Below, piece after piece: positions 1 through 64,000 of a DNA stretch of 64,000 nucleotides; within the stretch, counting starts at the first letter, position 1, and every line of letters begins with the position of its first letter. The position numbers and the translations under genes were made by a program. The notes under the pieces were generated by a model. It was not told where the DNA came from, did no database searches, and worked only from the letters and a program-made list of their open reading frames with translations. Source of the stretch: an uncultured Bacilli bacterium (lineage in GTDB: Bacteria; Bacillota_I; Bacilli_A; RF39; UBA660); the NCBI GenBank assembly GCA_934096125.1, contig CAKOLB010000004.1, forward strand, positions 55,117 through 119,116, given 5' to 3'.

Positions 1-1
1 T

Positions 2-397
2 GTAAGTGATGAAGATGTTAAAATAGAAATACATCAAAAAATAAATGAAATTGATTCTTATGATAAATTATTGCAAGTAAAAGAAGAAATTGAAGACCGC
101 TTTGGTAAAATTGATGAAAATATGCTTGTGTATATGTATGAAGAATGGTTTGAAAAGCTTGCCTTAAAATATAACATTACGAATGTGGTACAAACTGATA
201 GATTAGTGGAAGTTACTTTGCCTGAGGAAATATCTGCAGGTATTAAAGGCGATAAACTTTTGTTTGATGCGATGAACTTATCAAAATCATTTAATATAAA
301 GTATCAAAATAAAAAAATAATTATTACTTTATATATTAAAAATTTAGAAAAACACTTTATCTTTTATTTAGTTAGTTTATTAGAAAAGACTTTGTAA
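2..397 (+). CDS. mfd: Transcription-repair coupling factor Mfd, C-terminal fragment (gene begins upstream of the window)
   Basis: The frame is open from position 2. The translation (DRFGKIDENML...LALKYNITNV...) resembles the Mfd C-terminal TRCF domain, and the next gene is spoVT as in B. subtilis mfd-spoVT. Confidence 0.55.
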   Translation, partial: VSDEDVKIEIHQKINEIDSYDKLLQVKEEIEDRFGKIDENMLVYMYEEWFEKLALKYNITNVVQTDRLVEVTLPEEISAGIKGDKLLFDAMNLSKSFNIKYQNKKIIITLYIKNLEKHFIFYLVSLLEKTL

Positions 398-434
398 GAA
401 TAACACTAAAACTTTTGGTTATACTAAGGGTGAA

Positions 435-923
435 GTGAGTGTGAAAGTTTTGAAGTCAACAGGTGTTACAAGAAAAATAGATGAGCTGGGAAGAATAGTG
501 GTTCCCAAAGAGATACGAAAAAATTTAGGGATAAGAGAAGGAGAAAGTTTAGAGATATATACAAGTGATGATGCTATAGTCTTAAAAAAACATTATGAGA
601 TATGGCAAAATCATGAAAATATTAAAAGAATAATTAATATAGCAGAGGATATGCTGGATCTGGAAGTTTTAGTAACGGATAGAGAAAAGATTATTTTAGG
701 AAGTTGTAAGAATACTAAACTTTCAGTAGAACTACTTTCTTATATAGATAATCGGGAGATGTATTTTGGGTATGTGGAAAGTCTTGGAGATATTTACACA
801 CTGGTGCCGATTATTTCGGAGTCATCTGCTTTAGGTTTAATTATGATAAAGGAAAATGTTGATAATAGTAAGATAGGAAAGTTTTTAGCAAGGCTTATCG
901 CTGATAAAATTGATATAACATAA
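435..923 (+). CDS. spoVT: AbrB/SpoVT-family transcriptional regulator (stage V sporulation protein T-like), GTG start
   Basis: The N-terminus carries the AbrB/SpoVT swapped-hairpin motif (GVTRKIDELGRIVVPKEIRKNLGI). It is ~160 aa with a C-terminal extension like SpoVT and follows mfd as in Bacillus. Confidence 0.7.
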   Translation: MSVKVLKSTGVTRKIDELGRIVVPKEIRKNLGIREGESLEIYTSDDAIVLKKHYEIWQNHENIKRIINIAEDMLDLEVLVTDREKIILGSCKNTKLSVELLSYIDNREMYFGYVESLGDIYTLVPIISESSALGLIMIKENVDNSKIGKFLARLIADKIDIT

Positions 924-1010
924 ATCTTAAGGATAAATTCTTTAAGATTTTTTTCATCTATTGATGAATACCTTAATTTGTGCTAGACTTAAGGTAAATT
1001 TGGGAGGTAT

Positions 1011-1479
1011 TATGCGCAAATTTGAAAAGATAAGTAAAGATGAGTTTCAGAAATATTTTAAAATAGAAGAGTATGAGGGTTTTAATCTTCCAAGAAGAGC
1101 GACGAAAAGTAGTGCTGGCTATGATTTTTTTGCTATTTCTGATTATGTGTTTCATCCAGGGGAAAAATTCCTTGTTCCAACTGGGTATAAAGTAAAAATG
1201 GAAAGTGATGAAATGCTTATGATTGTTATTCGAAGTAGTATGGCTATTAAGCGTAGTATTCGGGTAGTTAATCAAGTTGGAATTATTGAAAGTGATTATT
1301 ACAATAATGAAAGTAATGAAGGGCATATATTTGTGAGTTTAGAAAATTTTGGGGATGAAGATTTTGTATTAGAAAAAGGTGTGGCTTATGCGCAAGGAAT
1401 TTTTACGAAGTTTTTAGTGACTGATGATGATGTAGCTTTAAATAAGAGAACTGGTGGTATTGGAAGTACAACTAAATAA
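1011..1479 (+). CDS. dut: dUTP diphosphatase (dUTPase/dCTP deaminase superfamily); the true start is probably ATG 1011 inside the 961-1479 ORF
   Basis: Motifs SSAGYDFFA (AGYD box) and GIIESDYYNNE (dUTPase motif III-like). Confidence 0.55.
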
Positions 1480-1494
1480 AGAAAGGAAGAAAAA

Positions 1495-3012
1495 ATGAAA
1501 GAAAAATATTATATAACAACAGCGATTGCTTATACTTCAGGGAAACCTCATATTGGTAATACATATGAGATTGTTTTAGCAGATACAATTGCTAGATATA
1601 AAAGATTAATGGGGTATGATGTTTATTTTCAAACAGGTACTGATGAACATGGGGAAAAGATTGAAATTAAAGCAAAAGAACAAAATAAAACTCCTCAAGA
1701 TTTTGTTGATGATGTGTCAAAAGAGATTAAAAGTATTTGGGATGTTATGAATACAAGTTATGATAAATTTGTTAGAACAACTGATGAAGTTCATGAGAAA
1801 AAAGTTCAAGCTATATTTAAGAAAATGTATGATAATGGGGATATATATAAAGGAGAGTATACGGGAAAATATTGTATTCCTTGTGAATCCTTTTGGACTG
1901 ATACTCAGCTTGTGGATGGTAAATGTCCAGATTGTGGTAGAGATGTTGTTAGTAAAGGAGAAGAGGCTTACTTCTTTAGATTATCTAAATATCAAAAAAG
2001 ACTGGAAGATTATATTCTAAGTCATCCAGATTTTATTAAGCCAGAGTCTCGAAAAAATGAAATGCTTAATAATTTTATTCGTCCAGGTTTACAAGATTTA
2101 TGTGTGTCTAGAACTAGTTTTAAATGGGGAATTCCGGTGACATTTGATGATAAGCATATTGTTTATGTGTGGCTAGATGCACTTACTAACTATATTACGA
2201 ATATTGGTTATGATACAGAAAATCCATCTTCTGAATTTAATTATTGGTGGCCGGCTGATTTACATTTAGTTGGCAAAGATATTGTTCGCTTTCACACTAT
2301 TTACTGGCCATGCTTTTTGATGAGTCTTGGTTTAGATTTGCCTAAACAAGTATTTGGTCATCCATGGCTGATTGTGGAAGGTGGCAAGATGAGTAAGAGT
2401 CTTGGTAATGTGGTTTATGCCGATGATTTAGTGGCAAAATACGGTGTAGATGCAGTTAGATATTATTTTTTACATGAAATTCCATATGCATCTGATGGCT
2501 TGTTTACTGAAAAACTACTCGTAGAGAGAATTAACAGTGACCTTGTAAATGTTCTGGGAAATTTAGTAAATAGAACGATTACTATGGCTTATAAATATTT
2601 TGATGGTGTTATTGATTGTAAGCGAGAAAGTGAAGAAATAGATAAGGATTTTGAAAAAGTAATTGATACACTAAATGAAAATGTGGCTAAAAAAATGGAT
2701 GAATTAATGGTTGGAGATGCTTTAGAAGAAATATTTAAAGTATATAAAAGATGTAATAAATATATAGATGAAGCTATGCCTTGGGTACTTGCGAAAGATG
2801 AAGAGAAAAAGAATAGATTAGCAACAGTTCTTTACAACTTACTTGAGGGAATTAGAAAGGCAACCGTTTTATTACAAGCCTTTTTGCCTGAGACTGCTAA
2901 AAAAGTTTTAGATGCTTTAAATACAAAACAAAGAAGTGTACGTGATGAAGCATTATTATTGCCAGTTACTTTACAAAAATTAGATCATTTATTTGAAAGG
3001 ATAGATGAGTAA
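1495..3012 (+). CDS. metG: Methionyl-tRNA synthetase (short form without C-terminal tRNA-binding domain)
   Basis: Class I aaRS motifs: HIGN (HIGH variant) at the N-terminus and KMSKS present. Zinc knuckle CPDCG. 505 aa. Confidence 0.95.
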   Translation: MKEKYYITTAIAYTSGKPHIGNTYEIVLADTIARYKRLMGYDVYFQTGTDEHGEKIEIKAKEQNKTPQDFVDDVSKEIKSIWDVMNTSYDKFVRTTDEVHEKKVQAIFKKMYDNGDIYKGEYTGKYCIPCESFWTDTQLVDGKCPDCGRDVVSKGEEAYFFRLSKYQKRLEDYILSHPDFIKPESRKNEMLNNFIRPGLQDLCVSRTSFKWGIPVTFDDKHIVYVWLDALTNYITNIGYDTENPSSEFNYWWPADLHLVGKDIVRFHTIYWPCFLMSLGLDLPKQVFGHPWLIVEGGKMSKSLGNVVYADDLVAKYGVDAVRYYFLHEIPYASDGLFTEKLLVERINSDLVNVLGNLVNRTITMAYKYFDGVIDCKRESEEIDKDFEKVIDTLNENVAKKMDELMVGDALEEIFKVYKRCNKYIDEAMPWVLAKDEEKKNRLATVLYNLLEGIRKATVLLQAFLPETAKKVLDALNTKQRSVRDEALLLPVTLQKLDHLFERIDE

Positions 3013-3805
3013 ATTGAAACCTTTTTTAATAGATTCTCATTGTCATTTGTTTAGTGATGATTACAGTGATTTAACCAAAGTAATTAAAGAAGCAAGGGAA
3101 GAACGGGTAAAATATTTTCTTAATAATGGGAGTAATAAAAAATATAATGAAGAGCTTATAAAGATGCTTTCAAATTATCCAAATATGGTTGGAGCTCTTG
3201 GTATTCATCCGGAGAGTGTGGAAGACGCAGGAGATGAAGATTTAGATTTTATTGAAAGAAATTTAGGTTATGAAAAGATTGTTGCTATTGGAGAGATTGG
3301 ACTTGATTACTATTATGGTAAAGCGAGTAAAGAGGCGCAAATTAAATTTTTGGAAAAACAACTAAAAATGGCCGAGAAATATGAGATGCCGGTTGTTATT
3401 CATAGTAGAGAGGCAACGCAGGATACTATTAGTCTTTTGCAAAAATATAATGTGAAAGGTGTTATCCACTGTTTTTCTGGAAGTTATGAAACGGCCAAAA
3501 TTTATATAAAAATGGGGTATAAACTGGGAGTTAATGGTGTTATTACTTTTAAAAATGCCAATATAAAAGAGGTAATAAAGAAAGTGGGTCTTGAAAATAT
3601 AGTTTTAGAAACTGATAGTCCCTATCTTACACCAGAGCCTTACCGTGGGAGACAAAATTGTCCCAAGCATGTGCTGGAAGTGGCAAAATTTGTCGCTGAT
3701 TTATTTGATACTACACTAGAAGAAGTAATGAAAGTTACGACAAATAATGTCTTAAATACTTTTTCAAAATTTGCAAAAATTGTAAGTTGCGATGAAAATG
3801 ATTAG
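3005..3805 (+). CDS. tatD: TatD-family metal-dependent DNase/hydrolase (YabD)
   Basis: HCH metal-binding start (IDSHCHL) and TatD-like length. It overlaps metG by 8 nt, matching metS-yabD synteny. Confidence 0.9.
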   Translation: MSKLKPFLIDSHCHLFSDDYSDLTKVIKEAREERVKYFLNNGSNKKYNEELIKMLSNYPNMVGALGIHPESVEDAGDEDLDFIERNLGYEKIVAIGEIGLDYYYGKASKEAQIKFLEKQLKMAEKYEMPVVIHSREATQDTISLLQKYNVKGVIHCFSGSYETAKIYIKMGYKLGVNGVITFKNANIKEVIKKVGLENIVLETDSPYLTPEPYRGRQNCPKHVLEVAKFVADLFDTTLEEVMKVTTNNVLNTFSKFAKIVSCDEND

Positions 3806-3842
3806 ATGATATAATATTTTGGCCTGGTGAGGAGGGCAATAG

Positions 3843-4367
3843 ATGAGAATTGTTAATTATTTTTTGAGGGTGTTTTTAATGATTGGTGTTTTGTTTTTAG
3901 CAGAAAGCAGTACGAATAATCATATGAAAATAGCCATAAATGAGAATGTTAATAAAACAATAAATGTTGATGCGATGTCAATGAAAGTATTGGAAGTTAC
4001 CGAGAGTTTGAAGTTTAGAGCCATAGATTCTTATACGGGTGATATGACTGGCTATGCGGCGAATTGTCCGAAGTGCAGCGGCAAGCTTTCATGTCTTCCT
4101 AGTTTGGATGTAACTGGGGGAAAAAATACTTATGAAGATGCGACTTATGGTAAAGTTAATATAGTTGCAGCGAGTAAAAATTTAGCGTGTGGCTCTATTG
4201 TTAGTTTTTATAATGATAGAATATCAAATGAAAAGATAGTAGCAATAGTACTAGATAGAGGAGTATATGCTAATACCTTAGACTTTTTAGCTCCGAGTGA
4301 AGCTTATGCTAGCAATTATATAGGCCGCAGAAGTATTACTTATGATGTGTTAAGAGTTGGGTGGTAA
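3843..4367 (+). CDS. 3D-domain protein (YabE/MltA-like cell-wall binding protein)
   Basis: N-terminal TM or signal peptide and a C-terminal 3D-domain-like region (GKVNIVAASKNLACGSIVS...VLDRG). Its position between tatD and ksgA matches B. subtilis yabE. Confidence 0.6.
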   Translation: MRIVNYFLRVFLMIGVLFLAESSTNNHMKIAINENVNKTINVDAMSMKVLEVTESLKFRAIDSYTGDMTGYAANCPKCSGKLSCLPSLDVTGGKNTYEDATYGKVNIVAASKNLACGSIVSFYNDRISNEKIVAIVLDRGVYANTLDFLAPSEAYASNYIGRRSITYDVLRVGW

Positions 4368-4368
4368 G

Positions 4369-5154
4369 ATGCGAGCAAAAAAAAGACTAGGGCAAAACTT
4401 TTTGATAAGTAAGGAAATAATTAAAAAAATAATGTTAGAAGTTGAAGCTTTAGAAGATGATTTAATTATTGAAATTGGTCCAGGGATGGGAGCATTAACA
4501 AAAGCTATGAAGAAAAAAAATGCCCATTTAATAGCTTATGAACTGGATACTGATTTAAAGCAAGTCTTAAGTCCTTTAGAAGATGAGAAAACAAAAGTTA
4601 TATATAAAGACTTTTTGCAAAGTGATGTTAGAAGTGATATAAAAAATATGAAGTATAATAATATTTATATTGTTGGTAATTTACCATATTATATTACTAC
4701 TCCGATAATAGAACATATAATATCTTTGAATTTAGATTTAAAAAGACTTACAATTATGGTGCAAAGGGAAGTAGCTGAGAGATTTTTAGCAAAGCCTGGT
4801 TCAAAAAGTTATGGTTATATCACATTGTTTTTAAGATATTATTTTTCGGCTTATAAAGTATGTGATGTAAGTAGTAAATGTTTTAGCCCAGAGCCAAAGG
4901 TGCAAAGTGCTGTGGTAAGTTTTGAGCCAAGGAAGCAAAAATTAGAGCTGGATGATGGTTATTTTAAATTTTTGAAAGTAATATTTAAACAGAAGAGAAA
5001 AAATATTCGAAATAATTTAAAAGGTATTTATGAAGAAGATGTTTTAAAGGAAAAACTTGAGAAGATGAATTTGGATATGCAAGTAAGAGCAGAAGAATTA
5101 AGTGAAGAGCAAATAATAATGTTATATAAAGAGTTAACCAAGAAGAGGGGTTAG
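4369..5154 (+). CDS. rsmA: 16S rRNA (adenine1518/1519-N6)-dimethyltransferase RsmA/KsgA
   Basis: KRLGQNFL N-terminal motif, SAM-binding GPGMGALT and NLPY motif. ATG 4369 is preceded by a GGTGG RBS. Confidence 0.9.
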   Translation: MRAKKRLGQNFLISKEIIKKIMLEVEALEDDLIIEIGPGMGALTKAMKKKNAHLIAYELDTDLKQVLSPLEDEKTKVIYKDFLQSDVRSDIKNMKYNNIYIVGNLPYYITTPIIEHIISLNLDLKRLTIMVQREVAERFLAKPGSKSYGYITLFLRYYFSAYKVCDVSSKCFSPEPKVQSAVVSFEPRKQKLELDDGYFKFLKVIFKQKRKNIRNNLKGIYEEDVLKEKLEKMNLDMQVRAEELSEEQIIMLYKELTKKRG

Positions 5155-5208
5155 CTTTTTTTGAATAAATTACTTTGATAAATAATATAATTAAATGGTG
5201 ATTATATT

Positions 5209-5985
5209 TTGGATATAAAAAAAGGGGATTATGTAACTAGAAATAGTTATAATAATGATACTGTTTTTAAAGTTATAAATGTTAAAGATAATATGGTTTA
5301 TTTAAAAGGGGTAGAGGTTCGTTTAGTAGCCGATGCTTTAGTTACGGACTTAAGAAAAGAAGAAAATGTTAGTCAAGATAACTTAATAGATGAAATAAAA
5401 GTGCAAGAAGATCTTTTGGTGCGAGGGGAGTATTTTTATTTGCCGGCGAAAGTTCTTCATATTGATGCGGATGAGGAGTACTTGAGAAGATGTTTGAAGT
5501 TTTATAAGAAAAATGGGATTTTTGCTATTGGCAAGAAAATAAATGAGAAAAATATTTATGAGCAGTTACTCATGCTTTTAAGGGAATATAAACCCGATAT
5601 TGTTGTGATTACAGGACATGATGCTTATTATAAGAAAAAAGGAAATATTAATGATTTAAAAAATTATAAAAATTCAGCGTATTTTGTTAAAGCAGTGAAA
5701 GTAGCTAGAAATTATGAAAAAAGTCATGAAAAGCTTGTAATTATTGCTGGGGCTTGTCAAAGTGATTATGAAGAGTTAATTAAAGCTGGAGCAAATTTTG
5801 CCTCTAGTCCCAAAAGAATTAATATTCATGCATTAGACCCAGCGATTATTGCGAGTACTATATCACTTACGGAAAGAAGTAGGGAAATAGATTTAAAGAA
5901 ACTTTTAGATAAAACGAAATATAAAGAAGAAGGTATGGGGGGAATTATTTGTAATGGACTTATGTATGTGGGGTATCCAAGATGA
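5209..5985 (+). CDS. yabG: Sporulation-specific protease YabG (TTG start)
   Basis: The conserved YabG core (ITGHDAYYKKKG...AGACQS) is present. The gene sits between ksgA and veg as in Bacillus. Confidence 0.8.
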   Translation: MDIKKGDYVTRNSYNNDTVFKVINVKDNMVYLKGVEVRLVADALVTDLRKEENVSQDNLIDEIKVQEDLLVRGEYFYLPAKVLHIDADEEYLRRCLKFYKKNGIFAIGKKINEKNIYEQLLMLLREYKPDIVVITGHDAYYKKKGNINDLKNYKNSAYFVKAVKVARNYEKSHEKLVIIAGACQSDYEELIKAGANFASSPKRINIHALDPAIIASTISLTERSREIDLKKLLDKTKYKEEGMGGIICNGLMYVGYPR

Positions 5986-6191
5986 ATATTAATATAATAA
6001 GAGATCATATCAAAAAACTTTTAAATAAGAAAGTAATGCTCTCTGTTTATGGGATGCGTAACAGAGTAACAAGATATGAAGGAATTGTTTATAAAATGTA
6101 TCCTAATATCTTTACGTTACTAATAAATGGAGAAGAGAAGAGTTTTTGTTATAGAGATGTTGCAACAGGAGATATAAAAATAAATGTATAA
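5982..6191 (+). CDS. veg: Veg (biofilm/sporulation-associated small protein)
   Basis: Translation matches the Veg family (IKKLLNKKVMLSVYGMRNRVTRYEGIV...YPNIFTL). It overlaps the yabG stop. Confidence 0.8.
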   Translation: MNINIIRDHIKKLLNKKVMLSVYGMRNRVTRYEGIVYKMYPNIFTLLINGEEKSFCYRDVATGDIKINV

Positions 6192-6216
6192 TAAAAAAAA
6201 TAAAACATATAATTAA

Positions 6217-6507
6217 ATGGTGATAAAAATGGATGGAACGGTTTATGGTAATCAAGAAGTAAAAATGATTGATAGAAGTAATATTTCAATATCAGGAGTT
6301 AAAAAAATTGTTAGTTTTGATGATCAAGAGTTTTTGATGGAAACTAATATGGGAAATATGCGGATACTTGGAAATACTTTAGAGCTTTTGAAACTTGATA
6401 CTCAGGATGGAAATGTAAAGATTAAGGGGAAGATTAACTCCTTTATGTATGTAGATGGAAAGGGAAAAAATAAAGAAGATAGTTTGATGAGTAAGTTATT
6501 TAAATGA
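6217..6507 (+). CDS. yabP: Sporulation protein YabP
   Basis: YabP family pattern (ISGVKKIVSFDDQEFLMETNMGNMRILGNTLEL). It overlaps yabQ. Confidence 0.8.
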   Translation: MVIKMDGTVYGNQEVKMIDRSNISISGVKKIVSFDDQEFLMETNMGNMRILGNTLELLKLDTQDGNVKIKGKINSFMYVDGKGKNKEDSLMSKLFK

Positions 6508-6803
6508 GTAGTTCCCTGCAACTTGTAAGTTTTCTTTTTTCTTTTCTATTTGGAGTAGTATTTAGTTTTTTAACAAGTGTTAATAATTATGTTTTGCAGG
6601 ATAAATCAAAAATTGTGAAGTGCTTTATAACCGGGGTATTTGTTCTTGATATAGTACTTTTGTATGTTTATATGATGTATAAAATAAATATGGGAATTTT
6701 ACATATATACTTTATAATGGTATTGGTATTAGGTTATATTGGGGCGGTTAAGTGTCAAACTTGTGTCAAAAGAAAAATTAAACTATTTAAAAAGACAAAA
6801 TAA
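6504..6803 (+). CDS. yabQ: Spore cortex biosynthesis membrane protein YabQ
   Basis: Small polytopic membrane protein immediately after yabP with an overlapping stop and start. Confidence 0.65.
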   Translation: MSSSLQLVSFLFSFLFGVVFSFLTSVNNYVLQDKSKIVKCFITGVFVLDIVLLYVYMMYKINMGILHIYFIMVLVLGYIGAVKCQTCVKRKIKLFKKTK

Positions 6804-6849
6804 GTTGTCTTTTTTTGATATACTAATTAAAGATTTGATGGGGTGGAAA

Positions 6850-7134
6850 ATGAAAAAAACAAGGAAAGAGAAGAAGAGACTTATTACGATTAGCTTGATT
6901 ATTATGTTTATGCTTGTGTCTTTGGTAACTTCTGTTGCTAGTGACTGGACTAAAATTTTAGAAAATAAAAGTAAGATAGAGTCTTTAAATGTCAAGTATA
7001 ATACTTTGCTAAGTGATGAAGAGAAGCTTGTTAGTGAAGTAACTAAACTTCAAGATACTGATTATATAGCAAGATATGCTAAAGAAAAGTATATGTATTC
7101 AGCAGATGGTGAAACAATTATTAGAATGGACTAA
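6850..7134 (+). CDS. divIC: Septum formation initiator DivIC/FtsB; the likely start is ATG 6850 (or 6838) inside the 6739-7134 ORF
   Basis: Basic N-terminus, single TM ([16 protein letters not shown]), then a coiled coil. GGGGTGG RBS before ATG 6850. It follows yabP-yabQ as in Bacillus. Confidence 0.7.
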
Positions 7135-7709
7135 ATAATATTTTTCTTAAGTATTTCATCAATTAATCCATACTCGAGGGCTTCATCAGCGCTTAGAAAG
7201 TTATCTCTTTCGGTATCATTATAGATTTTTTCCACAGACTTTCCAGTGTTTTGAGCTAGTATTTGATTTAATTTTTCTTTAAGTTTAATAATTCTTTCAG
7301 CGGCAATTTTGATATCACTTGCCCGCCCACTTGCACCACCTAGAGGTTGGTGAATCATGACTTCAGTATTTGGTAAAGCATATCTTTTATCGCCACTTGA
7401 AAGTAAAAAGGCTCCCATACTTGCACAAAGACCAAGGCCAATGGTTATTATTTTGCTTTCAGTATACTTCATAGTATCGTAAATAGCCATACCAGCGGTG
7501 ATAGCTCCTCCAGGGCTGTTGATATAAAGGTAAATATCATCATGACTTAGGTTATCAAGATAAAGAAGCTGACCGATGATATTACTTGCCAAATTATCCT
7601 CAATTTCACCACTTAAAAAAATAATTCGGTCCTTTAAAAGACGAGAGTATAAGTCAAAGGCATACTCTTTATTGCTAGTTTTTTCAATTACTGTAGGTAT
7701 TATGTTCAT
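7131..7709 (-). CDS. clpP: ATP-dependent Clp protease proteolytic subunit ClpP
   Basis: Catalytic triad context [11 protein letters not shown] (Ser) and MIHQPLGG (His). 192 aa. Confidence 0.95.
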
Positions 7710-7813
7710 ATTTTTGTCTCCTTATAAGTAAATAATAGTAAATATATTTAAATTTTATTCACAAGAACTAAAAAAATTGATATAATTGTTATTAAGAATA
7801 GAGGGAGATAATA

Positions 7814-9457
7814 GTGAGCTATTTTGAAGTTGAATTTGATGGTGTGAAACATAAATATCCTCAAGGTACTTTGTTTTATGAAGTATCTAAGGCTTCTAAA
7901 AAAGAAAATATAATGGCTTATAAAATAGGTAATGAAGTGTTTTCTTTAGATGAAAAAGTAAATAAAAATGTTAAGATAGAGTTTATAAATACGGATGATA
8001 TAATTGGTAATAAGATATATAAAGCAGGACTTAAGTTTTTGTTTGAAGTGGCTCTTTTGGAGTGTTTTCCAAATTTAGAAGTTACTTATGAACATAGTGT
8101 GCCAAGAGGAATGCTTGCTCATGTATCAGGAGATAAAGTTTTAACCCAAGATGATATTTCAGTAATTAAGGGAAAGATGAGTGAGATAATATATAATAAT
8201 GATAAAATTATAAAGCTTAATATTTTGCCGAAAGAGGCGATTAATTATTTTTATCATCATTCTTTGTATGAAAAGGCGGAAAATATCCAAAATATAAGTG
8301 ATAGGGTTGTTAATTTTTATAGTTTGCGGAAAAGACTTAATTATTTTTATTCACTTATGCCTTATAATACTGGTGCTCTTAATAAGTTTGAAATAGTATA
8401 TTTAGGAAAAAATAAGTTAATATTTTTGTTCCCAACTGTTAAAAGTCATGGAAAAGTGCCAGAGTATGTGCATTATGCTAGTATCTTAGAAAGCTTTTGG
8501 GAAGGTAAAAAATGGCTTAATCAAATGCATATTCCTTATGTTTCCGATTTAAATAAATTAGTTGGTAATGGAAAGATTAAAGATTTTATTACTTCTTCTG
8601 AGCTTAAGTTTAACTTAAACATTTCCAAAGTGGTAAAGGATGTGCAAGCAAGAAAAGATATTAAGTTCATTTTGATTGCGGGTCCATCATCTTCAGGAAA
8701 GACAACGACGACCTCAAGAATTGCGAATTATTTTGCGGCTGAAGGGTATGATACAATTAAAATAAGTTTGGATGATTATTTTCTAGACCGAGAAAAAAGT
8801 CCAAAGGATGAAAATGGTAAGTATAATTTTGAATGTTTAGAAGCTTTGGATGTTTCCCTTTTTAATCAAGATTTAAATGATTTACTTATGGGTAAGGAAG
8901 TGTTGCTTCCAAAGTATAATTTTTTAACAGGGAAAGGTGAAAAGGGAAAAGAAAAAATTTCTTTAAAAGAAAATAGTATTGTTCTAATTGAAGGACTTCA
9001 TGCTTTAAATGAAGAACTTACGAAGTCTATTGCATCAACATATAAGTACAAAGTGTATTTAAGTCCATTTATTCCTCTTAGTATCGATAGACATAACTAT
9101 ATATCAACTCTAGATATGCGGCTTTTAAGAAGAATGGTTCGTGATAATAGAACAAGAGGTTATGAAGTTACAGCGACAATTGATAGTTGGCAGAGCGTTC
9201 GAAGTGGAGAAGAAAAATATATTTTTCCATATATTCATGAGGCTGATACAATTGTTAATACGGCGCTTCCCTATGAAATTGGGGTGCTGAAAGTTTATGT
9301 GCTTCCTCTTTTGTTATCAGTTGATGTAAATTCTATTTATTATGAAGAGGCAAGAAGATTAGTGGATTTCTTAAAACAGTTTTTTCCTATTCCAGGAGAA
9401 TATGTTAATGATGAATCAATATTACGCGAGTTTATAGGAGGTAAATATAATGATTAA
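7814..9457 (+). CDS. Uridine/nucleoside kinase-family protein with N-terminal ThrRS-like TGS and second-additional domains
   Basis: P-loop GPSSSGKTTTTSRIA and a uridine-kinase-like C-terminal half. The N-terminal ~250 aa resemble the ThrRS N-terminal domains. GTG start. Confidence 0.7.
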   Translation: MSYFEVEFDGVKHKYPQGTLFYEVSKASKKENIMAYKIGNEVFSLDEKVNKNVKIEFINTDDIIGNKIYKAGLKFLFEVALLECFPNLEVTYEHSVPRGMLAHVSGDKVLTQDDISVIKGKMSEIIYNNDKIIKLNILPKEAINYFYHHSLYEKAENIQNISDRVVNFYSLRKRLNYFYSLMPYNTGALNKFEIVYLGKNKLIFLFPTVKSHGKVPEYVHYASILESFWEGKKWLNQMHIPYVSDLNKLVGNGKIKDFITSSELKFNLNISKVVKDVQARKDIKFILIAGPSSSGKTTTTSRIANYFAAEGYDTIKISLDDYFLDREKSPKDENGKYNFECLEALDVSLFNQDLNDLLMGKEVLLPKYNFLTGKGEKGKEKISLKENSIVLIEGLHALNEELTKSIASTYKYKVYLSPFIPLSIDRHNYISTLDMRLLRRMVRDNRTRGYEVTATIDSWQSVRSGEEKYIFPYIHEADTIVNTALPYEIGVLKVYVLPLLLSVDVNSIYYEEARRLVDFLKQFFPIPGEYVNDESILREFIGGKYND

Positions 9458-10454
9458 AGTTGCGATTAATGGTTTTGGGAGAATTGGGAGGTTAGCTTTT
9501 AGACAAATAGTTACACAAACAGATTTTGATATTGTAGCTATTAATGACTTAACTAGTGCTGAAGATTTAGCATATTTAGTTAAGTATGATACTGTTCATG
9601 GCTCTTTTCATGAAGATGAAATTACTTTTGATGGTAATGAAATAGTTGTAGCAGGAAAGAAAAGAATTAAAGTTTATAGTGAAACTGACCCTTTTAATTT
9701 ACCATGGGGTGAATTAGGTGTAGATTTAGTTCTTGAATGTACTGGTAAGTTTACATCAAGAGAAGGGGCAATGAAACATATTACATCTGGCGCAAAAAAG
9801 GTACTTATTTCTGCACCTTGTAAAGATGAGGTAAAAACTATTGTTTATGGTGTTAATGATAATATTTTAACTAGTGATGATATTATTGTTTCTGGGGCAA
9901 GTTGTACTACCAATTGTTTGGCACCAGTTTTATATGTTTTAAATAAAAATATTGGAATTAAAAAAGGTTTTATGACTACTGTTCATGCTTATACAAATGA
10001 CCAAGCTACTTTGGATATTGCTCATAAAAAAGGTATTAAAGCTAGAAGAGGTAGAGCATGTGCGCAAAATATTGTTCCAGCATCTACTGGAGCAGCAAAA
10101 GCAATTGGGCATGTTATTCCTGAACTTAATGGAAAACTTGATGGAATGGCAATGCGAGTTCCAACTGCAGATGGTTCTTTAATTGATGTAACTTTGGAAC
10201 TAGCTCGAAAGACAACTATAGAAGAAGTTAATAATTTGTTTAAAAATAATCAAAGTGTTGTTCTTAAGTACACAGAAGACCCAATTGTTTCAAGCGATTG
10301 TCTTGGTAAAAAATTTGGGGCTATAGTTGATGGACTTTCAACTAATATAATTGAGTCAGATGACACACAACTTGTTAAAGTACTTGCTTGGTATGATAAT
10401 GAATATGGGTATACAGCACAAATGCTTAGAACTGCAAAAAAAATGTTTGAATAG
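9450..10454 (+). CDS. gap: Glyceraldehyde-3-phosphate dehydrogenase
   Basis: NGFGRIGR NAD-binding motif, catalytic ASCTTNCLAP, and WYDNEYGY at the C-terminus. Confidence 0.95.
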   Translation: MIKVAINGFGRIGRLAFRQIVTQTDFDIVAINDLTSAEDLAYLVKYDTVHGSFHEDEITFDGNEIVVAGKKRIKVYSETDPFNLPWGELGVDLVLECTGKFTSREGAMKHITSGAKKVLISAPCKDEVKTIVYGVNDNILTSDDIIVSGASCTTNCLAPVLYVLNKNIGIKKGFMTTVHAYTNDQATLDIAHKKGIKARRGRACAQNIVPASTGAAKAIGHVIPELNGKLDGMAMRVPTADGSLIDVTLELARKTTIEEVNNLFKNNQSVVLKYTEDPIVSSDCLGKKFGAIVDGLSTNIIESDDTQLVKVLAWYDNEYGYTAQMLRTAKKMFE

Positions 10455-10499
10455 AGTCTTATGACTTTTTTTGCTAGTTATAAATAATTTTGATTGATT

Positions 10500-10733
10500 T
10501 TTTTGATAATGGAGTTAGGGTAAGGTTTTCTTTCATCAGTTTTGCCTACGATATAATCTATTGATGTGTCGTAAAATATAGCTAGTTCATAAAGCTAGTT
10601 GATTGGCATTAGTCTTTTGCCTATTTCACATTCACTAAATTGTTGCTGTTTAATTCCAAGGGCATTAGCTGCATCTTTTTGTTTTAAATCTTTGTCTTCT
10701 CTAATTCTTTAAGTCTATTGATATTCATATGGA
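10500..10733 (-). pseudogene. Degraded XRE-family helix-turn-helix regulator (frameshift and in-frame stop)
   Basis: The reverse-complement reads MNINRLKEL, then after a frameshift REDKDLKQKDAANALGIKQQQFSECEIGKRLMPIN, a stop, then LYELAIFYDTSIDYIVGKTDER. This is a typical Cro/CI-type HTH broken into three frames. No intact ORF appears in the six-frame track. Confidence 0.5.
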
Positions 10734-10889
10734 GTTTATTATTCTAGACAAAGTATTGGGCACTGCCAGGCTATGATGCATCTGGAAATGATATTAGAAA
10801 AGAAATTATAAAATATAAAATTTGATTTAATCGATTTGGATACTGAAACAAAATCAAACCCAATTAGGATAAACTAAAAAGTTAGTAAA

Positions 10890-12515
10890 TTATTTAGTCT
10901 TTACTAACTTTTTCTTTGGAAGTTTATTAATTATTCTATCTCCTAGTAGTTTGTTTAATAAGTCTTTATTCATGCTATAGTATAAAACTAGTGATGAAAG
11001 ACCGATGACCGCAAGAATTGTAAATGTTATGATTTTGCTGTAAGAATGGTCAAAAATTAAGTTGCGAGCTATAGTGCATATGATAACTAAAATGATAATT
11101 GTAATAAATAATTTAGGAATAGATTTAAGAGTTTCTTTGTAGCTGAAATTATATTTGTGTTTGAGTGTATATAAAGGAATTAATAGTGATAAACAGTAGC
11201 CGATGGTAGTTGCTAAGATAGCTCCATAAAATGGATAAATACCAATTTTGTTGAATAATAAAATTAAAGGAATATCAAGAATGGTTTTAGTGATAAGACC
11301 AATACCTACCGATGTATATATGAGTTTTGTTTTATTTAAACCTTGAAGAGCACTACATATCATTATGTAAGCAGAGTCTAAAATGGCTAGTAAAATGGTA
11401 TATTTAAATATTAGAGGTCCATAAAAACTTTGACCATAGAAACAAGTCCATATTTCTTTGGAAAAGATACTTAAGAAAATTGATAGGGGAAGTATTGCAT
11501 AAAGTAATACTTGAAGTGTTTTGTTAAATTGTAAGTTTACTTCTTTCATATCTTTTTTAGTAAAAGCTTCCACAATTGAGGGAATAAGACTGATGACTAG
11601 GCCTGTTGCAATGGCTGTAACAACACTTACAAGTTTTGCACCCCAGGTGGTAAAGATACTACTGATGGTTTCGATATCTTCGGCAGGATAACCAATCCAG
11701 TTTAAACCTTTGATAACTAAAATCATATCAACAGAATTATAAATACTGTTAGCAACATTGATAACGATGAAAGGAATGCAGTAGCCGATTAATTTTTTTA
11801 AGATAGATTTCTTTTCTTCTTGAGAGACTTCTTCGTACTTTGTAAATAAGTCTTTTTTGATGGCCCTAGTTTTTATAAGTAAGTACATATAAGAGATAAT
11901 GGCTCCGATGAATGCTCCAGAAACGGCGATACCTACGGCTTTAGCAACATTTAAATGAAATACTTTAAGAGCTAGAAAAGAACCAATGATGATTATTAGA
12001 ACTCTGGTAAATTGTTCGATAACTTGGCCAATTGATGGAGCGGCGATGTACCGGTGTCCTTGAAGATATCCTCTTAAAATACTTAGAAGAGGAACAACTA
12101 ATATGGCAAAAGATACACACCTAAGAACGTATGTTACATCGGCAACAGAATTTCCGCCTTGTAAATCACCAACGATAACCTGAGCTATTAATGGAGCACC
12201 GAAAAAACAAATACAAAAAGAGACAATAGAAAATATCTGAATGATTTTACTAGCATACTTAAACATATATGTTTTTTCTTTTTGTTTTCCTAAAGTGTTG
12301 TATTCACTTGTTATCTTACTAATGGCAAGAGGTATGCCGGCGGAAGAAATTATAAGAAAGAAATTATATATATTGTAAGCATAACCATATAAAGACCCAC
12401 CGTTTTCACCAATTATATTATAGAAAGGAATAACGTATACTACTCCTAAAATTTTGGATACGATAATAGCAATTGTGGCAATTAAAGCGCCTTCCATAAA
12501 TTCATTTTTTTTCAA
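10890..12515 (-). CDS. MOP-superfamily flippase (MurJ / SpoVB-like polysaccharide biosynthesis protein)
   Basis: 541 aa with about 14 predicted TM helices and a MurJ/SpoVB family pattern. Confidence 0.75.
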   Translation of the reverse strand: MKKNEFMEGALIATIAIIVSKILGVVYVIPFYNIIGENGGSLYGYAYNIYNFFLIISSAGIPLAISKITSEYNTLGKQKEKTYMFKYASKIIQIFSIVSFCICFFGAPLIAQVIVGDLQGGNSVADVTYVLRCVSFAILVVPLLSILRGYLQGHRYIAAPSIGQVIEQFTRVLIIIIGSFLALKVFHLNVAKAVGIAVSGAFIGAIISYMYLLIKTRAIKKDLFTKYEEVSQEEKKSILKKLIGYCIPFIVINVANSIYNSVDMILVIKGLNWIGYPAEDIETISSIFTTWGAKLVSVVTAIATGLVISLIPSIVEAFTKKDMKEVNLQFNKTLQVLLYAILPLSIFLSIFSKEIWTCFYGQSFYGPLIFKYTILLAILDSAYIMICSALQGLNKTKLIYTSVGIGLITKTILDIPLILLFNKIGIYPFYGAILATTIGYCLSLLIPLYTLKHKYNFSYKETLKSIPKLFITIIILVIICTIARNLIFDHSYSKIITFTILAVIGLSSLVLYYSMNKDLLNKLLGDRIINKLPKKKLVKTK

Positions 12516-12690
12516 GTTATCATCTCCGTCTTCCTAATTATAATAGAAAATTTAGGGTGAGGCAAATAAATTTAAGGGAAAATGTCAAGTAGGGGTAAAA
12601 GTTATGAGGTGTTATGAAAGTGTCAAGTTCTTTTTTTATTATTTTAATAATCTAAAAAGTCGTGTTATAATTATGGTGGAGGATTGTCTT

Positions 12691-13392
12691 ATGAAGTTTA
12701 TTGAATTAAAAAATGTTAATAAAACTTATAAAAATGGGATAACAGCGATTGCGGATTTGTCGGTGGGAATTACCAAAGGTGAATTTGTCTTTGTAATAGG
12801 TCTTACCGCCAGTGGAAAATCGACGTTTATTAAAATGTTATATAGAGAAGAAAAACCAACTAGTGGAACTGTTTATGTTGGTGGTTTAAATGTGGGGAAA
12901 CTTAGAAATGGTAAGGTTTACAAACTTAGAAGAAAACTAGGAATTGTTTTTCAAGATTTTAAACTTTTGCCAAAGCTTACGGTTTATGAAAACGTTGCTT
13001 TTGCTCTTGAATGTATTGGTCTTAAGTCTAGTGAGATTAGACCAAAGGTTTTAAATGCCTTGGAAAGAGTAGGCTTAAAAGAAAAGGTAAGGGCATTTCC
13101 AGGGGAACTATCTGGTGGAGAACAGCAAAGAGTGTGTATTGCTAGGGCAATTGTAAATGAGCCAAAACTACTTATTTGTGATGAACCTACAGGTAATTTA
13201 GATCCTAAAACTAGTAAAGAAATTATGAAAGTAATTGAAAACATTAATAAAGATTTAGGGACAACTATAGTTATGGCTACTCATGATAAAGAAATAGTGG
13301 ACCGAATGAAGAAAAGAGTTCTTTTGATAGACCATGGGGTTTTAGCAGGAGACTATGCGAAAGGAAGTTATAAGACAAATGAGGGTGTGTAG
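12691..13392 (+). CDS. ftsE: Cell division ATP-binding protein FtsE; the start is ATG 12691 (RBS GGTGGAGG), not 12604
   Basis: Walker A GLTASGKST, signature LSGGEQQR and Walker B LLICDEPT. An ftsX gene follows. Confidence 0.9.
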   Translation: MKFIELKNVNKTYKNGITAIADLSVGITKGEFVFVIGLTASGKSTFIKMLYREEKPTSGTVYVGGLNVGKLRNGKVYKLRRKLGIVFQDFKLLPKLTVYENVAFALECIGLKSSEIRPKVLNALERVGLKEKVRAFPGELSGGEQQRVCIARAIVNEPKLLICDEPTGNLDPKTSKEIMKVIENINKDLGTTIVMATHDKEIVDRMKKRVLLIDHGVLAGDYAKGSYKTNEGV

Positions 13393-14272
13393 AATATTTA
13401 TAAGAAGTGTTAGAGATGCTTTTAAAAGTGTAGTTAGAAATTTCTCTTTAAGTTTTGCTTCAATCATGTGTACAACAATAACTCTTATTTTAGTATCTGT
13501 AGCTTTGATATGTGCTTTAAATGTGGATAATGCAACTAAGATGGTCGAAAATGAATTAACTGTTGTAGTATATTTGAAAAAAGATGTAACTGATGATGTG
13601 GTTAGTAATATTAAGGCAGATTTGAAAAATCAAGGGAATATAAGTGAGATGACTTATAAAAGTAAAGATGAGTGGAAAAGTGAAATGAGTGAATATGATG
13701 ATGCTTTTAAAACTGTCCTTGATTACTTAGATGAAAATCCTTTGCTTGATTCTTTTGTTATTAAAGTAAAAGATGTGAAGAAGTTAAAGGAAACTAGTGA
13801 GTATATTAAAACTTTAGATGGTGTAGATACTGTCAAATATGGTGAGGGAATGGTTGAAACTGTTATCTCGGTATTTGATATAGTTCAAAAGGTAGTTATT
13901 GTGGTGGTAATAGCTTTAGTGCTTGTTACAGGTTTTCTAATTAGTAATACTATTAAACTTACAATATTTAGCCGAAGAAATGAAATAGAAATAATGAGAC
14001 TCGTTGGTGCTAGCAATATGGCGATTAAATTACCATTTTTATTCGAAGGCTTTATGATTGGTTTAATTGGTTCAATAATTCCAGTGTGTGTAACAATTTA
14101 TGGATATGTAATTTTGTATACGCGATTACATGGTAGATTATTTTCTAATATGCTTATGCTTATTAAACCTTATAATTTTGTATTTTATGTCTCTTTAATA
14201 CTAGTTTTAATTGGAGCTTTAGTAGGTATGTATGGTAGTGTTAAAGCCGTTAGGAAGTATTTGAAGATATGA
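13355..14272 (+). CDS. ftsX: Cell division permease FtsX (the start may be 13379)
   Basis: Four TM helices with a large extracytoplasmic loop. It overlaps the ftsE end. Confidence 0.85.
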   Translation: MRKEVIRQMRVCRIFIRSVRDAFKSVVRNFSLSFASIMCTTITLILVSVALICALNVDNATKMVENELTVVVYLKKDVTDDVVSNIKADLKNQGNISEMTYKSKDEWKSEMSEYDDAFKTVLDYLDENPLLDSFVIKVKDVKKLKETSEYIKTLDGVDTVKYGEGMVETVISVFDIVQKVVIVVVIALVLVTGFLISNTIKLTIFSRRNEIEIMRLVGASNMAIKLPFLFEGFMIGLIGSIIPVCVTIYGYVILYTRLHGRLFSNMLMLIKPYNFVFYVSLILVLIGALVGMYGSVKAVRKYLKI

Positions 14273-15480
14273 TGAAGATGGTAAATTATTTTGTGCGTTA
14301 TATTCTAGCTATATGTATGATTTGTGCTTCTTTTATGGTAAATATTAAAAGTGCAAGTGCAAAAAGTGAAGCGACTACTTTGGCAGAACTTCGGCAAGAG
14401 CTTAAGAATTTACAAGCAAAAAAACAAAGTACACAAAATCAGAAGAACATGACGGAAAAAGAAAAGAGACAAAGAAATAATGATATTATGAATGCCAATC
14501 AGGAGATTCAAAATTCGGAGAATAAGATTGCTGAGGCTAAGGCTGATATCGAAGCAACACAAGTAAAGATTGCTGAGCTTGACAAACAGACTAAGGATCT
14601 TATGGAGTCCTATCAAGTGATGCTGGGTGATAATTCTTATCTAGAGTTTGTGACAGATTCTTCGTCGATGACTGAGCTTATCATGAGAATAGATGCTGTG
14701 CGGCAAGTAACTAATTACAATAAAGATAAACTAGCAGAGATGGAAGAACTTATTAAGACTAATGAGCAAAAACAAGTAGATTTAAAAAATTATGAAGTAG
14801 AACTTAATAATAATATTGATTCTTATCAAAAACAAATTGAAAGTTTAGACTCTAGTTTGCTTGCTCTTTCTGATATTTCAATTGGTATCGATGAAGAAAT
14901 TGATATTGTACAAACAAATATAAAAAATTATGTAGCAATGGGATGTGGAGAAAATCAAAAATTTACGGAATGTGCTTCATATTCTTATAATAGTACTTGG
15001 TTAAAGCCTGTTACCAAGGGGACTGTGACTAGTTTATTTGGCTGGCGAAAGTTAAACGGAGCTAGTAGCAACCATAGTGGTATTGATATTGGAACGCCGG
15101 AAGGAACAAGTGTTTATTCGGCCACAAATGGGAAAGTTGTCTATATTATAAGAGGCTCTAGTTGTGGGGGAAATCAAGTTTATATTGAGTCTAAAGTAGA
15201 TGGTGTTACTTATACGATGCTTTATGCACACATGTTATCAATTAATGTTAGCCTTCATCAAGATGTAAGTAATCAAACAGTTATAGGTAAATCTGGAGGT
15301 CAAAGTACGGCGAAAAAGTATGGTGGCTATGATAGATGTACTTTTGGAGCGCATCTTCACTATAGTGTTTCAAAGAGTAACTGGACTACTTGGTCACACT
15401 TCTATTCTAATTTAATTAATCCGCCGGGATTTCCAGGAAAAGGTGCTTCGTTTTATTCGCGGACACAATGGTTTAGATAA
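14269..15480 (+). CDS. Coiled-coil M23 peptidase (EnvC-like activator/hydrolase partnering FtsEX)
   Basis: Signal or TM segment, a long coiled coil (aa 30-200) and a C-terminal LytM/M23 domain (HSGIDIG...GAHLHY). The gene overlaps ftsX. Confidence 0.8.
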   Translation: MMKMVNYFVRYILAICMICASFMVNIKSASAKSEATTLAELRQELKNLQAKKQSTQNQKNMTEKEKRQRNNDIMNANQEIQNSENKIAEAKADIEATQVKIAELDKQTKDLMESYQVMLGDNSYLEFVTDSSSMTELIMRIDAVRQVTNYNKDKLAEMEELIKTNEQKQVDLKNYEVELNNNIDSYQKQIESLDSSLLALSDISIGIDEEIDIVQTNIKNYVAMGCGENQKFTECASYSYNSTWLKPVTKGTVTSLFGWRKLNGASSNHSGIDIGTPEGTSVYSATNGKVVYIIRGSSCGGNQVYIESKVDGVTYTMLYAHMLSINVSLHQDVSNQTVIGKSGGQSTAKKYGGYDRCTFGAHLHYSVSKSNWTTWSHFYSNLINPPGFPGKGASFYSRTQWFR

Positions 15481-15482
15481 TT

Positions 15483-15983
15483 ATGGAAGTTAAAAGAGTT
15501 GTAGTAGGTGACCTGCAAGAAAACTGTTATATTGTAAGTGATGGTAAGTATTCTTTAATTATTGACCCAGGAAGTGAAGCGGATAAAATATTAGAAGCTG
15601 CTAAAGACTTAAATGTTGTGGAAGTTCTTGTTACTCATCATCACTTTGACCATGTTGGAGCTTTAAAGCCAATTTTAAATCATTATAATTTAGAAGAAAA
15701 TAAAAGAAGTGGAAAATTTAATTATGAGATAATTTTAGTGCCCGGGCATACTTTGGATAGTAAATGTATTTATTTTCCTGATGATAAAATTATGTTTACA
15801 GGCGATTTTATCTTCTATAACGCAATTGGAAGAACTGATTTGGGTGGAAGTGATACTCTTATGAAGCAAAGTCTTGAAAGTATGATGGCTTATCCAGATG
15901 ATCTTATCCTGTATCCGGGGCATGGTTCGTCCACAACTTTAGGACGAGAAAAACAAAATTTTAAATATTATTATGATAATTAA
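15483..15983 (+). CDS. Small MBL-fold metallo-hydrolase
   Basis: HHHFDH metal-binding motif in a 166-aa protein. Confidence 0.7.
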   Translation: MEVKRVVVGDLQENCYIVSDGKYSLIIDPGSEADKILEAAKDLNVVEVLVTHHHFDHVGALKPILNHYNLEENKRSGKFNYEIILVPGHTLDSKCIYFPDDKIMFTGDFIFYNAIGRTDLGGSDTLMKQSLESMMAYPDDLILYPGHGSSTTLGREKQNFKYYYDN

Positions 15984-16016
15984 AACTACTTATTTGCGTA
16001 ATAAGTAGTTTTTTTA
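15984..16016 (+). terminator. Rho-independent terminator after the MBL hydrolase gene
   Basis: Perfect 11-bp stem aactacttatt / aataagtagtt with loop tgcgt, followed by TTTTT. Confidence 0.8.
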
Positions 16017-16050
16017 GTGGGAAAATGTGATGGTAAGTGTTTAGGACAAG

Positions 16051-16086
16051 AAAAAACTGATAAGAAATCTACTTATCAATTTTTTT
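16051..16086. terminator. Bidirectional terminator (3' end of the minus-strand gerQ-like gene)
   Basis: 7-bp stem tgataag / cttatca flanked by an A-run upstream and a T-run downstream. Confidence 0.5.
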
Positions 16087-16453
16087 AATATGTTTTTTCT
16101 GAGTAACTATGAGAATAAATAATTGGTTCCATAAATTCAACATAATTTAAGTAAATAATTCGGATTAAGTACCATAAGTTATTGGTGTTGTCTCGGATTA
16201 TTAAGTGGTCTTTGCCTGCTTCTTCAATAATTCCCTCATATACTTTATTTTGCCAAGCACTACTGTCGGGATAAGAGACATAAGCTTTGATTTTTCTTCC
16301 TTTGTTAAGTCTTAATATATTTTCAATATAACTTGCTTCCATCACTGGTGTTTTTTCTACTTCAATTGAAGACATGTTTCCAGGTGGAGTAGGAAAGTTT
16401 TGCGATGGAAATGTTGGATTTTGGTAGTAGTTACCATTCATAAAATTTATCAC
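16085..16453 (-). CDS. gerQ: Spore coat protein GerQ-like
   Basis: The C-terminal conserved block (SYIENILRLNKGRKIKAYV...AGKDHLIIRD...YLIRIIYLNYVEF) resembles the GerQ/YwdL family. Confidence 0.5.
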   Translation of the reverse strand: MINFMNGNYYQNPTFPSQNFPTPPGNMSSIEVEKTPVMEASYIENILRLNKGRKIKAYVSYPDSSAWQNKVYEGIIEEAGKDHLIIRDNTNNLWYLIRIIYLNYVEFMEPIIYSHSYSEKTY

Positions 16454-16529
16454 CTCTAAAAAAGTATATGTTTCTCTTTTCTTTTTTTGCTTATTTATGT
16501 TAAACTTATTATAAAAGTAGGTAGTAGTT

Positions 16530-17405
16530 ATGGATAATCTGAGTATAAAAGAAATAGTTATTAATGGATTGTGTTTTGTTTTCGGTGTATTTTTATATGC
16601 TTTAACCTTTAATTTGTTTTTAACTCCTAATAATTTGGTGGTATCAGGTTTTAGTGGTGTTGCAATTGTCGTGCAACAGTGGTTTGGAGTTACTCCATCA
16701 ATATTTATCTATGTTATGAATCTTTTGATGCTTGTAGTTGGTTTAATAGTTCTTGGATGGAGCGCTACAAAAAGAAATTTAGCGGGTTCATTATTATATC
16801 CATATATGATTATTGCATCGATGCCTATTGCTAAGTTTTTGAGTAAATATTTAATAAGTGATGATTTTTATTTAGTACTACTTTTTTCAACTATATTTTA
16901 TGGCGTTAGTAGTGGTCTTATTTATCGAAGTGGTTTTTCAACTGGTGGATCTGATATTATTATGCAGATAATTCATAAAAAGGTGCGAATTAGTGAGTCA
17001 AAGGCAATGATTGCAGCAAATACGATAATTATTATTTTGGGAATGTTTACCTTTGGCCTAAATCATGGTATTTATTCTTTTATAATTTTAGCAGGATCAA
17101 CTTATTTTGTTGATAAAATACTTTTTGGAGTATCAAATAGTAAACTTTTCTTTATTACGACGAAACATCCACATAAAATGAGAAAACTGATAATCGATGA
17201 GTTTGAAACAGGGCTTACTATTATTCCAACAAAGGGTGGATATACGAAGCAATCCGGGTTTTTAATTATGTGCGTTATAGCTAATACACAGTATTATTTA
17301 TTTAAAGAAAGAGTACTGGAGGTAGACCCGAATGCTTTTATAGTTATTGATAAGTGTTATGAAGTAAATGGAGGAGTTAAAAGAAGTAGTATTCCTTTTC
17401 TTTGA
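16530..17405 (+). CDS. YitT-family membrane protein (DUF161 + DUF2179)
   Basis: Five TM helices plus a C-terminal soluble domain, the typical YitT architecture. Confidence 0.75.
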   Translation: MDNLSIKEIVINGLCFVFGVFLYALTFNLFLTPNNLVVSGFSGVAIVVQQWFGVTPSIFIYVMNLLMLVVGLIVLGWSATKRNLAGSLLYPYMIIASMPIAKFLSKYLISDDFYLVLLFSTIFYGVSSGLIYRSGFSTGGSDIIMQIIHKKVRISESKAMIAANTIIIILGMFTFGLNHGIYSFIILAGSTYFVDKILFGVSNSKLFFITTKHPHKMRKLIIDEFETGLTIIPTKGGYTKQSGFLIMCVIANTQYYLFKERVLEVDPNAFIVIDKCYEVNGGVKRSSIPFL

Positions 17406-17438
17406 TTTATGTGTTAAACTTACAAATGAGTGATAGAT

Positions 17439-18392
17439 ATGAAAAAAATTGTAATTTTTGGAGGAGGAAGTGGACTTTCTCAACTATTAAAGGGGATAAA
17501 GTTATTTCCTTTAGAAGTAACTGCAGTAGTTTCTGTTGCCGATAATGGTGGTAGTACAGGACTTTTACGAAGAGAACTTAATATTCCAGCGGTGGGAGAT
17601 ATTACAAAAGTAATGCTTAGTATGTCGGAAGCTAGCTCGGATGTTATCGATTTAATGAATTACCGGTTTACCAAACCAAAGTCTTTAAAGGTTCATTCAG
17701 TTAAAAATCTTTTATTGATGGCTCTTTTAGATATCAAGGGTGATTTTGCATCAGCTATGCCAATTATGGAAGACTTATTAGATGTTAAGGGAAAGATACT
17801 TCCTTTAACGGAGGATAATGTTAATTTAGTGGGTATTACTGCAAGTGGTAAAAAAATAGTAGGAGAAGAGCAGCTGACAAAGTGTGCAAGTAAAATTGTT
17901 AAAGTAGAATATGATAAAAAAATAACAGTTAATCCTAAAGTCTTAAAAGCTGTTGCAAATGCCGATTTAATTATCTTTTCTTCTGGTAGTTTGCTTACTA
18001 GTATTGTTCCACATCTAATTGATAAAACTTTAGTGGATGCGATTAATAATGCTAAAGCAGATGTGATGTATATATGTAATTTGTTTACTCAGCCAGGGGA
18101 AACTGATAATTTTACAGTTAAAGACCATATTGATTATTTAGAGAAATATTTGGGAAAAAATGCGATAGATGTTGTAATTGCTAATAATGTTGTTATGAGT
18201 AATAAGTTAGTGGCTAAGTATGCTACTGAAGAACAAAAAGATCAAATTGTATATAAAAATGAGCTTGACGATCGTGGTGTGTATGTTATTGCTGATAAAA
18301 TGTATACGATTGAAGATGGATTTTATCGGCATGATGCACTTAAAACTGGTTATTTAATCTTTTCTTATTTGATGGATGGGCGAAAAAAATGA
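17439..18392 (+). CDS. yvcK: Gluconeogenesis factor / UPF0052 YvcK (CofD-like)
   Basis: N-terminal IVIFGGGSGLS motif. A whiA gene follows, matching conserved yvcK-whiA synteny. Confidence 0.9.
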   Translation: MKKIVIFGGGSGLSQLLKGIKLFPLEVTAVVSVADNGGSTGLLRRELNIPAVGDITKVMLSMSEASSDVIDLMNYRFTKPKSLKVHSVKNLLLMALLDIKGDFASAMPIMEDLLDVKGKILPLTEDNVNLVGITASGKKIVGEEQLTKCASKIVKVEYDKKITVNPKVLKAVANADLIIFSSGSLLTSIVPHLIDKTLVDAINNAKADVMYICNLFTQPGETDNFTVKDHIDYLEKYLGKNAIDVVIANNVVMSNKLVAKYATEEQKDQIVYKNELDDRGVYVIADKMYTIEDGFYRHDALKTGYLIFSYLMDGRKK

Positions 18393-19303
18393 CTTTTACA
18401 ACGATGCTTAAAGAAGAAATTTCTAAAGAAGAGATAAACCTCATTAATATAAGATATGAGCTTTTGGCATTTTTAACTATTGCTGGAAAAATAAATACTG
18501 AGGAGTTACTTCTTACTTTGGAAAATGCAAGTATTGCTAGACGTATATATAAAGAACTAAAAATAATATATGGGGTAAATCCAAAAATAACTATTAGAAT
18601 GCAGAAAAGATTTAAAGTTAAACAAATATATATATTAAGTGTTAAAAATAATTTAGAGGTTATACAAGAAGATATAAATAAATTTAAGTTAGAAGATTTG
18701 GTTAGTGATGAAGAGAAGAAAGACTATTTGCTGGGAAGTTTTTTAGCTAGTGGTAATATTTCTAATCCGAGTACTAGTGGTTATCATTTGGAGTTTGTAC
18801 TAGCCTTAGAAAGTAAAGCTTTAGAGATTTTGGAAGTGTTAAATTATTTTAACTTAAAAGCGAAGATGATAAAAAGAGGATATAAATATATAACTTATAT
18901 TAAAGCTAGTGAGTGTATTAGTGATTTAATAAAGATGTTTAAAGCAACTAGTTCTTTGTTTTATTTTGAAGATATAAGAATATATAAAGATCATAAAAAT
19001 ATGGTTAATAGACTTAATAATTGTGAGATTGCTAATCAAGAGAAGAGTTTTAAATCGGGGATGGAACAAGTTAAAAATATAGAATACTTAAAAGAGCATG
19101 ATATGTTTGATTTGTTAGATGAGAAAACTAAGATTGTGGCAGAGATGAGAGTGATGTATCCAGAGTATTCGATGCAAGAGATTGCTGATTTAATAAGTAG
19201 TGAAAACAATTATAAAATAGGAAAGTCGGGTGTAAATCATCATTTTATTAAGATAAAAAATTTAGTGCAAAAAGAGATGGAGAGATGTAGGGATGAAAGT
19301 TAG
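18389..19303 (+). CDS. whiA: Sporulation/cell-division regulator WhiA
   Basis: LAGLIDG-homing-endonuclease-like core (GSFLASGNISNP) with a C-terminal HTH. It overlaps the yvcK stop. Confidence 0.9.
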   Translation: MTFTTMLKEEISKEEINLINIRYELLAFLTIAGKINTEELLLTLENASIARRIYKELKIIYGVNPKITIRMQKRFKVKQIYILSVKNNLEVIQEDINKFKLEDLVSDEEKKDYLLGSFLASGNISNPSTSGYHLEFVLALESKALEILEVLNYFNLKAKMIKRGYKYITYIKASECISDLIKMFKATSSLFYFEDIRIYKDHKNMVNRLNNCEIANQEKSFKSGMEQVKNIEYLKEHDMFDLLDEKTKIVAEMRVMYPEYSMQEIADLISSENNYKIGKSGVNHHFIKIKNLVQKEMERCRDES

Positions 19304-19790
19304 GTTAGCTTCAGAATTACAAAAGGATAGTATAATTGATGGTAAAGGAATAAGGACAGTTATTTGGTTTCAAGGATGCTCACATAAGTGCTTAGGGTGC
19401 CAAAATCCAGGGACGCATAGTTTTGATGGTGGTTTTGTTTGTGATACTAAAGATATATTTGTGCAAATAGATGAACTTTCTTATCAAAGTGGTATTACTT
19501 TATCTGGGGGAGACCCATTTTATCAAGCTGATGCGGCGCGTGAAATTGCTCATTATGCCCATCAAAAAGGTTTAAATGTGTGGGCATATACAGGCTTTGT
19601 TTTTGAAGATATTTTAAAAAGTGAAAATAGCATGAAAAAGCTTTTGGAAGAAATTGATGTTTTAGTGGATGGCCCTTTTATTATAGAGAAGAAAAGTTTT
19701 GGATGTAAGTTTCGCGGAAGTACTAATCAAAGAATTATAGATGTTGCTAAGTCTTTAGAAAGTGGTAAGGTGTGCTTGTATGAAGTTTGA
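19293..19790 (+). CDS. nrdG: Anaerobic ribonucleotide reductase-activating protein-like radical SAM protein (NrdG family)
   Basis: CxxxCxxC cluster (GCSHKCLGCQNP) in a small ~165-aa NrdG-like protein. Confidence 0.65.
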   Translation: MKVRLASELQKDSIIDGKGIRTVIWFQGCSHKCLGCQNPGTHSFDGGFVCDTKDIFVQIDELSYQSGITLSGGDPFYQADAAREIAHYAHQKGLNVWAYTGFVFEDILKSENSMKKLLEEIDVLVDGPFIIEKKSFGCKFRGSTNQRIIDVAKSLESGKVCLYEV

Positions 19791-20256
19791 TAGTAAATTA
19801 AATTATACGGTTTTAACTAATAAAGCAAATAAGACATTTTTAGAAAAATTTTCGGGTATAAGTGTGATAAATGAAAAGCTCTCTTTTGATGAGTTAAAAA
19901 AAAGCTTAGAGTTTTTTCCAAGTAAGCAAGTGGTGTTTGTAGAAACATTTTCTTATTTGCAAAAAACAGAAAGAGAGGCAGTAATTAAAATGTTGGAGCT
20001 AGAAAATGTAAAGTTTATTAATGTGACAAGTGATGTGGAAGAGGCTTTATATAGTGATTATGTTTATGTATTTGATGAAGATAATATGGTTTTAGAAGGA
20101 AAGACTTTCGAAGTACTTGAAAATGAAAAAATGTTAAAACAATTAGGATATGGGTTGCCATTTGTTACAGATTTATCAAGACAACTTATGATTTATGATC
20201 TTTTAGACTATCCATTTTATGATGTGAAAGATTTAGTGGAGGAATTATGGAGTTAA
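19762..20256 (+). CDS. Hypothetical protein (possible remnant of an ABC ATPase N-terminal half)
   Basis: ORF only, with no recognisable motifs. Its position is where ecfA would be expected upstream of truA. Confidence 0.3.
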   Translation: MVRCACMKFDSKLNYTVLTNKANKTFLEKFSGISVINEKLSFDELKKSLEFFPSKQVVFVETFSYLQKTEREAVIKMLELENVKFINVTSDVEEALYSDYVYVFDEDNMVLEGKTFEVLENEKMLKQLGYGLPFVTDLSRQLMIYDLLDYPFYDVKDLVEELWS

Positions 20257-20798
20257 AAAATTTAAGGGGATGTATAATTGGTCTTGTTTATGATAAATAT
20301 AAAGAAGAGAAAATGACTGGCCTTGTAAAAGATATTGTAACTAAAAAGACTTTGGCATCTTTAAAAATGGTAGGTTTAGCTGAAAGTTTGGTAGATGAAG
20401 ATATAGGTAGTTTATCAAGGGGTGAGCAAAATAAAGTTGGGCTTGCAAGTAAACTTTTAGATGATGTGATTGTGCTAAAGGATTTTTCTGTAGGTTTAAC
20501 TAAGAAAGAATTAACATTTTATAAACGATTATTTAAAAAGATTTCATCTTATAATAAAAAAATAATTTTGATTGATAAGAATGCTGAGCTTTTTATAGAT
20601 TTAGTTGATAATATTTATGTGATTGATGAAGATATTTTGTATGAAACAAATGATATATATGATGCTAAACTTTATGACTATATCGATAAGCCATTTTTGG
20701 TAGAATTTACTATGCTTTCCGAAGACTATGGTGTTAAACTAAATCATTATTATGAACTAGATGAGCTTTTGAAAGCAATATATAGGATTAAATCATGA
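20247..20798 (+). CDS. Degenerate ABC-ATPase-like protein (signature and Walker-B-like region only, no P-loop)
   Basis: Residual ABC signature LSRGEQNKV and pseudo-Walker B IILIDKN. It overlaps truA, matching ecfA-ecfA'-ecfT-truA synteny. Confidence 0.4.
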   Translation: MELKNLRGCIIGLVYDKYKEEKMTGLVKDIVTKKTLASLKMVGLAESLVDEDIGSLSRGEQNKVGLASKLLDDVIVLKDFSVGLTKKELTFYKRLFKKISSYNKKIILIDKNAELFIDLVDNIYVIDEDILYETNDIYDAKLYDYIDKPFLVEFTMLSEDYGVKLNHYYELDELLKAIYRIKS

Positions 20799-21514
20799 GA
20801 TACTTAATTCGTTTTAGATATGATGGTACTTGCTTTCATGGTTTTCAAAGGCAAAAAGAGTTAAAAAGTGTGCAGGGAACGCTGGAAAATGCTCTATCAA
20901 AAATGCTTGATTGTCAGATAGTTATTAAAGGTAGTGGCAGGACGGATGCAGGAGTTCATGCTTTAGCACAGTGTGCTCATTTTGATTATGATGGAAGTCT
21001 TGGCAAGAAAGATTTAGAAATAATTAATGATTATTTAGGAGGAGAAATCTATATTGATAAAATAGAGAAAAAGTCTAGTGATTTTCATGCTCGGCATAGT
21101 GTTTTAAAGAAGGTTTATGAATATCGGGTTAATTTTGGCCCTTTTAAAGATGAGTATAAAGGATACTATTATCAGTATAAGGGGAAGTTTGATATTAAAG
21201 AGATGAAAAGAGGGGCAAAGTTAATGGAAGGTAAACATGATTTTCGCCAGTTTGTAAGTGGACCACGGAATGATTATACTTCCTACATTTACAAAATAAC
21301 AATAAAAGTAAAGAAGAATATACTTATATTTAAGTTCGTTGGAGCAGGGTTTTATAGATATATGGTAAGGCATTTGGTTGGAGCTTTAATGGATATTGGG
21401 AAAGGAAAATTAAAGGCTGAAGATGTTAAAGCTATGCTGGAGTGTCAAGATATGTCTAAAAATCATAGTATTGTGGTGGCAGATGGCCTTTATTTAGTGA
21501 AAGTTTATTATTAA
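20795..21514 (+). CDS. truA: tRNA pseudouridine(38-40) synthase TruA
   Basis: Catalytic-Asp motif GSGRTDAGVHA. 239 aa. Confidence 0.9.
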   Translation: MRYLIRFRYDGTCFHGFQRQKELKSVQGTLENALSKMLDCQIVIKGSGRTDAGVHALAQCAHFDYDGSLGKKDLEIINDYLGGEIYIDKIEKKSSDFHARHSVLKKVYEYRVNFGPFKDEYKGYYYQYKGKFDIKEMKRGAKLMEGKHDFRQFVSGPRNDYTSYIYKITIKVKKNILIFKFVGAGFYRYMVRHLVGALMDIGKGKLKAEDVKAMLECQDMSKNHSIVVADGLYLVKVYY

Positions 21515-21530
21515 TAATCGTGAAAACTTG

Positions 21531-21559
21531 TTGACTTTTTGTAGGTTTTCCCATATAAT
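21531..21559 (+). promoter_or_regulatory. Consensus sigma-A promoter for the rplM-rpsI operon
   Basis: TTGACT (21531-21536), a 17-bp spacer, then TATAAT (21554-21559). Confidence 0.6.
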
Positions 21560-21639
21560 TTTAATCGGTACATTTAATTTGTGATTTTTATTTAGCCGTG
21601 GGAAAGCTTGATAAAAAACATAAATGGAAGGAAATTATT

Positions 21640-22071
21640 ATGAAAACATTTATGCAAAGAAAAGAAGATATCGAAAGAAATTGGTATGTAATTGATGCTG
21701 AAGGTCAAACTCTTGGACGCATTGCAACTAAGGCTGCCCATGTACTTCGTGGAAAGCATAAAGTTACATATACTCCTCATGTTGACTGTGGCGATTATGT
21801 TATTATTATTAATGCAGAAAAAGTTGCTTTAACTGGTAACAAACTAAATGATAAGATGTATTATAATCATAGTGGTTATCCAGGAGGACTTAGAGAAAGA
21901 ACTGCAAAAGAAATGATTGAAAAATATCCAGAAGAAATGGTTGAAAGAGCTGTTAAAGGAATGCTTCCTCACAATAGACTTGGAAGAGCTATGGGTAAGA
22001 AGTTATTTGTTTATCGTGGTACTGATCATAAGCATCAAGCTCAAAAACCACAAGCTTTGGAAGTTAAATAG
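21640..22071 (+). CDS. rplM: 50S ribosomal protein L13; start at ATG 21640 (RBS GGAAGGAAA), not GTG 21598
   Basis: [27 protein letters not shown] matches the L13 N-terminus. Confidence 0.95.
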
Positions 22072-22079
22072 GAGGATAT

Positions 22080-22499
22080 ATGACTAAGAAACAAGAATGG
22101 ACTGCAACAGGTAGAAGAAAAAGAAGTGTTGCGCAAGTAAAACTTGTTGGTGGAACAGGTAATATTACTGTTAATGGTGTTGATGTTAATGAGTATATGC
22201 CATATGCTACACTTGTAAAAGATTTAAAACAACCACTTACTGTTACTGATAATGAAAATCGTTTTGATATTACAGTTACTGTTAAAGGTGGAGGTTTTTC
22301 TGGTCAAACTGGTGCTATTAGATTAGCTATTACTAGAGCATTACTTAAATTTGATGCTAATACTGACCAAACTAGGGAAGATAGTTATAGACATGTTTTA
22401 AAAATTAATGGATTTACAACAAGAGATCCAAGAATTAAAGAAAGAAAGAAATATGGTCTTAAAAAAGCACGTCGTGCACCACAATTCTCTAAGAGATAA
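22080..22499 (+). CDS. rpsI: 30S ribosomal protein S9
   Basis: C-terminal [14 protein letters not shown] matches the S9 signature. Confidence 0.95.
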
Positions 22500-22516
22500 T
22501 ATCAATTTTCTTTGGA

Positions 22517-22546
22517 AAGGCTACCCTTTTGGGTGGTTTTTTTGTT
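22517..22546 (+). terminator. Rho-independent terminator after rpsI
   Basis: Stem aaggctaccc / gggtggtttt (with G-U wobbles) followed by a T-run. Confidence 0.55.
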
Positions 22547-22786
22547 TAGCTTCATTTTCTACATATGCTTACTTTATTGCTCAAAGTGATACTGCGTCGA
22601 ATAGTAGTGTGCGAGTACAAACATCCCCAACTGATAACTTATCTTTTAGTATGGGGTCTTCCATTAACTTAACGGCAGACCAATCATCATTTGCAAGTGG
22701 TAAAGGTAATGTGACAGGAAGTACAACTGCAAAATTTAACTCGTATTAAGGAGTTATGTGAAAAAAATGAGGACATAGACCCAGCA

Positions 22787-23065
22787 GTGCGGATGGCTCG
22801 TCTTGATGCTTTGAATAAGTGTCTCTCTTTATCAGATGCTTTGGATACAAAAGATGTTTGTGAACTTGATAAAAAACGTGATGGGGTTATGATAAGTGGA
22901 TATGAAGATGGTCTTAGTCCGGTGGAAAAGCTATATCAAGAAATTGTTAGTTTGCATCTTTATACTTCTCAAGAGAGGTTTTTACGAAATCTTTTGAAAG
23001 AAAGCAGAGATATGCCTGATAGTACAAAAAGATATTATGGTTTGCCGCTTTCTAGAACACGCTAG
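22787..23065 (+). CDS. Hypothetical small protein
   Basis: 92-aa ORF followed by a palindromic terminator. No motifs recognised. Confidence 0.3.
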   Translation: MRMARLDALNKCLSLSDALDTKDVCELDKKRDGVMISGYEDGLSPVEKLYQEIVSLHLYTSQERFLRNLLKESRDMPDSTKRYYGLPLSRTR

Positions 23066-23085
23066 AGAATTCTCTAGTTTTTTTA
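23062..23085 (+). terminator. Rho-independent terminator
   Basis: Perfect palindrome ctagagaattctctag followed by TTTTTTT. Confidence 0.6.
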
Positions 23086-23155
23086 TGTCAACGTGATCTT
23101 AATTTTCTTGTAAAACATTATTATAAATAGTACAATTAATTTGTGAGGTATAGAT

Positions 23156-24019
23156 ATGAGGCTAAGTGAAAAATGGCAAGATTATGAATGTATAGATGCT
23201 GGTAATGGAGAAAAGTTAGAACGATTTGGAGATGTTGTGCTTGTAAGACCGGAACCACAAGCGATGTGGCCAAGGCAAATAAATGATAGTTGGAAAAAAA
23301 TTGATGGGATTTATCATCGAAGTAAAGATGGGGGAGGAAGCTGGGAGTTTTATAAAAAGTTGCCAGATTTTTGGACAGTTTCTTATGGCGATTTAGTGTT
23401 TAAAGTAACGCCGACGAATTTTAAGCACACTGGTCTTTTCCCTGAACAAGCCACTAACTGGGATTTTATGATGGATAAAATAAAAAATGCCGGCCGAGAT
23501 ATAAAAGTTTTGAACTTGTTTGGATATACAGGGGCAGCGACAGTTGCTTGTAGTAAAGCTGGGGCTAAAGAGGTAGTGCATGTAGATGCGTCTAAAGGAA
23601 TTGTTGGATGGGCTAAAGAAAATGCTAAATTATCTGGTGTTAGCAACAACTACATTAGATATTTAGTAGATGATTGTTTGAAGTTTGTTGAAAGAGAGAT
23701 TAGAAGAGGTAATAAGTATGATGCAATAGTTATGGACCCTCCAAGCTATGGACGAGGACCCTCTGGGGAAATGTGGAAACTTGAAAAAAATTTAGAAAAA
23801 CTCATTACTAGGTGCTCTATGTTACTTTCTGATAAACCATTATTCTTTTTAATAAATGCTTATACTACAGGTTTATCTAGTACAGTTTTATATAATATAT
23901 TAAAACTTACGATCGAAAAGAAATATAATGGAAAGGTTGATGCTGGAGAAATAGGTCTTCCAATTACTAATAATAAACTTGTTCTTCCTTGTGGTATTTA
24001 CGGTAGATGGCAGGCATGA
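23156..24019 (+). CDS. Class I SAM-dependent RNA methyltransferase (RlmI/YwbD-like)
   Basis: Rossmann-fold motifs VLNLFGYTGAATVACS and DPPSYGRG (motif IV D/N-PP-Y/F family). Confidence 0.7.
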   Translation: MRLSEKWQDYECIDAGNGEKLERFGDVVLVRPEPQAMWPRQINDSWKKIDGIYHRSKDGGGSWEFYKKLPDFWTVSYGDLVFKVTPTNFKHTGLFPEQATNWDFMMDKIKNAGRDIKVLNLFGYTGAATVACSKAGAKEVVHVDASKGIVGWAKENAKLSGVSNNYIRYLVDDCLKFVEREIRRGNKYDAIVMDPPSYGRGPSGEMWKLEKNLEKLITRCSMLLSDKPLFFLINAYTTGLSSTVLYNILKLTIEKKYNGKVDAGEIGLPITNNKLVLPCGIYGRWQA

Positions 24020-24729
24020 GAAGTAATAGAGATATTTTTATAAGTTATGTAAATAGTTTTAAGTTTAAGGGAAAAGAAAGTAATCGAAAACTTAATCACT
24101 CGGTTAGAGTAAGCATGCTTTGTAAAGGAATTGCTAAAAGTCTTAACTTAAGTGAAAAAGAAATAGAACTTGCCGAGTTAATTGGACTTGTTCATGATAT
24201 TGGGAGATTTTGGCAATGGGAAAAATATCAGACGTTTGATGATAGTAAAAGTATTGATCATGCGTTGCTGGGAATAGAAGTCTTATTTGAAAATAAAGTG
24301 ATTGAAGATTTTAATGTTGATATCAAAGACTTTCAAACTATTAAAGATGCTGTCTTTTATCATAATAAATATAAAGTAGATAATGCACTTAATCTTGAGA
24401 GTTTAATTATGGTAAAAATAATAAGGGATGCTGATAAAGCGGACATACTTTGTATGGTTGCTAATGATATACTTCCTTTAGAGGAAGATGGACAAAAGTT
24501 AAGTGAGCAAGTAGTACGTAGTTTTTTGAATAAGACTAGTGTAAAAATACTAGATGTACATAACTTGAGTGATAAGATACTTTTTCAACTGGCCTTTATA
24601 TTTGATTTAAATTTTGAGTATACAAAAAAATTTGTAAAAAAAGAAAGATGTTTAGATGTAATATATGAAAAATTAGAGAAAAAAGAGGTTATTAAGCCTT
24701 ACTTTGAATTTGGAAAAAGATATTTGTAA
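24007..24729 (+). CDS. HD-domain phosphohydrolase
   Basis: The H...HD motif (LVHDIGR) is present. Confidence 0.55.
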   Translation: MAGMRSNRDIFISYVNSFKFKGKESNRKLNHSVRVSMLCKGIAKSLNLSEKEIELAELIGLVHDIGRFWQWEKYQTFDDSKSIDHALLGIEVLFENKVIEDFNVDIKDFQTIKDAVFYHNKYKVDNALNLESLIMVKIIRDADKADILCMVANDILPLEEDGQKLSEQVVRSFLNKTSVKILDVHNLSDKILFQLAFIFDLNFEYTKKFVKKERCLDVIYEKLEKKEVIKPYFEFGKRYL

Positions 24730-24786
24730 GTTATGTCTTTTTTTTTGAAAAGTTATGTTATATAATAGGTTTGCTAAAAAAAGTGG

Positions 24787-25620
24787 GTGAAGTATATGGA
24801 AGAAAGATATAAAGAGATAGAAAGAAGTATTATAAAGAAGTATCGAAAAGAGTTATGGAGTAAATTTATGCATGGGGTTTCTTTATATAACCTAATTGAA
24901 GAAGGGGATAGAGTAATGGTGTGTGTGTCTGGTGGTAAAGACTCTTTTTTGCTTGCAAAATGTATTGAAGAATTACAAAAACATGGGAATGTTCATTTTG
25001 ATGCCTATTTTGTTATGATGGATCCTGGCTATAGTGAAGAGACACTTGAAGCAATTTGGAAGAATGCTGAGGTTTTAAATGTTGATTTGCAAAGTTTTAA
25101 GTCTGATATTTTTGAAGTTACAAATGAGCTGGCAGAGAAAAGTCCTTGTTATTTATGTGCGAGAATGAGAAGAGGGCATTTATATAATAAGGCTAAGGAG
25201 CTTGGGTGTAATAAAATAGCTTTAGGTCATCACTTCGATGATGTTATTGAGACAACTCTTTTATCAATGTTTTATGGAGCGGAGCTAAAAACAATGCTTC
25301 CGAAACTACATAGTGATAATTTTGAGCATATAGATTTAATTAGACCTCTTTATTTTGTTAAAGAAGAAAATATTATAAAATGGAGAGAATATAATAATCT
25401 AAAGTTTATTAATTGTGCTTGTAAGTTTACTTTGGAAAATAATGTACCTAATAAAGGAACAAGTAAAAGAAAAGAGATAAAGGAAATAATAAAAAGTCTT
25501 AAAAAAATAAATAAAGATATTGATTATAATATATTTAAGTCTTTAGATAATATAAATTTAAATTGTGTTCTAGGTTATAAAAAGGATGGCGATTATAAAT
25601 CATTTTTAGACAATTTTTAG
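24787..25620 (+). CDS. ttcA: PP-loop ATPase of the TtcA / tRNA 2-thiocytidine biosynthesis family
   Basis: PP-loop SGGKDS (VCVSGGKDSF) and a CxxC pair (SPCYLCARMRR). Confidence 0.75.
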   Translation: MKYMEERYKEIERSIIKKYRKELWSKFMHGVSLYNLIEEGDRVMVCVSGGKDSFLLAKCIEELQKHGNVHFDAYFVMMDPGYSEETLEAIWKNAEVLNVDLQSFKSDIFEVTNELAEKSPCYLCARMRRGHLYNKAKELGCNKIALGHHFDDVIETTLLSMFYGAELKTMLPKLHSDNFEHIDLIRPLYFVKEENIIKWREYNNLKFINCACKFTLENNVPNKGTSKRKEIKEIIKSLKKINKDIDYNIFKSLDNINLNCVLGYKKDGDYKSFLDNF

Positions 25621-25628
25621 GGGGATAT

Positions 25629-27080
25629 ATGGATAGTGAAAAGTTACCAAAGGATATTTGGGAGAAAATAAATTATAAACATTTGCGAAAAATAGAAGAA
25701 AGCTTGCAGCCTCTTGTAGGGAATATGGCAAGGATTTATGCAGTGCATTTTCTTTTGTTAATTGGTTATGAAAGAGCATGGGATTTTGTAAATAATAAAT
25801 ATGGTACTTTAAATAAAGAAAATGTCCAAAAAATATTTAATGTGGATGAAGATATAAGTTATGTAAAGTTTACTTTGGATAAGAAAAGATATGTGCCAGT
25901 TTTAAATGAAAGGTTAGTGGAAAAGCTTTTTGGAAAAAGTTATAAAGATGAAACTTCATTAATTAAAGAGTATATAAATGGATTTGAAAAACAAATGACA
26001 AGTCAAAAACAACATAAGAAGAATGCAGAAGAGTTTATTGATAATTTTTATTATATACATAAGAATTTCGATAAGATAGTAGAACTTCATTATGAAAAAC
26101 AAGCTCTTTTTCAAAAAAAAATAAGATTAAATATTGAGGAGATTAATAAACTTTGTAAAGTATGTCGAGAAAATAGACCTTATAATAAATATTCTTTTTT
26201 GGAAAGTTATGCAAGGTTTATGGATAATGGTGATTTGGTTTTGGCTAGGACTAGCGAGTTAAAAAAGTTTATGGATTTGCAAAAGTTTAAAAAGATACCT
26301 AATACATTTGTGTATAATGATGGTTATTTCATGCATATGATGGGGCCACATGATGAGAGAATATTTGCTTCTGGTTATAAAACTCATAGTTGTTTTGCCC
26401 CAATGCATAATGCTGATAATAAAGGAAAGGATAATGGGCTTCTTTCGTATTCAATAAAGAGTATGTATGGTGGAGTGCTTGAACTAATTAATAATCAAGG
26501 TAAAGTTTTGATGATTGGCCCTATTTTAAGAAATGGTAATGTTTTGATGATACATTCAATTGAGAGTATTAATTTGACTATAGAGGAAAAAACAGTGCTA
26601 GAAAAGATGCTTCATAAGTGGAGTGAAAGAGTAATTATGGAAAGTAAGTTTAATCATGATGATATAGATTATGTGTTAATTACTGATTTACATCCAATGA
26701 TAGATTTTGATTCACTTTCAAAAAGCCCATATAAATTTGAAGTTTATGATCCTTTTGAAGAATATGAGGGAATGTATACCAATTTTGATAAGACAGAGCA
26801 TTACGTTTTAAAGGCAAATCAAAATAAGGACATGAAGTTTGGGAGTATGGTTTCAGCTTTGTATACTTATGATGATTATAATTTATTATGCGGAGTTTTT
26901 TTGCCTTTGAACATTATAAAAATAAAGGATATGAAAAAGCTAAAAGAAGTGCTTTTAAAAAGGAGTTTGGAAGATAATATTAATTACTTTCAAGTTTATA
27001 ATGATTTGGTGGGTACTGGGTTTGACAAAGTGTATTATGATAATTTTGGAAATGTTTTAAAAAGAGAAAAAAAATTGTAA
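25629..27080 (+). CDS. Hypothetical 483-aa protein
   Basis: Long ORF with coding-like composition. No recognisable motif. Confidence 0.4.
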   Translation: MDSEKLPKDIWEKINYKHLRKIEESLQPLVGNMARIYAVHFLLLIGYERAWDFVNNKYGTLNKENVQKIFNVDEDISYVKFTLDKKRYVPVLNERLVEKLFGKSYKDETSLIKEYINGFEKQMTSQKQHKKNAEEFIDNFYYIHKNFDKIVELHYEKQALFQKKIRLNIEEINKLCKVCRENRPYNKYSFLESYARFMDNGDLVLARTSELKKFMDLQKFKKIPNTFVYNDGYFMHMMGPHDERIFASGYKTHSCFAPMHNADNKGKDNGLLSYSIKSMYGGVLELINNQGKVLMIGPILRNGNVLMIHSIESINLTIEEKTVLEKMLHKWSERVIMESKFNHDDIDYVLITDLHPMIDFDSLSKSPYKFEVYDPFEEYEGMYTNFDKTEHYVLKANQNKDMKFGSMVSALYTYDDYNLLCGVFLPLNIIKIKDMKKLKEVLLKRSLEDNINYFQVYNDLVGTGFDKVYYDNFGNVLKREKKL

Positions 27081-27156
27081 TGAATAATATAAATGAAAAA
27101 GTAATTGATTTAAAAAGTTATGGAAATAAAAGAAGTAATTATTAATAATATTTAAT

Positions 27157-27807
27157 ATGAATAGATATTATTGGTTTGTAATTACTCTTTTTTTGCTAGT
27201 TTTAGTATTTTTTAGTGGCAAATCTGCTCATGCTAGTTTACCTCTTTTGGGAAGAACTATTGTGGTTGATGCAGGACATGGCGGGTTAGACCCTGGAGCT
27301 ATTTATAATGATATTTATGAGAAAGACATTACTTTAAAAATTGGAAAGTATTTAGAAGAGTATTTGACTAAAATGGGGGCAACAGTTGTGATGACAAGAA
27401 CTGATAATAATGATTTAAGTAATGGAACACAAAACAAACGAAAGAAAAAAGATTTTGATGAAAGAATTAAAATAATTAATGATAAAAAAATAGATATGTA
27501 TGTATCAGTTCATTTAAACTTTTTAAAAAATTCTAGATACTATGGTCCTCAAGTGTTTTATAATTATGATAACAAAGATTTGGCTGATTTCATTCAGAAA
27601 TATTTAAATAAACAACTTAAAGGGAAAAGAAATGTTAAAAGTATTCCAAGTAATACATATATGTATAAGAGATTAAAAAGGCCAGGATTTTTGATAGAAT
27701 GTGGGTTTTTATCAAACGCTGAAGAAAGAAATAAACTTACAAATAAAAGTTATCAACAAAAGTTTGCTCAGAGTTTAGCTGAAGCGATAAGTCATTATTA
27801 TAATTAA
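27157..27807 (+). CDS. cwlD: Germination-specific N-acetylmuramoyl-L-alanine amidase CwlD-like
   Basis: Signal peptide followed by the Amidase_3 motif VVDAGHGGLDPGA, and ...SVHLN. ~216 aa. Confidence 0.75.
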   Translation: MNRYYWFVITLFLLVLVFFSGKSAHASLPLLGRTIVVDAGHGGLDPGAIYNDIYEKDITLKIGKYLEEYLTKMGATVVMTRTDNNDLSNGTQNKRKKKDFDERIKIINDKKIDMYVSVHLNFLKNSRYYGPQVFYNYDNKDLADFIQKYLNKQLKGKRNVKSIPSNTYMYKRLKRPGFLIECGFLSNAEERNKLTNKSYQQKFAQSLAEAISHYYN

Positions 27808-27971
27808 TTGTTATTAACTGTGGCTTTTTTTGTTTTAGTATGTTATGATAAAGTAAAGTAGAGTTAGTAAATGGTAGTTGTGTTATTCTTTAGTTGGTCA
27901 ATTATTTTTATAATTCTATTTGTTTTTGAATAATCAGAATAAATGATTGATGAGAAAGGAAGTTGTAGTTT

Positions 27972-28844
27972 ATGAATTGTTCAAATTGTGGTTATTATAA
28001 TAATACTGAGTCAAAATTTTGTGTTAAGTGTGGTCAAAGTTTGGCTTTAAGTGTTGATGTGAATTCATTAGGAGCGGCATCAAATGTGCAAATGCCTATT
28101 AACAACGTTGGTGTTGTGGAGAAACAAGTTAACATCCAACCTCAAAGCCCTGAAGTTTTAAGTGTTTCAAATAATAGTAAAGTTGAAATAATGGATTTAT
28201 TTAAATTAGTATTTAGTTTTATTACTAAGCCGTTTACAGCAACTCAAGAAAAAATGGGTATGATTTCTGAGATTAAAAATTCAGTTTTAATAACAGTAAT
28301 TGTTTCACTTATTGCAACACTTATTAATTTAGTGAAATCAATGATTTCTGCGGTAGTGGTTAAAGATTTTGACTGGTATGCTGGAACTTATAAGACAACT
28401 GTTCAAATGGCTAATTTAGGTAAATTAAATTATTTACAATTAATCGGAAAAACTTTAATTATCATAATAGCTTCGATTGCTTTTATTGCAGCGGTTTATT
28501 ATATTGTAAGCTTGATTATAAAAAAGCAACCTTCTTTTGCTAAAATACTGGGAATATCAGCTCTTTGTGTTACTCCAGTTTTAGGAGCGGTATTGTTATT
28601 TGCACCTATATTGTCTCTTATATGGTCTTTATTGTATATGCCAGTAGTTATTATAGGTTTTGTTTATACTTTTATTCTTATGTATGAAGGCATTAATAAT
28701 GAAATAGCACTAGATGGTAATGTTAAATATTATTTTAATTTAATATGTTTATCGATTATTCTTATAGCACTATACTATTTATATACTAAGATGTTTGTCG
28801 GTTCTATTACGGGAATAAGTGACGTAATGAATTTACTAGGGTAA
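27972..28844 (+). CDS. Zinc-ribbon + Yip1-like polytopic membrane protein
   Basis: N-terminal CxxC...CxxC (CSNCGYY...CVKCG) followed by about five TM helices. Confidence 0.5.
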   Translation: MNCSNCGYYNNTESKFCVKCGQSLALSVDVNSLGAASNVQMPINNVGVVEKQVNIQPQSPEVLSVSNNSKVEIMDLFKLVFSFITKPFTATQEKMGMISEIKNSVLITVIVSLIATLINLVKSMISAVVVKDFDWYAGTYKTTVQMANLGKLNYLQLIGKTLIIIIASIAFIAAVYYIVSLIIKKQPSFAKILGISALCVTPVLGAVLLFAPILSLIWSLLYMPVVIIGFVYTFILMYEGINNEIALDGNVKYYFNLICLSIILIALYYLYTKMFVGSITGISDVMNLLG

Positions 28845-28852
28845 TTTTAGTT

Positions 28853-30388
28853 ATGAATAATAATTATAATTTTGACCCTATGACAGGTGCACCAATTCAA
28901 CAGAGTGTTAATGACTTACAAAAAAAGAAAAAAAATAATATTTTTAAATTTGTTGTGGCTGGTATAGTTTTATGTGTAGTTGTTGGTCTATTATTTTTAT
29001 TTTTAAATAAAAATGATAAAAATGTGAATTCTTTAACTGTGGATTATGATTTAATTTTTGATGTGAGTAAACCAATTCCGGTAAAAAATGGAGATAAATA
29101 TGGATATATTGATACTGATGGAAAAATTTTATTAGATTTTAACTATAAAGCAGCGGATACTTTTTATGGTGATTATGCGGTTGTAGGTGTTGATAATCCT
29201 GATAAAACTGCTTATTATGATACTGTTTATGAGGTTATTGATAGAAATGGAAATGTGAAAATGACCTCTGATAGTTATGTTGCTCCAAAGTATTATGAAG
29301 ATGCTGGTGTATGGGTTATTAATAACACTATGTATGACTCTAAACTTAATAAGCTTTTAGATGATGGGGTAGACGTTAAATATTTGGCATATGATTATTT
29401 TCAATTTATAAATAGAGAAAAAAAAGAATCTGGAATCATTAAATCAAATGGGAAGAAAGTCTATACTATAAATGAAAGTTATATTTCTTCAAGTATATCA
29501 GAAAATGAATATAATCAAGATGATTTATATGCTGAGATTCGTACCTCTGGAGATAATGGTAAGGAAATGGTTATATCCTTAAAAACAAATGATGTTTTAT
29601 TTACTTTAGATGATGCTGATAAATACTATTTGAATGCTGAAAAAGATGGTATTTTTACTTATTATAATCATGAACAAGATGATGGTTATGAAAATAAAAA
29701 GTATTTAGTATTCATGAATAATAAATTAGTTTATCAAACTACTGAAAAGGTATCTGATGTAAAATTCTTAGATTATAAAAATCAAATCTTAAAAATAAGT
29801 TATGGTTATGATTATAGAGAGTTAGGAAAAGAGTATTTATTTGATTATTACGATATTAAAAGTGGGTCTATGTTAAGTTCAGAACCTGATAATTCGAGTT
29901 CGGATTCTGATTTAGAAAAAGAGAAAAGAGAAAAAGACTATGGATATAAAGAATTCATGTGCTCAGGAAAGGTTGGTTTAAAGAAAGATAATAAAGAAGT
30001 AGTATCTTGTGATTATTATGAAATTGATTATTTAAACTTGAATATGTTTAATTATATGAAATCAAAAGGACAAGAGTTAGTTGTGTTAGAAAAATATGAT
30101 GAAACGATATTATATGATGTTAAAAATTCAAAAACAATAGAATCGTTTGATTCTTTAACTTATGTTACTCCTACGGGGAATACTACTTTTATTGATTTAT
30201 CTAAATATGATGATAATTTTACAAAGACTGGAGTTCATGTTTATAACTTAATAACTAATAAATCTATGGATTATTCTGGAGATGTTAATGTTAGTTTAAA
30301 AGTTAATTATATAATAGTAGATGATGGAACTAAGCAAACATATTATAATATGGATTTTAAAGAAATATATAGTGTAGAAAAAGTGTAG
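28853..30388 (+). CDS. Membrane-anchored WG-repeat (KWG-like) protein
   Basis: N-terminal TM, then repeats of the form GDKYGYIDTDGKILLDFNYKAADTFYGDYAVV. Confidence 0.45.
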   Translation: MNNNYNFDPMTGAPIQQSVNDLQKKKKNNIFKFVVAGIVLCVVVGLLFLFLNKNDKNVNSLTVDYDLIFDVSKPIPVKNGDKYGYIDTDGKILLDFNYKAADTFYGDYAVVGVDNPDKTAYYDTVYEVIDRNGNVKMTSDSYVAPKYYEDAGVWVINNTMYDSKLNKLLDDGVDVKYLAYDYFQFINREKKESGIIKSNGKKVYTINESYISSSISENEYNQDDLYAEIRTSGDNGKEMVISLKTNDVLFTLDDADKYYLNAEKDGIFTYYNHEQDDGYENKKYLVFMNNKLVYQTTEKVSDVKFLDYKNQILKISYGYDYRELGKEYLFDYYDIKSGSMLSSEPDNSSSDSDLEKEKREKDYGYKEFMCSGKVGLKKDNKEVVSCDYYEIDYLNLNMFNYMKSKGQELVVLEKYDETILYDVKNSKTIESFDSLTYVTPTGNTTFIDLSKYDDNFTKTGVHVYNLITNKSMDYSGDVNVSLKVNYIIVDDGTKQTYYNMDFKEIYSVEKV

Positions 30389-30405
30389 TGAAAGAGGGAA
30401 GTTAT

Positions 30406-33114
30406 ATGTTTTGTCCAAATTGTGGAAATAAAATAAATAAAAATGAAGACTTTTGCTCTAGTTGTGGTACTAATGTAAAAAATTTATTTCCTCCAAAAAA
30501 TAATATATTTTTAAAATGCTTGCAGATATTTGTTAATAATAAGAAAAAAGTGTCTTTGACTTTTTGTGCATCCTTGATTGTTGTTGTAAGTGTTTTACTT
30601 TTTAATAGAGTTTATGGTTTTCATAATTTAAGTTGGGATGATAGTTATAGCGATTATAAACTTACATATGTTTCTCAAACTAATGTTAAGTTGGGAGTAA
30701 AATACAATGGAAATGATGGCTTAAAAAATATTAAGTATATGGCTACTTGTGGAGAAGTTAAAAGTAAGGGATTAAATATAATTTGGGATTTAACTAATTC
30801 TAAAGGCGATTGCGTTATTACAGCTCAAGTGAAAAAAAGAAAAATTACAAAAAGTGTTAAAGTAATAGATGATAAAATAAATGAGGCAGATTTGTGGCTT
30901 TCGGAAGACGAAGATTTTGATAGTGATGATGATTCTGATTATGATGGACTATCTAATAAGCAGGAAAAAGAGTATGGAACTAATCCAAAACTTTTAGATA
31001 GTGATATGGATGGGCTAGATGATTATTATGAAATATTTACTAGTAAAACTGACCCGTTAAAGAAAGATTCTGATAATGATGGTTTAAATGATTATGATGA
31101 AATAGAACTCGGATTAAATCCGCTAGAAAAAGATTCTAAAAATGATGGATTGCTTGATGGAAATAGAACTTTAACGTATGAGTATGAAAAAAATAATATT
31201 AAGATTATTATTAAAGGAACAGGAAATATAGCTAGTGTTAATGCTATAATCAATTCTGATACTAAGATTAGTAATAAAAAAGGTTTAATTAATAAGTTAT
31301 ATACTTTTTATACGGATGGAAAAATAAAGGAAGCTGAAGTAGTTATTCCATATACTGATGAAGAATTAATAAAGTATGGTTTAAGTGAAGATAACTTATC
31401 ACTATATTATTATAATACTGATAGTTCAGTATATGAAAAAATAGATACTGTTATAGATAAAGAAAACAATATTTTAAAAGCTAATTTAGAGCATTTTTCA
31501 AATTATGTTATTGGAGATTCTTCTTTGGTAAGTAATAATATTTCAACAGAAGTGTTATTTATTTTAGATAATTCTTGGAGTATGTATAGTGATGAGGATT
31601 ATAAAAAGATTACTGGTAATGATTCGACTTCGAAGTGGGAAGGATTTGATGCTTCGGGTTTAAGATTTAAACTTACTGACAATTTAATGACAAGGCTTGG
31701 AAATAAAAATTATAAAATTGGATTATCTGAGTTTCGGCGAGATTATCAAAATATCATGGGAATTGGTAGTAGCTTACGAAAACTAAAAAGTGCAATTGAA
31801 TTAATGAATGGAAATTTTTCAACGATTTTACCTGGTACAGATATTTCTAATGCTTTGGTAAGTGGTATTCAGGAATTTAGTGATGATGACACTAATAAAT
31901 ATATAGTTTTACTTACAGATGGGCAGGATTCTGATTTACATAAAGAGGCAAGCAATGTTATAAATAAAGCTACGCTTAAAAATGTAAAGATTTGTTCTAT
32001 AGGTTTTGGTGGAGGTTCTTATAATATGGAACTTGCAAATATTTCTAATGCCACTGGTTGTAAATTTTATTCTTCTGGGGAAGCCTCAGGACTTACAGAG
32101 TTATTTGAAAATCTTGGCTCAGAGTTGGATGATGATTTAGTTGATATTGATAATGATAATAAAGCAGATGGTATTTTAGTTGCTGATAGTGATTTTATAG
32201 TTAATAGAGATGGTTTTTCTTTTAATAATTATCGCTCTAACTTAGCTGATGGACATTGTTATGGTATGGCAACCTTTGCCCAACTTTATTACAAAAAAAT
32301 GTTACCCTTAACTTTTCAAAGTAAAGTACTTGAAGATGCACGTTCTTATGCGTATGATTTAACTAATATATCAAATAATTATCCTAACTTATATAGCTAT
32401 AAGTTACAATCTAATGCACTGAAATATACTTTTGGTTTTGATGTTTTTAAAGAAGAAGTGCCATCGGATTATAGAGTGTTAGAAAAAAATAGATTACTAA
32501 TATCATCAAAATATAAACAAGATATTGAGAGGTTAAATCTTTATGATATCAATCAGCTAGAGTCATCCTTGACCAAAGAAGAGAAAGAACAACGTTATGG
32601 AGTAAATTTTAAAACTTATGAAGTGCCATATTTAAATGAAGATAAAATGCAAAATAATAGTGTTATGGTTCAAGATGATGTAGAACTTTTAAATGCTATA
32701 TATGCATCCTTTATAAAACAATATAATGCATCAAGTTATAGTTCGGGAATGAATTTTGTTTTGTGGCTTAGGAATGTCATAGGGACAGAGTCAAATGATT
32801 ATTCTGGACAGCAAGGTTTTATAAATATTCTTAAAACCCGAATAACTGATAAAGACCCTGTAGTGCTAGCTTCAAATTATAGTGGTGGATTACATGCGAT
32901 AAATGCTATTAGTTTAGTTCAAAGTATTGATAATCCTAATTACTATTACATTGGTGTTTATGATAATAACTATCCAGGAGAAAAAAGATATGTTGATGTC
33001 GAGTGTAAAAATGATTCTTGTTTCACTGTTAGTAATAGTTATTATTCAATGTCAGGTGAACCGCTTAGAATTACACCGTCTTTGGAATATGATTTAAACT
33101 ATTTTAAACAATAG
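30406..33114 (+). CDS. Large zinc-ribbon, thrombospondin-type-3-repeat and VWA-domain surface protein
   Basis: N-terminal CPNCGNK...CSSCG followed by a TM. Ca-binding repeats DSDMDGLDDYYE, DSDNDGLNDYDE and DSKNDGLLDGN. A VWA MIDAS motif DNSWS (VLFILDNSWSM). ATG 30406 is preceded by a GAGGGA RBS. Confidence 0.55.
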   Translation: MFCPNCGNKINKNEDFCSSCGTNVKNLFPPKNNIFLKCLQIFVNNKKKVSLTFCASLIVVVSVLLFNRVYGFHNLSWDDSYSDYKLTYVSQTNVKLGVKYNGNDGLKNIKYMATCGEVKSKGLNIIWDLTNSKGDCVITAQVKKRKITKSVKVIDDKINEADLWLSEDEDFDSDDDSDYDGLSNKQEKEYGTNPKLLDSDMDGLDDYYEIFTSKTDPLKKDSDNDGLNDYDEIELGLNPLEKDSKNDGLLDGNRTLTYEYEKNNIKIIIKGTGNIASVNAIINSDTKISNKKGLINKLYTFYTDGKIKEAEVVIPYTDEELIKYGLSEDNLSLYYYNTDSSVYEKIDTVIDKENNILKANLEHFSNYVIGDSSLVSNNISTEVLFILDNSWSMYSDEDYKKITGNDSTSKWEGFDASGLRFKLTDNLMTRLGNKNYKIGLSEFRRDYQNIMGIGSSLRKLKSAIELMNGNFSTILPGTDISNALVSGIQEFSDDDTNKYIVLLTDGQDSDLHKEASNVINKATLKNVKICSIGFGGGSYNMELANISNATGCKFYSSGEASGLTELFENLGSELDDDLVDIDNDNKADGILVADSDFIVNRDGFSFNNYRSNLADGHCYGMATFAQLYYKKMLPLTFQSKVLEDARSYAYDLTNISNNYPNLYSYKLQSNALKYTFGFDVFKEEVPSDYRVLEKNRLLISSKYKQDIERLNLYDINQLESSLTKEEKEQRYGVNFKTYEVPYLNEDKMQNNSVMVQDDVELLNAIYASFIKQYNASSYSSGMNFVLWLRNVIGTESNDYSGQQGFINILKTRITDKDPVVLASNYSGGLHAINAISLVQSIDNPNYYYIGVYDNNYPGEKRYVDVECKNDSCFTVSNSYYSMSGEPLRITPSLEYDLNYFKQ

Positions 33115-33251
33115 ATGGTTTTTCTAAATCATCTTTTTGTATGGCTTACTTCACTTAATTATCACTTTTTTACCTTAAGTTTACCAAAAATATATTCTAT
33201 ATTTATTTTGTTTGGTGTGATATAATTGATTAGTAAAGGTGGCATGGTGAT

Positions 33252-34187
33252 GTGAAGTTAAAGACATTTAAAACCTTAGATGAACAAATAGATATTCTAA
33301 CAAAAAAAGGATTAGTTATTGAAGATACTGAGGCTGCTAAAAATATATTGCTTCGAGAGAATTATTTTTTCTTAAGTGGTTATCGTCATTTATTTATGGA
33401 TCCAAGTAATAATAAACGTTACTTAGAAAATACAACATTTGAAGAGTTATTTGCAATGTTTACTTTTGATAGACAACTTAGAAATATTATTTTTAAAAAT
33501 ATATTAATTGTGGAAAATAATTTGAAAAGTATACTGGCTTATGTGATGAGTAAAAACCATGGTTTTAAAGAACATAATTATTTAAATCCAAATAATTTTA
33601 ATAATGACCCTAGACGAAGTAAACAAATAAATGATTTAATAAGAAAGATGAAAAGGCAAATAACTGTTAATGGTAAACAACATACAGCGACTGCTCACTA
33701 CCTATATAATTATGGTTATATTCCTTTATGGGTTGTTGTAAAAGTCTTATCATTTGGGATAGTTGGAGAACTTTATACTGTGCTTCAGCATCAAGACCAA
33801 CAAGAAATTGCCGATGTTTATGGTATTTCCATTGATAATATGGTTTTATATTTACCACTAGTTGCTAATTATCGTAATTTGTGTGCTCATGAAGATATAT
33901 GTTATATAAACAGAACTCAAAAGGAGATTGAAAACACCAAATACCATCGTCTTTTGTATATTCCTTTAGCAAGTGGGGAGTATATATATGGTAAAAATGA
34001 TTTGTTTGCTCTGGTAATAATATTAAAACAATTGCTTGATGCTGATAATTTTAATCTATTTATAAGTGAAATAGCATATGAATTTGATAGACTGGCAGGG
34101 AAGCTTAAAGTAATAGAGATTGAAAAGGTTATGCATGAAATGGGATTTCCAAATAATTATAAAGAAATAGTGAGGTTAGAAAAATGA
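33252..34187 (+). CDS. Abi_2-family (AbiD/AbiF-like) abortive-infection protein
   Basis: Family pattern (LLRENYFFLSGY...NLCAHEDI). The stop overlaps the start of the downstream protease (ATGA). Confidence 0.65.
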   Translation: MKLKTFKTLDEQIDILTKKGLVIEDTEAAKNILLRENYFFLSGYRHLFMDPSNNKRYLENTTFEELFAMFTFDRQLRNIIFKNILIVENNLKSILAYVMSKNHGFKEHNYLNPNNFNNDPRRSKQINDLIRKMKRQITVNGKQHTATAHYLYNYGYIPLWVVVKVLSFGIVGELYTVLQHQDQQEIADVYGISIDNMVLYLPLVANYRNLCAHEDICYINRTQKEIENTKYHRLLYIPLASGEYIYGKNDLFALVIILKQLLDADNFNLFISEIAYEFDRLAGKLKVIEIEKVMHEMGFPNNYKEIVRLEK

Positions 34188-35299
34188 AAGATAATATAAA
34201 TAATAATAATAGAAAAACAATTAATTATATATTAATATTTTTTATTGGTTGTTTAGTGATGTATGCGGTTGTTTACTTTTTTCCAACGACAATTACGCAA
34301 AAAGTAACTAAATTAGAAAAAGATGTAACAGTGACAGATACTGGTATAGCAGATGCAGTTGAGAAAGTATATGATGCAGTTGTTATAGTATCTACTTATA
34401 AAAATGACCAATATACAGCATCAGGAACTGGTTTTGTCTTTAAAAAAGATAATGATACTTATTATCTTCTTACCAATAATCATGTTATTGAAGGTGGTAA
34501 TAAAGTAACTGTTACATTTACCAATGGTAATGTTGTGGAAACAAAAGTGGTTGGTAGTGATCAATATTCTGATATAGCTGTTTTATCATTAGAAAGTAAA
34601 GATGATATAGCTGTAACTTCACTTGGTAATAGTGAGAATTTAAGGGTAGGGGATACAGCTTTTACTGTTGGAGCTCCACTTGATAGTGTCTATTCATGGA
34701 CTGTTACAAGAGGAATAGTTTCTGGGAAAGATAGAATGGTTGAAGTATCTTTAGGTTCCAGTAGTAACAGTAGTGATTATGTTATGAAAGTTTTACAAAC
34801 TGATGCATCAATTAACTCTGGTAATAGTGGTGGACCTTTATGTAATTCTAATGGTGAAGTTATTGGTATTACTTCCCTTAAGCTTGTTAGTAGTGGGGTT
34901 GAGGGAATGGGATTTGCCATTCCAATTGAAAATGCTTTAACTAAGGCGGAAGAAATTATCTCAGGCGTATCATCAGAATATCCTTATTTAGGAGTTGGAA
35001 TGATTGATATAGCTACTGCTTACTATTCATATGAGTATTATGACTTGATTAAGAGTTCTGGTCTTTCAAGTGGTGTTATAGTAACTCAAGTAGAAAAGAA
35101 AAGTCCAGCAGGAGAAGCTGGTTTGAAAGATAATGATATAATAACTAAGATTGATGATAAAGAAGTTAAAAATGTTGCTTATTTAAGATATTATTTATAT
35201 CAATATAAGGTTGGAGATAAAGTTAAAATTACATTTAATAGAGATGGTAAAGAAGAAAGTGTAGAAGTAAAACTTGGAACTAATAAAACTACAACTTAA
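34184..35299 (+). CDS. htrA: Membrane-anchored HtrA/DegP-family serine protease with PDZ domain
   Basis: N-terminal TM, trypsin-like catalytic motifs TNNHV (His), DIAVL (Asp) and GNSGGPL (Ser), and a C-terminal PDZ domain. Confidence 0.85.
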   Translation: MKDNINNNNRKTINYILIFFIGCLVMYAVVYFFPTTITQKVTKLEKDVTVTDTGIADAVEKVYDAVVIVSTYKNDQYTASGTGFVFKKDNDTYYLLTNNHVIEGGNKVTVTFTNGNVVETKVVGSDQYSDIAVLSLESKDDIAVTSLGNSENLRVGDTAFTVGAPLDSVYSWTVTRGIVSGKDRMVEVSLGSSSNSSDYVMKVLQTDASINSGNSGGPLCNSNGEVIGITSLKLVSSGVEGMGFAIPIENALTKAEEIISGVSSEYPYLGVGMIDIATAYYSYEYYDLIKSSGLSSGVIVTQVEKKSPAGEAGLKDNDIITKIDDKEVKNVAYLRYYLYQYKVGDKVKITFNRDGKEESVEVKLGTNKTTT

Positions 35300-35320
35300 A
35301 TATGGGAGTGATGGTAAAGT

Positions 35321-35908
35321 ATGAAGTGGAAGAGATTAGGAGCTTATCTTATTGATTATACATTTGTGATACTACTGGCAACTTTAATAGCGCAAATTCA
35401 TGTTATTAATCCATATTATGATAATTATCAAGCTGCTTACGAAAAGTATGAAGAAGTAATTAGTGATGTAAATGTTAATAATTCTCTTAGTTATATTAAA
35501 TCTAGTGAGTATGCAAGTAGTTATCATGATGTTATTAAATATGGTTCAGTGATATCGAGTATTTCTATTGTTTGTACACTTCTTTATTTTGTTGGTTTTC
35601 AAAAATGGAATAAAGGTCAAACTTTAGGAAAGAAAATGTTCGGTTTAAAACTGGTAAATGATGAGGGAGAAAATCCAAGTTTACTTGCCTATATCTTGAG
35701 AACAGTTATTATTTATAATGTTTTAATTAATATGCTTATTATAATTTTGGCATTTTTATGCAAGGGGTTAGTATTTGTTATTTTATCGATTATTCTAAAT
35801 TTTGTTGGTAATATTTTGGTATATGGAAGTGCGGCATGTATATTTTTGCGAAAAGATAATAAAGGACTTCATGATATTATTGCTAAAACGAATGTTGTGG
35901 ATGCTTAA
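35321..35908 (+). CDS. RDD-family membrane protein
   Basis: Small polytopic protein with an RDD-like layout. It follows htrA. Confidence 0.6.
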   Translation: MKWKRLGAYLIDYTFVILLATLIAQIHVINPYYDNYQAAYEKYEEVISDVNVNNSLSYIKSSEYASSYHDVIKYGSVISSISIVCTLLYFVGFQKWNKGQTLGKKMFGLKLVNDEGENPSLLAYILRTVIIYNVLINMLIIILAFLCKGLVFVILSIILNFVGNILVYGSAACIFLRKDNKGLHDIIAKTNVVDA

Positions 35909-35938
35909 AAAAAGACAAGTTTTAATTAACTTGTCTTT

Positions 35939-36490
35939 TTATCTGGCATGACCTAGTGTTCTATTTTTTAGTTTTTCTTTAATTTCTTCCTCATTATTTG
36001 AGCAAGATAAATTTGGTGTGATACCATACAGTTTAGCTTGGTCTTTAAACATTGATTGAGCGATTAAAACTGCATAACTTGGTCTTTTTTCTTTCATAGC
36101 ATTTGTAAATGGTTTTATATATTTTTCAAATATACTTTTTATGTTAGTTATATTATTAGTTTTAGCATCGTTATATACACCGCTAGCTAAAGCTGGACTT
36201 AACATATCATATGTATAAAGCAAGACTTGACCAGTTTTATCTTTTAATAGAAGACTACGTAGTGTTCGAAAAGCTTCCATATAAATACAGTTATCTGCAA
36301 AACCTAAAGAAGATAGTATAGCTGTAACATCGCAGCCGCCGGGCTTGTAACCATTACCAGGTTTATTTACAAAGTCATTACATGCTTGGCTGTTGGGATT
36401 AACGTATTTTCCTTTTTTATTACAGTATCCGTTTCCTGTCCATCTGTCGATTGAACCATCAAAGTTTGCACAATTTAAACAATTATTCAT
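35939..36490 (-). CDS. Hypothetical Cys-rich protein
   Basis: 183-aa ORF with N-terminal CxxC and C-x(n)-C clusters and no family assignment. The hairpin aaaagacaagtt / aacttgtctttt at its 3' end serves as a convergent terminator. Confidence 0.35.
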   Translation of the reverse strand: MNNCLNCANFDGSIDRWTGNGYCNKKGKYVNPNSQACNDFVNKPGNGYKPGGCDVTAILSSLGFADNCIYMEAFRTLRSLLLKDKTGQVLLYTYDMLSPALASGVYNDAKTNNITNIKSIFEKYIKPFTNAMKEKRPSYAVLIAQSMFKDQAKLYGITPNLSCSNNEEEIKEKLKNRTLGHAR

Positions 36491-36626
36491 ATTTTCCCCC
36501 TTGTTGTACTAGCTATTATACTATTTATTTGCAGGTTGTCAATAGTAGTACCTTGTGTGTTAATCATACCTAAATGATTAAAAAATATTGTTAGGCACTT
36601 GACGATATTTTTTTTTTAAGATAAAA

Positions 36627-37100
36627 TTGTATTTCGGTGGTATTATGAGTGAGTGTGGTGTTTTGCGGAAAATTCATGATGTTGATAAATTAATCATGAA
36701 AGAGTTTATTGCGGGGCGAGAAAATTCTTCAAAGTTTTATGTTCCTAGTGCAACGCAGATGAAAATTATGAAATACATATTAGATAACTGTGATAATCCG
36801 GTTTATCAAAGAGATTTGGAAAACATTTTGGGTCTTTCAAGAGCCAGTGTTTCTGGAGTGTTAAAGACGATGGAGAAACATAAAATGATAAAGCGGGTAA
36901 TAGATAGTGATGATGTTAGATGTAAAAGGATAATGCTTAATGATGCTGCTTTGATGATATTTAACCAAGGAAAAGAGAAGTTTACTGAACTTGAGGCTGC
37001 TGTTATAAAGGGGCTTTCGAAGAAAGAGTTAGATACGTTTGATTGGTTGATAAAAAAGATAGAGAATAATATAATTGATTATGTAAATGAGAAAGGATAA
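36627..37100 (+). CDS. MarR-family transcriptional regulator
   Basis: Winged-HTH pattern (QRDLENILGLSRASVSGVLKTMEKHKMIKR). It is followed by the ABC exporter pair. Confidence 0.7.
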   Translation: MYFGGIMSECGVLRKIHDVDKLIMKEFIAGRENSSKFYVPSATQMKIMKYILDNCDNPVYQRDLENILGLSRASVSGVLKTMEKHKMIKRVIDSDDVRCKRIMLNDAALMIFNQGKEKFTELEAAVIKGLSKKELDTFDWLIKKIENNIIDYVNEKG

Positions 37101-37103
37101 GTT

Positions 37104-38867
37104 ATGAGAAAATTAATAATAAAAAATTTTAATAAAAAAGATTGGGCTCTAATTTTAGTTAGCGTTGTTTTAATTTTCGGTCAAGTATGGCTAGAACTTA
37201 AGATGCCCGATTATATGTCACAAATTACAGTTTTAGTGCAAACTGAGGGTAGTAAAATGTCTGAAATTATTAAAAATGGGGCATATATGATTTTATGTGC
37301 TTTGGGAAGTTTACTAAGTGCTGTAGTTGTTGGATATTTGATTGCCCGTTTATCTGCGAACTTTTCAAAAGACTTAAGAGAAAAGTTATTTAGTAAAGTT
37401 GAAAGTTTATCTATGCATGAGATAAAAGGCTTTTCAACTAGTAGTTTAATTACTAGGACAACAAATGATGTTACTCAAATAGAAATGTTTGTAGGTATGG
37501 GGATTCAACTTTTGATAAAAGCTCCGATTACGGCGATATGGGCGATTACCAAAATACTAAATAAAAGCTGGCAATGGAGTGCGGTGACAGCTACTTGTGT
37601 AGTAATACTACTTGCGGTTATAAGTATTTTAGTTGTTTTAGTTATGCCAAAATTTAAGATTGTTCAAAAATTAACTGATAAATTAAATAATGTTACGAGA
37701 GAAAATTTAATGGGTATTAGAGTGGTTAGAGCTTTTAATGCGGAAGATTTTCAACAAGACAGATTTGAAGATGTTAATAATAATTTAACAAATTTACAAC
37801 TTTTCAATCAAAAAACTATGGCGATAATGTCACCAGTGATGTACCTTATTATGTATATGTTAACTTTGGCAATTTACTTTATCGGAGCCTTTTTAATTCA
37901 AGATGCTATGATGGCAGATAAAATTTCATTGTTTGGAGATATGGTGGTATTTTCTAGTTATGCAATGCAAATTATTATGTCTTTCTTGATGTTAGCAATG
38001 ATTTTTATGATTTTACCAAGAGCTAGTGTTTCTGCAGGAAGAATAAATGAGGTGTTGGAAACAAATGTTTCTATTCAAAATGGTAGTTATACAAATATAG
38101 ATACGGATGAAGTTGGAGTTGTTGAATTTAAAAATGTATCGTTTAAATATCCTGATGCAGAAGAATATATTTTGAAAGATATATCATTTACGGCGAAAAA
38201 AGGAGAGACTGTTGCATTTATTGGATCTACTGGAAGTGGAAAGTCAACCTTAATTAACTTAATAGTTCGTTTTTATGATGCTACTAGTGGAGAAATATTA
38301 ATTGATGGTATAAATGTAAAAGATTATGATACTGAAGTGCTTTATAAAAAAATTGGATATGTTTCTCAGAAACCAGTGATATTTAGTGGAGATATAAATT
38401 ATAATATTGCTTATGGTGAAGCTAAAAATGAAATAACTGAACAAAAAATTAAAGAGGCAGCTTTAGTGGCACAAGCTCAAGAGTTTATTTTGAAAATGGA
38501 TGAAACATATCAAACAAAGCTTGCGCAAGGAGGAACAAACGTTTCTGGGGGACAAAAACAAAGATTATCGATTGCCCGGGCCATTGCTCGAGATCCGGAA
38601 GTATATATATTTGATGACTCTTTTTCAGCGCTTGACTATAAAACGGATGCAACACTTCGAAGTGAACTCAAGAAATATACAAGTGATGCTACAAACTTAA
38701 TAGTAGCACAAAGAATAGGAACTATTATGCATGCTGATAAAATTATTGTACTTGATAATGGATGTGCAGTTGGAGTGGGTACGCATGCGGAACTTTTAAA
38801 AAATTGTGATATATATAAACAAATTGCGTTATCACAATTATCGAAGGAGGAACTGGAAAATGCCTAG
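37104..38867 (+). CDS. ABC exporter permease/ATPase fusion (heterodimeric multidrug-type, subunit 1)
   Basis: Six TM helices plus an NBD with GSTGSGKST, VSGGQKQRLSIARA and IFDDSFSALD. Confidence 0.85.
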   Translation: MRKLIIKNFNKKDWALILVSVVLIFGQVWLELKMPDYMSQITVLVQTEGSKMSEIIKNGAYMILCALGSLLSAVVVGYLIARLSANFSKDLREKLFSKVESLSMHEIKGFSTSSLITRTTNDVTQIEMFVGMGIQLLIKAPITAIWAITKILNKSWQWSAVTATCVVILLAVISILVVLVMPKFKIVQKLTDKLNNVTRENLMGIRVVRAFNAEDFQQDRFEDVNNNLTNLQLFNQKTMAIMSPVMYLIMYMLTLAIYFIGAFLIQDAMMADKISLFGDMVVFSSYAMQIIMSFLMLAMIFMILPRASVSAGRINEVLETNVSIQNGSYTNIDTDEVGVVEFKNVSFKYPDAEEYILKDISFTAKKGETVAFIGSTGSGKSTLINLIVRFYDATSGEILIDGINVKDYDTEVLYKKIGYVSQKPVIFSGDINYNIAYGEAKNEITEQKIKEAALVAQAQEFILKMDETYQTKLAQGGTNVSGGQKQRLSIARAIARDPEVYIFDDSFSALDYKTDATLRSELKKYTSDATNLIVAQRIGTIMHADKIIVLDNGCAVGVGTHAELLKNCDIYKQIALSQLSKEELENA

Positions 38868-41136
38868 ACCAAATAGAGGGACTGGAAAAGCTAAGGATTT
38901 TAAGGGAGCGCTTAAAAGACTATTTAAAGAATTAAAAGAGTTTCGAGTGCTAGTTTCTATAGCAATGGTTTTGGCTGTTGTCTCAGCAGTTTTGACTATT
39001 TGTACTCCTAATATTTTATCTGATTTAACGGATAAGATATCTGAGGGACTAGTAATAAATAAAGATAATTTTGAAAAAATTACTAAAGAAGTAACGGGCT
39101 CATTTAGTCAATCAAAAATGGCTAGTATCATGGCGATGGATTTAAGCGATAAAAAAATGATGAGTTTATTTTTAGATAGTAGTATTTCGCCAGAAGATTT
39201 GGAAAGTTTTCAAAAAATAACTAAGTCGCTTCAAAATACTAGTGATGAAAGTGAACAGATGAAGTTAATTGCTAGCATTCCATCTAGTATTTTGGCGAAA
39301 GTTTTAAACCAAGATGATAAAATAAGTATTCAAGATAAAGTAACATTTATTAAAAGTATGGGTAGTGATTTAGTTATTCCTGATAGCATTGCTAGTAGCT
39401 TATTTACAGAGTTTTCTATTGATGGTGTAGTAATTACTAGTAGTGATTCTGCTAGATTTATGGAAATGCTTAGTACGGTAAAGGATGAAGATGTAAGTCT
39501 TTTATATAGTAAACTAGATAAGTTACCTGATAATATAAAAGAAGTAGTAAAGCCTGTTTTGGATATGGTAAAAATTAAAAGTATTGCTCTTACACTTGTT
39601 GTTATTTACTTAATTAGTGCGTTATTTAATTATATTGAATCTATATCTATGACTAGTGTTTCGAATAATTTTGCTCGTCGTATTAGAACAAAAATATCAG
39701 AAAAGATTAATGCTTTACCACTTAAATACTTTGATAAACATGCAACTGGTGATACTCTTTCAAGAGTAACTAATGATGTTGATACAATTGCCCAGTCGAT
39801 GAATCAGTCATTGTCAACTTTAGTAAGTGCTGTAACATTATTCTTAGGAACAGTCCTAATGATGTTTGTGACAAACTGGGTTATGGCATTAACAGCGATA
39901 ATTGCAAGTTTACTGGGATTTATCTTTATGGTGCTTGTTCTTTCTAAATCACAAAAATATTTTGTCGCTAAACAAAAAGGTTTAGGAAATTTAAATGGAC
40001 ATATTGAAGAGATATATTCAGGACTTATGGTAGTAAAAGCTTATAATGGTGTGAAAGATGCAACTGATAAATTTAATAAATTAAATTATAATTTATATAA
40101 TGCTAATTGGAAAAGTCAATTTTTATCAGGTCTTATGATGCCAATGATGGTATTTATTGGAAACTTTGGTTATGTTGCAGTATGTATTGTTGGTGCATTA
40201 CTTGCAATGAAAGGTTATATTAGTTTTGGTGTTATCGTAGCATTTATTGTGTATGTTAGATTGTTTACATCACCTTTATCACAAATAGCTCAAGCGATGA
40301 CAAGTTTACAATCTACTGCAGCGGCAAGTGAAAGAGTGTTTGAATTTTTAGATGAAAAAGAGATGAGTAGTGAAGAAAAAGTAACTAAACATTTAGATAA
40401 AGATAAAGTTAAAGGAAAGATAGAATTTAAACATGTATCCTTTAAATATGATGGTAATGATAAGCCGACGATTAATGATTTTAGTGCTATTGCAAAACCT
40501 GGTCAAAAGGTAGCGATTGTTGGACCTACTGGAGCAGGAAAGACAACCATGGTTAATTTGCTTATGAAGTTTTATGATATTAATGATGGGGAAATACTTA
40601 TTGATGGAGTATCAACTAAAGACTTGACAAGAAAAAATATTCATAGCTTGTTTACGATGGTTCTTCAAGATACTTGGATTTTTGATGGAACTGTAAAAGA
40701 AAATATTGTATATAATCAAAGTGATGCAAGTGACTATGATGTGCGAGAAGTTTGTAAGACTGTTGGGCTTGATCATTTTATTAAGACGTTACCTAGTGGT
40801 TATGATACAGTTATTAGTGAAGATTTGATTTCGGCAGGACAAAGACAACTTTTAACAATTGCTAGGGGAATGATGCAAAATGTGCCTTTCCTAATTTTAG
40901 ACGAAGCAACTAGTAATGTTGATACTAGAACGGAAGAATTGGTTCAAAAAGCGATGGATAAACTTACGGAAGGAAAAACTTCATTTATAATTGCCCACAG
41001 ATTATCCACAATTAAAAATGCAGATTTAATATTAGTTATGAAAGATGGTAATATTATTGAACAAGGTGATCATGAAAGCCTTCTTGCTAAAAAAGGATTT
41101 TATGCTGATTTATACAATTCTCAATTTGAGTTATAG
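38862..41136 (+). CDS. ABC exporter permease/ATPase fusion (subunit 2) with a ~180-aa extra domain inserted after TM1
   Basis: NBD motifs GPTGAGKTT, ISAGQRQLLTIARG and LILDEATSNVD. ATG 38862 overlaps the upstream stop. Confidence 0.85.
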
Positions 41137-41513
41137 AGAGGAAACTTCAGTTCATGCTAAATAAAAAACATATTTAGTTTGAATAGTAAAAAGTGTTAAG
41201 TTTTTCTCTTTTTTTTTACAGTAAATAAGAGTAAAATTTTTAATTATTTAAAAATAAATTAAATATATTAAAAATAATTATATCTATTTTTTTCTTTTCC
41301 AAATGAAATTTTCTTATTACGACAAAAAAACAAATAATTACAACTCATAGAATGATGTGTGATCACTTCAAAAGAAATTTTTTGCTCTTGTTGAATTTTT
41401 TTGCTTGGCGATGATATAAATTACTTAGGTGGTAAGTATTTACAATATAAGAAAATATGATAAACTAGTTATACCAAGTATGACTATAACTTTAAGATTA
41501 AGTTAGTAGTTTA

Positions 41514-42089
41514 GTGGTGGAGGATGTTATGTTCGAAGTAGAATTAAATTATATACGAAATGAGAGAATAAGGGAGAGTGCTAAAGTTTTAATTGATGGA
41601 TTGCCAGAGTACTTTTTTCGGATTGCTGCCTCTTCAACGGGAAAATATCATCCTGCTTTTGCCTTGGGTGAAAGAGGTTTAGTAAGACATACTAAAGTAG
41701 CGGTGAGAATAGCGTATGAGTTATTTCAGATTATACCTTATGATCGTTTATTTTCTAGTGATGAAAAAGATATTATGATATTAAGTTTATTGATACATGA
41801 TGGAATAAAAAAAGGATTTACTGAAGAAAGATATACTAGGTTTGATCACCCTAATTTGATAGCAGATTATGTGGAGTTAAATAAAGGGAAAACTAGGCTC
41901 AGTGAAAAAGAGATAGATTTAGTAAAGCATGTTTTAAACTCCCATATGGGAAAGTGGAATACAAATCCTTATAGTAAGGTTGTGCTTAAGCTTCCAAATG
42001 ATAAATATCAATATTTTGTGCATATGTGTGATTATTTAGCTAGTCGTAAGTTTTTAAATGTTAATTTTAATGGTGATAATATAGAATAA
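41514..42089 (+). CDS. HD-domain protein
   Basis: H...HD motif (LLIHDGIKK). Confidence 0.5.
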   Translation: MVEDVMFEVELNYIRNERIRESAKVLIDGLPEYFFRIAASSTGKYHPAFALGERGLVRHTKVAVRIAYELFQIIPYDRLFSSDEKDIMILSLLIHDGIKKGFTEERYTRFDHPNLIADYVELNKGKTRLSEKEIDLVKHVLNSHMGKWNTNPYSKVVLKLPNDKYQYFVHMCDYLASRKFLNVNFNGDNIE

Positions 42090-42200
42090 AGATGGTAATA
42101 GTTGAAATAGCATAAGGTGCTAAGCAGATAAAACAATGTTAAATAATTTTTGGGATATTTCGTTTTTTGAAAAAAGGCATATAATATCTTAGGTGATAAC

Positions 42201-42247
42201 ATGAATGATAGAGCTTTAAAAAAGGTGGTTTTGGATGCCGGACATGG
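42201..42247 (+). pseudogene. Segment A (first ~16 codons) of an N-acetylmuramoyl-L-alanine amidase gene interrupted by mobile element 1
   Basis: MNDRALKKVVLDAGHG, then the frame breaks inside the Amidase_3 DAGHGG motif. The continuation GDDPGT lies at ~50580. Confidence 0.7.
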
Positions 42248-42315
42248 GAGATACTGTTATTCTACACAATGAATAGAAACTATCAGAACTAGTTGATTTA
42301 CATGAAAATTAAACT

Positions 42316-42346
42316 TTAAAGAGATATTTGAAAAAGTATCTCTTTT
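42316..42346. repeat. Perfect 9-bp inverted repeat upstream of mob (candidate oriT or terminator hairpin)
   Basis: aaagagata - tttgaaaaag - tatctcttt. Confidence 0.4.
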
Positions 42347-42373
42347 TGCATATTAAAAAAAAGGGGGAATTAT

Positions 42374-43633
42374 ATGAGTTATGCAATATTTAGAAGTCAA
42401 CCAATAAATACACTACAAGATTTAGCGCAAATTGGTTCACACAATAAAAGAGAAAAGAAAGCTTATAAGAGCAATCCAGATATAAAATTAGATAGAAGTA
42501 AGGATAATATAGAATTAGTAAAATGTGCTGAAAAATATGTTAAAAGATTTTACGAATTAACTAAAGACTATAAAAAAGAACATGAAGAAAGACAAAAGAC
42601 AATGCGAGAAGATAGAAAAAAATCCTATTATAAAATGCTTAATGATGCTAGAAATGTAGTAGCAGATGAATTGTTATTTACAAGTGATAGTTTATTCTTT
42701 AAAGATAAAAGTAAGAAAGAAATATTAAGGTGGGCTAATACTTGTATGGATTTTGTTTATAATGATTTAGGTTATACTAAAGAACAGGTATTACATTCTA
42801 CTATTCATATGGATGAAAAAACACCACACATTCATTGTGTAGTGATTCCACTAGTTAAAAAATTAGATAAAAGAACTAATACAGAAAGATATACTATCTC
42901 AAAAAAGCAATATATCAAAAATAACGAGCATTTAAGTGAATTACAAGATAAATACCATAATAGATTAGTTAAGGCTGGTTTTGATCTAGAAAGAGGTTTA
43001 AAAGGCAGTACAGCAGAGAATATAAATATAAAAGAATTTAAAAAAATGACTAGAAGGTTAGATAAGTCATTAGAGAAAAGTACACTATTATTAAATGATG
43101 ATTATAATGACTTAAAAGTTAAATTAAATAAAAGTAAACCTACAATAACTGGCAAGGAAGTTAAAATAGATAAAGATACTTATCAAACATTAAATAAATT
43201 TATGAGTACGGCTAAAAGAATAATAGAAGATATTCCTAAAACACAATCAATGGTAAAAACTTTAGATGAGTATACCAAAATCTTTAGAAGTACGCAAAGA
43301 GAGAATATTCAATTAAAGAAAGAAGTAAATAGACTTGAATTAGAAAAAGAAGAAATCAAACAAGAAAATAATAGACTAGAAAATCTTATGTATAATTTAC
43401 TTCAAAGATTAAAAGATTTATTTAAAAAAATTCTTCATATAGGTACTGATAAAGAAAAAGATAATGTATCAAAAGAAATAAAGTATCATTATGATAATAA
43501 TTATTATAACGATTTAGATTTATGCTATATTTCTAAGGGAACAACTAAAGAAAGAGATATATTTGAACACATTGGTTATATCAAAAAAGGGTATAACAAA
43601 GAAAAAGAAGAAGATTTTGATATAAATAGATAA
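42374..43633 (+). CDS. mob: MobV/Pre-family plasmid recombination/mobilisation relaxase
   Basis: N-terminal Mob_Pre pattern (MSYAIFRSQPINTLQDLAQIGSHNKRE...HMDEKTPHIHCVVIPLV), which is the His-rich relaxase motif. The C-terminus is a coiled coil. Confidence 0.85.
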   Translation: MSYAIFRSQPINTLQDLAQIGSHNKREKKAYKSNPDIKLDRSKDNIELVKCAEKYVKRFYELTKDYKKEHEERQKTMREDRKKSYYKMLNDARNVVADELLFTSDSLFFKDKSKKEILRWANTCMDFVYNDLGYTKEQVLHSTIHMDEKTPHIHCVVIPLVKKLDKRTNTERYTISKKQYIKNNEHLSELQDKYHNRLVKAGFDLERGLKGSTAENINIKEFKKMTRRLDKSLEKSTLLLNDDYNDLKVKLNKSKPTITGKEVKIDKDTYQTLNKFMSTAKRIIEDIPKTQSMVKTLDEYTKIFRSTQRENIQLKKEVNRLELEKEEIKQENNRLENLMYNLLQRLKDLFKKILHIGTDKEKDNVSKEIKYHYDNNYYNDLDLCYISKGTTKERDIFEHIGYIKKGYNKEKEEDFDINR

Positions 43634-43699
43634 GTCAAAACAAAAACGGACTTTTTTCGTGGTATAATAAAGAAAAACTTGTTATTTTTGGAGGTAGTT

Positions 43700-45910
43700 A
43701 TGAACAAAGAAAATAAAATTATAAATTTTAAAAATGAAGATTCAAAGAAAAATATTTCTTTAGAATTAGATAAAAAAATGATTTTTATTTACGGTAAAAA
43801 TGGTAGTGGCAAAACAACTTTTTCTAGATCGAACGATTTGGATAAAAAATATGTATTTAATGAAGACTTCGTATATAAAAATGTTTATATAATAGACGCT
43901 GAAGGAGCAAAAATTGATTCAGGTGTTAAAAATAATTTTTCAGAGTTGCTTGTTGGAGAAGATGTTGTTCTATTAAAAGAAAAACAAAATAAATTAGAAG
44001 AAATATATAAAGAATTAAATACTAAAAGTAATGATAATGAAACATTTATCAATTCTAGTTTAGCAAGTAATGGTATTCCAAACAGTTATAATTTTTTAAA
44101 GGAAAAAGTTGATGAAACTTTTAATTATGATGAAACAAAAACAATCGAAGAACAAATGGAGATATATAAGAGCGATTTAGAATTGGAACAGACTATTACA
44201 AATGATAAAGAGTTAGAAATCAATGTGAATCAAATAAAGAAACATGAGAATATTAAATTATTAATAGAAAAAATAAAAAAAATACCATTGTTAGAGGAGT
44301 TTCTTTTTTCAGAGGATTATCCAATACTATTGAAACTTAATTCTGATTTAGACATTATTAATACAAATATTCAAAACATTAAAAGTTTAGAAGAGTTAGG
44401 GAAAAAGAAAAGGGTAGAAAAAAATGATTTTTCTATTATAAGAGATTGTATAACATTACAAGAAAAAGTGGGAACTGATATTTGTGTATTATGTGGTAAT
44501 ACTGAAATTAAAGCAGGTATAGAAGAATGGAAGAAAATATTTCAGGACAAAACAGTAAATTTAAAAACGAAAGTAATATCAGAATTAAATGATATTCTAA
44601 AAAATTGTAAAACTATTATTGATGATAGAAAAGTATATGAACCTGTTGCACCTGGTACTATTAACAATATAATAATATTTATAGGAATTATAGAAAACGC
44701 TTTAAAAGAAGTGAATTTAGGCAATGTTTTAGAAATTAAATATCAAGAAATCGTAAGAGAAAAATATACTGAAGACATTATTCAAAAGTATAAAACTATT
44801 GCAAATTACGTATTAAAGAAATATAAAGATAAAACTATTTTCTTAAATTCATCACTTAAAAGTGTAGGTGGTAAAATAAAAGTAATAAAAGAAAACATAG
44901 AAAAAATTTTAAAGCTAAATGCTGACACCCATAAAGAATCAATAAACTCTATTCTTAAAGATTTGGGATTAGATAAAGAAATAACCGTTGGTGTTGATAG
45001 ACTAGGCGGTAAAATAAAATATTCACTAAATGTAGTTAATAACAATTTATCAAAATTGAGTGATGGGCAAAAACATAAATTAGCTTTGGCAATATTTTTA
45101 AATACTATTAAAAATGAAGATTTAAAAGGTAAAACAGTTGTGTTTGACGACCCTGTTGTTGCGCTTGATGAACTAGGATATCACTTTTTTAAACAATATG
45201 TTATAAAAAATATAATGAATAATCCTAACATAGAAGAATGCCCTAATCTTATTATATTAACTCACAACTTTAATTATCTTTATATACAAACAAGTAATAT
45301 AATAATTAGTCCTAATTTACAAGACAATACAAAAATATTGAAATTAAATTCAGATGGATTTAAAGAATTAGATTTTGAATTGTTTAAATTAGATGATATC
45401 GCATTATTTAAAAAATGCTTAGATAATATTAAGTATGAAGATGAATTGATAGACTTAAGTAGTTTATACAATAAAGTTTTTAGAGAATTTTTGGATTTAA
45501 AACTAAGAATACTTGGAAATCCATTAAATGGTAATCCAGCAGAAGAAATAAAGATAATAGTATCTGATGAACAAACAAGAAAATTGTTGCAGGAACAAAG
45601 TAATAAGTTAAGTAGTTATTCAAAAAATAAAAATATAACAATAGAAGAATCGAAAGAAGGTTTTTGCTTATTATCAGATATGCTAAAGACAATAGGGTTT
45701 GATGAATATATTCTGCCTCAAAACATTGATTCAATTAAAAATATTGTAAAGAGGGAAGAAATAATTTATTCAGATATATTTTATATTATTCATGAAATAG
45801 CAAATATTTTAAGAAATGAAGATAATAAATATAAAAATTATATAAATTATTTAAATCATCCAAGAATATCATTTACTAAAAATATGATGTCAACATCTAT
45901 GGATGCATAG
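43700..45910 (+). CDS. ABC-type ATPase with long coiled-coil insert and central CxxC (RloC/PrrC-like anticodon-nuclease candidate)
   Basis: Walker A GKNGSGKT near the N-terminus. CVLC (nt 44483-44494) lies midway to the ABC signature LSDGQKHKLALA and Walker B TVVFDDPV. A ~240-aa C-terminal domain follows. ATG 43700 has a GGAGGT RBS. Confidence 0.45.
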   Translation: MNKENKIINFKNEDSKKNISLELDKKMIFIYGKNGSGKTTFSRSNDLDKKYVFNEDFVYKNVYIIDAEGAKIDSGVKNNFSELLVGEDVVLLKEKQNKLEEIYKELNTKSNDNETFINSSLASNGIPNSYNFLKEKVDETFNYDETKTIEEQMEIYKSDLELEQTITNDKELEINVNQIKKHENIKLLIEKIKKIPLLEEFLFSEDYPILLKLNSDLDIINTNIQNIKSLEELGKKKRVEKNDFSIIRDCITLQEKVGTDICVLCGNTEIKAGIEEWKKIFQDKTVNLKTKVISELNDILKNCKTIIDDRKVYEPVAPGTINNIIIFIGIIENALKEVNLGNVLEIKYQEIVREKYTEDIIQKYKTIANYVLKKYKDKTIFLNSSLKSVGGKIKVIKENIEKILKLNADTHKESINSILKDLGLDKEITVGVDRLGGKIKYSLNVVNNNLSKLSDGQKHKLALAIFLNTIKNEDLKGKTVVFDDPVVALDELGYHFFKQYVIKNIMNNPNIEECPNLIILTHNFNYLYIQTSNIIISPNLQDNTKILKLNSDGFKELDFELFKLDDIALFKKCLDNIKYEDELIDLSSLYNKVFREFLDLKLRILGNPLNGNPAEEIKIIVSDEQTRKLLQEQSNKLSSYSKNKNITIEESKEGFCLLSDMLKTIGFDEYILPQNIDSIKNIVKREEIIYSDIFYIIHEIANILRNEDNKYKNYINYLNHPRISFTKNMMSTSMDA

Positions 45911-46069
45911 TCTTTTTTGAAAAATGGATATATAAAGATACATTTTAGTAACACACTACGATATTGACAGAGCCAATAACGATGTGTGCCAAGGGGATTG
46001 TCCCTTTGGAAACCCTATTAGCTCTATCGCCACTTTCATTGCTAAAGCAACAAAACGTGCCACGAGCTA

Positions 46070-46102
46070 AAAAGACTGACAAAAATTAATTGTCAGTCTT
46101 TT
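46070..46102. terminator. Bidirectional terminator between the ATPase gene and the convergent XRE gene
   Basis: 12-bp stem aaaagactgaca / tgtcagtctttt with a 9-nt loop. Confidence 0.75.
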
Positions 46103-46361
46103 CTGATGGAATATCATCAAATAGTTGTCTGATGTCTATTCCTAAAGCATCAGCAAATTTACCTATGGTTTCTAATGTTGGAGTTTTATCAATGCTTAAG
46201 CATTCTAAATCTCGAACATATCCATGAGTCAGTTCAGTTAAATCAGCTAATTCTTGAAGTGTATAACCACGTATAAGTCTGTATTTTCGAATGTTTTTTC
46301 TAACTTGAATAGATAAAATTGTTTTTGAATATCTTCTCATAGAAGTTATACACCTCCTCAC
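46086..46361 (-). CDS. XRE-family HTH transcriptional regulator
   Basis: HTH_3 pattern (RLIRGYTLQELADLTELTHGYVRDLE). Confidence 0.75.
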   Translation of the reverse strand: MRRCITSMRRYSKTILSIQVRKNIRKYRLIRGYTLQELADLTELTHGYVRDLECLSIDKTPTLETIGKFADALGIDIRQLFDDIPSEKTDN

Positions 46362-46448
46362 ATTTAAATTATTTCATAAAAATTTTAAAAAATATGTCGC
46401 CTGACAGAAGTTTTTGTGATATAATTAAAATGAAAGGAGACTGCTTTT

Positions 46449-46925
46449 ATGAAGAAATGCAAATATTGTCAAACTGAAATTGACTCAAAAGCAAAAATTT
46501 GCCCAAACTGTAAAAAGAAACAAGGTAAACCAAAATGGTTAATAGCTTTAATTGTTATTATTGTAATAATGATTATTGCATCTGTTGCTGGAGGTAACGA
46601 AGAGAATGCTAAGGAAGGAAATGTTTCAAACGGAGGTAATAAGCCAACAGAAAAATTTACTTATGAAGTAACAAAACAATATGCAGATGAATATGGTATG
46701 TCTTATTATATAGAAGGTAGTGTAAAAAATAATAAGGATAAAGATTATTCATATGTTCAAATTGAATTTGTTTGCTATGATGCAGAAGGCAATAACCTTG
46801 GAACTGCTATTGATAATACAAATAATTTACTAGGAAATCAGACTTGGAAATTTAAAGCAATGGCTATGTTTAGTGATGCTGAAACTGTTGATCATTGCGA
46901 TTATCATGAAATAACAAGCTGGTAA
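46449..46925 (+). CDS. Zinc-ribbon membrane-anchored protein of unknown function
   Basis: CKYCQ...CPNCKK zinc ribbon, one TM helix, then an extracytoplasmic domain. Confidence 0.4.
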   Translation: MKKCKYCQTEIDSKAKICPNCKKKQGKPKWLIALIVIIVIMIIASVAGGNEENAKEGNVSNGGNKPTEKFTYEVTKQYADEYGMSYYIEGSVKNNKDKDYSYVQIEFVCYDAEGNNLGTAIDNTNNLLGNQTWKFKAMAMFSDAETVDHCDYHEITSW

Positions 46926-47035
46926 AATAGTTGGAAGTCTTTTTAAGACTTCTTTTTGTTAGATTTTTTTACCAAAATAGTCGTTTTATATTTGTTTTAT
47001 GTTATAATAATATTTAATGAAAAAAGGGTGGTTTT

Positions 47036-47335
47036 ATGTATCAATTATTGAGTTTATTCAGTTTTCTTATTAGGGCATATTTGTGTTATTGCACAATAGA
47101 TAATATTCCAATATTAGCTAATCCGATATTAAATAGTATTTTAGGGGAAGTAATATCCTTATATACTATTTTGTGGGCAATAAGTTATTTTGTTGTTGGA
47201 AGATTTTATGATAAAGGTTCTGAACCCTTGTTAGGTGTTATTTTATATTTTATTGTATATGTTGTAATTCTGGGAATTACATATTTATTGTTGTTATTAT
47301 TAACATATATTGGAGTTTTACCAATAGTTATATAA
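47036..47335 (+). CDS. Small hydrophobic membrane protein
   Basis: 99 aa with three predicted TM helices. Confidence 0.3.
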   Translation: MYQLLSLFSFLIRAYLCYCTIDNIPILANPILNSILGEVISLYTILWAISYFVVGRFYDKGSEPLLGVILYFIVYVVILGITYLLLLLLTYIGVLPIVI

Positions 47336-47364
47336 ATAAAAAAACTTATCGTTGTGATAAGTTT

Positions 47365-47904
47365 TTATAGGTTTATTCTATCATCAGGTAATTTTGAGTA
47401 ATCATATTTTTCAGCACACATTTCTAAATCTTCGTAAATAGAGGTTAATTGTGCTAATATTTTTTCGGGTGGAAGTAATTCTTTATAATAATCATAATCT
47501 TTAAGTAAAAGCATCATTTGGAATATTCTTGTTCTGCAATCAGCAACTTTAGTTCTTTTCTCATAAGAATCTTCTAATAAATCCAATTGAGATTCTCTAT
47601 ATTGTTTTACTAATTCCTTTATATTTTTAGGAGTTTTATGTTTTGAAGTGTCTTTGAAACTATCTAGAATATCACTATAACCAGCAGTAGTTAAAAGAAA
47701 TTCTAAACTTATTTCTAATACTTCAGATAAACTTCTTAACATATCTATATCTGGTTTTTTAATATTACCTTTTTCAAGTTCATTATATGTAGAGTGATGT
47801 GTATTGATTAAACGAGCTACTTTTCTTTGAGAGTAGCCTTTTTTTGTTCTAGCAGTCCTTAATATTTTACTTAATTCTTCAAGATTAGCATTATTATTTT
47901 CCAT
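47365..47904 (-). CDS. XRE-family HTH regulator with C-terminal extension (repressor-like)
   Basis: N-terminal HTH (KKGYSQRKVARLINTHHSTYNELEKGN). It is divergent from the downstream winged-helix gene. Confidence 0.7.
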   Translation of the reverse strand: MENNNANLEELSKILRTARTKKGYSQRKVARLINTHHSTYNELEKGNIKKPDIDMLRSLSEVLEISLEFLLTTAGYSDILDSFKDTSKHKTPKNIKELVKQYRESQLDLLEDSYEKRTKVADCRTRIFQMMLLLKDYDYYKELLPPEKILAQLTSIYEDLEMCAEKYDYSKLPDDRINL

Positions 47905-48134
47905 TTAAACCACCTCTAAAATGCTTTCTTCCAATAACATAATACCATAACGAAAATTAAAAAGCAATAATTTTGTCGGTTATTCTTGACAAAATTATAA
48001 TTACAATGTATATTATAGTTGTCGGGCAATCTTGACAAAAAAGGGGGATAGTAATAAAGTAGATTGCTAATGCGACTAATGTTCTTTGAAAATTTACACA
48101 AGTCTTTAAAGGTTAATTAAAAGGGGGTGATAGC

Positions 48135-48638
48135 ATAACAGAATCTATAAAAGATGGGTTTTGGATTATACCTGCAAAAGTAGGTATAGATGATGCACTC
48201 ACATTACAAGATAAATTACTATATGCTCAAATCTTATCATTAACAAGACAAGATGGATTCTGTTTTGCTACTAATTCTTATCTATCTAATTTAAATAATG
48301 TTACTCCAAAAACAATTTCTAACAGTATTTCTAATCTTAAAAAAAATAATTATATACGAGTTGAATATCACAAGGAAAAAATAAATAAAGATAAAAGAAA
48401 AATATTTGTAACTGATAAGGGGGTATGGAAAACAAATCCTGGGGATATAGAAAAAAATGTTAATACCGGTATGGAAGATAATTTCCAATATAATAATATA
48501 AAGAATAAAAAGATAAAAAAATATAATACCAATAATAATGTTCCTTGGTGGCTAGATAAAGAAATTAAAGAAAATCCTGCATCTCTAGAAGAACAAGCAG
48601 AGATGGAAGCACTACTAAGCGAATTTAAAAAAGATTGA
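48135..48638 (+). CDS. Winged-helix replication-initiator-like protein whose start codon position is occupied by ATA (paralog of 52602-52895)
   Basis: The frame is open from 48117 to 48638 with no ATG, GTG or TTG in the first ~105 codons. The RBS AAAGGGGGTGAT sits 6 nt before ATA 48135. The translation aligns with the element-2 paralog (DGFWIIP...LLYAQILSLTRQDGFCFAT versus EGYVVMG...LLSIMLSLPDTWCYST), which starts with ATG at the equivalent position. Confidence 0.45.
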   Translation: MTESIKDGFWIIPAKVGIDDALTLQDKLLYAQILSLTRQDGFCFATNSYLSNLNNVTPKTISNSISNLKKNNYIRVEYHKEKINKDKRKIFVTDKGVWKTNPGDIEKNVNTGMEDNFQYNNIKNKKIKKYNTNNNVPWWLDKEIKENPASLEEQAEMEALLSEFKKD

Positions 48639-48937
48639 AAAGGAGTTGGTTTTATAAATAAATACAAGACTAAATCATAAAATTTAATAAAAAGGAAAAG
48701 GGGGAATTATAAGAATGGAGGTAGTACTTAAGGCAAAACACACATTTAAAACTGATATATCAAACGAAGAATTATTTAGAGATAGATTTAACGAGATATT
48801 GTTAAAAGTTATATTGCATCTTGAGCAAAATTACCAAAGTAGTTAAAAAAATTATAAATAACTATCAAAAAGGGGTATAATATAAGTTGTAGTCGATTTA
48901 GTTCTGATAGTTATACACAGAATTGGAGGATATAACT

Positions 48938-50533
48938 ATGAGACTAAGAGTTGGTATTTATGGGAGGTTATCACAAGAGGATATAGATAAGATAAACAAA
49001 GAAGATGAAAGTGAAAGTATCCAAAATCAAAAAAGAATGTTATTAGAGTATGCTTTAAAAAATGATTGGGATGTAGTTGATATTTATATTGATGAAGATT
49101 ATTCAGGTGCTGGAGTTTATAGACCAGAGTTTGAGAGAATGCTAAAAGATTGTGAAAATGGAAAACTAGATATAGTTTTATGTAAGAGTCAATCAAGATT
49201 CTCGAGAGATATGGAAATAATTGAAAGATATATAAATAACAAATTTAAAGAATGGAATGTTAGATTTATTAGTTTAGTAGATAATATAGATACTGATAAT
49301 AAATCTAATAAGAAATCTATTCAAATATTAGGACTAACTAATGAATGGTATTTAGAAGATTTATCAGATAACATTAAAAGAACAATTAGGAATAAAAAAG
49401 AGTCTGGACAATTTACTGGTTCATTTGCTCCCTATGGTTATTTAAGAAGTGAAGAAGATAAACACAAATTAGTTATTGATCCTATTGCTTCAATCATTGT
49501 TAAAAAGATATTTGAAATGTATAAACAAGGTAATGGTTATACTAAAATAGCAACTTATTTGAATGATACTAATGTTCCTAGTCCTTATGAACACAAAAAA
49601 GCAAGTGGTAGTAAATTTGTATGTGGAAATGTTGGAAAGGAAAAATCATATTGGTATTCAGATACAATTGCTAAAATCTTAAAAGATGAAGTATATATTG
49701 GAAATCTAGTACAAGGAAAAACAAGGCATATAAGTTATAAAAATAAAAAATCAGTTCCTGTTCCTAAAGAAGATTGGATAATTGTTAAAAACACACACGA
49801 ACCTATAATAGATGAAGATACTTGGAATATAGTTTCTGCTAAATTTAAAGGTAGGACAAAGCCAAGTAAATCTGGGGAAATTCATATGTTTACTAAAAAG
49901 GTTTATTGTGATTGTTGCAAAAAAATATTTTATAATGGTTATTCTAAATCAGGAAATGGGAACAAGCATTATTATTTAACTTGTAAGTCTAGAAAATCAG
50001 GGGTGTTTTGTGAAAATAATCTATCTATTAGAGTAGATAAATTAAAAGACTTTATCCTTAATGAGATTAATGAATATATCAAAGTTTATCATAATTCTAA
50101 AGCTTTAAATGAGAAATACCAAAAATTAAATACTAAGAATAATAAAAATGAGATTCAAGAACAAATTAAAACTTTGGAAAAACAACAAACTGAATTAGAA
50201 AAATCACAAAGTAAAAAGAATTCTTATTTAAGAAAATTATATGAAGATAGAATAGAGGGTTTCATTACTGATGAGCAATACAAAGCTTTTAGTAAAGACT
50301 ATGATGATGAATTAAATGAATTGCAAAACAGAATTCAATTAATAAAAGATGAAATCACTCTCTTAAATCAAAGGCACAGTGATATGATTGATAGAGATAA
50401 AATATTTAATAAATATAAATCTATAAAGGAATTAGATAGAAGTATATTAGATGATTTTATAGAAAAAATATATATCGGTGCAGTAGATAAAGAAACGAAT
50501 GAACGAGAAATAAATATTGTATGGGCCATATAA
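48938..50533 (+). CDS. Large serine recombinase (TnpX-like resolvase/integrase) of element 1
   Basis: N-terminal catalytic domain (RVGIYGRLSQED... with the serine in YGRLS, and ...SRFSRD), followed by a recombinase domain and a Cys-rich zinc ribbon (CDCCKK...CKSRKSGVFC). ATG 48938 has a GGAGGA RBS. Confidence 0.9.
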   Translation: MRLRVGIYGRLSQEDIDKINKEDESESIQNQKRMLLEYALKNDWDVVDIYIDEDYSGAGVYRPEFERMLKDCENGKLDIVLCKSQSRFSRDMEIIERYINNKFKEWNVRFISLVDNIDTDNKSNKKSIQILGLTNEWYLEDLSDNIKRTIRNKKESGQFTGSFAPYGYLRSEEDKHKLVIDPIASIIVKKIFEMYKQGNGYTKIATYLNDTNVPSPYEHKKASGSKFVCGNVGKEKSYWYSDTIAKILKDEVYIGNLVQGKTRHISYKNKKSVPVPKEDWIIVKNTHEPIIDEDTWNIVSAKFKGRTKPSKSGEIHMFTKKVYCDCCKKIFYNGYSKSGNGNKHYYLTCKSRKSGVFCENNLSIRVDKLKDFILNEINEYIKVYHNSKALNEKYQKLNTKNNKNEIQEQIKTLEKQQTELEKSQSKKNSYLRKLYEDRIEGFITDEQYKAFSKDYDDELNELQNRIQLIKDEITLLNQRHSDMIDRDKIFNKYKSIKELDRSILDDFIEKIYIGAVDKETNEREINIVWAI

Positions 50534-50576
50534 TTTAGTCCATACAGGACTTGTGTAGAATAAACATAACCTCCAC

Positions 50577-50806
50577 ATGGTGGTGATGATCCGGGGACTA
50601 TTGCAAATGGAATAACTGAAAAAGATTATACTTTGAAGATAACAAATTATATTCACAACAGATTAGATGAACTTGGAGTGCCAAATAAATTATCGAGGAG
50701 TACTGATGAGACTTTAGATGCCAGTAGTAGGCCACAGAGAATACAAAGTCTTTATGGAAATGGGAGTGATGTGATTGTTGTGTCTAATCACATAAATGCA
50801 GGGGGA
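50577..50806 (+). pseudogene. Segment B (~75 codons) of the interrupted amidase gene, lying between the two elements
   Basis: HGGDDPGTIANGITEKDYTLKITNYI...VIVVSNHINAGG is the Amidase_3 core. The frame then runs into element 2 (QDA, stop). Confidence 0.7.
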
Positions 50807-50928
50807 CAGGACGCGTAATATGTGGTTAATCGTAGGCGCAGTGTATAACTTTAATAAGCTTCTTATTTTACTGTATATGATGGTATAATAGATATATCAA
50901 ATAACTTTAAAGATGAGAGGTGAAAAGA

Positions 50929-51840
50929 ATGTTATATATAACTGGTGATACTCATGGAGATTTTTATAGATTTGGTCATTTAGGATTAAATGAAGGTGAT
51001 ATTATGATTATCTTAGGGGATGTGGGTATTAATTATTACTTAGATGAATATGATAAAAAGTTAAAGGAAAGATTAAAAAGATATAATTTTAAATTTTTCT
51101 GTATTCAAGGTAATCATGAAAAAAGACCAGAAAATATTTCAAGTTACCACGAAGTGGAAATGTTTGGCGGTAAAGTATTTGTAGAAGATGAATATCCTAA
51201 TTTAGTATTTGCTAAAAATGGAGAACTTTATAATATTGATGACAAAAGTATTTTAGTAATAGGTGGAGCTTATTCTATTGATAAAGATTATAGAATAAGT
51301 AAAGGATATCCTTGGTTCAAAGATGAACAATTAACTGAGAAAGAGAGACTAAATATATTGGACGAGTATTCTGGTAAACATGTGGATATAATTTTATCTC
51401 ATACTTGTCCATTAAGATATGAACCTAAAGAAAGCTTTAAATTAAGTTTGCCACAGATTGCGATAGATAAATCTATGGAGTATTTTCTAAATGAAGTAGA
51501 GCAAAGAGTAGATTATGGTAAATGGTATTGTGGACATTATCATTTAGAAAAAATTGTGGACAAGTTAGAGTTTATGTTTGGAAGAATTAAAAGTGTTGAC
51601 ACAGGAGAATTTATTCCTAAATATGATTTCCATAATGGCTACAAAATAGTTAGAGATGTATGTAGTCAAAAAGATTATAAATATTGTCCTGAATGTAAAG
51701 GAGATAATATAATTATAGAAAAAGGTGAAGGACATAATATTAATGGTTTAGATTTTATTGCTATCATTTGTAATGATTGTAAAAAAGTTTATGGATTTAA
51801 TGATGTTAATTATAAACGTAATTGTCCTAAAGAATTGTAA
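50929..51840 (+). CDS. Calcineurin-like metallophosphoesterase with C-terminal zinc ribbon
   Basis: GDTHGD and GNHE motifs. C-terminal CPECKG...CNDCKK. Confidence 0.65.
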   Translation: MLYITGDTHGDFYRFGHLGLNEGDIMIILGDVGINYYLDEYDKKLKERLKRYNFKFFCIQGNHEKRPENISSYHEVEMFGGKVFVEDEYPNLVFAKNGELYNIDDKSILVIGGAYSIDKDYRISKGYPWFKDEQLTEKERLNILDEYSGKHVDIILSHTCPLRYEPKESFKLSLPQIAIDKSMEYFLNEVEQRVDYGKWYCGHYHLEKIVDKLEFMFGRIKSVDTGEFIPKYDFHNGYKIVRDVCSQKDYKYCPECKGDNIIIEKGEGHNINGLDFIAIICNDCKKVYGFNDVNYKRNCPKEL

Positions 51841-51914
51841 CTGTGTTTACCAAATTTTAAAATTTATGCTATAATTAAGATGTAATAATTATTTGACTAA
51901 GTGTGGTGAGTAGT

Positions 51915-52550
51915 ATGGAGTATAGAAAATATTCATTTAGACATGCAGAAGATATTTTTAAAAACGATAAGGATTTTACTTATTTATGGAATGAAATTTT
52001 GGAAGTGCTTGATAGTATAAGCGATGATGATTTAATTAATGAATTTAACATTGAAACTAGAAAAGCAAAAAGCATTTCCGAAGCAATTAATAAATTAATT
52101 GCAAAAAGGCTAAGTGAAAAAGGATGGCATGAACAAAGTTACATTTTTGCTGACCCTGATTATTCTGATAATAAAGGTACATGGAGATTAGATTTTGCAA
52201 AAGATAATATTGCAATTGAAGTTGCATTTAATCATGGAGGAAATGTATCTTGGAATTTAATTAAGCCAGTATTATCTAGTGAATTAAATCATGTTAAAAA
52301 GGCAATACAAACTCAAGCTGGCGTTGTCATAACAGCAACTGATGCTATGAAAAAAGCCGGTGGATTTGATAATGCTATCGGTACCTATGAAAAATATGTT
52401 GAATATCTAAAACCATTAAATAATTTGTTAACCACACCTATGATGATAATAGGATTAGAACCACCAAAAAAGTTTACTATTGAGCAGAAAAAAGAAGATG
52501 GTAAAATGGTTGGACATGTTAAATTAAAAGAAGAAGATAATAACTTTTAG
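51915..52550 (+). CDS. Hypothetical protein, possibly a BglII/BstYI-family type II restriction endonuclease
   Basis: From memory, the block RLDFAKDNIAIEVAFNHGGNVSWNLIKPVLSSELNHV resembles the BglII active-site region (D-x9-E-V-Q/x...EL-H). The gene sits beside a GATC-type R-M pair. This is an unverified recollection. Confidence 0.3.
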   Translation: MEYRKYSFRHAEDIFKNDKDFTYLWNEILEVLDSISDDDLINEFNIETRKAKSISEAINKLIAKRLSEKGWHEQSYIFADPDYSDNKGTWRLDFAKDNIAIEVAFNHGGNVSWNLIKPVLSSELNHVKKAIQTQAGVVITATDAMKKAGGFDNAIGTYEKYVEYLKPLNNLLTTPMMIIGLEPPKKFTIEQKKEDGKMVGHVKLKEEDNNF

Positions 52551-52601
52551 ACTTACAATTTTGTGAGTCTTTTTATTTTGAAAAAGAAAGGATACGATAT
52601 T

Positions 52602-52895
52602 ATGAAAATAAAAACAAATAGAGAAGAGGGTTATGTAGTTATGGGTAACTATCATCTAAGAGATAAAAAATTAAGCTTAAAAGCAAAAGGACTATTATCT
52701 ATAATGTTGTCATTACCAGACACATGGTGTTATTCCACGCTAGGATTATCTAGTATTTGTGTTGAAAGCAGGGATACAGTTAGAAATATATTAAAAGAAT
52801 TAAAGGAAGCAAAATATTTAAAGGTAGTTGAAAATAGAGATGAAAATGGTAGATTTAATTATGAATATGTAATTTATGAAAAACCCTATATGTAA
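52602..52895 (+). CDS. Small winged-helix replication-initiator-like protein (paralog of the 48135-48638 ORF)
   Basis: MKIKTNREEGYVVMGNYHLRDKKLSLKAKGLLSIMLSLPDTWCYST. Confidence 0.45.
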   Translation: MKIKTNREEGYVVMGNYHLRDKKLSLKAKGLLSIMLSLPDTWCYSTLGLSSICVESRDTVRNILKELKEAKYLKVVENRDENGRFNYEYVIYEKPYM

Positions 52896-53069
52896 TAATC
52901 CATGGTATCATTACGGTTACATGGATTTCCGTATGCGGTTATTTATTCACAATAAATTATTTAGAAGTAATTAATAAAACAAATAGATAAAGTCGATAAA
53001 ACCTCTATCGATTCAAAAAAAGAGAAGGTTTTATAGTATAATTTCTCTTTTCATTGGTTAATTTAGCTA

Positions 53070-54467
53070 TTAAATAAATTCTTTTAATATATTTTCTAAG
53101 TATTTACTATTTAACCAAAAACAATGCTTTGTATATTCAGCTAATCCTGTTAACTTGTCTTTTACAGGTAATGGCAAAGTATCTTTTGAGTCTCTAGCAT
53201 GTGGTCTAACATGGCAAACTCCATTATCCCCGATTCCTGGAAAGTTAGTATTTCTTTTACCCATATTATCAATTGATTTAATAATATTTCCAGATAAAAT
53301 AATGTTTTTTGTATTATTCCACATATTTTTCACTTCATTTTCAAGTGTTAGTTCTGGCATGTTCCATAATTTTATACCACTAAAGATATAATCATTATCT
53401 TTCTTTTTAAATATAAAGAACATGTATTTTGTAGTTTCTAATTCTTCTTTTAACTTTGATTCTTCCCAATCAGTTGTTTTAAAATCCATATAATTGAAAT
53501 ATGGAAAAGGCATAGATTCTTTAATGTGTCCATTTTCTTCAACTCTGATTGTTCTTGGAACTATATTTGCTTTTTGGAATTCATCAGTATCACGAAGTCT
53601 AGATTTAACATTAAACATTCTAGCTATCAGTATTCCATTTAAATTTTTTGCATTAGAATCAATATTAAATTCATGCATTAATTGTTTTTGAGTTTTCCCC
53701 TGATATTTCTTGGTAACATTTTCAACAAATTCAGTAAATGATTCACCAGCATTTTTAATAACTTTTTCAACATCTTCATAATTTCCAATATATTTTCTAA
53801 CGAGTCCTGTCATATAAGAAGTTTTTAAACAAAATGCTCTTTGCTTTGCTTTAATTGATGAAAAAGGTTGTTCTCTAACGGATTTTTTATTTGCTCCTTT
53901 TGTACAAGCACCAAGATACATTGTATCTGCTTCTGATATCTCATGGGCTTTTCCTTGTTTAATTTTATTAATTATTGTTTCCCAATCCTTAATAATTATT
54001 GGTAAATCTTCTTTTGGAAATGTAAATAATAACTCGTGTGTTATTCTTAAATCATTTTTATTTTTGTGAGGTTCGTAAAAATACCAAATTATTTGAATTT
54101 TATTATTTTTAAACCAAAAATGACTAGAGTAAAATTCATTTTTATATTCATCCATATAATTAATTATGTTTAGAACAAGTCTTTCTTTAGCTGATAAAGT
54201 ATTGTCTTTGTTTTTCTTATACGGTGTAACTTTAAGTTCTATTCCCGCATCAATAAAGTCAGGCGCAGATATTGAATTAATGTTGTATCCATATACATTA
54301 GTTTCAAATAAATGACCAAAGAAAGCTTTATTAAACTTTTCATCATCTTTGTTATATTCATTGTTATAAATAGTTGTTACATTCATATTATTTAATTCTT
54401 TAAAAGTTTTTCCTAATGCACTTTTAGCTAAAATTTGAATTTCATCTTTTGTGTAACTTTTTGCCAT
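53070..54467 (-). CDS. Sau3AI-like type II restriction endonuclease (MutH-like fold, GATC-type)
   Basis: 465 aa with a Sau3AI/MutH-like N-terminal pattern (LAKSALGKTF...FFGHLFE...GIELKVTP). It is divergent from a cytosine-5 methyltransferase gene. Confidence 0.6.
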   Translation of the reverse strand: MAKSYTKDEIQILAKSALGKTFKELNNMNVTTIYNNEYNKDDEKFNKAFFGHLFETNVYGYNINSISAPDFIDAGIELKVTPYKKNKDNTLSAKERLVLNIINYMDEYKNEFYSSHFWFKNNKIQIIWYFYEPHKNKNDLRITHELLFTFPKEDLPIIIKDWETIINKIKQGKAHEISEADTMYLGACTKGANKKSVREQPFSSIKAKQRAFCLKTSYMTGLVRKYIGNYEDVEKVIKNAGESFTEFVENVTKKYQGKTQKQLMHEFNIDSNAKNLNGILIARMFNVKSRLRDTDEFQKANIVPRTIRVEENGHIKESMPFPYFNYMDFKTTDWEESKLKEELETTKYMFFIFKKKDNDYIFSGIKLWNMPELTLENEVKNMWNNTKNIILSGNIIKSIDNMGKRNTNFPGIGDNGVCHVRPHARDSKDTLPLPVKDKLTGLAEYTKHCFWLNSKYLENILKEFI

Positions 54468-54636
54468 AAAAATTTCCTTTCGATCTTGTTTTTATCTCAA
54501 AAATAATTTAAAATATATATATAGTGTTGATCTTTTTAAAATATTATTTTATAATTAATATGTAAGAAGTTGATCTTTTCGCTTAAATATATTATAATAT
54601 ATTTAAATATGTTTAACAATTATTAGGAGGCGTTTT

Positions 54637-55875
54637 ATGCAAAAAACAGTAGTAGAATTATTTGCCGGTGTTGGTGGATTTAGATGTGGATTAAATAATG
54701 TAAAATTAAAAGATAATAAAGTTATTGAAAAAGGTAATTGGAATTTTGTGTGGGCGAATCAATGGGAACCTTCTACTAAAACACAAGAGGCTTTTGAATG
54801 CTATTCAAAAAGATTTGGAAAGGATGATGTTAGTAATGTAGATATATTTCAAGTAAATAAAAAAGAGATACCTAATCATACTTTATTAGTTGGTGGTTTT
54901 CCATGTCAAGATTATTCTGTTGCACAGACACTATCTAATAGCAAAGGAATTGATGGAAAAAAAGGTGTTTTGTGGTGGGCAATTGCAGATATATTAAAAG
55001 TTAAGAAACCTCCATTTGTGTTTTTAGAAAATGTTGATCGCTTACTTCTTTCGCCAGCGAGTCAAAGAGGCAGAGATTTTGGAATAATTTTGAGAAGTTT
55101 TTATGAAAATGGATATGATTTAGAATGGCGAGTTATCAATGCGGGAGAATATGGATTTCAACAAAAACGTAGGAGAATTTATATAATTGCATATCACAAA
55201 TCAACTAAATATTGTAAGAAAATGAGAAAAATTGATAAGAAAAATATATTACTTAAGGAAGGTATTTTCATAAAACAGTTTCCTGTAAAAGAGAAAGAGT
55301 TTAACTCAAATGTATCAAGTATTTCAGAATATAAAGATTTAGTCGATGTTAGTGATAATTTTAAAAACCAATTTTATAATTCTGGAGTTATGATAAATGG
55401 TGAAATATATACTGCCAAATTAGAACATAATTGCGATAGTGTATATCAGTTAGGCAATTTAATAGAAACTAATAAGGTTGATGAAAAATATTTCCTTTCA
55501 AAAGATAGAATTGAGAAATTTAGAATATTAAAGGGAAGTAAAAGAATACCTAGAAAAAAGCCAAATGGAGATGATTACATTTATTCTGAAGGTTCAATGC
55601 CATTTCCTGATAATCTAAATGTTCCTGCTAGAACAATGCTGACTTCAGAAAGTGGAACTAGCAGAATGACACATGTTATAGAGGACTATAGAACTAAAAA
55701 ATTAAGATTTTTAACACCATTAGAGTGTGAAAGAATTAATGGATTTCCAGATAATTGGACAAATACTGGGATGAGTGATAAGAAACGATATTTCATGATG
55801 GGTAACGCTTTAGTAGTAAATGTTGTTGAAAAAATAGGGATTGAATTGGAAAAAATAGTAGAAATGGAAGAGTAA
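54637..55875 (+). CDS. DNA (cytosine-5)-methyltransferase
   Basis: Motif I LFAGVGG, motif IV GGFPCQDYS, motif VI ENV (FLENVDRL), and a C-terminal target-recognition region. Confidence 0.9.
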   Translation: MQKTVVELFAGVGGFRCGLNNVKLKDNKVIEKGNWNFVWANQWEPSTKTQEAFECYSKRFGKDDVSNVDIFQVNKKEIPNHTLLVGGFPCQDYSVAQTLSNSKGIDGKKGVLWWAIADILKVKKPPFVFLENVDRLLLSPASQRGRDFGIILRSFYENGYDLEWRVINAGEYGFQQKRRRIYIIAYHKSTKYCKKMRKIDKKNILLKEGIFIKQFPVKEKEFNSNVSSISEYKDLVDVSDNFKNQFYNSGVMINGEIYTAKLEHNCDSVYQLGNLIETNKVDEKYFLSKDRIEKFRILKGSKRIPRKKPNGDDYIYSEGSMPFPDNLNVPARTMLTSESGTSRMTHVIEDYRTKKLRFLTPLECERINGFPDNWTNTGMSDKKRYFMMGNALVVNVVEKIGIELEKIVEMEE

Positions 55876-55984
55876 ATGAAAAAATGTTAAAATTTGGTAA
55901 TTTATCTAAATAGTGTTATAATTTTATACAGAAGATATGCAGTATTTGTCTTTTTAAGATGGATACTGCATTTTTTTGAAGTAG

Positions 55985-56950
55985 GTGGTAGTATTGGATT
56001 CACTTAATTATGAAGTTTTTAAAAAAATAAAGAAATATTATAATGATAATTGCAAACCTTTAATTTTTGTTGGAGAAAAATTATTATCGCAGAATAACAA
56101 ATGTAAAATGTATTTTTGTGATGTTGATTTAAATCAAGAAAAAGAAAATTATAGAAAAGTTTTTCAAGAATATTTGGCACTTTATGTTAGAAATCATGAT
56201 TTGCTAAAATATTATGATAAGATTATAAAAAGTGAAACAGAAGATGAAATTTCAGAAGCTTTAATTTATTATGGAAATGATTTGTGGAATAATACCGTAT
56301 TGATAACTACAACTACACCAGAGACTTTAGGGATATATGGAGAAGCCATTAATGATTTTTATTTAAATATTGTTAAGAATGAAAATATAATTATCACTTA
56401 TTCAGCAAAAAGGGGGTATGGTGAACGTAATATAAAAGGGGTAGATGTAGTTGCATGTACTTGGAAAAAAGATAATCTTGTACTAATATTTTCTGAGTGT
56501 AAATTTGTCGAATCAATATATAAGGCGTCGTGTGGTTTATATAATGATATAAAGGGAACTCAATATGAATTGGCACATATAAGTAAAGATTATATAAACG
56601 GATATTCTACTTATATTGTTGATAATGCTCATTCAATTTTTGCAGAGAGTAATAATTCAGATAAAATTATAGATGTTTTGGACAAATTGAATAGTAGGAT
56701 AATAAATGGAAACAAGGCGATAGATGTGTTTAATGAATTAAACATAAAAATTCAATTTAATTTCTTTGCAATTTACTGTGATAATAAATTTACACCAGAT
56801 GAAAGACAAATAATGTTTGAAAAAGTATATAATGCTTTTTATGAAAATGTAAAATTAACAGGTATTAAAAATTATGATATGGAAATTGTGTATATACCTA
56901 TTAAAAATACAAGCTCTGTGGTAAAGGAATGTATGAGACAATGGAATTGA
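55985..56950 (+). CDS. HamA-like (DUF1837-type) protein with a PD-(D/E)xK motif; Hachiman-like component A
   Basis: GVDVVACTWKKDNLVLIFSECKF gives D...(E)xK spacing typical of PD-(D/E)xK nucleases. It lies immediately upstream of, and overlaps, an SF2 helicase gene. The TTG or GTG start follows an AGGTGG RBS. Confidence 0.45.
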   Translation: MVVLDSLNYEVFKKIKKYYNDNCKPLIFVGEKLLSQNNKCKMYFCDVDLNQEKENYRKVFQEYLALYVRNHDLLKYYDKIIKSETEDEISEALIYYGNDLWNNTVLITTTTPETLGIYGEAINDFYLNIVKNENIIITYSAKRGYGERNIKGVDVVACTWKKDNLVLIFSECKFVESIYKASCGLYNDIKGTQYELAHISKDYINGYSTYIVDNAHSIFAESNNSDKIIDVLDKLNSRIINGNKAIDVFNELNIKIQFNFFAIYCDNKFTPDERQIMFEKVYNAFYENVKLTGIKNYDMEIVYIPIKNTSSVVKECMRQWN

Positions 56951-59322
56951 CACGAAATACAATTGTAAAGAAAATAAATTTATTTTCAATGGAAAGGAAT
57001 AATAAAGAATTAATAAATCTACTATGTGATATTTTAGAAAGTAAAAATTACATGGATAATTATGATCTTATTTTAATTATAATAAATATTGCCGAACTTT
57101 ATGGTTATCAAGAATTTTTTAATAATTTTGATGCAAATAGTATACCTAAATATAACGTGCATGCAATATCTAATGATATTAGAAAAAATCTATATAAAAG
57201 CAAAAAAGGTAATAATATATATTATAATTCTGGACAATTATCTTTATTAAAAGAATTATCACTATATGATAAGCTTTTTATATCAGCTCCCACGTCATTT
57301 GGTAAAACCAGTTTAGTTTTAGAGCATATAGCAATGAATAACTCAATATATAAAACTATTATTTTTTTAGCTCCAACTAATGCATTAGTAGAAGAATTGT
57401 ATCTAAAATTTTTAAAATTAAATAAAGAATGTAATTTAAATTATGATGTAATAACAATGCCAAAAAATAAAAATAATAATACAATATGGATATTAACACC
57501 AGAGAAATTTTTACTTTTGGTTGAAGAAAAAAGTATAGATTTTGATTTGATAGTTATGGATGAGGCTTATAAAATTGAAAATGAAGAATCAATTGATAGA
57601 AAAGATATTTTAAATTCTAGGTCAAGCAAATATAGGAAAGTAATGGAATATATGGCTAATTCTAATTCGAAGATTATATTTTTATCTCCATATACTTATA
57701 ATAAGGCGCCATCTATGACAAGATTCTTAAAAAAATATAGTATCAAGGATATTGACAGGAATATTAATTATGTAAAAAAAGACATAATAGATATTTATGA
57801 TAGCAAAAGTTATAAAAGTAATTTTTCCAATAGTATATTTAGTATTAAAAAAGGTGATTCTGGGATTAAAAAAGCAATGGCAGCTGTTCCCTATTTATCT
57901 GATAATACAATTATATATGTAAAATATCCAAGTGAGGCAATAAAAGTTTTAGAATTAATGCCTAATGAAAAAGCAAGTATAGATAATGAAAGATTTAAAA
58001 AATTTTTGAACCATTTAAAAGAAAATTATTTATTTGAAGACAGCAATTGGTATATTATAGATGCTCTAGAAAAGGGAATTGGCATATATGTATCACCTAT
58101 TCCTCGATATATAAAAAAAGAAATAATATATTTATTTAATAAGGGAATAATAAAAAAACTTATAGTTACAACTGCATTTGCTGAAGGAGTTAATAGTTCA
58201 GCTAAGAACATAATTATAACAAATAGAATAACAGGATCTAATAAAAAACTAACTAATTTGGATATATTGAATTTAAGTGGTAGAGCAGGCAGATTTGGTG
58301 TATATAGCAAAGGAAAAGTTTTTTCTGCAGTTGAAGAAGTAAGTGATATTTTAAGAAAATCATCTGAAAATGGAGTAATTATAAATAATCCTAATTACGA
58401 ATTAGCAAGTGATATTATACCTAGAACTGATTATGAAATCGATATGATAGATGATTATCTATTAAATGAAGAAGAAAAAAATATAAAGGAAACCACAAAA
58501 AAAAGGCAATTAAATTTTAATTTGACCAACGATGATTTAAATATAGCTTTATCAATTGCAAATGAAATAAAAATCGATGTATATTCATATTTTTTTGAAA
58601 CAATTAACAATGGAAAAATTCAAGATATAAGATTTAATAATATTAAAAATTTATTGTCTACAGAGAAAAATGATATTATAAAATCAATTACATTTATTTT
58701 TAACGAATTAAAAAATGCAGATATTCCAATAGTTTCAGATTTTGGTGATATTAATCCATTTAATAGTAAAGGTGATTTTATTTGGGGCATTTTTTACGGA
58801 ATCCACTCTTCAGGAAATATTAGAGATGTTTTGAAATCAAGAAAAGGCTTTATTTTAAAACAGTTAAGTGAAATTGAAAAAATATTAAATTTAAAACTTA
58901 AAAATTTTAATAATAAAGAAATAGAAAAAATATTACGTGAGTACGATAAAAAATGGATATACGATTATTTAACTAAAGGTGAAATTGATGATGCAAAACT
59001 ATATAATGGTGCATTTAAATTTATATCAAACATAATTGAATATAGAATACCATTTTATATTGGATTGTATATATCAGTTTTTAAAATGTTTTGTAGAAAG
59101 AATAATTTAAATTATGATTTTAATTTTGATATTGTTGAAATATCTACATCATTAGAAAATAAAAATATAGAAAAAAAGTATTCTGATATGTTGGAATTTG
59201 GCATACCATTAGATACAATCAAAAAGATAAATAAATTTAAAAATGATAATAATATTTTTGAAATATTAGATGATTATGAAAAAATTATGTTAAGTGAATA
59301 TAATTACTATTTTGATAAATAA
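56929..59322 (+). CDS. SF2 DExH-type helicase, HamB-like (Hachiman-like component B)
   Basis: Motif I APTSFGKTS, motif II VMDEAY and motif VI SGRAGRFG. 797 aa, overlapping the upstream gene by 22 nt. Confidence 0.5.
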   Translation: MYETMELTRNTIVKKINLFSMERNNKELINLLCDILESKNYMDNYDLILIIINIAELYGYQEFFNNFDANSIPKYNVHAISNDIRKNLYKSKKGNNIYYNSGQLSLLKELSLYDKLFISAPTSFGKTSLVLEHIAMNNSIYKTIIFLAPTNALVEELYLKFLKLNKECNLNYDVITMPKNKNNNTIWILTPEKFLLLVEEKSIDFDLIVMDEAYKIENEESIDRKDILNSRSSKYRKVMEYMANSNSKIIFLSPYTYNKAPSMTRFLKKYSIKDIDRNINYVKKDIIDIYDSKSYKSNFSNSIFSIKKGDSGIKKAMAAVPYLSDNTIIYVKYPSEAIKVLELMPNEKASIDNERFKKFLNHLKENYLFEDSNWYIIDALEKGIGIYVSPIPRYIKKEIIYLFNKGIIKKLIVTTAFAEGVNSSAKNIIITNRITGSNKKLTNLDILNLSGRAGRFGVYSKGKVFSAVEEVSDILRKSSENGVIINNPNYELASDIIPRTDYEIDMIDDYLLNEEEKNIKETTKKRQLNFNLTNDDLNIALSIANEIKIDVYSYFFETINNGKIQDIRFNNIKNLLSTEKNDIIKSITFIFNELKNADIPIVSDFGDINPFNSKGDFIWGIFYGIHSSGNIRDVLKSRKGFILKQLSEIEKILNLKLKNFNNKEIEKILREYDKKWIYDYLTKGEIDDAKLYNGAFKFISNIIEYRIPFYIGLYISVFKMFCRKNNLNYDFNFDIVEISTSLENKNIEKKYSDMLEFGIPLDTIKKINKFKNDNNIFEILDDYEKIMLSEYNYYFDK

Positions 59323-59636
59323 AATCATGTCCGTTGACTGTCCTATAAATTTATGGTAAAATGGTAATATAGGATAAGTGTAAGAGATGCAAATTTATGA
59401 GAGGATTTTCCCTCTTTTTTTGTGTCTTTAAAAAAAATTATCTTTTTGAAAGAAAGGTAAATTTTATCTAAAATATTCTAAACTGTCGGAGACTATTAGT
59501 GGGTTTTAGGGATATTCCCTAACAAGCTAGATGGGTGTGTATACACCATGCTTGATATATTATATTACACGGGTATGTAACCTCAAAATAGGATTTAATG
59601 GTAATCTGAAATGTGGTATGAAATGAAAGGAGAAAT

Positions 59637-60209
59637 ATGGAATTTAAGTCAATGGAGAAGTGGCGTGTTTTACAGAAGTTTAAAATTAGCGAAAAACAGT
59701 ATAAGAGATTAGTGAAAAGATTAAAAAGAAGACATCCTAATGAAAGATGGATTGATGAACATTTTGCTCAAAATGGTGAAAGAGTAGTATATCTAAAATT
59801 AGAATTTGTAGAATGGATAGAAGAAGTTTATTTAAATAACAATCTATTTTATTTAGATGCTGAAATTGTTTTCTTTAAAAAGCAAATATTAAGACTAGAA
59901 GATGAATTAAATTTTCCTCATAGTGGGTTTGAATATGAAGATATATCTTTAAAAGATTTAAGGGAGTATTTTAATAAGAGTAAAGATGTGATAGGTGTTG
60001 CAATAAATAGAATGGAAAAGAGAAATGATAAATCATTCAAGTATATAAAAGATGCTAAAGTTATGATTAATAAAGAAGGCGTTAAATGGTTAAGTGAAAA
60101 CTATTTCCGTAAAGATTATTTAAAAAAGTTAGAATTTTATAAATTAGAACTTCAAAATGTTAAGAGAAAAAGAAATAGATTAAAAGAATATAGTATTTTC
60201 TATTACTAA
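59637..60209 (+). CDS. Hypothetical basic protein upstream of the recombinase (possible recombination directionality factor or regulator)
   Basis: 190-aa ORF, Lys/Arg-rich, with no recognised motif. Confidence 0.3.
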   Translation: MEFKSMEKWRVLQKFKISEKQYKRLVKRLKRRHPNERWIDEHFAQNGERVVYLKLEFVEWIEEVYLNNNLFYLDAEIVFFKKQILRLEDELNFPHSGFEYEDISLKDLREYFNKSKDVIGVAINRMEKRNDKSFKYIKDAKVMINKEGVKWLSENYFRKDYLKKLEFYKLELQNVKRKRNRLKEYSIFYY

Positions 60210-60463
60210 CTAGATTAGTTTGGAATATAACTAATTTTTTTATGTCCTAATTTTGATAATAAAGTCTTATAGTTGTTCTTATTTCATAAAATGAAAGGAG
60301 AGGTGTAGATTAGTGAATATAACTGAAACTTTCGATAAAGATAAAAACTTGGTTGAATTAATAGAGGAGTATTTAAAATTGATGTTAGAAAATAGTAAGC
60401 AATAAGAGTTTGTGATATAATGATATTGCTTATTGAAGTTATACACGTTGGAAGGAGTAGTAA

Positions 60464-62089
60464 GTGTATAACAATGTAATACAAGCACCAAGTTTTTATA
60501 GAGTAGGTATATATATCAGATTATCAGAAAGTGATGAAGATAAAACTTATGAGTCAGAGAGTGAAAGTATAATCAATCAAAGAAATTTATTAATGGATTA
60601 TGTAAAAATGAGTGGATTTACTTTGGTTGATGAGTATGTAGATGATGGATTTACAGGAACTAACTTTGATAGGCCTTCTTTTCAAAGATTATTAAAAGAT
60701 ATTGAAAGTGGTCGAATCAATTGTGTAATCACAAAAGACTTATCAAGATTAGGTAGAGATTATATTCAATGTGGATATTATGTAGAACAATATTTTCCAC
60801 AAAAGAAAATTAGATATATTTCTATACTAGATCAAGTTGATACATTTCTAGAAAGTGCTAATAATGACATTGCTCCATTTAAAGCTTTGTTTAATGATAT
60901 GACTAGTAAGGATACTTCTAAGAAGATTCGTTCAATATTAAAAAATAAAAAAGAACAGGGTAAATTTATTGGAAGCAAACCATGTTATGGATATATGAGA
61001 GATCCACTTGATAAAGGACATTTAATACCCAATCCAGAAGTTGCTCCTGTTGTTAAAAGGATATTTAAAATGGCTCATTCTGGAACTGGAGTAAGTGATA
61101 TAGTATCATACTTAAATGATAATAAGATATTAAGCCCTAGTATGTATAAAAATACTAAATCATCTTCAAGACAAAAAGTGAATGTATGGACAATATCCTC
61201 AGTCAACAAATTACTAAAAAATAGAATGTATACAGGAGATATGGTACAAAATGTTCAAACTAAGTTAAGTTATAAATCTCAGAAGAAAGTTGCTTTAGAA
61301 AAAGAGTTTTGGATAATAGTTGAAAATACTCATGAACCTCTTGTTAGTAAAACAGTATTTGAAGCAATACAAAATGCTCCTGCTAGAGTAAGGACAACCC
61401 ATTGTAATAGAGAAAAAAGATTATTAGAAAATCTTCTTGTTTGCAAAGAATGTGGAAACTCTTTAAGCGTTCTTTATAGAAAAAATAAAAATTATAAGGG
61501 TGGAAAGTATTGGAGTGTTAATTGCAATAAATATGCAAGAGATCCAAGAAGACATTTGTGCTATCCACACTTCTTTCCTTATGATAAACTAGAAGAAAAA
61601 ATAATGAGTGTTATTAAAACTACTTGTCAAAAATATTTAGATAGTTTAAATATCAAAGAATTATCTGAAAGAGTATTACAAGATAGAGCAAAGGAAAAGA
61701 ATGATAGGCAAAAGGAAAAGCAACAATTATTAAATGAGATTGATGAATTAAAAAGAAAATCTGATGCTTTATATGATGACAAATTTAATGGAATAATAAG
61801 TGTTGATACTTATACAAGAATCTCTGCACAAACTGAAAAACAAATATCAGCCTTAAATTATAGAATTTATGAAATAGATAATGAAGAAAATCAGATTAAA
61901 GAAGATACAAAAGAAATAACTAAATATGAAGAACAAATAAAATCACTTTTAAATTTAGATGAACCCAACAGAGAACTCATAAAAACTTTAGTAAAAAAAA
62001 TTTATATAGATAAAGATAGAAATATAGAAATTCAATATAGATTTAAGGTGCTAGATGATATAAAAACTAATTATGAAGAAATAAATTAA
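60464..62089 (+). CDS. Large serine recombinase (TnpX-like) of element 2, GTG start
   Basis: RVGIYIRLSESDED (catalytic Ser) ...SRLGRD, a recombinase domain, a zinc ribbon CKECGN...CNKYARDPRRHLC and a C-terminal coiled coil. RBS GGAAGGAG. Confidence 0.9.
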   Translation: MYNNVIQAPSFYRVGIYIRLSESDEDKTYESESESIINQRNLLMDYVKMSGFTLVDEYVDDGFTGTNFDRPSFQRLLKDIESGRINCVITKDLSRLGRDYIQCGYYVEQYFPQKKIRYISILDQVDTFLESANNDIAPFKALFNDMTSKDTSKKIRSILKNKKEQGKFIGSKPCYGYMRDPLDKGHLIPNPEVAPVVKRIFKMAHSGTGVSDIVSYLNDNKILSPSMYKNTKSSSRQKVNVWTISSVNKLLKNRMYTGDMVQNVQTKLSYKSQKKVALEKEFWIIVENTHEPLVSKTVFEAIQNAPARVRTTHCNREKRLLENLLVCKECGNSLSVLYRKNKNYKGGKYWSVNCNKYARDPRRHLCYPHFFPYDKLEEKIMSVIKTTCQKYLDSLNIKELSERVLQDRAKEKNDRQKEKQQLLNEIDELKRKSDALYDDKFNGIISVDTYTRISAQTEKQISALNYRIYEIDNEENQIKEDTKEITKYEEQIKSLLNLDEPNRELIKTLVKKIYIDKDRNIEIQYRFKVLDDIKTNYEEIN

Positions 62090-62218
62090 ATAATAAAAAT
62101 AGGGTGGTAAAATTTGGTAATCACACAATCTTACCATCCCCTATACTATTTTTAGAAAAAATAAAAACGCAGTAAAATCAAGAAAAATGATAGCCTAATC
62201 ACATAAAATCTTTCCGGA

Positions 62219-63133
62219 GGTGGCGATGGTGCAGAAGTAATATATGCTCTTAGAAATAATGATGTATTTGCAAGTAAAATTGCAAGAGAACTAGAGAGTG
62301 CAGGACAAAATATTAGAAAATATTATCAGAGAAGACTTCCAAGTAATCCAGCGAAAGATTATTATTATATAATGCGAGATACTCCTAATAATGAAACTGT
62401 AATTGTAGAGTATGGGTTTGCAGATTCTACTGGTGATGATGTTGAGCAGTTAAAAAATACTTGGGAAAACTTAGCAGAAGCGGTGGTTAAAGCAATTACT
62501 GAGTATGCTGGCGGTACTTATACACTTCCAAATACGGGCAATTATTACATAGTTAAAAGTGGTGATAGTCTATGGAGCATATCCAAAAAAACAGATGTTT
62601 CTATTGCCAAGATTAAGGAACTTAATAATCTTAAGAGTAATTTGTTAAGTATTGGTCAGAAATTAACATTACCACAAACAAGTGAAGATACCCCATCGCT
62701 AGATACATATATTGTTCAAAAAGGCGATAGTTTATATAAAATCGCTAACAAGTTTAATACTACTGTTGATAACTTAAAACTTATTAACAATCTTCAAAGC
62801 AATAATTTAGCTATAGGTCAAAAATTAAAGGTAAGTAGTAGTGAAAACAAATACACAGTGCAAAAAGGTGATACACTATACAGCATTGCCACTAAATTTT
62901 CTGTTAGTGTAGATTCATTAAAAAACGCTAATAATTTAGTTAGTAACACAATTGCCGTTGGTCAATCCTTAATTATCCCAGAACAAAAAACAACTAAAAC
63001 TTATACGGTTCAAAAAGGCGATAATCTTTATAGCATAGCAAGGCGATATAATACGACTGTAAATACAATAATGTCTTTAAATAATCTAGCTTCAACTAAT
63101 TTAACTATCGGTCAAAAGCTACTTGTTCCGTAA
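62219..63133 (+). pseudogene. Segment C (~305 codons) of the interrupted amidase gene: Amidase_3 C-terminal part plus four LysM repeats
   Basis: DGAEVIYALRNN...YIMRDTPNNETVIVEYGFADS, then four LysM repeats (YIVKSGDSLWSIS..., YIVQKGDSLYKIA..., YTVQKGDTLYSIA..., YTVQKGDNLYSIA...). It is in frame with segment B across the GA junction. Confidence 0.75.
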
Positions 63134-63186
63134 ATGTATAAAAACCCCGTTTTTCAAAAGCGAGGTTTTTATATGTAATTTTAAAA

Positions 63187-63867
63187 TTATTTTTTCTTTT
63201 TGGTGTGTTTTAAAAATCCTCTAGTTTTATTTTTAATAATTTTAGTCATATTAGGGAAAGCTTTAATGATTCTTTCATACATAAAAGGATTAATAATAAC
63301 AAGTTTTTTAATAGCTTTGTTGATGTCTTCAGTTGAGTCTTTTCTCAAATTTTTGGTAATACTTTTGATATTAAAAACAACGTTGCAAGTTATAATGATA
63401 TCAAAAAGAAATATGAATAAAATGACAATACTACTAAGTTCTTTTATATTAGGTGGTATTTTGGTTATAGCGTTATAGATAAATGGGTGAATGTAGTTTA
63501 GAAAGATAACTCCCGTTAAGGCAAAAGGAACCATAGTTTCTAAACATATTCTACCATTTATATTAAATTTCATATCGGAGTAATCCCACCATCTAAGTTT
63601 AAATATTTTTTCCATTAAAAAGCTGGTAAGATACTCAACTAATGAACATATAAACATAATTAAAACGAAAAGAACTAAGTAGTTATCTTTGTATTTGTCA
63701 AGCAGCCACACTAAAAGAAGACATCCCGCTCCATAGATTGGACAATATGGACCAATTAGAAAACCTCGATTGATTAATTTTTTTTCTTTAAAAAAAGTAA
63801 AGACTATTTCTATTAACCAACCAAAAAAAGAATATATAATAAATAGTAAAAAGTATGTGTATATCAT
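63187..63867 (-). CDS. Hypothetical polytopic membrane protein
   Basis: 226 aa with 5-6 predicted TM helices, convergent with the amidase gene. Confidence 0.45.
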   Translation of the reverse strand: MIYTYFLLFIIYSFFGWLIEIVFTFFKEKKLINRGFLIGPYCPIYGAGCLLLVWLLDKYKDNYLVLFVLIMFICSLVEYLTSFLMEKIFKLRWWDYSDMKFNINGRICLETMVPFALTGVIFLNYIHPFIYNAITKIPPNIKELSSIVILFIFLFDIIITCNVVFNIKSITKNLRKDSTEDINKAIKKLVIINPFMYERIIKAFPNMTKIIKNKTRGFLKHTKKKK

Positions 63868-64000
63868 TTTTGTTCTCCCTTACTACTATCTATTATACAT
63901 TAATAACTTTTCTTTGCAAATATTAATGTAGCTTAGTGCATACACCAGCATTAGGATTATAAAAACAATGACTTTTGTACCTTCCCGCTAGGTCTTGATT

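Follow-up and report, generated by a model that had tools for sequence, protein, structure and literature searches.

A large serine recombinase element integrated at a GG core within an Amidase_3-LysM gene of an uncultured gut Bacilli bacterium

The 64,000-nucleotide stretch of DNA analysed here (the window) carries a chromosomal Amidase_3-LysM gene split by two elements, Element 1 in a GHGG codon and Element 2 in a Gly codon (Table 1). We conclude that a large serine recombinase, LSR2, mobilises Element 2, a site-specific integrative element, and we put at roughly 80% the probability that it lies in the amidase gene by way of a GG crossover core. Comparison of sequences shows the junctions, core, att architecture, site specificity, horizontal spread and cargo identities. 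The further proposal that both elements leave the gene during sporulation is tentative, and we give it a little under an even chance.

Table 1. Features of the split amidase locus, with positions in the window
Feature	Position	Strand	Evidence or remark
Amidase candidate sigma-K-type -10 box, GCATATAATA	42177..42186	+	23 nt 5′ of ATG; -35 degenerate in window
Amidase fragment A, MNDRALKKVVLDAGH...	42201..42244	+	tblastn with N-terminus of intact homologues; sequence
Element 1, 8.3 kb	42245..50575	+	Pfam, PADLOC
Element 1 Mob_Pre relaxase	42374-43633		Pfam, PADLOC
Element 1 AAA_13 ATPase	43679-45910		Pfam, PADLOC
Element 1 HTH regulators (two)			Pfam, PADLOC
Element 1 micro-ORF	48715-48846		
Element 1 recombinase LSR1, with DUF4368	48923-50533		Pfam, PADLOC
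Amidase fragment B, HGGDDPGT...SNHINAG-G	50576..50805	+	Translation; tblastn 98.7% to rebuilt protein
Element 2, 11,415 bp	50806-62218 plus one GG core copy		
attL crossover dinucleotide GG, Element 2	50804..50805	+	Register comparison; dyad centre
attP P′ arm, ACAGGACGCGTAATATGTGGTTAATC	50806..50831	+	
Metallophosphoesterase, cargo	50920..51840	+	Pfam Metallophos 3.9e-8; phrog_1649 1.2e-29
BglII-like restriction endonuclease, cargo	51903..52550	+	Pfam Endonuc-BglII 1.1e-11
HTH_36 protein	52563..52895	+	Pfam; PHROG replication-initiation families
Sau3AI/MutH-type type II restriction endonuclease, cargo	53070..54467	-	Pfam MutH 2.6e-30; PADLOC REase_II 3.3e-105
C5 cytosine DNA methyltransferase, cargo	54637..55875	+	Pfam 2.2e-65; PADLOC MTase_II 9.4e-166
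Hachiman-like pair, cargo	55985..59322	+	HamA-like 55985-56950; HamB helicase 56929-59322
orf190	59637..60209	+	Adjoins recombinase module
Candidate mother-cell (sigma-E/K class) -10 box, TCATAAAATG	60284..60293	+	Upstream of micro-ORF
Conserved micro-ORF, 30 aa, MNITETFDKDKNLVELIEEYLKLMLENSKQ	60313..60405	+	Candidate recombination directionality factor
Extended -10-like TGTGATATAAT and conserved GTTATACAC motif	60411..60446	+	5′ of LSR2 gene
LSR2, 541-aa large serine recombinase	60464..62089	+	Resolvase + Recombinase + Zn_ribbon_recom
attP P arm, GCCTAATCACATAAAATCTTTCCGGA	62193..62218	+	
attR crossover dinucleotide GG, Element 2	62219..62220	+	
Amidase fragment C, -GGDGAEV..., then LysM repeats, stop	62219..63133	+	Translation

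Junctions of Element 2 point to a GG core

At the left junction (attL, AATGCAGGGGGA|CAGGACGCG) the Ala codon GCA (50798-50800) is followed by five G residues (50801-05) and an A (50806), and at the right junction (attR, CTTTCCGGA|GGTGGCGATGG) GGA (62216-18) is followed by GGTGGC (62219-24) and GAT (62225-27). The insertion site is G-rich. The in-frame registers with a shared dinucleotide are GG@2 and GG@5, both with three Gly; GG@5 and GA@6, both with four; and two more GG registers with only two. A sequence-only reading of this DNA had described a precise, in-frame serine recombinase integration into an Amidase_3 motif, which the junctions support, and had placed it within 50780-62240, an interval that covers the element with limits off by 3 bp.

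That reading chose the GA register, in which a Tn4451/TnpX-type element is flanked by GA and a GA crossover restores NAGGGGDGAEV. The junction sequences that it quoted are present, with GA on both sides, and removal of one GA copy does leave the frame intact; the product, however, would have four Gly residues. Among the best 120 full-length homologues we found the motif in 117, as NAGGGDG/EG in 115 and NAGSG in 2, so that a four-residue motif occurs in none of the 117 and a three-residue one in all. Nor is the simple GA deletion what relatives carry at the empty site, which has three Gly codons (GCG GGT GGT GGA GAT and GCC GGT GGT GGA GAT in the intact genes L002 and L003). Moreover, in relatives with 97% identical recombinases (L007, L011, L021) attR reads ...TTTCCCGG|GGTG and lacks GA. 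Across relatives the base before GG, on the element side, varies (A, G or T), and GGTGG is constant. The GA register implies a 3-bp repeat (GGA), which we conclude is a coincidence of the flanks.

The attP arms are imperfectly symmetric, with the centre on GG: 15/26 positions of P and P′ match about a GG core (null 7.8 +/- 2.4, P(>=15)=0.004), compared with 4-6/26 in the three other models, GA among them at the null level of 6/26. In the 23 related loci with both junctions, the sample for our register comparison, the dyad centre of the rebuilt attP fell on GG every time, and the GA register was feasible in just 3. We consider a GA crossover highly improbable. Nearly as improbable, if slightly less so, is a crossover at the other three-Gly register, in which GG takes up nt 1-2 directly behind the Ala codon (GCA[GG]AGGTGGC). 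From the window alone this would also yield NAGGGDG, with an expected empty site of GCAGGGGGTGGC and a contrary reading of GCAGGAGGTGGC, but it leaves the attP arms asymmetric (6/26), and for L014, L038, L047 and most other loci it cannot yield three residues. The one register that fits all 23 loci and the three residues has its GG at nt 4-5 behind the Ala codon. These loci share ancestry, and their counts are thus not counts of independent events.

On the GG-core reading, LSR2 would have recombined attP GCCTAATCACATAAAATCTTTCCGGA[GG]ACAGGACGCGTAATATGTGGTTAATC with an attB ...CACATAAATGCAGGG[GG]TGGCGATGGTGCAGAA inside the chromosomal amidase gene, through a 2-bp staggered cut at GG, bases 1-2 of the second Gly codon in SNHINAGGGDGAEV, and precise excision would restore NAGGGDGAEV. 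Relatives whose recombinases are 80-97% identical retain the P arm. Searches for a same-species empty site and for a circular joint, which the GA reading expected to hold a single GA, found neither, and the GG core accordingly stands as a comparison among relatives and not as an observed product. A four-Gly empty site contrary to the GG core would read AATGCAGGGGGAGGTGGCGAT, and a contrary circular joint TTTCCGGACAGGACG.

A conserved right-end module with swappable cargo

The right end of Element 2 is a conserved module that holds orf190, the 30-aa micro-ORF, LSR2 and the P arm; its cargo is swappable. In the window this cargo is anti-phage: a restriction-modification pair of Sau3AI-like type, a nuclease resembling BglII, a Hachiman pair (PADLOC: HamB 8.9e-71; HamA weak, 2.3e-4) and a phosphoesterase. 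The HTH_36 protein resembles the N-terminal DNA-binding domain of replication initiators and is semi-conserved among related elements (tblastn to L022-L025). Conservation of orf190 extends to 13 loci (38-90% identity), and it had no match in Pfam, PHROG or further family searches.

Element 1 is an integrative mobilisable element of Tn4451-like build. Fragment A of the amidase ends with the CA of a His codon; this CA serves as the Element 1 attL core, and by hand analysis the attP dyad of this element is also centred on CA. Its attR1 is common to L045, L068 and L089.

LSR2 relatives occupy a single codon in many species

We examined 80 genome loci with relatives of LSR2. The amidase was split at the same codon in 69, and in 10 of the other 11 the contig ended too soon or the downstream flank was too short; L042 has a frameshifted recombinase adjoining non-amidase DNA. 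No insertion in another gene was found among the 80 loci. The LSR2 family is strictly single-site specific and not transposon-like.

LSR2 is related to TnpX, as the sequence-only reading had correctly suspected. Among solved structures it best matches the catalytic domain of TnpX (2MHC; E=9.5e-31, 48% identity), its alignment with a TnpX-like protein of 709 aa scores 245 bits (30% identity across 520 aa), and TnpX is closer to it than are the TP901-1, phiC31 or A118 integrases, all of which favours a Tn4451-type element. LSR2 is nevertheless a distant relative; it lacks the ~170-aa C-terminal extension of TnpX and has no significant DUF4368 match in Pfam, and Pfam detects no Mob gene in Element 2. 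With the single target site, these features set Element 2 apart from the behaviour expected of Tn4451.

The elements pass between species. Recombinases 94-98% identical lie beside amidase fragments that are just 52-86% identical, with shared DNA limited to the right 2.9 kb (92-94% identity), and in L001 the same GG of a 98%-identical amidase gene is occupied by another element. One family of these elements, in which recombinase identity falls as low as 47% and the attP arms change to match, sits at this codon in many uncultured gut Bacilli species.

A possible link to sporulation

The host is an uncultured gut Bacilli bacterium with a genome of ~28% G+C. It encodes YabG (283.8 bits, which exceeds the curated threshold), GerQ (86 bits), a CwlD-like amidase (194 bits) and a SpoVT-like protein, and relatives have a SleB-like gene near the amidase locus. 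Endolysins commonly take the form of an Amidase_3-LysM protein that lacks a signal peptide, and the genes in the first 42 kb of the window all lie on one strand, as might be expected if the amidase were a prophage endolysin and the elements were nested in a prophage. We regard this as barely credible, since the flanks consist of housekeeping and sporulation genes (metG, ksgA, yabG, clpP, gap, ftsEX, whiA, cwlD, htrA, ABC transporters), synteny with PF06541 and SleB-like genes is retained in intact relatives, and no phage structural genes were seen.

The amidase probably belongs among the late mother-cell genes, under sigma-K, of a spore-forming host. The sigma-K consensus is KCACM / GCATANNNTA, as quoted in PMC3416734, and the orthologous upstream regions give the logo T(A/C)AC-16-CATAnWnTA. 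CATAnnnTA lies <=45 nt from the amidase start in 27/30 of these regions (background 5.5%), and AC-16/17-CATAnnnTA is found in 23/30 (background 2.7%); the promoter assignments are consensus matches in a ~28% G+C genome.

Upstream of the micro-ORF, CATA.A.T is invariant in a 14-sequence alignment, and a -10 box is present in 48/57 loci, at a fixed 37-42 nt in 45 of those (background 6%), with a -35 that only partially matches sigma-E. The micro-ORF itself occurs in 57 loci (recombinase identity 48-97%) and, with 462/303/1181 differences by codon position, is conserved as coding sequence; it has no Pfam family match. Immediately 5′ of the recombinase gene, TGnTAWAMT is found in 28/57 loci and GTTATRCA in 49/57. 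Both motifs also precede LSR1. LSR2 is probably expressed from a housekeeping-type promoter, and Element 1 repeats the layout of Element 2: a sigma-E/K-type -10 box, a conserved micro-ORF and a recombinase gene.

The sporulation genes of the host, the sigma-K-type amidase promoter, the micro-ORF -10 boxes and the co-splitting by Element 1 suggest mother-cell excision like that of skin and SPβ. The micro-ORF would act as directionality factor from its sigma-E/K-class box, and during sporulation both elements would leave the mother-cell chromosome, rebuilding the amidase gene. At 30 aa the candidate is smaller than any citable directionality factor (58-72 aa), and LSR2 might need no accessory factor, because TnpX and TndX work without one (PMC2475636).

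A substantial competing possibility, although also short of an even chance, keeps the GG core and assigns the elements no developmental role: a dispensable amidase is knocked out, excision is rare and serves transfer, and neither the CATA boxes nor the micro-ORF has any bearing on sporulation. Horizontal mobility of the elements is clear, distant large serine recombinases commonly share one conserved target gene (bioRxiv 10.1101/2021.11.05.467528), TnpX-like enzymes can run in both directions without a factor, and the promoter calls are by consensus only. On the other hand, 59/61 interrupted 3′ amidase fragments in relatives still have an ORF of at least 250 aa, the amidase and the micro-ORF both have conserved mother-cell-class promoter boxes at fixed positions, sporulation genes are present in the host, and the promoter/micro-ORF/recombinase layout is common to two independent element families.

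Comparison with known systems

Like Element 2, skin is a large serine recombinase element (C. difficile CD1231, with directionality factor CD1234; B. subtilis SpoIVCA) that interrupts, in frame, a sporulation gene of the mother cell in a spore-forming host. The layout proposed for Element 2 is that of skinCd, in which the recombinase is under sigma-A and a 72-aa factor is driven by sigma-E (PMC5025042); the 30-aa candidate is unrelated to that factor in sequence. The skin target is sigK and its cargo is prophage remnants, whereas here an Amidase_3-LysM gene holds two unrelated elements and the cargo of Element 2 is anti-phage systems. Unlike skin, the elements described here are clearly still moving between species, and their excision is a prediction from sequence.

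SPβ in spsM (SprA/SprB) and gin in gerE (GirC/GirX) are likewise precise large serine recombinase insertions in sigma-K-controlled mother-cell genes. In SPβ, sprA is expressed in growth, and the promoter of the 58-aa sprB combines a perfect sigma-E/K -10 with an imperfect -35 (PMC4191935), like that of the micro-ORF; gin, like Element 2, is non-phage and carries a restriction-modification system (PMC5595907). Target genes and hosts differ, as do the cores (9-bp overlap with predicted AA core in gin, another in SPβ, GG in Element 2), and the present family spans dozens of species at one codon with diversified attP arms.

LSR2 is homologous to the recombinases of Tn4451/Tn4453 (TnpX) and Tn5397 (TndX), and Element 1 shares with Tn4451 the Mob_Pre relaxase and the DUF4368 recombinase build. 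TnpX elements are reportedly flanked by GA and inserted at many sites, whereas the cores here are GG (Element 2) and CA (Element 1) and insertion is limited to one codon. For TnpX elements PMC3158075 states only a 2-bp target.

The integrase of Listeria phage A118 acts within comK, also a coding gene, at an asymmetric GG crossover dinucleotide, and has a low-symmetry attB and a symmetric attP, as in Element 2 (PMC3556126). A118 is a phage and Element 2 is not, and its integrase is just 24% identical to LSR2 (81 bits). The A118 recognition motif lies nearer the centre in attB than in attP (PMC3783163), with a shift of 5 bp; for CTAATCACATAAA here the corresponding shift is 4 bp.

Organization of the split amidase gene

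At the left junction of Element 2 (attL), the window reads ...TCTAATCACATAAATGCAGGGGGACAGGACGCGTAATATG, in which the Ala codon GCA (50798-50800) is followed by five G (50801-05) and an A at 50806, and at the right junction (attR) it reads ...CTAATCACATAAAATCTTTCCGGAGGTGGCGATGGTGCAGAAGTA, in which GGA (62216-18) is followed by GGTGGC (62219-24) and GAT (62225-27). Translation of the left flank ends ...VIVVSNHINAGG, and the right flank continues as GGGDGAEVIYALRN... and then LysM repeats. Homologues of the rebuilt amidase are 395-450 aa long with the N-terminus M..R.LKKVVIDAGHGG, and the N-terminus absent from these flanks was located at 42201-42248 (MNDRALKKVVLDAGHG). The amidase gene is split three times, not twice. 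The two elements between its fragments, Element 1 of 8.3 kb and Element 2 of 11.4 kb, each have a large serine recombinase gene on the amidase strand at the right end (LSR1 and LSR2, respectively). The amidase has no signal peptide.

Features of the split amidase gene, its two elements and sporulation-related genes in the window
Feature	Position	Description
SpoVT/AbrB-like gene	435-923	just under cut-off
YabG gene	5209-5985	283.8 bits (curated cut-off 270.4)
GerQ-like gene	16085-16453	86 bits, just under cut-off
CwlD-like gene	27157-27807	193.8 bits, just under cut-off
Candidate amidase -10 box	42177-86	GCATATAATA
Amidase fragment A	42201-42244	
Element 1	42243-50577	8.3 kb; Mob_Pre relaxase (98 bits), AAA_13 ATPase, two HTH regulators, LSR1 with DUF4368
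Element 1 box	48675	TCATAAAAT
Element 1 micro-ORF	48715-48846	43 aa
Element 1 motif	48910-48918	GTTATACAC, just 5′ of the LSR1 ribosome-binding site
Amidase fragment B	50576-50805	
Element 2 cargo		phosphoesterase; BglII-like nuclease
Element 2 cargo		short HTH_36 protein, resembling the DNA-binding end of replication initiators
Element 2 cargo		Sau3AI/MutH-type nuclease and C5 methyltransferase
Element 2 cargo		Hachiman pair: HamB (8.9e-71), HamA (weak, 2.3e-4); genes overlap by 22 nt
Element 2 micro-ORF	60313-60405	30 aa, MNITETFDKDKNLVELIEEYLKLMLENSKQ
Element 2 motif	60438-60446	GTTATACAC, just 5′ of the LSR2 ribosome-binding site
Amidase fragment C	62219-63133	

An intact allele of more than ~72% identity was not found in the protein database, where the only closer match was a 99%-identical 3′ fragment (P0042). 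Among relatives, 59 of 61 split amidase 3′ fragments retained an open reading frame. Ten of the 120 best amidase homologues (P0047-P0049, P0078, P0083, P0085, P0089, P0090, P0095 and P0102) are N-terminally truncated gene calls with an internal Met start, and in P0090, the one checked, the truncation is due to an Element-1-type insertion at site 1. Thus, split alleles are common in public assemblies, mis-annotated as short genes. Two of the related loci also contain, ~1 kb downstream of the split copy, an additional amidase paralogue that is intact but has a divergent motif (L035, 3765-4331, SNQFNEGEGEGAEV; L058, 8249-8800, SNQLSDGQGEGAEV).

Crossover dinucleotide of Element 2

Elements of the Tn4451/TnpX family carry GA at either end, and GA also occurs at their circular joint. 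The sequence-only reading had proposed a GA crossover of this type for Element 2, and the junctions that it quoted were found in the window, with GA present at both and the noted join in frame. However, GA is not evidence by itself, because the site is a run of G in which several registers are in frame. At the window junctions, four in-frame registers of a shared dinucleotide leave three or four Gly codons, namely GG@2 and GG@5 (GG at nt 4-5 after the Ala codon) with three, and GG@5 and GA@6 with four; two more GG registers leave only two.

Comparison with homologues argued for a three-Gly product. The motif was found in 117 of the 120 best homologues, and all 117 have three residues between NA and D/E-G-A-E (GGG in 115, GSG in 2), as in the intact DNA of two related loci (GCG GGT GGT GGA GAT in L002 and GCC GGT GGT GGA GAT in L003). 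The GA product has four residues at this position, unlike any of the 117 motif-bearing homologues, and the expectation that the empty site in relatives would equal the simple GA-deletion product therefore failed.

The junctions of related elements singled out one register. A scan of one genome per species yielded 80 loci with LSR2 relatives of 47-97% identity, in which the element side of attR varies by subfamily up to the base preceding GGTGG (...CCGGA|GG, ...CCCGG|GG, ...CACCA|GG, ...GGCTGT|GG). GA is missing at attR from three loci whose recombinases are 97% identical to LSR2 (L007, L011, L021). The GA register fits only 3 of the 23 loci with both junctions (window included). A single register, with GG at nt 4-5 downstream of the Ala codon, both fits all 23 and gives three residues. 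In the window this places the crossover GG at 50804-05 and 62219-20, with an Element 2 length of 11,415 bp and the joined product NAGGGDGAEV, which bears out the proposal of a precise serine-recombinase insertion, in frame, in the amidase motif.

Rebuilding the element site (attP) under GG@5 gave GCCTAATCACATAAAATCTTTCCGGA[GG]ACAGGACGCGTAATATGTGGTTAATC, in which the two arms match at 15 of 26 positions (P(≥15) = 0.004); the other three models gave 4-6 of 26, no better than random pairs (7.8±2.4). The best attP dyad is centred on this GG at every one of the 23 loci (10-20 of 24 matching positions; 8-11 for the runner-up). The imperfect inverted repeat expected in attP is thus present, centred on GG and not on GA. 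Several independent lines therefore agree that, as judged from the sequence, the Element 2 crossover is GG rather than GA. This assignment is comparative, because a same-species empty site (TCTAATCACATAAATGCA-N6-12-GATGGTGCAGAAGTAATATATGC, JGI metagenome contigs) and a circular or attP joint (CACATAAAATCTTTCC-N1-8-CAGGACGCGTAA, metagenome and viral contigs) each returned 0 matches.

To our knowledge, the crossover dinucleotide sets orientation and compatibility in every serine-integrase system. With a GA call, the predicted empty site and circular joint would both be wrong. The empty site predicted for this strain is AAT GCA GGG GGT GGC GAT GGT; the corresponding search strings are AATGCAGGGGGTGGCGATGG (GG model, three Gly) and AATGCAGGGGGAGGTGGCGATGG (GA model, four Gly), and those for the circular joint are TTTCCGGAGGACAGGACG vs TTTCCGGACAGGACG. 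We also observed a 13-bp identity, CTAATCACATAAA, between the host left arm (attB, 50784-50796) and the element P arm (62196-62208), which lies 4 bp nearer to GG in attB than in attP; this is reminiscent of the zinc-ribbon-domain motif of the A118-type integrase, although the shift there is 5 bp.

Relationship of LSR2 to TnpX

LSR2 (541 aa) contains Resolvase (66.7 bits), Recombinase (81.2 bits) and Zn_ribbon_recom (34.5 bits) domains, all above the curated Pfam cut-offs, and matches the PHROG 95 integrase (337 bits). Of the solved structures, the catalytic domain of TnpX matched LSR2 best (2MHC; E = 9.5e-31, 48% identity across 110 aa), with much weaker matches to TP901-1 (2.5e-14) and phiC31 (1e-4). 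As a full-length TnpX-like reference we recovered a 709-aa ORF from a Subdoligranulum plasmid that is 95.5% identical to the TnpX N-terminus, and LSR2 aligned with it end-to-end (30% identity over 520 aa, 245 bits, E = 6e-77); LSR1 is 28% identical to the same protein, and LSR2 is 24% identical to the A118 integrase (81 bits). The kinship with TnpX suggested earlier was thus upheld, and because the 2MHC and TnpX-like matches far exceed those to TP901-1, phiC31 and A118, we place LSR2 on the TnpX side of the family as a distant member.

The Tn4451-like behaviour expected of Element 2 did not follow from this kinship, as a GA core, many targets and a Mob gene are all lacking. Elements of the Tn4451/TnpX type carry a Mob/TnpZ gene, in contrast to Element 2, in which a Pfam search found no relaxase. 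According to Durrant et al. (bioRxiv 10.1101/2021.11.05.467528), DUF4368 is a mark of the TndX-like clade of multi-targeting recombinases and seldom occurs in those that are site-specific; it had no match in LSR2 and reached 15-17 bits in two relatives (cut-off 25), and it is clear in LSR1 (33 bits) and in the TnpX-like protein. For the A118 integrase, a GG core like that proposed for LSR2 has been shown experimentally (PMC3556126). From its sequence and that of its sites, LSR2 appears to act as single-site integrases do, using a GG core. Two ORFs considered as further recombinases were rejected, one being a SpoVB/MurJ-like flippase (10890-12515) and the other a uridine-kinase fusion (7814-9457).

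A family of elements at one codon

The amidase is split at the element in 69 of the 80 loci with LSR2 relatives, and insertion in another gene was not found except for the decayed copy in L042; at the other 10 loci, the contig ends too early or the downstream flank is too short to judge. In L042 (6791-8560, 11984-13051), the recombinase is frameshifted (108 aa + 423 aa), its P arm and GG are followed by the non-amidase sequence TGTGGATAAGGTG..., and an intact amidase is found 3.7 kb downstream; it may be a secondary-site copy that has decayed.

Recombinases 94-98% identical to LSR2 adjoin amidase fragments of just 52-86% identity, and the DNA common to these elements is limited to the rightmost 2.9 kb, which spans orf190, the micro-ORF, the recombinase gene and the P arm (92-94% identity), with different cargo. 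These sequence comparisons indicate that Element 2-type elements move between species. At least eight types of attP arm were distinguished, and these follow the recombinase subfamilies. The family thus offers a natural series of recombinases, 47% to 97% identical, with one attB core and diverged attP arms, which is of use in studies of DNA recognition by serine integrases. In a contig from another sample (L001, 1-490), an amidase 3′ fragment 98-99% identical to that of the window is preceded by a different element end (...GAGTGAACTATTGT|GGTGGCGATGG) at the same GG, with no recombinase gene within 470 bp; therefore, at least two different elements use this site in one species.

Cargo of Element 2 and nature of Element 1

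Among the cargo genes of Element 2, the HamA match, although weak, is full-length (16-274 of 286), and HamA (DUF1837) lies adjacent to the HamB helicase, which is the gene arrangement of Hachiman. Recombinase elements in sporulation-associated genes can thus carry anti-phage systems (restriction-modification, Hachiman) across the species of an uncultured gut lineage.

Element 1 is an integrative mobilisable element of Tn4451-like build, inserted at the His codon of the amidase motif DAGHGG; the same site is held by LSR1 relatives at other loci (L045, L068, L089/L090). Because its attL and attR share ACATGG and its attP dyad is centred on CA, the Element 1 core is probably CA, not GA.

Host lineage and candidate amidase promoter

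Genes for YabG and for GerQ-like, CwlD-like and SpoVT/AbrB-like proteins are encoded in the window, and on this basis the host lineage is probably an endospore former. Relatives carry the labels Acholeplasma sp. CAG:878, Clostridium sp. CAG:710 and Candidatus Faecimonas. The chromosomal flanks include metG, ksgA, clpP, gap, ftsEX, yvcK, whiA and htrA, and the neighbours of intact orthologues are the same, including a SleB-like hydrolase. We considered whether the amidase might be a prophage endolysin, a possibility rejected in view of these chromosomal and sporulation flanks and the conserved neighbours in intact relatives.

Upstream of the amidase we identified the motif T(A/C)AC-16 nt-CATAnWnTA, located 23-29 nt 5′ of the start codon in otherwise unconserved surroundings. 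Its conservation extends across species: of 30 loci, 27 have CATAnnnTA and 23 the full motif, compared with 5.5% and 2.7% of other upstream regions. The sigma-K consensus of B. subtilis is KCACM / GCATANNNTA (PMC3416734). The amidase motif fits this consensus, and the window amidase has a perfect -10 and a degenerate -35. From this promoter motif we infer that the amidase would be a late mother-cell gene, presumably comparable in role to CwlC. A generic sigma-70 promoter scan showed no enrichment (23 found vs 19.9±4.9 expected), and Rfam had no match between 41.5 and 64 kb of the window.

Micro-ORFs and possible coupling of excision to sporulation

Alignment of the region 5′ of the recombinase gene across subfamilies revealed a micro-ORF, present in 57 loci with recombinase identities of 48-97%, whose differences are distributed over codon positions 1/2/3 as 462/303/1181, as in coding sequence. 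The micro-ORFs and orf190 had no match in PHROGs, NCBIfam or Pfam. An invariant (T/A)CATA(A/G)A(A/T)T lies 5′ of the micro-ORF in 48 of 57 loci (background 6%), at a distance of 37-42 nt in 45 of the 48, and fits the sigma-E -10 consensus KCATANANTN, with a partial fit at -35. The interval between micro-ORF and recombinase contains an extended -10-like TGnTATAAT in 28 of 57 loci and GTTATRCA in 49 of 57. The parts of Element 1 follow one another in the same way (box, micro-ORF, TATAAT, GTTATACAC, LSR1), as do those of an Element-1-type insertion from other metagenomes, in which the micro-ORF has 47 aa. The 30- and 43-aa micro-ORFs are candidate directionality factors.

In skinCd, sigma-A drives the recombinase gene and sigma-E that of the 72-aa factor CD1234 (PMC5025042); in SPβ, growing cells express sprA, and upstream of the 58-aa sprB a perfect -10 is combined with an imperfect -35 (PMC4191935). 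The micro-ORF and recombinase layout of Elements 1 and 2, as read from the sequence, follows the logic proven in skinCd and SPβ. Together, the promoter boxes, the micro-ORFs, the analogy with skinCd and SPβ and the retention of an open 3′ fragment in nearly all split alleles make sporulation-coupled excision plausible, at somewhat less than even odds. Element 2 belongs to the known class of serine-recombinase elements inserted in frame inside conserved genes, and is very possibly of the skin/SPβ/gin kind.

These observations can be combined into a tentative overall reading, to which we assign a probability of roughly 0.4. Across a large, uncultured clade of gut Bacilli, the gene of a late mother-cell (sigma-K) amidase of the cell wall would be a common docking site for at least two element families, with the His codon of GHGG used by one and the second Gly codon of NAGGGDG by the other, each carrying an undescribed micro-protein of 30-47 aa behind a sigma-E/K-type promoter. 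The micro-protein would be a recombination directionality factor, the smallest known. Defence islands and mobilisable elements would ride silently in the germ line, and excision, sometimes of two elements per gene, would occur only in the terminally differentiating mother cell. The Amidase_3-LysM gene would join the short list of sporulation-associated genes split by recombinase elements. It is a single gene that hosts two different elements, and the very small, conserved candidate directionality factor is easy to test.

The GTTATRCA motif is similar to the GTTACAC core that some subfamilies have in their attP arms. GTTATACAC/GTTATRCA might mediate autoregulation by the recombinase.

What the first reader, a model, noticed from the sequence alone, without database searches (positions are those of the whole stretch)
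51915..55875. Possible three-gene GATC-core R-M module: a Sau3AI-like REase and a C5-MTase plus a second BglII/BstYI-like REase candidate
The cytosine-5 methyltransferase gene (54637-55875) and the divergent Sau3AI/MutH-like endonuclease gene (53070-54467) form a classic GATC-type pair. Two genes away, the 215-aa ORF 51915-52550 has a block (DFAKDNIAIEVAFN...SELNHV) that, from memory, resembles the BglII active-site region. BglII (AGATCT) and BstYI (RGATCY) sites contain GATC. A single GAT(m5C) methylase could therefore protect against both enzymes. One modification enzyme serving two restriction enzymes would be an uncommon arrangement.
Basis: partly seen in the sequence, partly recalled or inferred. 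Interest (0 to 1): 0.55.

Follow-up and report, generated by a model that had tools for sequence, protein, structure and literature searches.

The report
One methylase, two GATC-type restriction enzymes
A mobile defence island in a gut Bacilli genome carries one cytosine methylase next to two unrelated restriction-enzyme genes, one Sau3AI-type and one BglII/BstYI-fold, and this small BglII-like enzyme turns out to be the habitual partner of that methylase family across many bacterial phyla.

Summary
53070-54467(-) is a Sau3AI-family endonuclease (NCBIfam equivalog, 497 bits). 54637-55875(+) is a C5 DNA methyltransferase. 51915-52550(+) is a full-length Pfam Endonuc-BglII (PF09195) protein, and the only significant PDB matches of its model are BglII, BstYI, BamHI and OkrAI.

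The link to the methylase is not chance. In 80 species-level genome loci encoding a relative of the BglII-like protein, 72 have an ortholog of this methylase in the cluster, nearly all directly adjacent. Twelve of these also carry a Sau3AI-like gene. Two plasmids of 4-5 kb encode only this enzyme, the methylase and rep.

GATC specificity of the methylase is supported by the Sau3AI partner, by a conserved TTGATC -35 box in its own promoters, and by GATC depletion (observed/expected about 0.3).

Two points are open. The BglII-like subfamily has Ala/Gly/Ser where BglII has the third catalytic residue Gln, and its exact site is unresolved (GATC, AGATCT or RGATCY). A Vsr-like repair role is disfavoured, because canonical Vsr genes co-occur in four clusters.

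The module lies on an 11.4-kb serine-recombinase island together with Hachiman. Verdict: a real, recurrent type II R-M architecture with two restriction enzymes and one methylase. The parts belong to known families; the arrangement and the subfamily are uncharacterised. Interest is moderate.

The parts
51846..51875 (+). Putative own promoter of the BglII-like gene (TTTACC, 18-bp spacer, TATAAT). It contains no GATC.
   Evidence: Read directly from the sequence; inference only.
51915..52550 (+). BglII/BstYI-fold type II restriction endonuclease candidate, 211 aa. Conserved N59, D93 and E102, with Ala104 where BglII and BstYI have Gln.
   Evidence: PF09195 at 45 bits. BstYI alignment. AF2 model with pLDDT 76, whose Foldseek top hits are BglII, BstYI, BamHI and OkrAI. 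Family-wide residue conservation. dN/dS 0.06-0.09.
52602..52895 (+). Small winged-HTH protein (HTH_36, 97 aa) resembling the N-terminus of phage/plasmid replication initiators. It is not a conserved part of the module.
   Evidence: Pfam HTH_36. PHROG replication-initiator families. Absent from three-gene loci of other taxa such as L026.
53070..54467 (-). Sau3AI-family type II restriction endonuclease, 465 aa. MutH-like N-terminal domain with PDF...GIELK (D-x6-E-x-K).
   Evidence: NF040973 equivalog at 497 bits, full length. PF02976 MutH E = 3e-30. Motif read from the translation.
54468..54636 (.). Divergent R/M control region holding 3 of the window's 44 GATC sites (54482, 54529, 54572). Two tandem M promoters have TTGATC as the -35 box (54527-54532 and 54570-54575), a 17-bp spacer and TATAAT (54550-54555 and 54593-54598). 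The motif ACAAGATCGAAA lies in the leader of the R gene.
   Evidence: Sequence. The same architecture occurs in L007 and L022. There are 45 TTGATC in 72 M-upstream regions, against 1 in 80 BglII-like upstream regions.
54637..55875 (+). C5 cytosine DNA methyltransferase, 412 aa, with inferred specificity GATC (GATm5C). It is the shared modification enzyme.
   Evidence: PF00145, TIGR00675 and PADLOC MTase_II at 550 bits. Motifs FAGVGGF, PCQ, ENV, QKRRR and GNAL are visible in the translation. Orthologs lie next to the BglII-like gene in 72 of 80 loci.
50755..62335 (+). The carrier: an ~11.4-kb integrative island that splits an Amidase_3/LysM gene. Gene order: metallophosphoesterase, BglII-like, HTH_36, Sau3AI-like, M, HamA, HamB, a 190-aa ORF, and a large serine recombinase (60464-62089).
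   Evidence: 99.6% identical over 11.58 kb to L102, which has different flanks. The intact amidase of L003 aligns to 50576-50839 and to 62213-63130.

Best explanation
This is a type II restriction-modification module in which one C5 methyltransferase serves two independent restriction endonucleases of unrelated folds.

**How it most likely works.**
- The methyltransferase (54637-55875) methylates the cytosine of GATC (GATm5C) throughout the host DNA.
- That protects the host against both nucleases: a Sau3AI-family enzyme (53070-54467, cutting GATC) and a BglII/BstYI-fold enzyme (51915-52550).
- The BglII-like enzyme cuts either GATC itself or a GATC-containing hexamer such as AGATCT or RGATCY.
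- Incoming DNA without GATm5C is cut by either nuclease.
- The BglII-like enzyme and the methylase are an old, self-sufficient R-M pair. The Sau3AI-like gene, or in other lineages a different nuclease, is a second restriction activity sharing the same methylase.
- The methylase gene is probably autoregulated through its own target site, which forms the -35 box (TTGATC) of its two promoters.

**Shown here:** family and fold assignments, gene linkage across 80 genomes, conservation of the metal-binding residues, purifying selection, the conserved promoter architecture, and GATC depletion.

**Inferred:** catalytic activity, the exact recognition site, blockage by m5C, and promoter regulation by methylation.
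For: **1. Family and fold.** PF09195 at 45 bits, full length. Profile match to BstYI. The only significant Foldseek PDB hits are BglII, BstYI, BamHI and OkrAI, all of which cut xGATCx sites.

**2. Linkage.**
- 72 of 80 species-level loci from Bacillota, Actinomycetota, Bacteroidota and other phyla carry an ortholog of this methylase (40-83% identical, full length). In most it lies within 300 bp of the BglII-like gene, in any orientation.
- The distance matrices of the two proteins correlate (Mantel r = 0.69, n = 72, p = 0.0005).

**3. Self-sufficiency.** Macrococcus plasmid CP124581.1 (4757 bp) and Staphylococcus simulans plasmid NZ_CP095106.1 (4050 bp) encode only the BglII-like enzyme, the methylase and rep. 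Both plasmids contain GATC sites.

**4. Recurrence of the triple.**
- 12 of the 80 genome loci carry a full-length Sau3AI-like gene in the same cluster.
- On Priestia plasmid pBEH1 a Sau3AI + dcm pair lies 10 kb from a BglII-like gene.
- The window's cassette is found 99-100% identical in many metagenome contigs.

**5. Function is retained.** D93 is conserved in 101 of 109 cluster representatives and E102 in 95 of 109; N59 is also conserved. dN/dS is 0.06-0.11.

**6. GATC specificity of the methylase.**
- Its partner is a Sau3AI equivalog.
- TTGATC forms the -35 box of M promoters in Firmicutes and Coriobacteriia.
- It is 53% identical to the M. hyorhinis homolog beside Sau3AI-family genes, in a species with demonstrated GATm5C methylation (PMC4636357).

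**7. GATC avoidance.**
- Observed/expected is 0.25-0.30 in the window, the lowest of all 4-bp palindromes.
- GATT/AATC is not in excess (0.90), so selection fits better than m5C deamination.
- AGATCT is the most depleted 6-bp palindrome under the order-2 model.
Against: - **Active site.** The residue at the position of BglII Gln95 / BstYI Gln130 / BamHI Glu113 is Ala here. Across the whole subfamily it is Ala, Gly or Ser, never Gln, Glu or Lys. Catalysis would therefore need a relocated or absent third residue. No member of the subfamily has been assayed, as far as the held literature shows.
- **Redundancy.** A second nuclease for a GATC-containing site looks redundant beside Sau3AI, which already cuts every GATC.
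- **Solitary copies.**
  - In about 8 of the 80 loci, no M ortholog was found in the fetched DNA. Three of these (L037, L079, L094) end within 600 bp of the gene and are therefore indeterminate.
  - The other five include the 90-92% identical chromosomal copy in related gut Bacilli, which is under purifying selection. Four no-M loci were checked (L034, L051, L079, L091) and none has any other kind of methylase adjacent.
  - This requires a methylase elsewhere in those genomes, or a function that is harmless without one.
- **Host avoidance is inconsistent.** Two-gene hosts L007 and L025 show no GATC or AGATCT depletion.
- **No direct reference comparison.** I could not compare the methylase with the M.Sau3AI reference sequence.
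Confidence: 0.7

Rival explanations
1. The BglII-like protein is a catalytically dead, GATC-binding derivative of a restriction enzyme. It would act as a regulator or methylation sensor of the M/R genes, or as another DNA-binding accessory, so the module would have only one real nuclease (Sau3AI-like).
For: The third catalytic residue is missing across the subfamily, replaced by Ala/Gly/Ser. GATC sites lie in the -35 boxes of the M promoters, and a shared ACAAGATCGAAA motif lies in the R leaders. Solitary copies without an adjacent methylase are kept under purifying selection. The protein is unusually well conserved for a restriction enzyme (47-60% identity across phyla).
Against: The metal-ligand residues D93 and E102, and N59, are almost invariant, which an inactive binder would not need. 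Most loci hold only M plus this gene. Two 4-5-kb plasmids carry nothing but M, this gene and rep, which is the classic footprint of an addictive R-M pair. In characterised REases the third position varies widely (K, E, Q, N; PMC4081073).
Confidence: 0.12
2. The BglII-like protein is a Vsr-like mismatch nickase. It would repair T:G mismatches created by deamination of GATm5C, travelling with the C5 methylase as Vsr travels with Dcm.
For: Tight linkage to the methylase rather than to a particular nuclease, small size, an atypical active site and high conservation.
Against: Canonical Vsr genes (PF03852, 66-78 bits) sit inside the same clusters in L049, L052, L057 and L053, alongside the BglII-like gene. 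The protein has no Vsr profile match. Its fold relatives are all dimeric double-strand cutters. The window shows no deamination signature at GATC.
Confidence: 0.04
3. The proximity is coincidental. The BglII-like gene is an unrelated solitary or decayed restriction gene that merely sits in the same defence island as a classic two-gene Sau3AI R-M system.
For: It is separated from the pair by an unrelated HTH gene and has its own promoter. Defence islands pile up unrelated systems, and Hachiman lies next door.
Against: 72 of 80 independent loci pair this family with orthologs of this methylase. The two proteins co-diverge. The ORF is intact and under purifying selection.
Confidence: 0.04

Closest known systems
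BglII and BstYI restriction endonucleases (Pfam PF09195; PDB 1d2i, 1vrr), and R.Nph3I (RGATCY)
   Same: Same Pfam family above threshold and same fold. Similar size (203-223 aa). Conserved Asn/Asp/Glu of the active site on the same strands. All characterised relatives cut sites with a GATC core.
   Different: Only about 20% identical. The third catalytic residue Gln is replaced by Ala/Gly/Ser throughout the subfamily. The partner methylase is a C5 enzyme; M.BglII is an N4-cytosine enzyme (own knowledge), and M.Nph3I makes m6A. No C-protein gene is present. The recognition site is unknown.
Sau3AI R-M system (R.Sau3AI + M.Sau3AI, GATC/GATm5C), including the Listeria Sau3AI-like cassettes
   Same: A divergent pair of a Sau3AI-family endonuclease (equivalog score) and a 412-aa C5 methylase, carried on a mobile island, with the host genome depleted in GATC.
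   Different: The described Sau3AI-like cassettes are reported as two-gene systems (PMC10059834). Here a second nuclease, of BglII fold, shares the methylase.
CfrBI-type R-M regulation, in which the methylase target site lies inside its own promoter (own knowledge, not checked in the library)
   Same: The methylase's presumed target, GATC, is part of the -35 hexamer of both M promoters. This feature is conserved in dozens of orthologous loci.
   Different: The effect of methylation on transcription is untested here. CfrBI uses a different site and a different methylase class.
Dcm-Vsr and other C5-methylase + Vsr pairs
   Same: A small PD-(D/E)XK-type nuclease tightly linked to a C5 methylase.
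   Different: No Vsr profile match. Genuine Vsr genes co-occur with the BglII-like gene in four clusters.

Membership tests
BglII/BstYI family (Pfam PF09195 Endonuc-BglII) | Profile match above the curated threshold over the whole domain | tested here: met
   45.2 bits against a cut-off of 26, profile positions 1-162 of 163. PGAP names plasmid homologs 'BglII/BstYI family type II restriction endonuclease'.
BglII/BstYI family (Pfam PF09195 Endonuc-BglII) | BamHI/BglII-type alpha/beta fold | tested here: met
   AF2 model with pLDDT 76 and pTM 0.78. All 13 significant Foldseek PDB hits are BglII, BstYI, BamHI or OkrAI, with TM 0.51-0.59.
BglII/BstYI family (Pfam PF09195 Endonuc-BglII) | Active site Asn-Asp-Glu-Gln (BglII N69, D84, E93, Q95; BstYI D119, E128, Q130) | tested here: inconclusive
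   N59, D93 and E102 are conserved, but the Gln position is Ala104. Among 109 cluster representatives it is A in 71, G in 14 and S in 13, and never Q, E or K. Three of the four residues are met.
BglII/BstYI family (Pfam PF09195 Endonuc-BglII) | Cleaves AGATCT or RGATCY | not testable with these tools
   Only site avoidance could be tested. AGATCT is the most depleted 6-bp palindrome under the order-2 model: 1 observed against 27 expected in the window, and 5 against 49 in 124 kb of the lineage. It is only about 2-fold below expectation once GATC depletion is conditioned on (5 against 10.5). Some two-gene hosts deplete every GATC context and others none.
BglII R-M system as characterised (C.BglII + R.BglII + N4-cytosine M.BglII) | Controller protein and an N4-cytosine methylase as partners | tested here: not met
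   The partner is a C5 methylase (PF00145). The only small HTH gene nearby is HTH_36, which resembles a replication initiator and is not conserved in related loci. The composition of the BglII system is from own knowledge and PMC4081073.
Sau3AI family type II restriction endonuclease (NCBIfam NF040973) | Equivalog-level full-length match, including the MutH-like catalytic domain with D-x6-E-x-K | tested here: met
   497 bits against a cut-off of 300, profile positions 3-475 of 475. PF02976 E = 3e-30. PDFIDAGIELK is visible in the translation.
C5 cytosine DNA methyltransferase (PF00145 / TIGR00675) | Profile match and the conserved motifs I, IV (PCQ), VI (ENV), VIII (QxRxR) and X (GNA) | tested here: met
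   222 bits and 253 bits. All motifs are present in the translation.
M.Sau3AI-type GATC-specific m5C methylase | Target-recognition domain specific for GATC | tested here: inconclusive
   All evidence is indirect. The partner is a Sau3AI-family nuclease. TTGATC -35 boxes are conserved upstream of orthologs. It is 53% identical to the M. hyorhinis homolog next to Sau3AI-family genes, in a species with proven GATm5C. GATC is depleted. No M.Sau3AI reference sequence was available for a direct comparison of the target-recognition domain.
Vsr very-short-patch repair endonuclease (PF03852) | Vsr profile match, or replacement of Vsr in methylase clusters | tested here: not met
   No Vsr match. Canonical Vsr is present together with the BglII-like gene in L049, L052, L057 and L053.

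The most novel reading that the evidence does not exclude
The BglII-fold subfamily would be a so far uncharacterised class of GATm5C-sensitive restriction enzymes with a reduced active site (Asp/Glu plus a small residue in place of Gln/Glu/Lys). It would be the ancestral partner of the M.Sau3AI-type methylases. These methylases would then act as a shared 'hub' on which unrelated second nucleases are repeatedly stacked: Sau3AI-like in Firmicutes, an unknown 207-aa PD-ExK-like protein in Flavobacteria, and a PLD-family protein in Psychrobacillus. Stacking would give layered restriction that resists single anti-restriction measures. A further possibility is that the solitary chromosomal copies have a function that does not depend on any methylase.
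Probability: 0.3. Interest if true: 0.6.

Novelty: new variant of a known kind. Interest (0 to 1): 0.45.

Why it matters
- **Design principle.** If both nucleases are active, this is a naturally recurrent design of one methylase with two unrelated restriction enzymes, not an accident of one genome. It bears on how R-M systems diversify, since a broad-specificity methylase makes it cheap to acquire further nucleases. It also bears on how hosts counter phage anti-restriction.
- **Mechanism.** The BglII-like subfamily would add a new active-site variant to a textbook enzyme family. It might also be a new source of GATC-core specificity that is sensitive to m5C.
- **Regulation.** The conserved TTGATC -35 box offers a simple, testable case of methylation-coupled autoregulation of a methylase gene.
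- **Annotation.** For annotators the practical message is that 'BglII/BstYI family' hits next to a dcm-like gene should not be read as AGATCT enzymes.

Tried and rejected
1. **Vsr-analogue hypothesis.** Rejected after finding canonical Vsr genes inside four clusters.
2. **Deamination as the cause of GATC depletion.** GATT/AATC is not enriched (0.90).
3. **Fixing the recognition site from site avoidance.**
   - AGATCT ranks lowest of 64 hexamer palindromes under an order-2 Markov model.
   - Conditioned on pentamers it is only third of 64 in the pooled loci.
   - The per-host pattern is inconsistent: L022-24 deplete all contexts, while L007 and L025 deplete none.
4. **Looking for a named M.Sau3AI among homologs.** The 120 best of 8000 hits carry no informative names. 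The papers on Mhy3 cloning and on the Listeria cassette are not held.
5. **Literature search** for a characterised BglII-like + Sau3AI + one-methylase system, or for 'BglII-like' GATC enzymes. Nothing was found beyond R.Nph3I.
6. **Other profile libraries.** NCBIfam and PHROGs gave no hit for the BglII-like protein. PADLOC gave only a weak REase_II hit. The pentatricopeptide hits in the PDB search are repeat artefacts.
7. **Neighbours of solitary copies.** These are AbiD, a protease, a 572-aa and a 62-aa protein without family matches, and housekeeping genes in Slackia. None is a methylase.
8. **HTH_36 gene as a controller protein.** It is not conserved in other three-gene loci.

Full report
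**1. What is at the coordinates**

The window has about 27% G+C and nearly all genes lie on the + strand. Three genes make up the finding.

- **53070-54467 (-)**, 465 aa. It matches the NCBIfam equivalog 'Sau3AI family type II restriction endonuclease' over its full length (497 bits, cut-off 300). It contains a MutH domain (E = 3e-30) with the catalytic string PDFIDAGIELK.
- **54637-55875 (+)**, 412 aa. It is a C5 DNA methyltransferase (PF00145 E = 2e-65; TIGR00675 253 bits) with all the canonical motifs.
- **51903/51915-52550 (+)**. It matches Pfam Endonuc-BglII (PF09195) over the entire profile at 45 bits (cut-off 26). Its best real PDB sequence hit is BstYI.
  - An AlphaFold2 model (pLDDT 76, pTM 0.78) has exactly 13 significant Foldseek matches in the PDB. 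All are BglII, BstYI, BamHI or OkrAI.
  - The true start is ATG 51915 (211 aa). This is supported by the ribosome-binding site and by every homolog.

DFAKDNIAIEVAF aligns with BstYI TDFVKDRVAIEVQF.

**2. Is the BglII-like gene part of the R-M module or a bystander?**

This was the key question, and comparative data answer it.

*A large, well-conserved family.* The family has more than 2000 sequence clusters at 90% identity and about 400 at 50%.

*Linkage in genomes.* A scan of one genome per species returned 80 loci from Bacillota, Actinomycetota (Coriobacteriia), Bacteroidota and other phyla.
- In 72 of them a full-length ortholog of the window's methylase (40-83% identical) lies in the same cluster. 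It is usually within 300 bp of the BglII-like gene, in any relative orientation.
- Twelve also contain a full-length Sau3AI-like gene.
- The distance matrices of the BglII-like protein and the methylase are correlated (Mantel r = 0.69, n = 72). In the three-gene loci the Sau3AI-like protein tracks the methylase even more closely (r = 0.91).

*Minimal plasmids.* Two tiny staphylococcal-type plasmids (4757 and 4050 bp) encode nothing but this nuclease, the methylase and rep. Both contain GATC sites. That is the signature of a self-sufficient R-M pair.

*An unlinked case.* On Priestia plasmid pBEH1 a Sau3AI + dcm pair and a BglII-like gene lie 10 kb apart.

*The window's own cassette.* It is found 99-100% identical in many gut metagenome contigs.

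I conclude that the BglII-like enzyme and this methylase family form a long-standing functional pair. The three-gene version is a recurrent variant.

**3. Alternative roles for the small nuclease**

*Vsr-like repair.* Because it tracks a C5 methylase, I tested whether it could stand in for a Vsr mismatch endonuclease. It cannot be a simple substitute. Canonical Vsr genes (PF03852, 66-78 bits) occur inside the same clusters in L049, L052, L057 and L053.

*A dead DNA binder.* This is harder to exclude.
- The position of BglII Gln95 / BstYI Gln130 / BamHI Glu113 is Ala here. In 109 full-length cluster representatives it is Ala, Gly or Ser, never a polar catalytic residue.
- Against inactivity, Asp93, Glu102 and Asn59 are almost invariant.
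- The gene evolves under strong purifying selection (dN/dS 0.06-0.11).
- The third position is known to vary among active enzymes (K, E, Q, N; PMC4081073).
- Other highly conserved residues (N106, H107, K117, K129, K146) are candidates for a relocated catalytic residue. This is inference.

**4. Specificity of the methylase**

The evidence is indirect but consistent.
- Its partner is a Sau3AI equivalog.
- The strongest plasmid-collection hit is the M. hyorhinis dcm gene, which lies beside Sau3AI-family genes (53% identity). That species has experimentally demonstrated GATC-specific m5C methylation (Mhy3; PMC4636357). That the two proteins are the same is my inference.
- The 169-bp R/M spacer holds 3 of the window's 44 GATC sites.
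- Both M promoters read TTGATC, a 17-bp spacer, then TATAAT. The same layout recurs upstream of orthologs. There are 45 TTGATC in 72 upstream regions of 150 bp, including loci that have only M + BglII-like. The count is 1 in 80 upstream regions of the BglII-like gene.
- This argues that the whole methylase family, two-gene loci included, recognises GATC. It also suggests methylation-coupled autoregulation, which is inference.

**5. Site avoidance**

*In the window.* GATC is the most depleted 4-bp palindrome (44 observed against 145-179 expected). GATT/AATC is not in excess (0.90), which favours selection over m5C deamination.

*AGATCT.* It is the most depleted of all 64 hexamer palindromes under an order-2 model:
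- in the window (1 observed against 27 expected);
- in 124 kb of non-redundant sequence of this lineage (5 against 49);
- in the pooled two-gene loci (72 against 181).

Conditioned on pentamers, the deficit shrinks to about two-fold (5 against 10.5) and is not an outlier.

*Other hosts.* Two-gene hosts L022-L024 deplete every GATC context (GATC observed/expected 0.18; TGATCA 0 against 13). Hosts L007 and L025 deplete none.

*Family membership does not fix the site.* Another PF09195 member that was annotated as BglII proved experimentally to cut RGATCY (R.Nph3I; PMC10734518).

The recognition site of this subfamily is therefore open. My estimate is GATC about 55%, a hexamer with a GATC core about 30%, and something else about 15%.

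**6. Unexplained points**

- About 8 of the 80 loci have no M ortholog in the fetched DNA.
  - Three of them (L037, L079, L094) end within 600 bp of the gene, so they are indeterminate.
  - The rest include a 90-92% identical copy at a fixed chromosomal position in related gut Bacilli, in the order AbiD, HtrA-like protease, a 62-aa ORF, the BglII-like gene, and a 572-aa protein of unknown family.
  - Four no-M loci were checked (L034, L051, L079, L091) and none has any other kind of methylase adjacent. The Bacilli copy is clearly under selection.
  - Either the methylase lies elsewhere in those genomes, as on pBEH1, or the protein is harmless without it.
- The benefit of a second nuclease beside Sau3AI is not obvious. 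Possible explanations are Sau3AI's need for two sites, or differing sensitivity to anti-restriction proteins. Both are speculation.
- The BglII-like gene is also accompanied by other second nucleases: a 207-aa ORF without family match in eight Flavobacteria, and a PLD-family protein in Psychrobacillus. 'One methylase plus BglII-like plus another nuclease' may therefore be a general pattern.

**7. Genomic setting**

- The module lies on an ~11.4-kb island (about 50755-62335).
- The island's gene order is: metallophosphoesterase, BglII-like, HTH_36, Sau3AI-like, M, HamA/HamB (Hachiman), a 190-aa ORF, and a large serine recombinase (60464-62089).
- The island splits an Amidase_3/LysM gene. An intact homolog from L003 aligns to 50576-50839 and to 62213-63130. 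The same island, 99.6% identical, sits between different flanks in other contigs.

**8. Verdict**

The parts belong to known families, and annotation pipelines would name them correctly. What is not described, as far as I could find, is threefold:
- the systematic pairing of this BglII-fold subfamily with GATm5C methylases;
- its non-canonical active site;
- the recurrent architecture of two nucleases with one methylase.

This is a new variant of a known kind and of moderate interest.

Noticed in passing
window 55985-59322: A Hachiman defence system lies directly downstream of the methylase. HamB is a DEAD-box helicase (PADLOC 237 bits). HamA/DUF1837 is a weak match only (E = 2e-4, though the precomputed Pfam annotation in L010 also lists HamA).
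   Followed up: partly
window ~50755-62335 (recombinase 60464-62089; amidase fragments 50576-50839 and 62213-63130): The R-M module and Hachiman ride on an 11.4-kb island with a large serine recombinase. The island interrupts an Amidase_3/LysM cell-wall hydrolase gene. The same island, 99.6% identical, occurs in contigs with different flanks. In related Bacilli the same amidase gene carries other cargo at this position, such as MmeI-like, Dam-like and EcoRI-methylase genes, or Mob_Pre.
   Followed up: partly
window 42374-50533: A second mobile element lies immediately upstream. It holds a Mob_Pre relaxase (42374-43633), an AAA_13 ATPase (43679-45910), an HTH_3 repressor-like gene (47365-47904, minus strand) and another large serine recombinase (48923-50533) that ends where the amidase fragment begins. 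This looks like tandem insertion at one hotspot.
   Followed up: no
window 54468-54636; L007 7863-8000; M-upstream regions of L022-L098: The methylase promoters use TTGATC as the -35 box (twice in the window), often as GATCTTGATC. This is conserved in Firmicutes and Coriobacteriia orthologs (45 TTGATC in 72 upstream regions). It is absent in Bacteroidota, where the M-upstream regions show TAnnTTTG-like motifs instead. It suggests autoregulation by the enzyme's own methylation.
   Followed up: partly
window 54478-54489 (minus strand) and L007 7972-7983: The 12-mer ACAAGATCGAAA lies in the 5' leader of the restriction gene next to M in both loci. In the window that gene is Sau3AI-like, and in L007 it is BglII-like. 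The control region seems to have stayed with the methylase while the nuclease gene was exchanged.
   Followed up: partly
L001-L006, L013-L021 (BglII-like gene at 8001-8633 in L001): A solitary copy of the BglII-like gene, 90-92% identical, sits at a fixed chromosomal site in related gut Bacilli. It lies between an AbiD-like gene plus HtrA-like protease and a 572-aa protein with no family match. No methylase is adjacent, yet dN/dS against the window copy is about 0.06.
   Followed up: partly
L048 8650-9273 and the equivalent ORFs in L061, L065, L069, L071, L077, L082, L086: In Flavobacteria a conserved 206-211-aa ORF lies between the BglII-like gene and the methylase. It has no Pfam, NCBIfam or PADLOC match, but carries a GVDLI...IDEKAQLDY motif that looks like PD-(D/E)xK. 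It may be another second nuclease sharing the methylase.
   Followed up: partly
L111 1489-2490 (Psychrobacillus glaciei plasmid pPB01): A phospholipase-D-family protein (DrmC/DpdK-like) lies between the methylase ortholog and the BglII-like gene. This is a third kind of possible second nuclease in such clusters.
   Followed up: no
window 50920-51840: The first gene of the island is a calcineurin-like metallophosphoesterase (phrog_1649, E = 1e-29) with a C-terminal Cys-rich tail. It is conserved in every copy of the island. Its role is unknown.
   Followed up: no
window, whole: GATG/CATC is over-represented (observed/expected 1.59 under the order-2 model) while GATC is at 0.25. This may simply be the compensating codon choice where GATC is avoided.
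   Followed up: no
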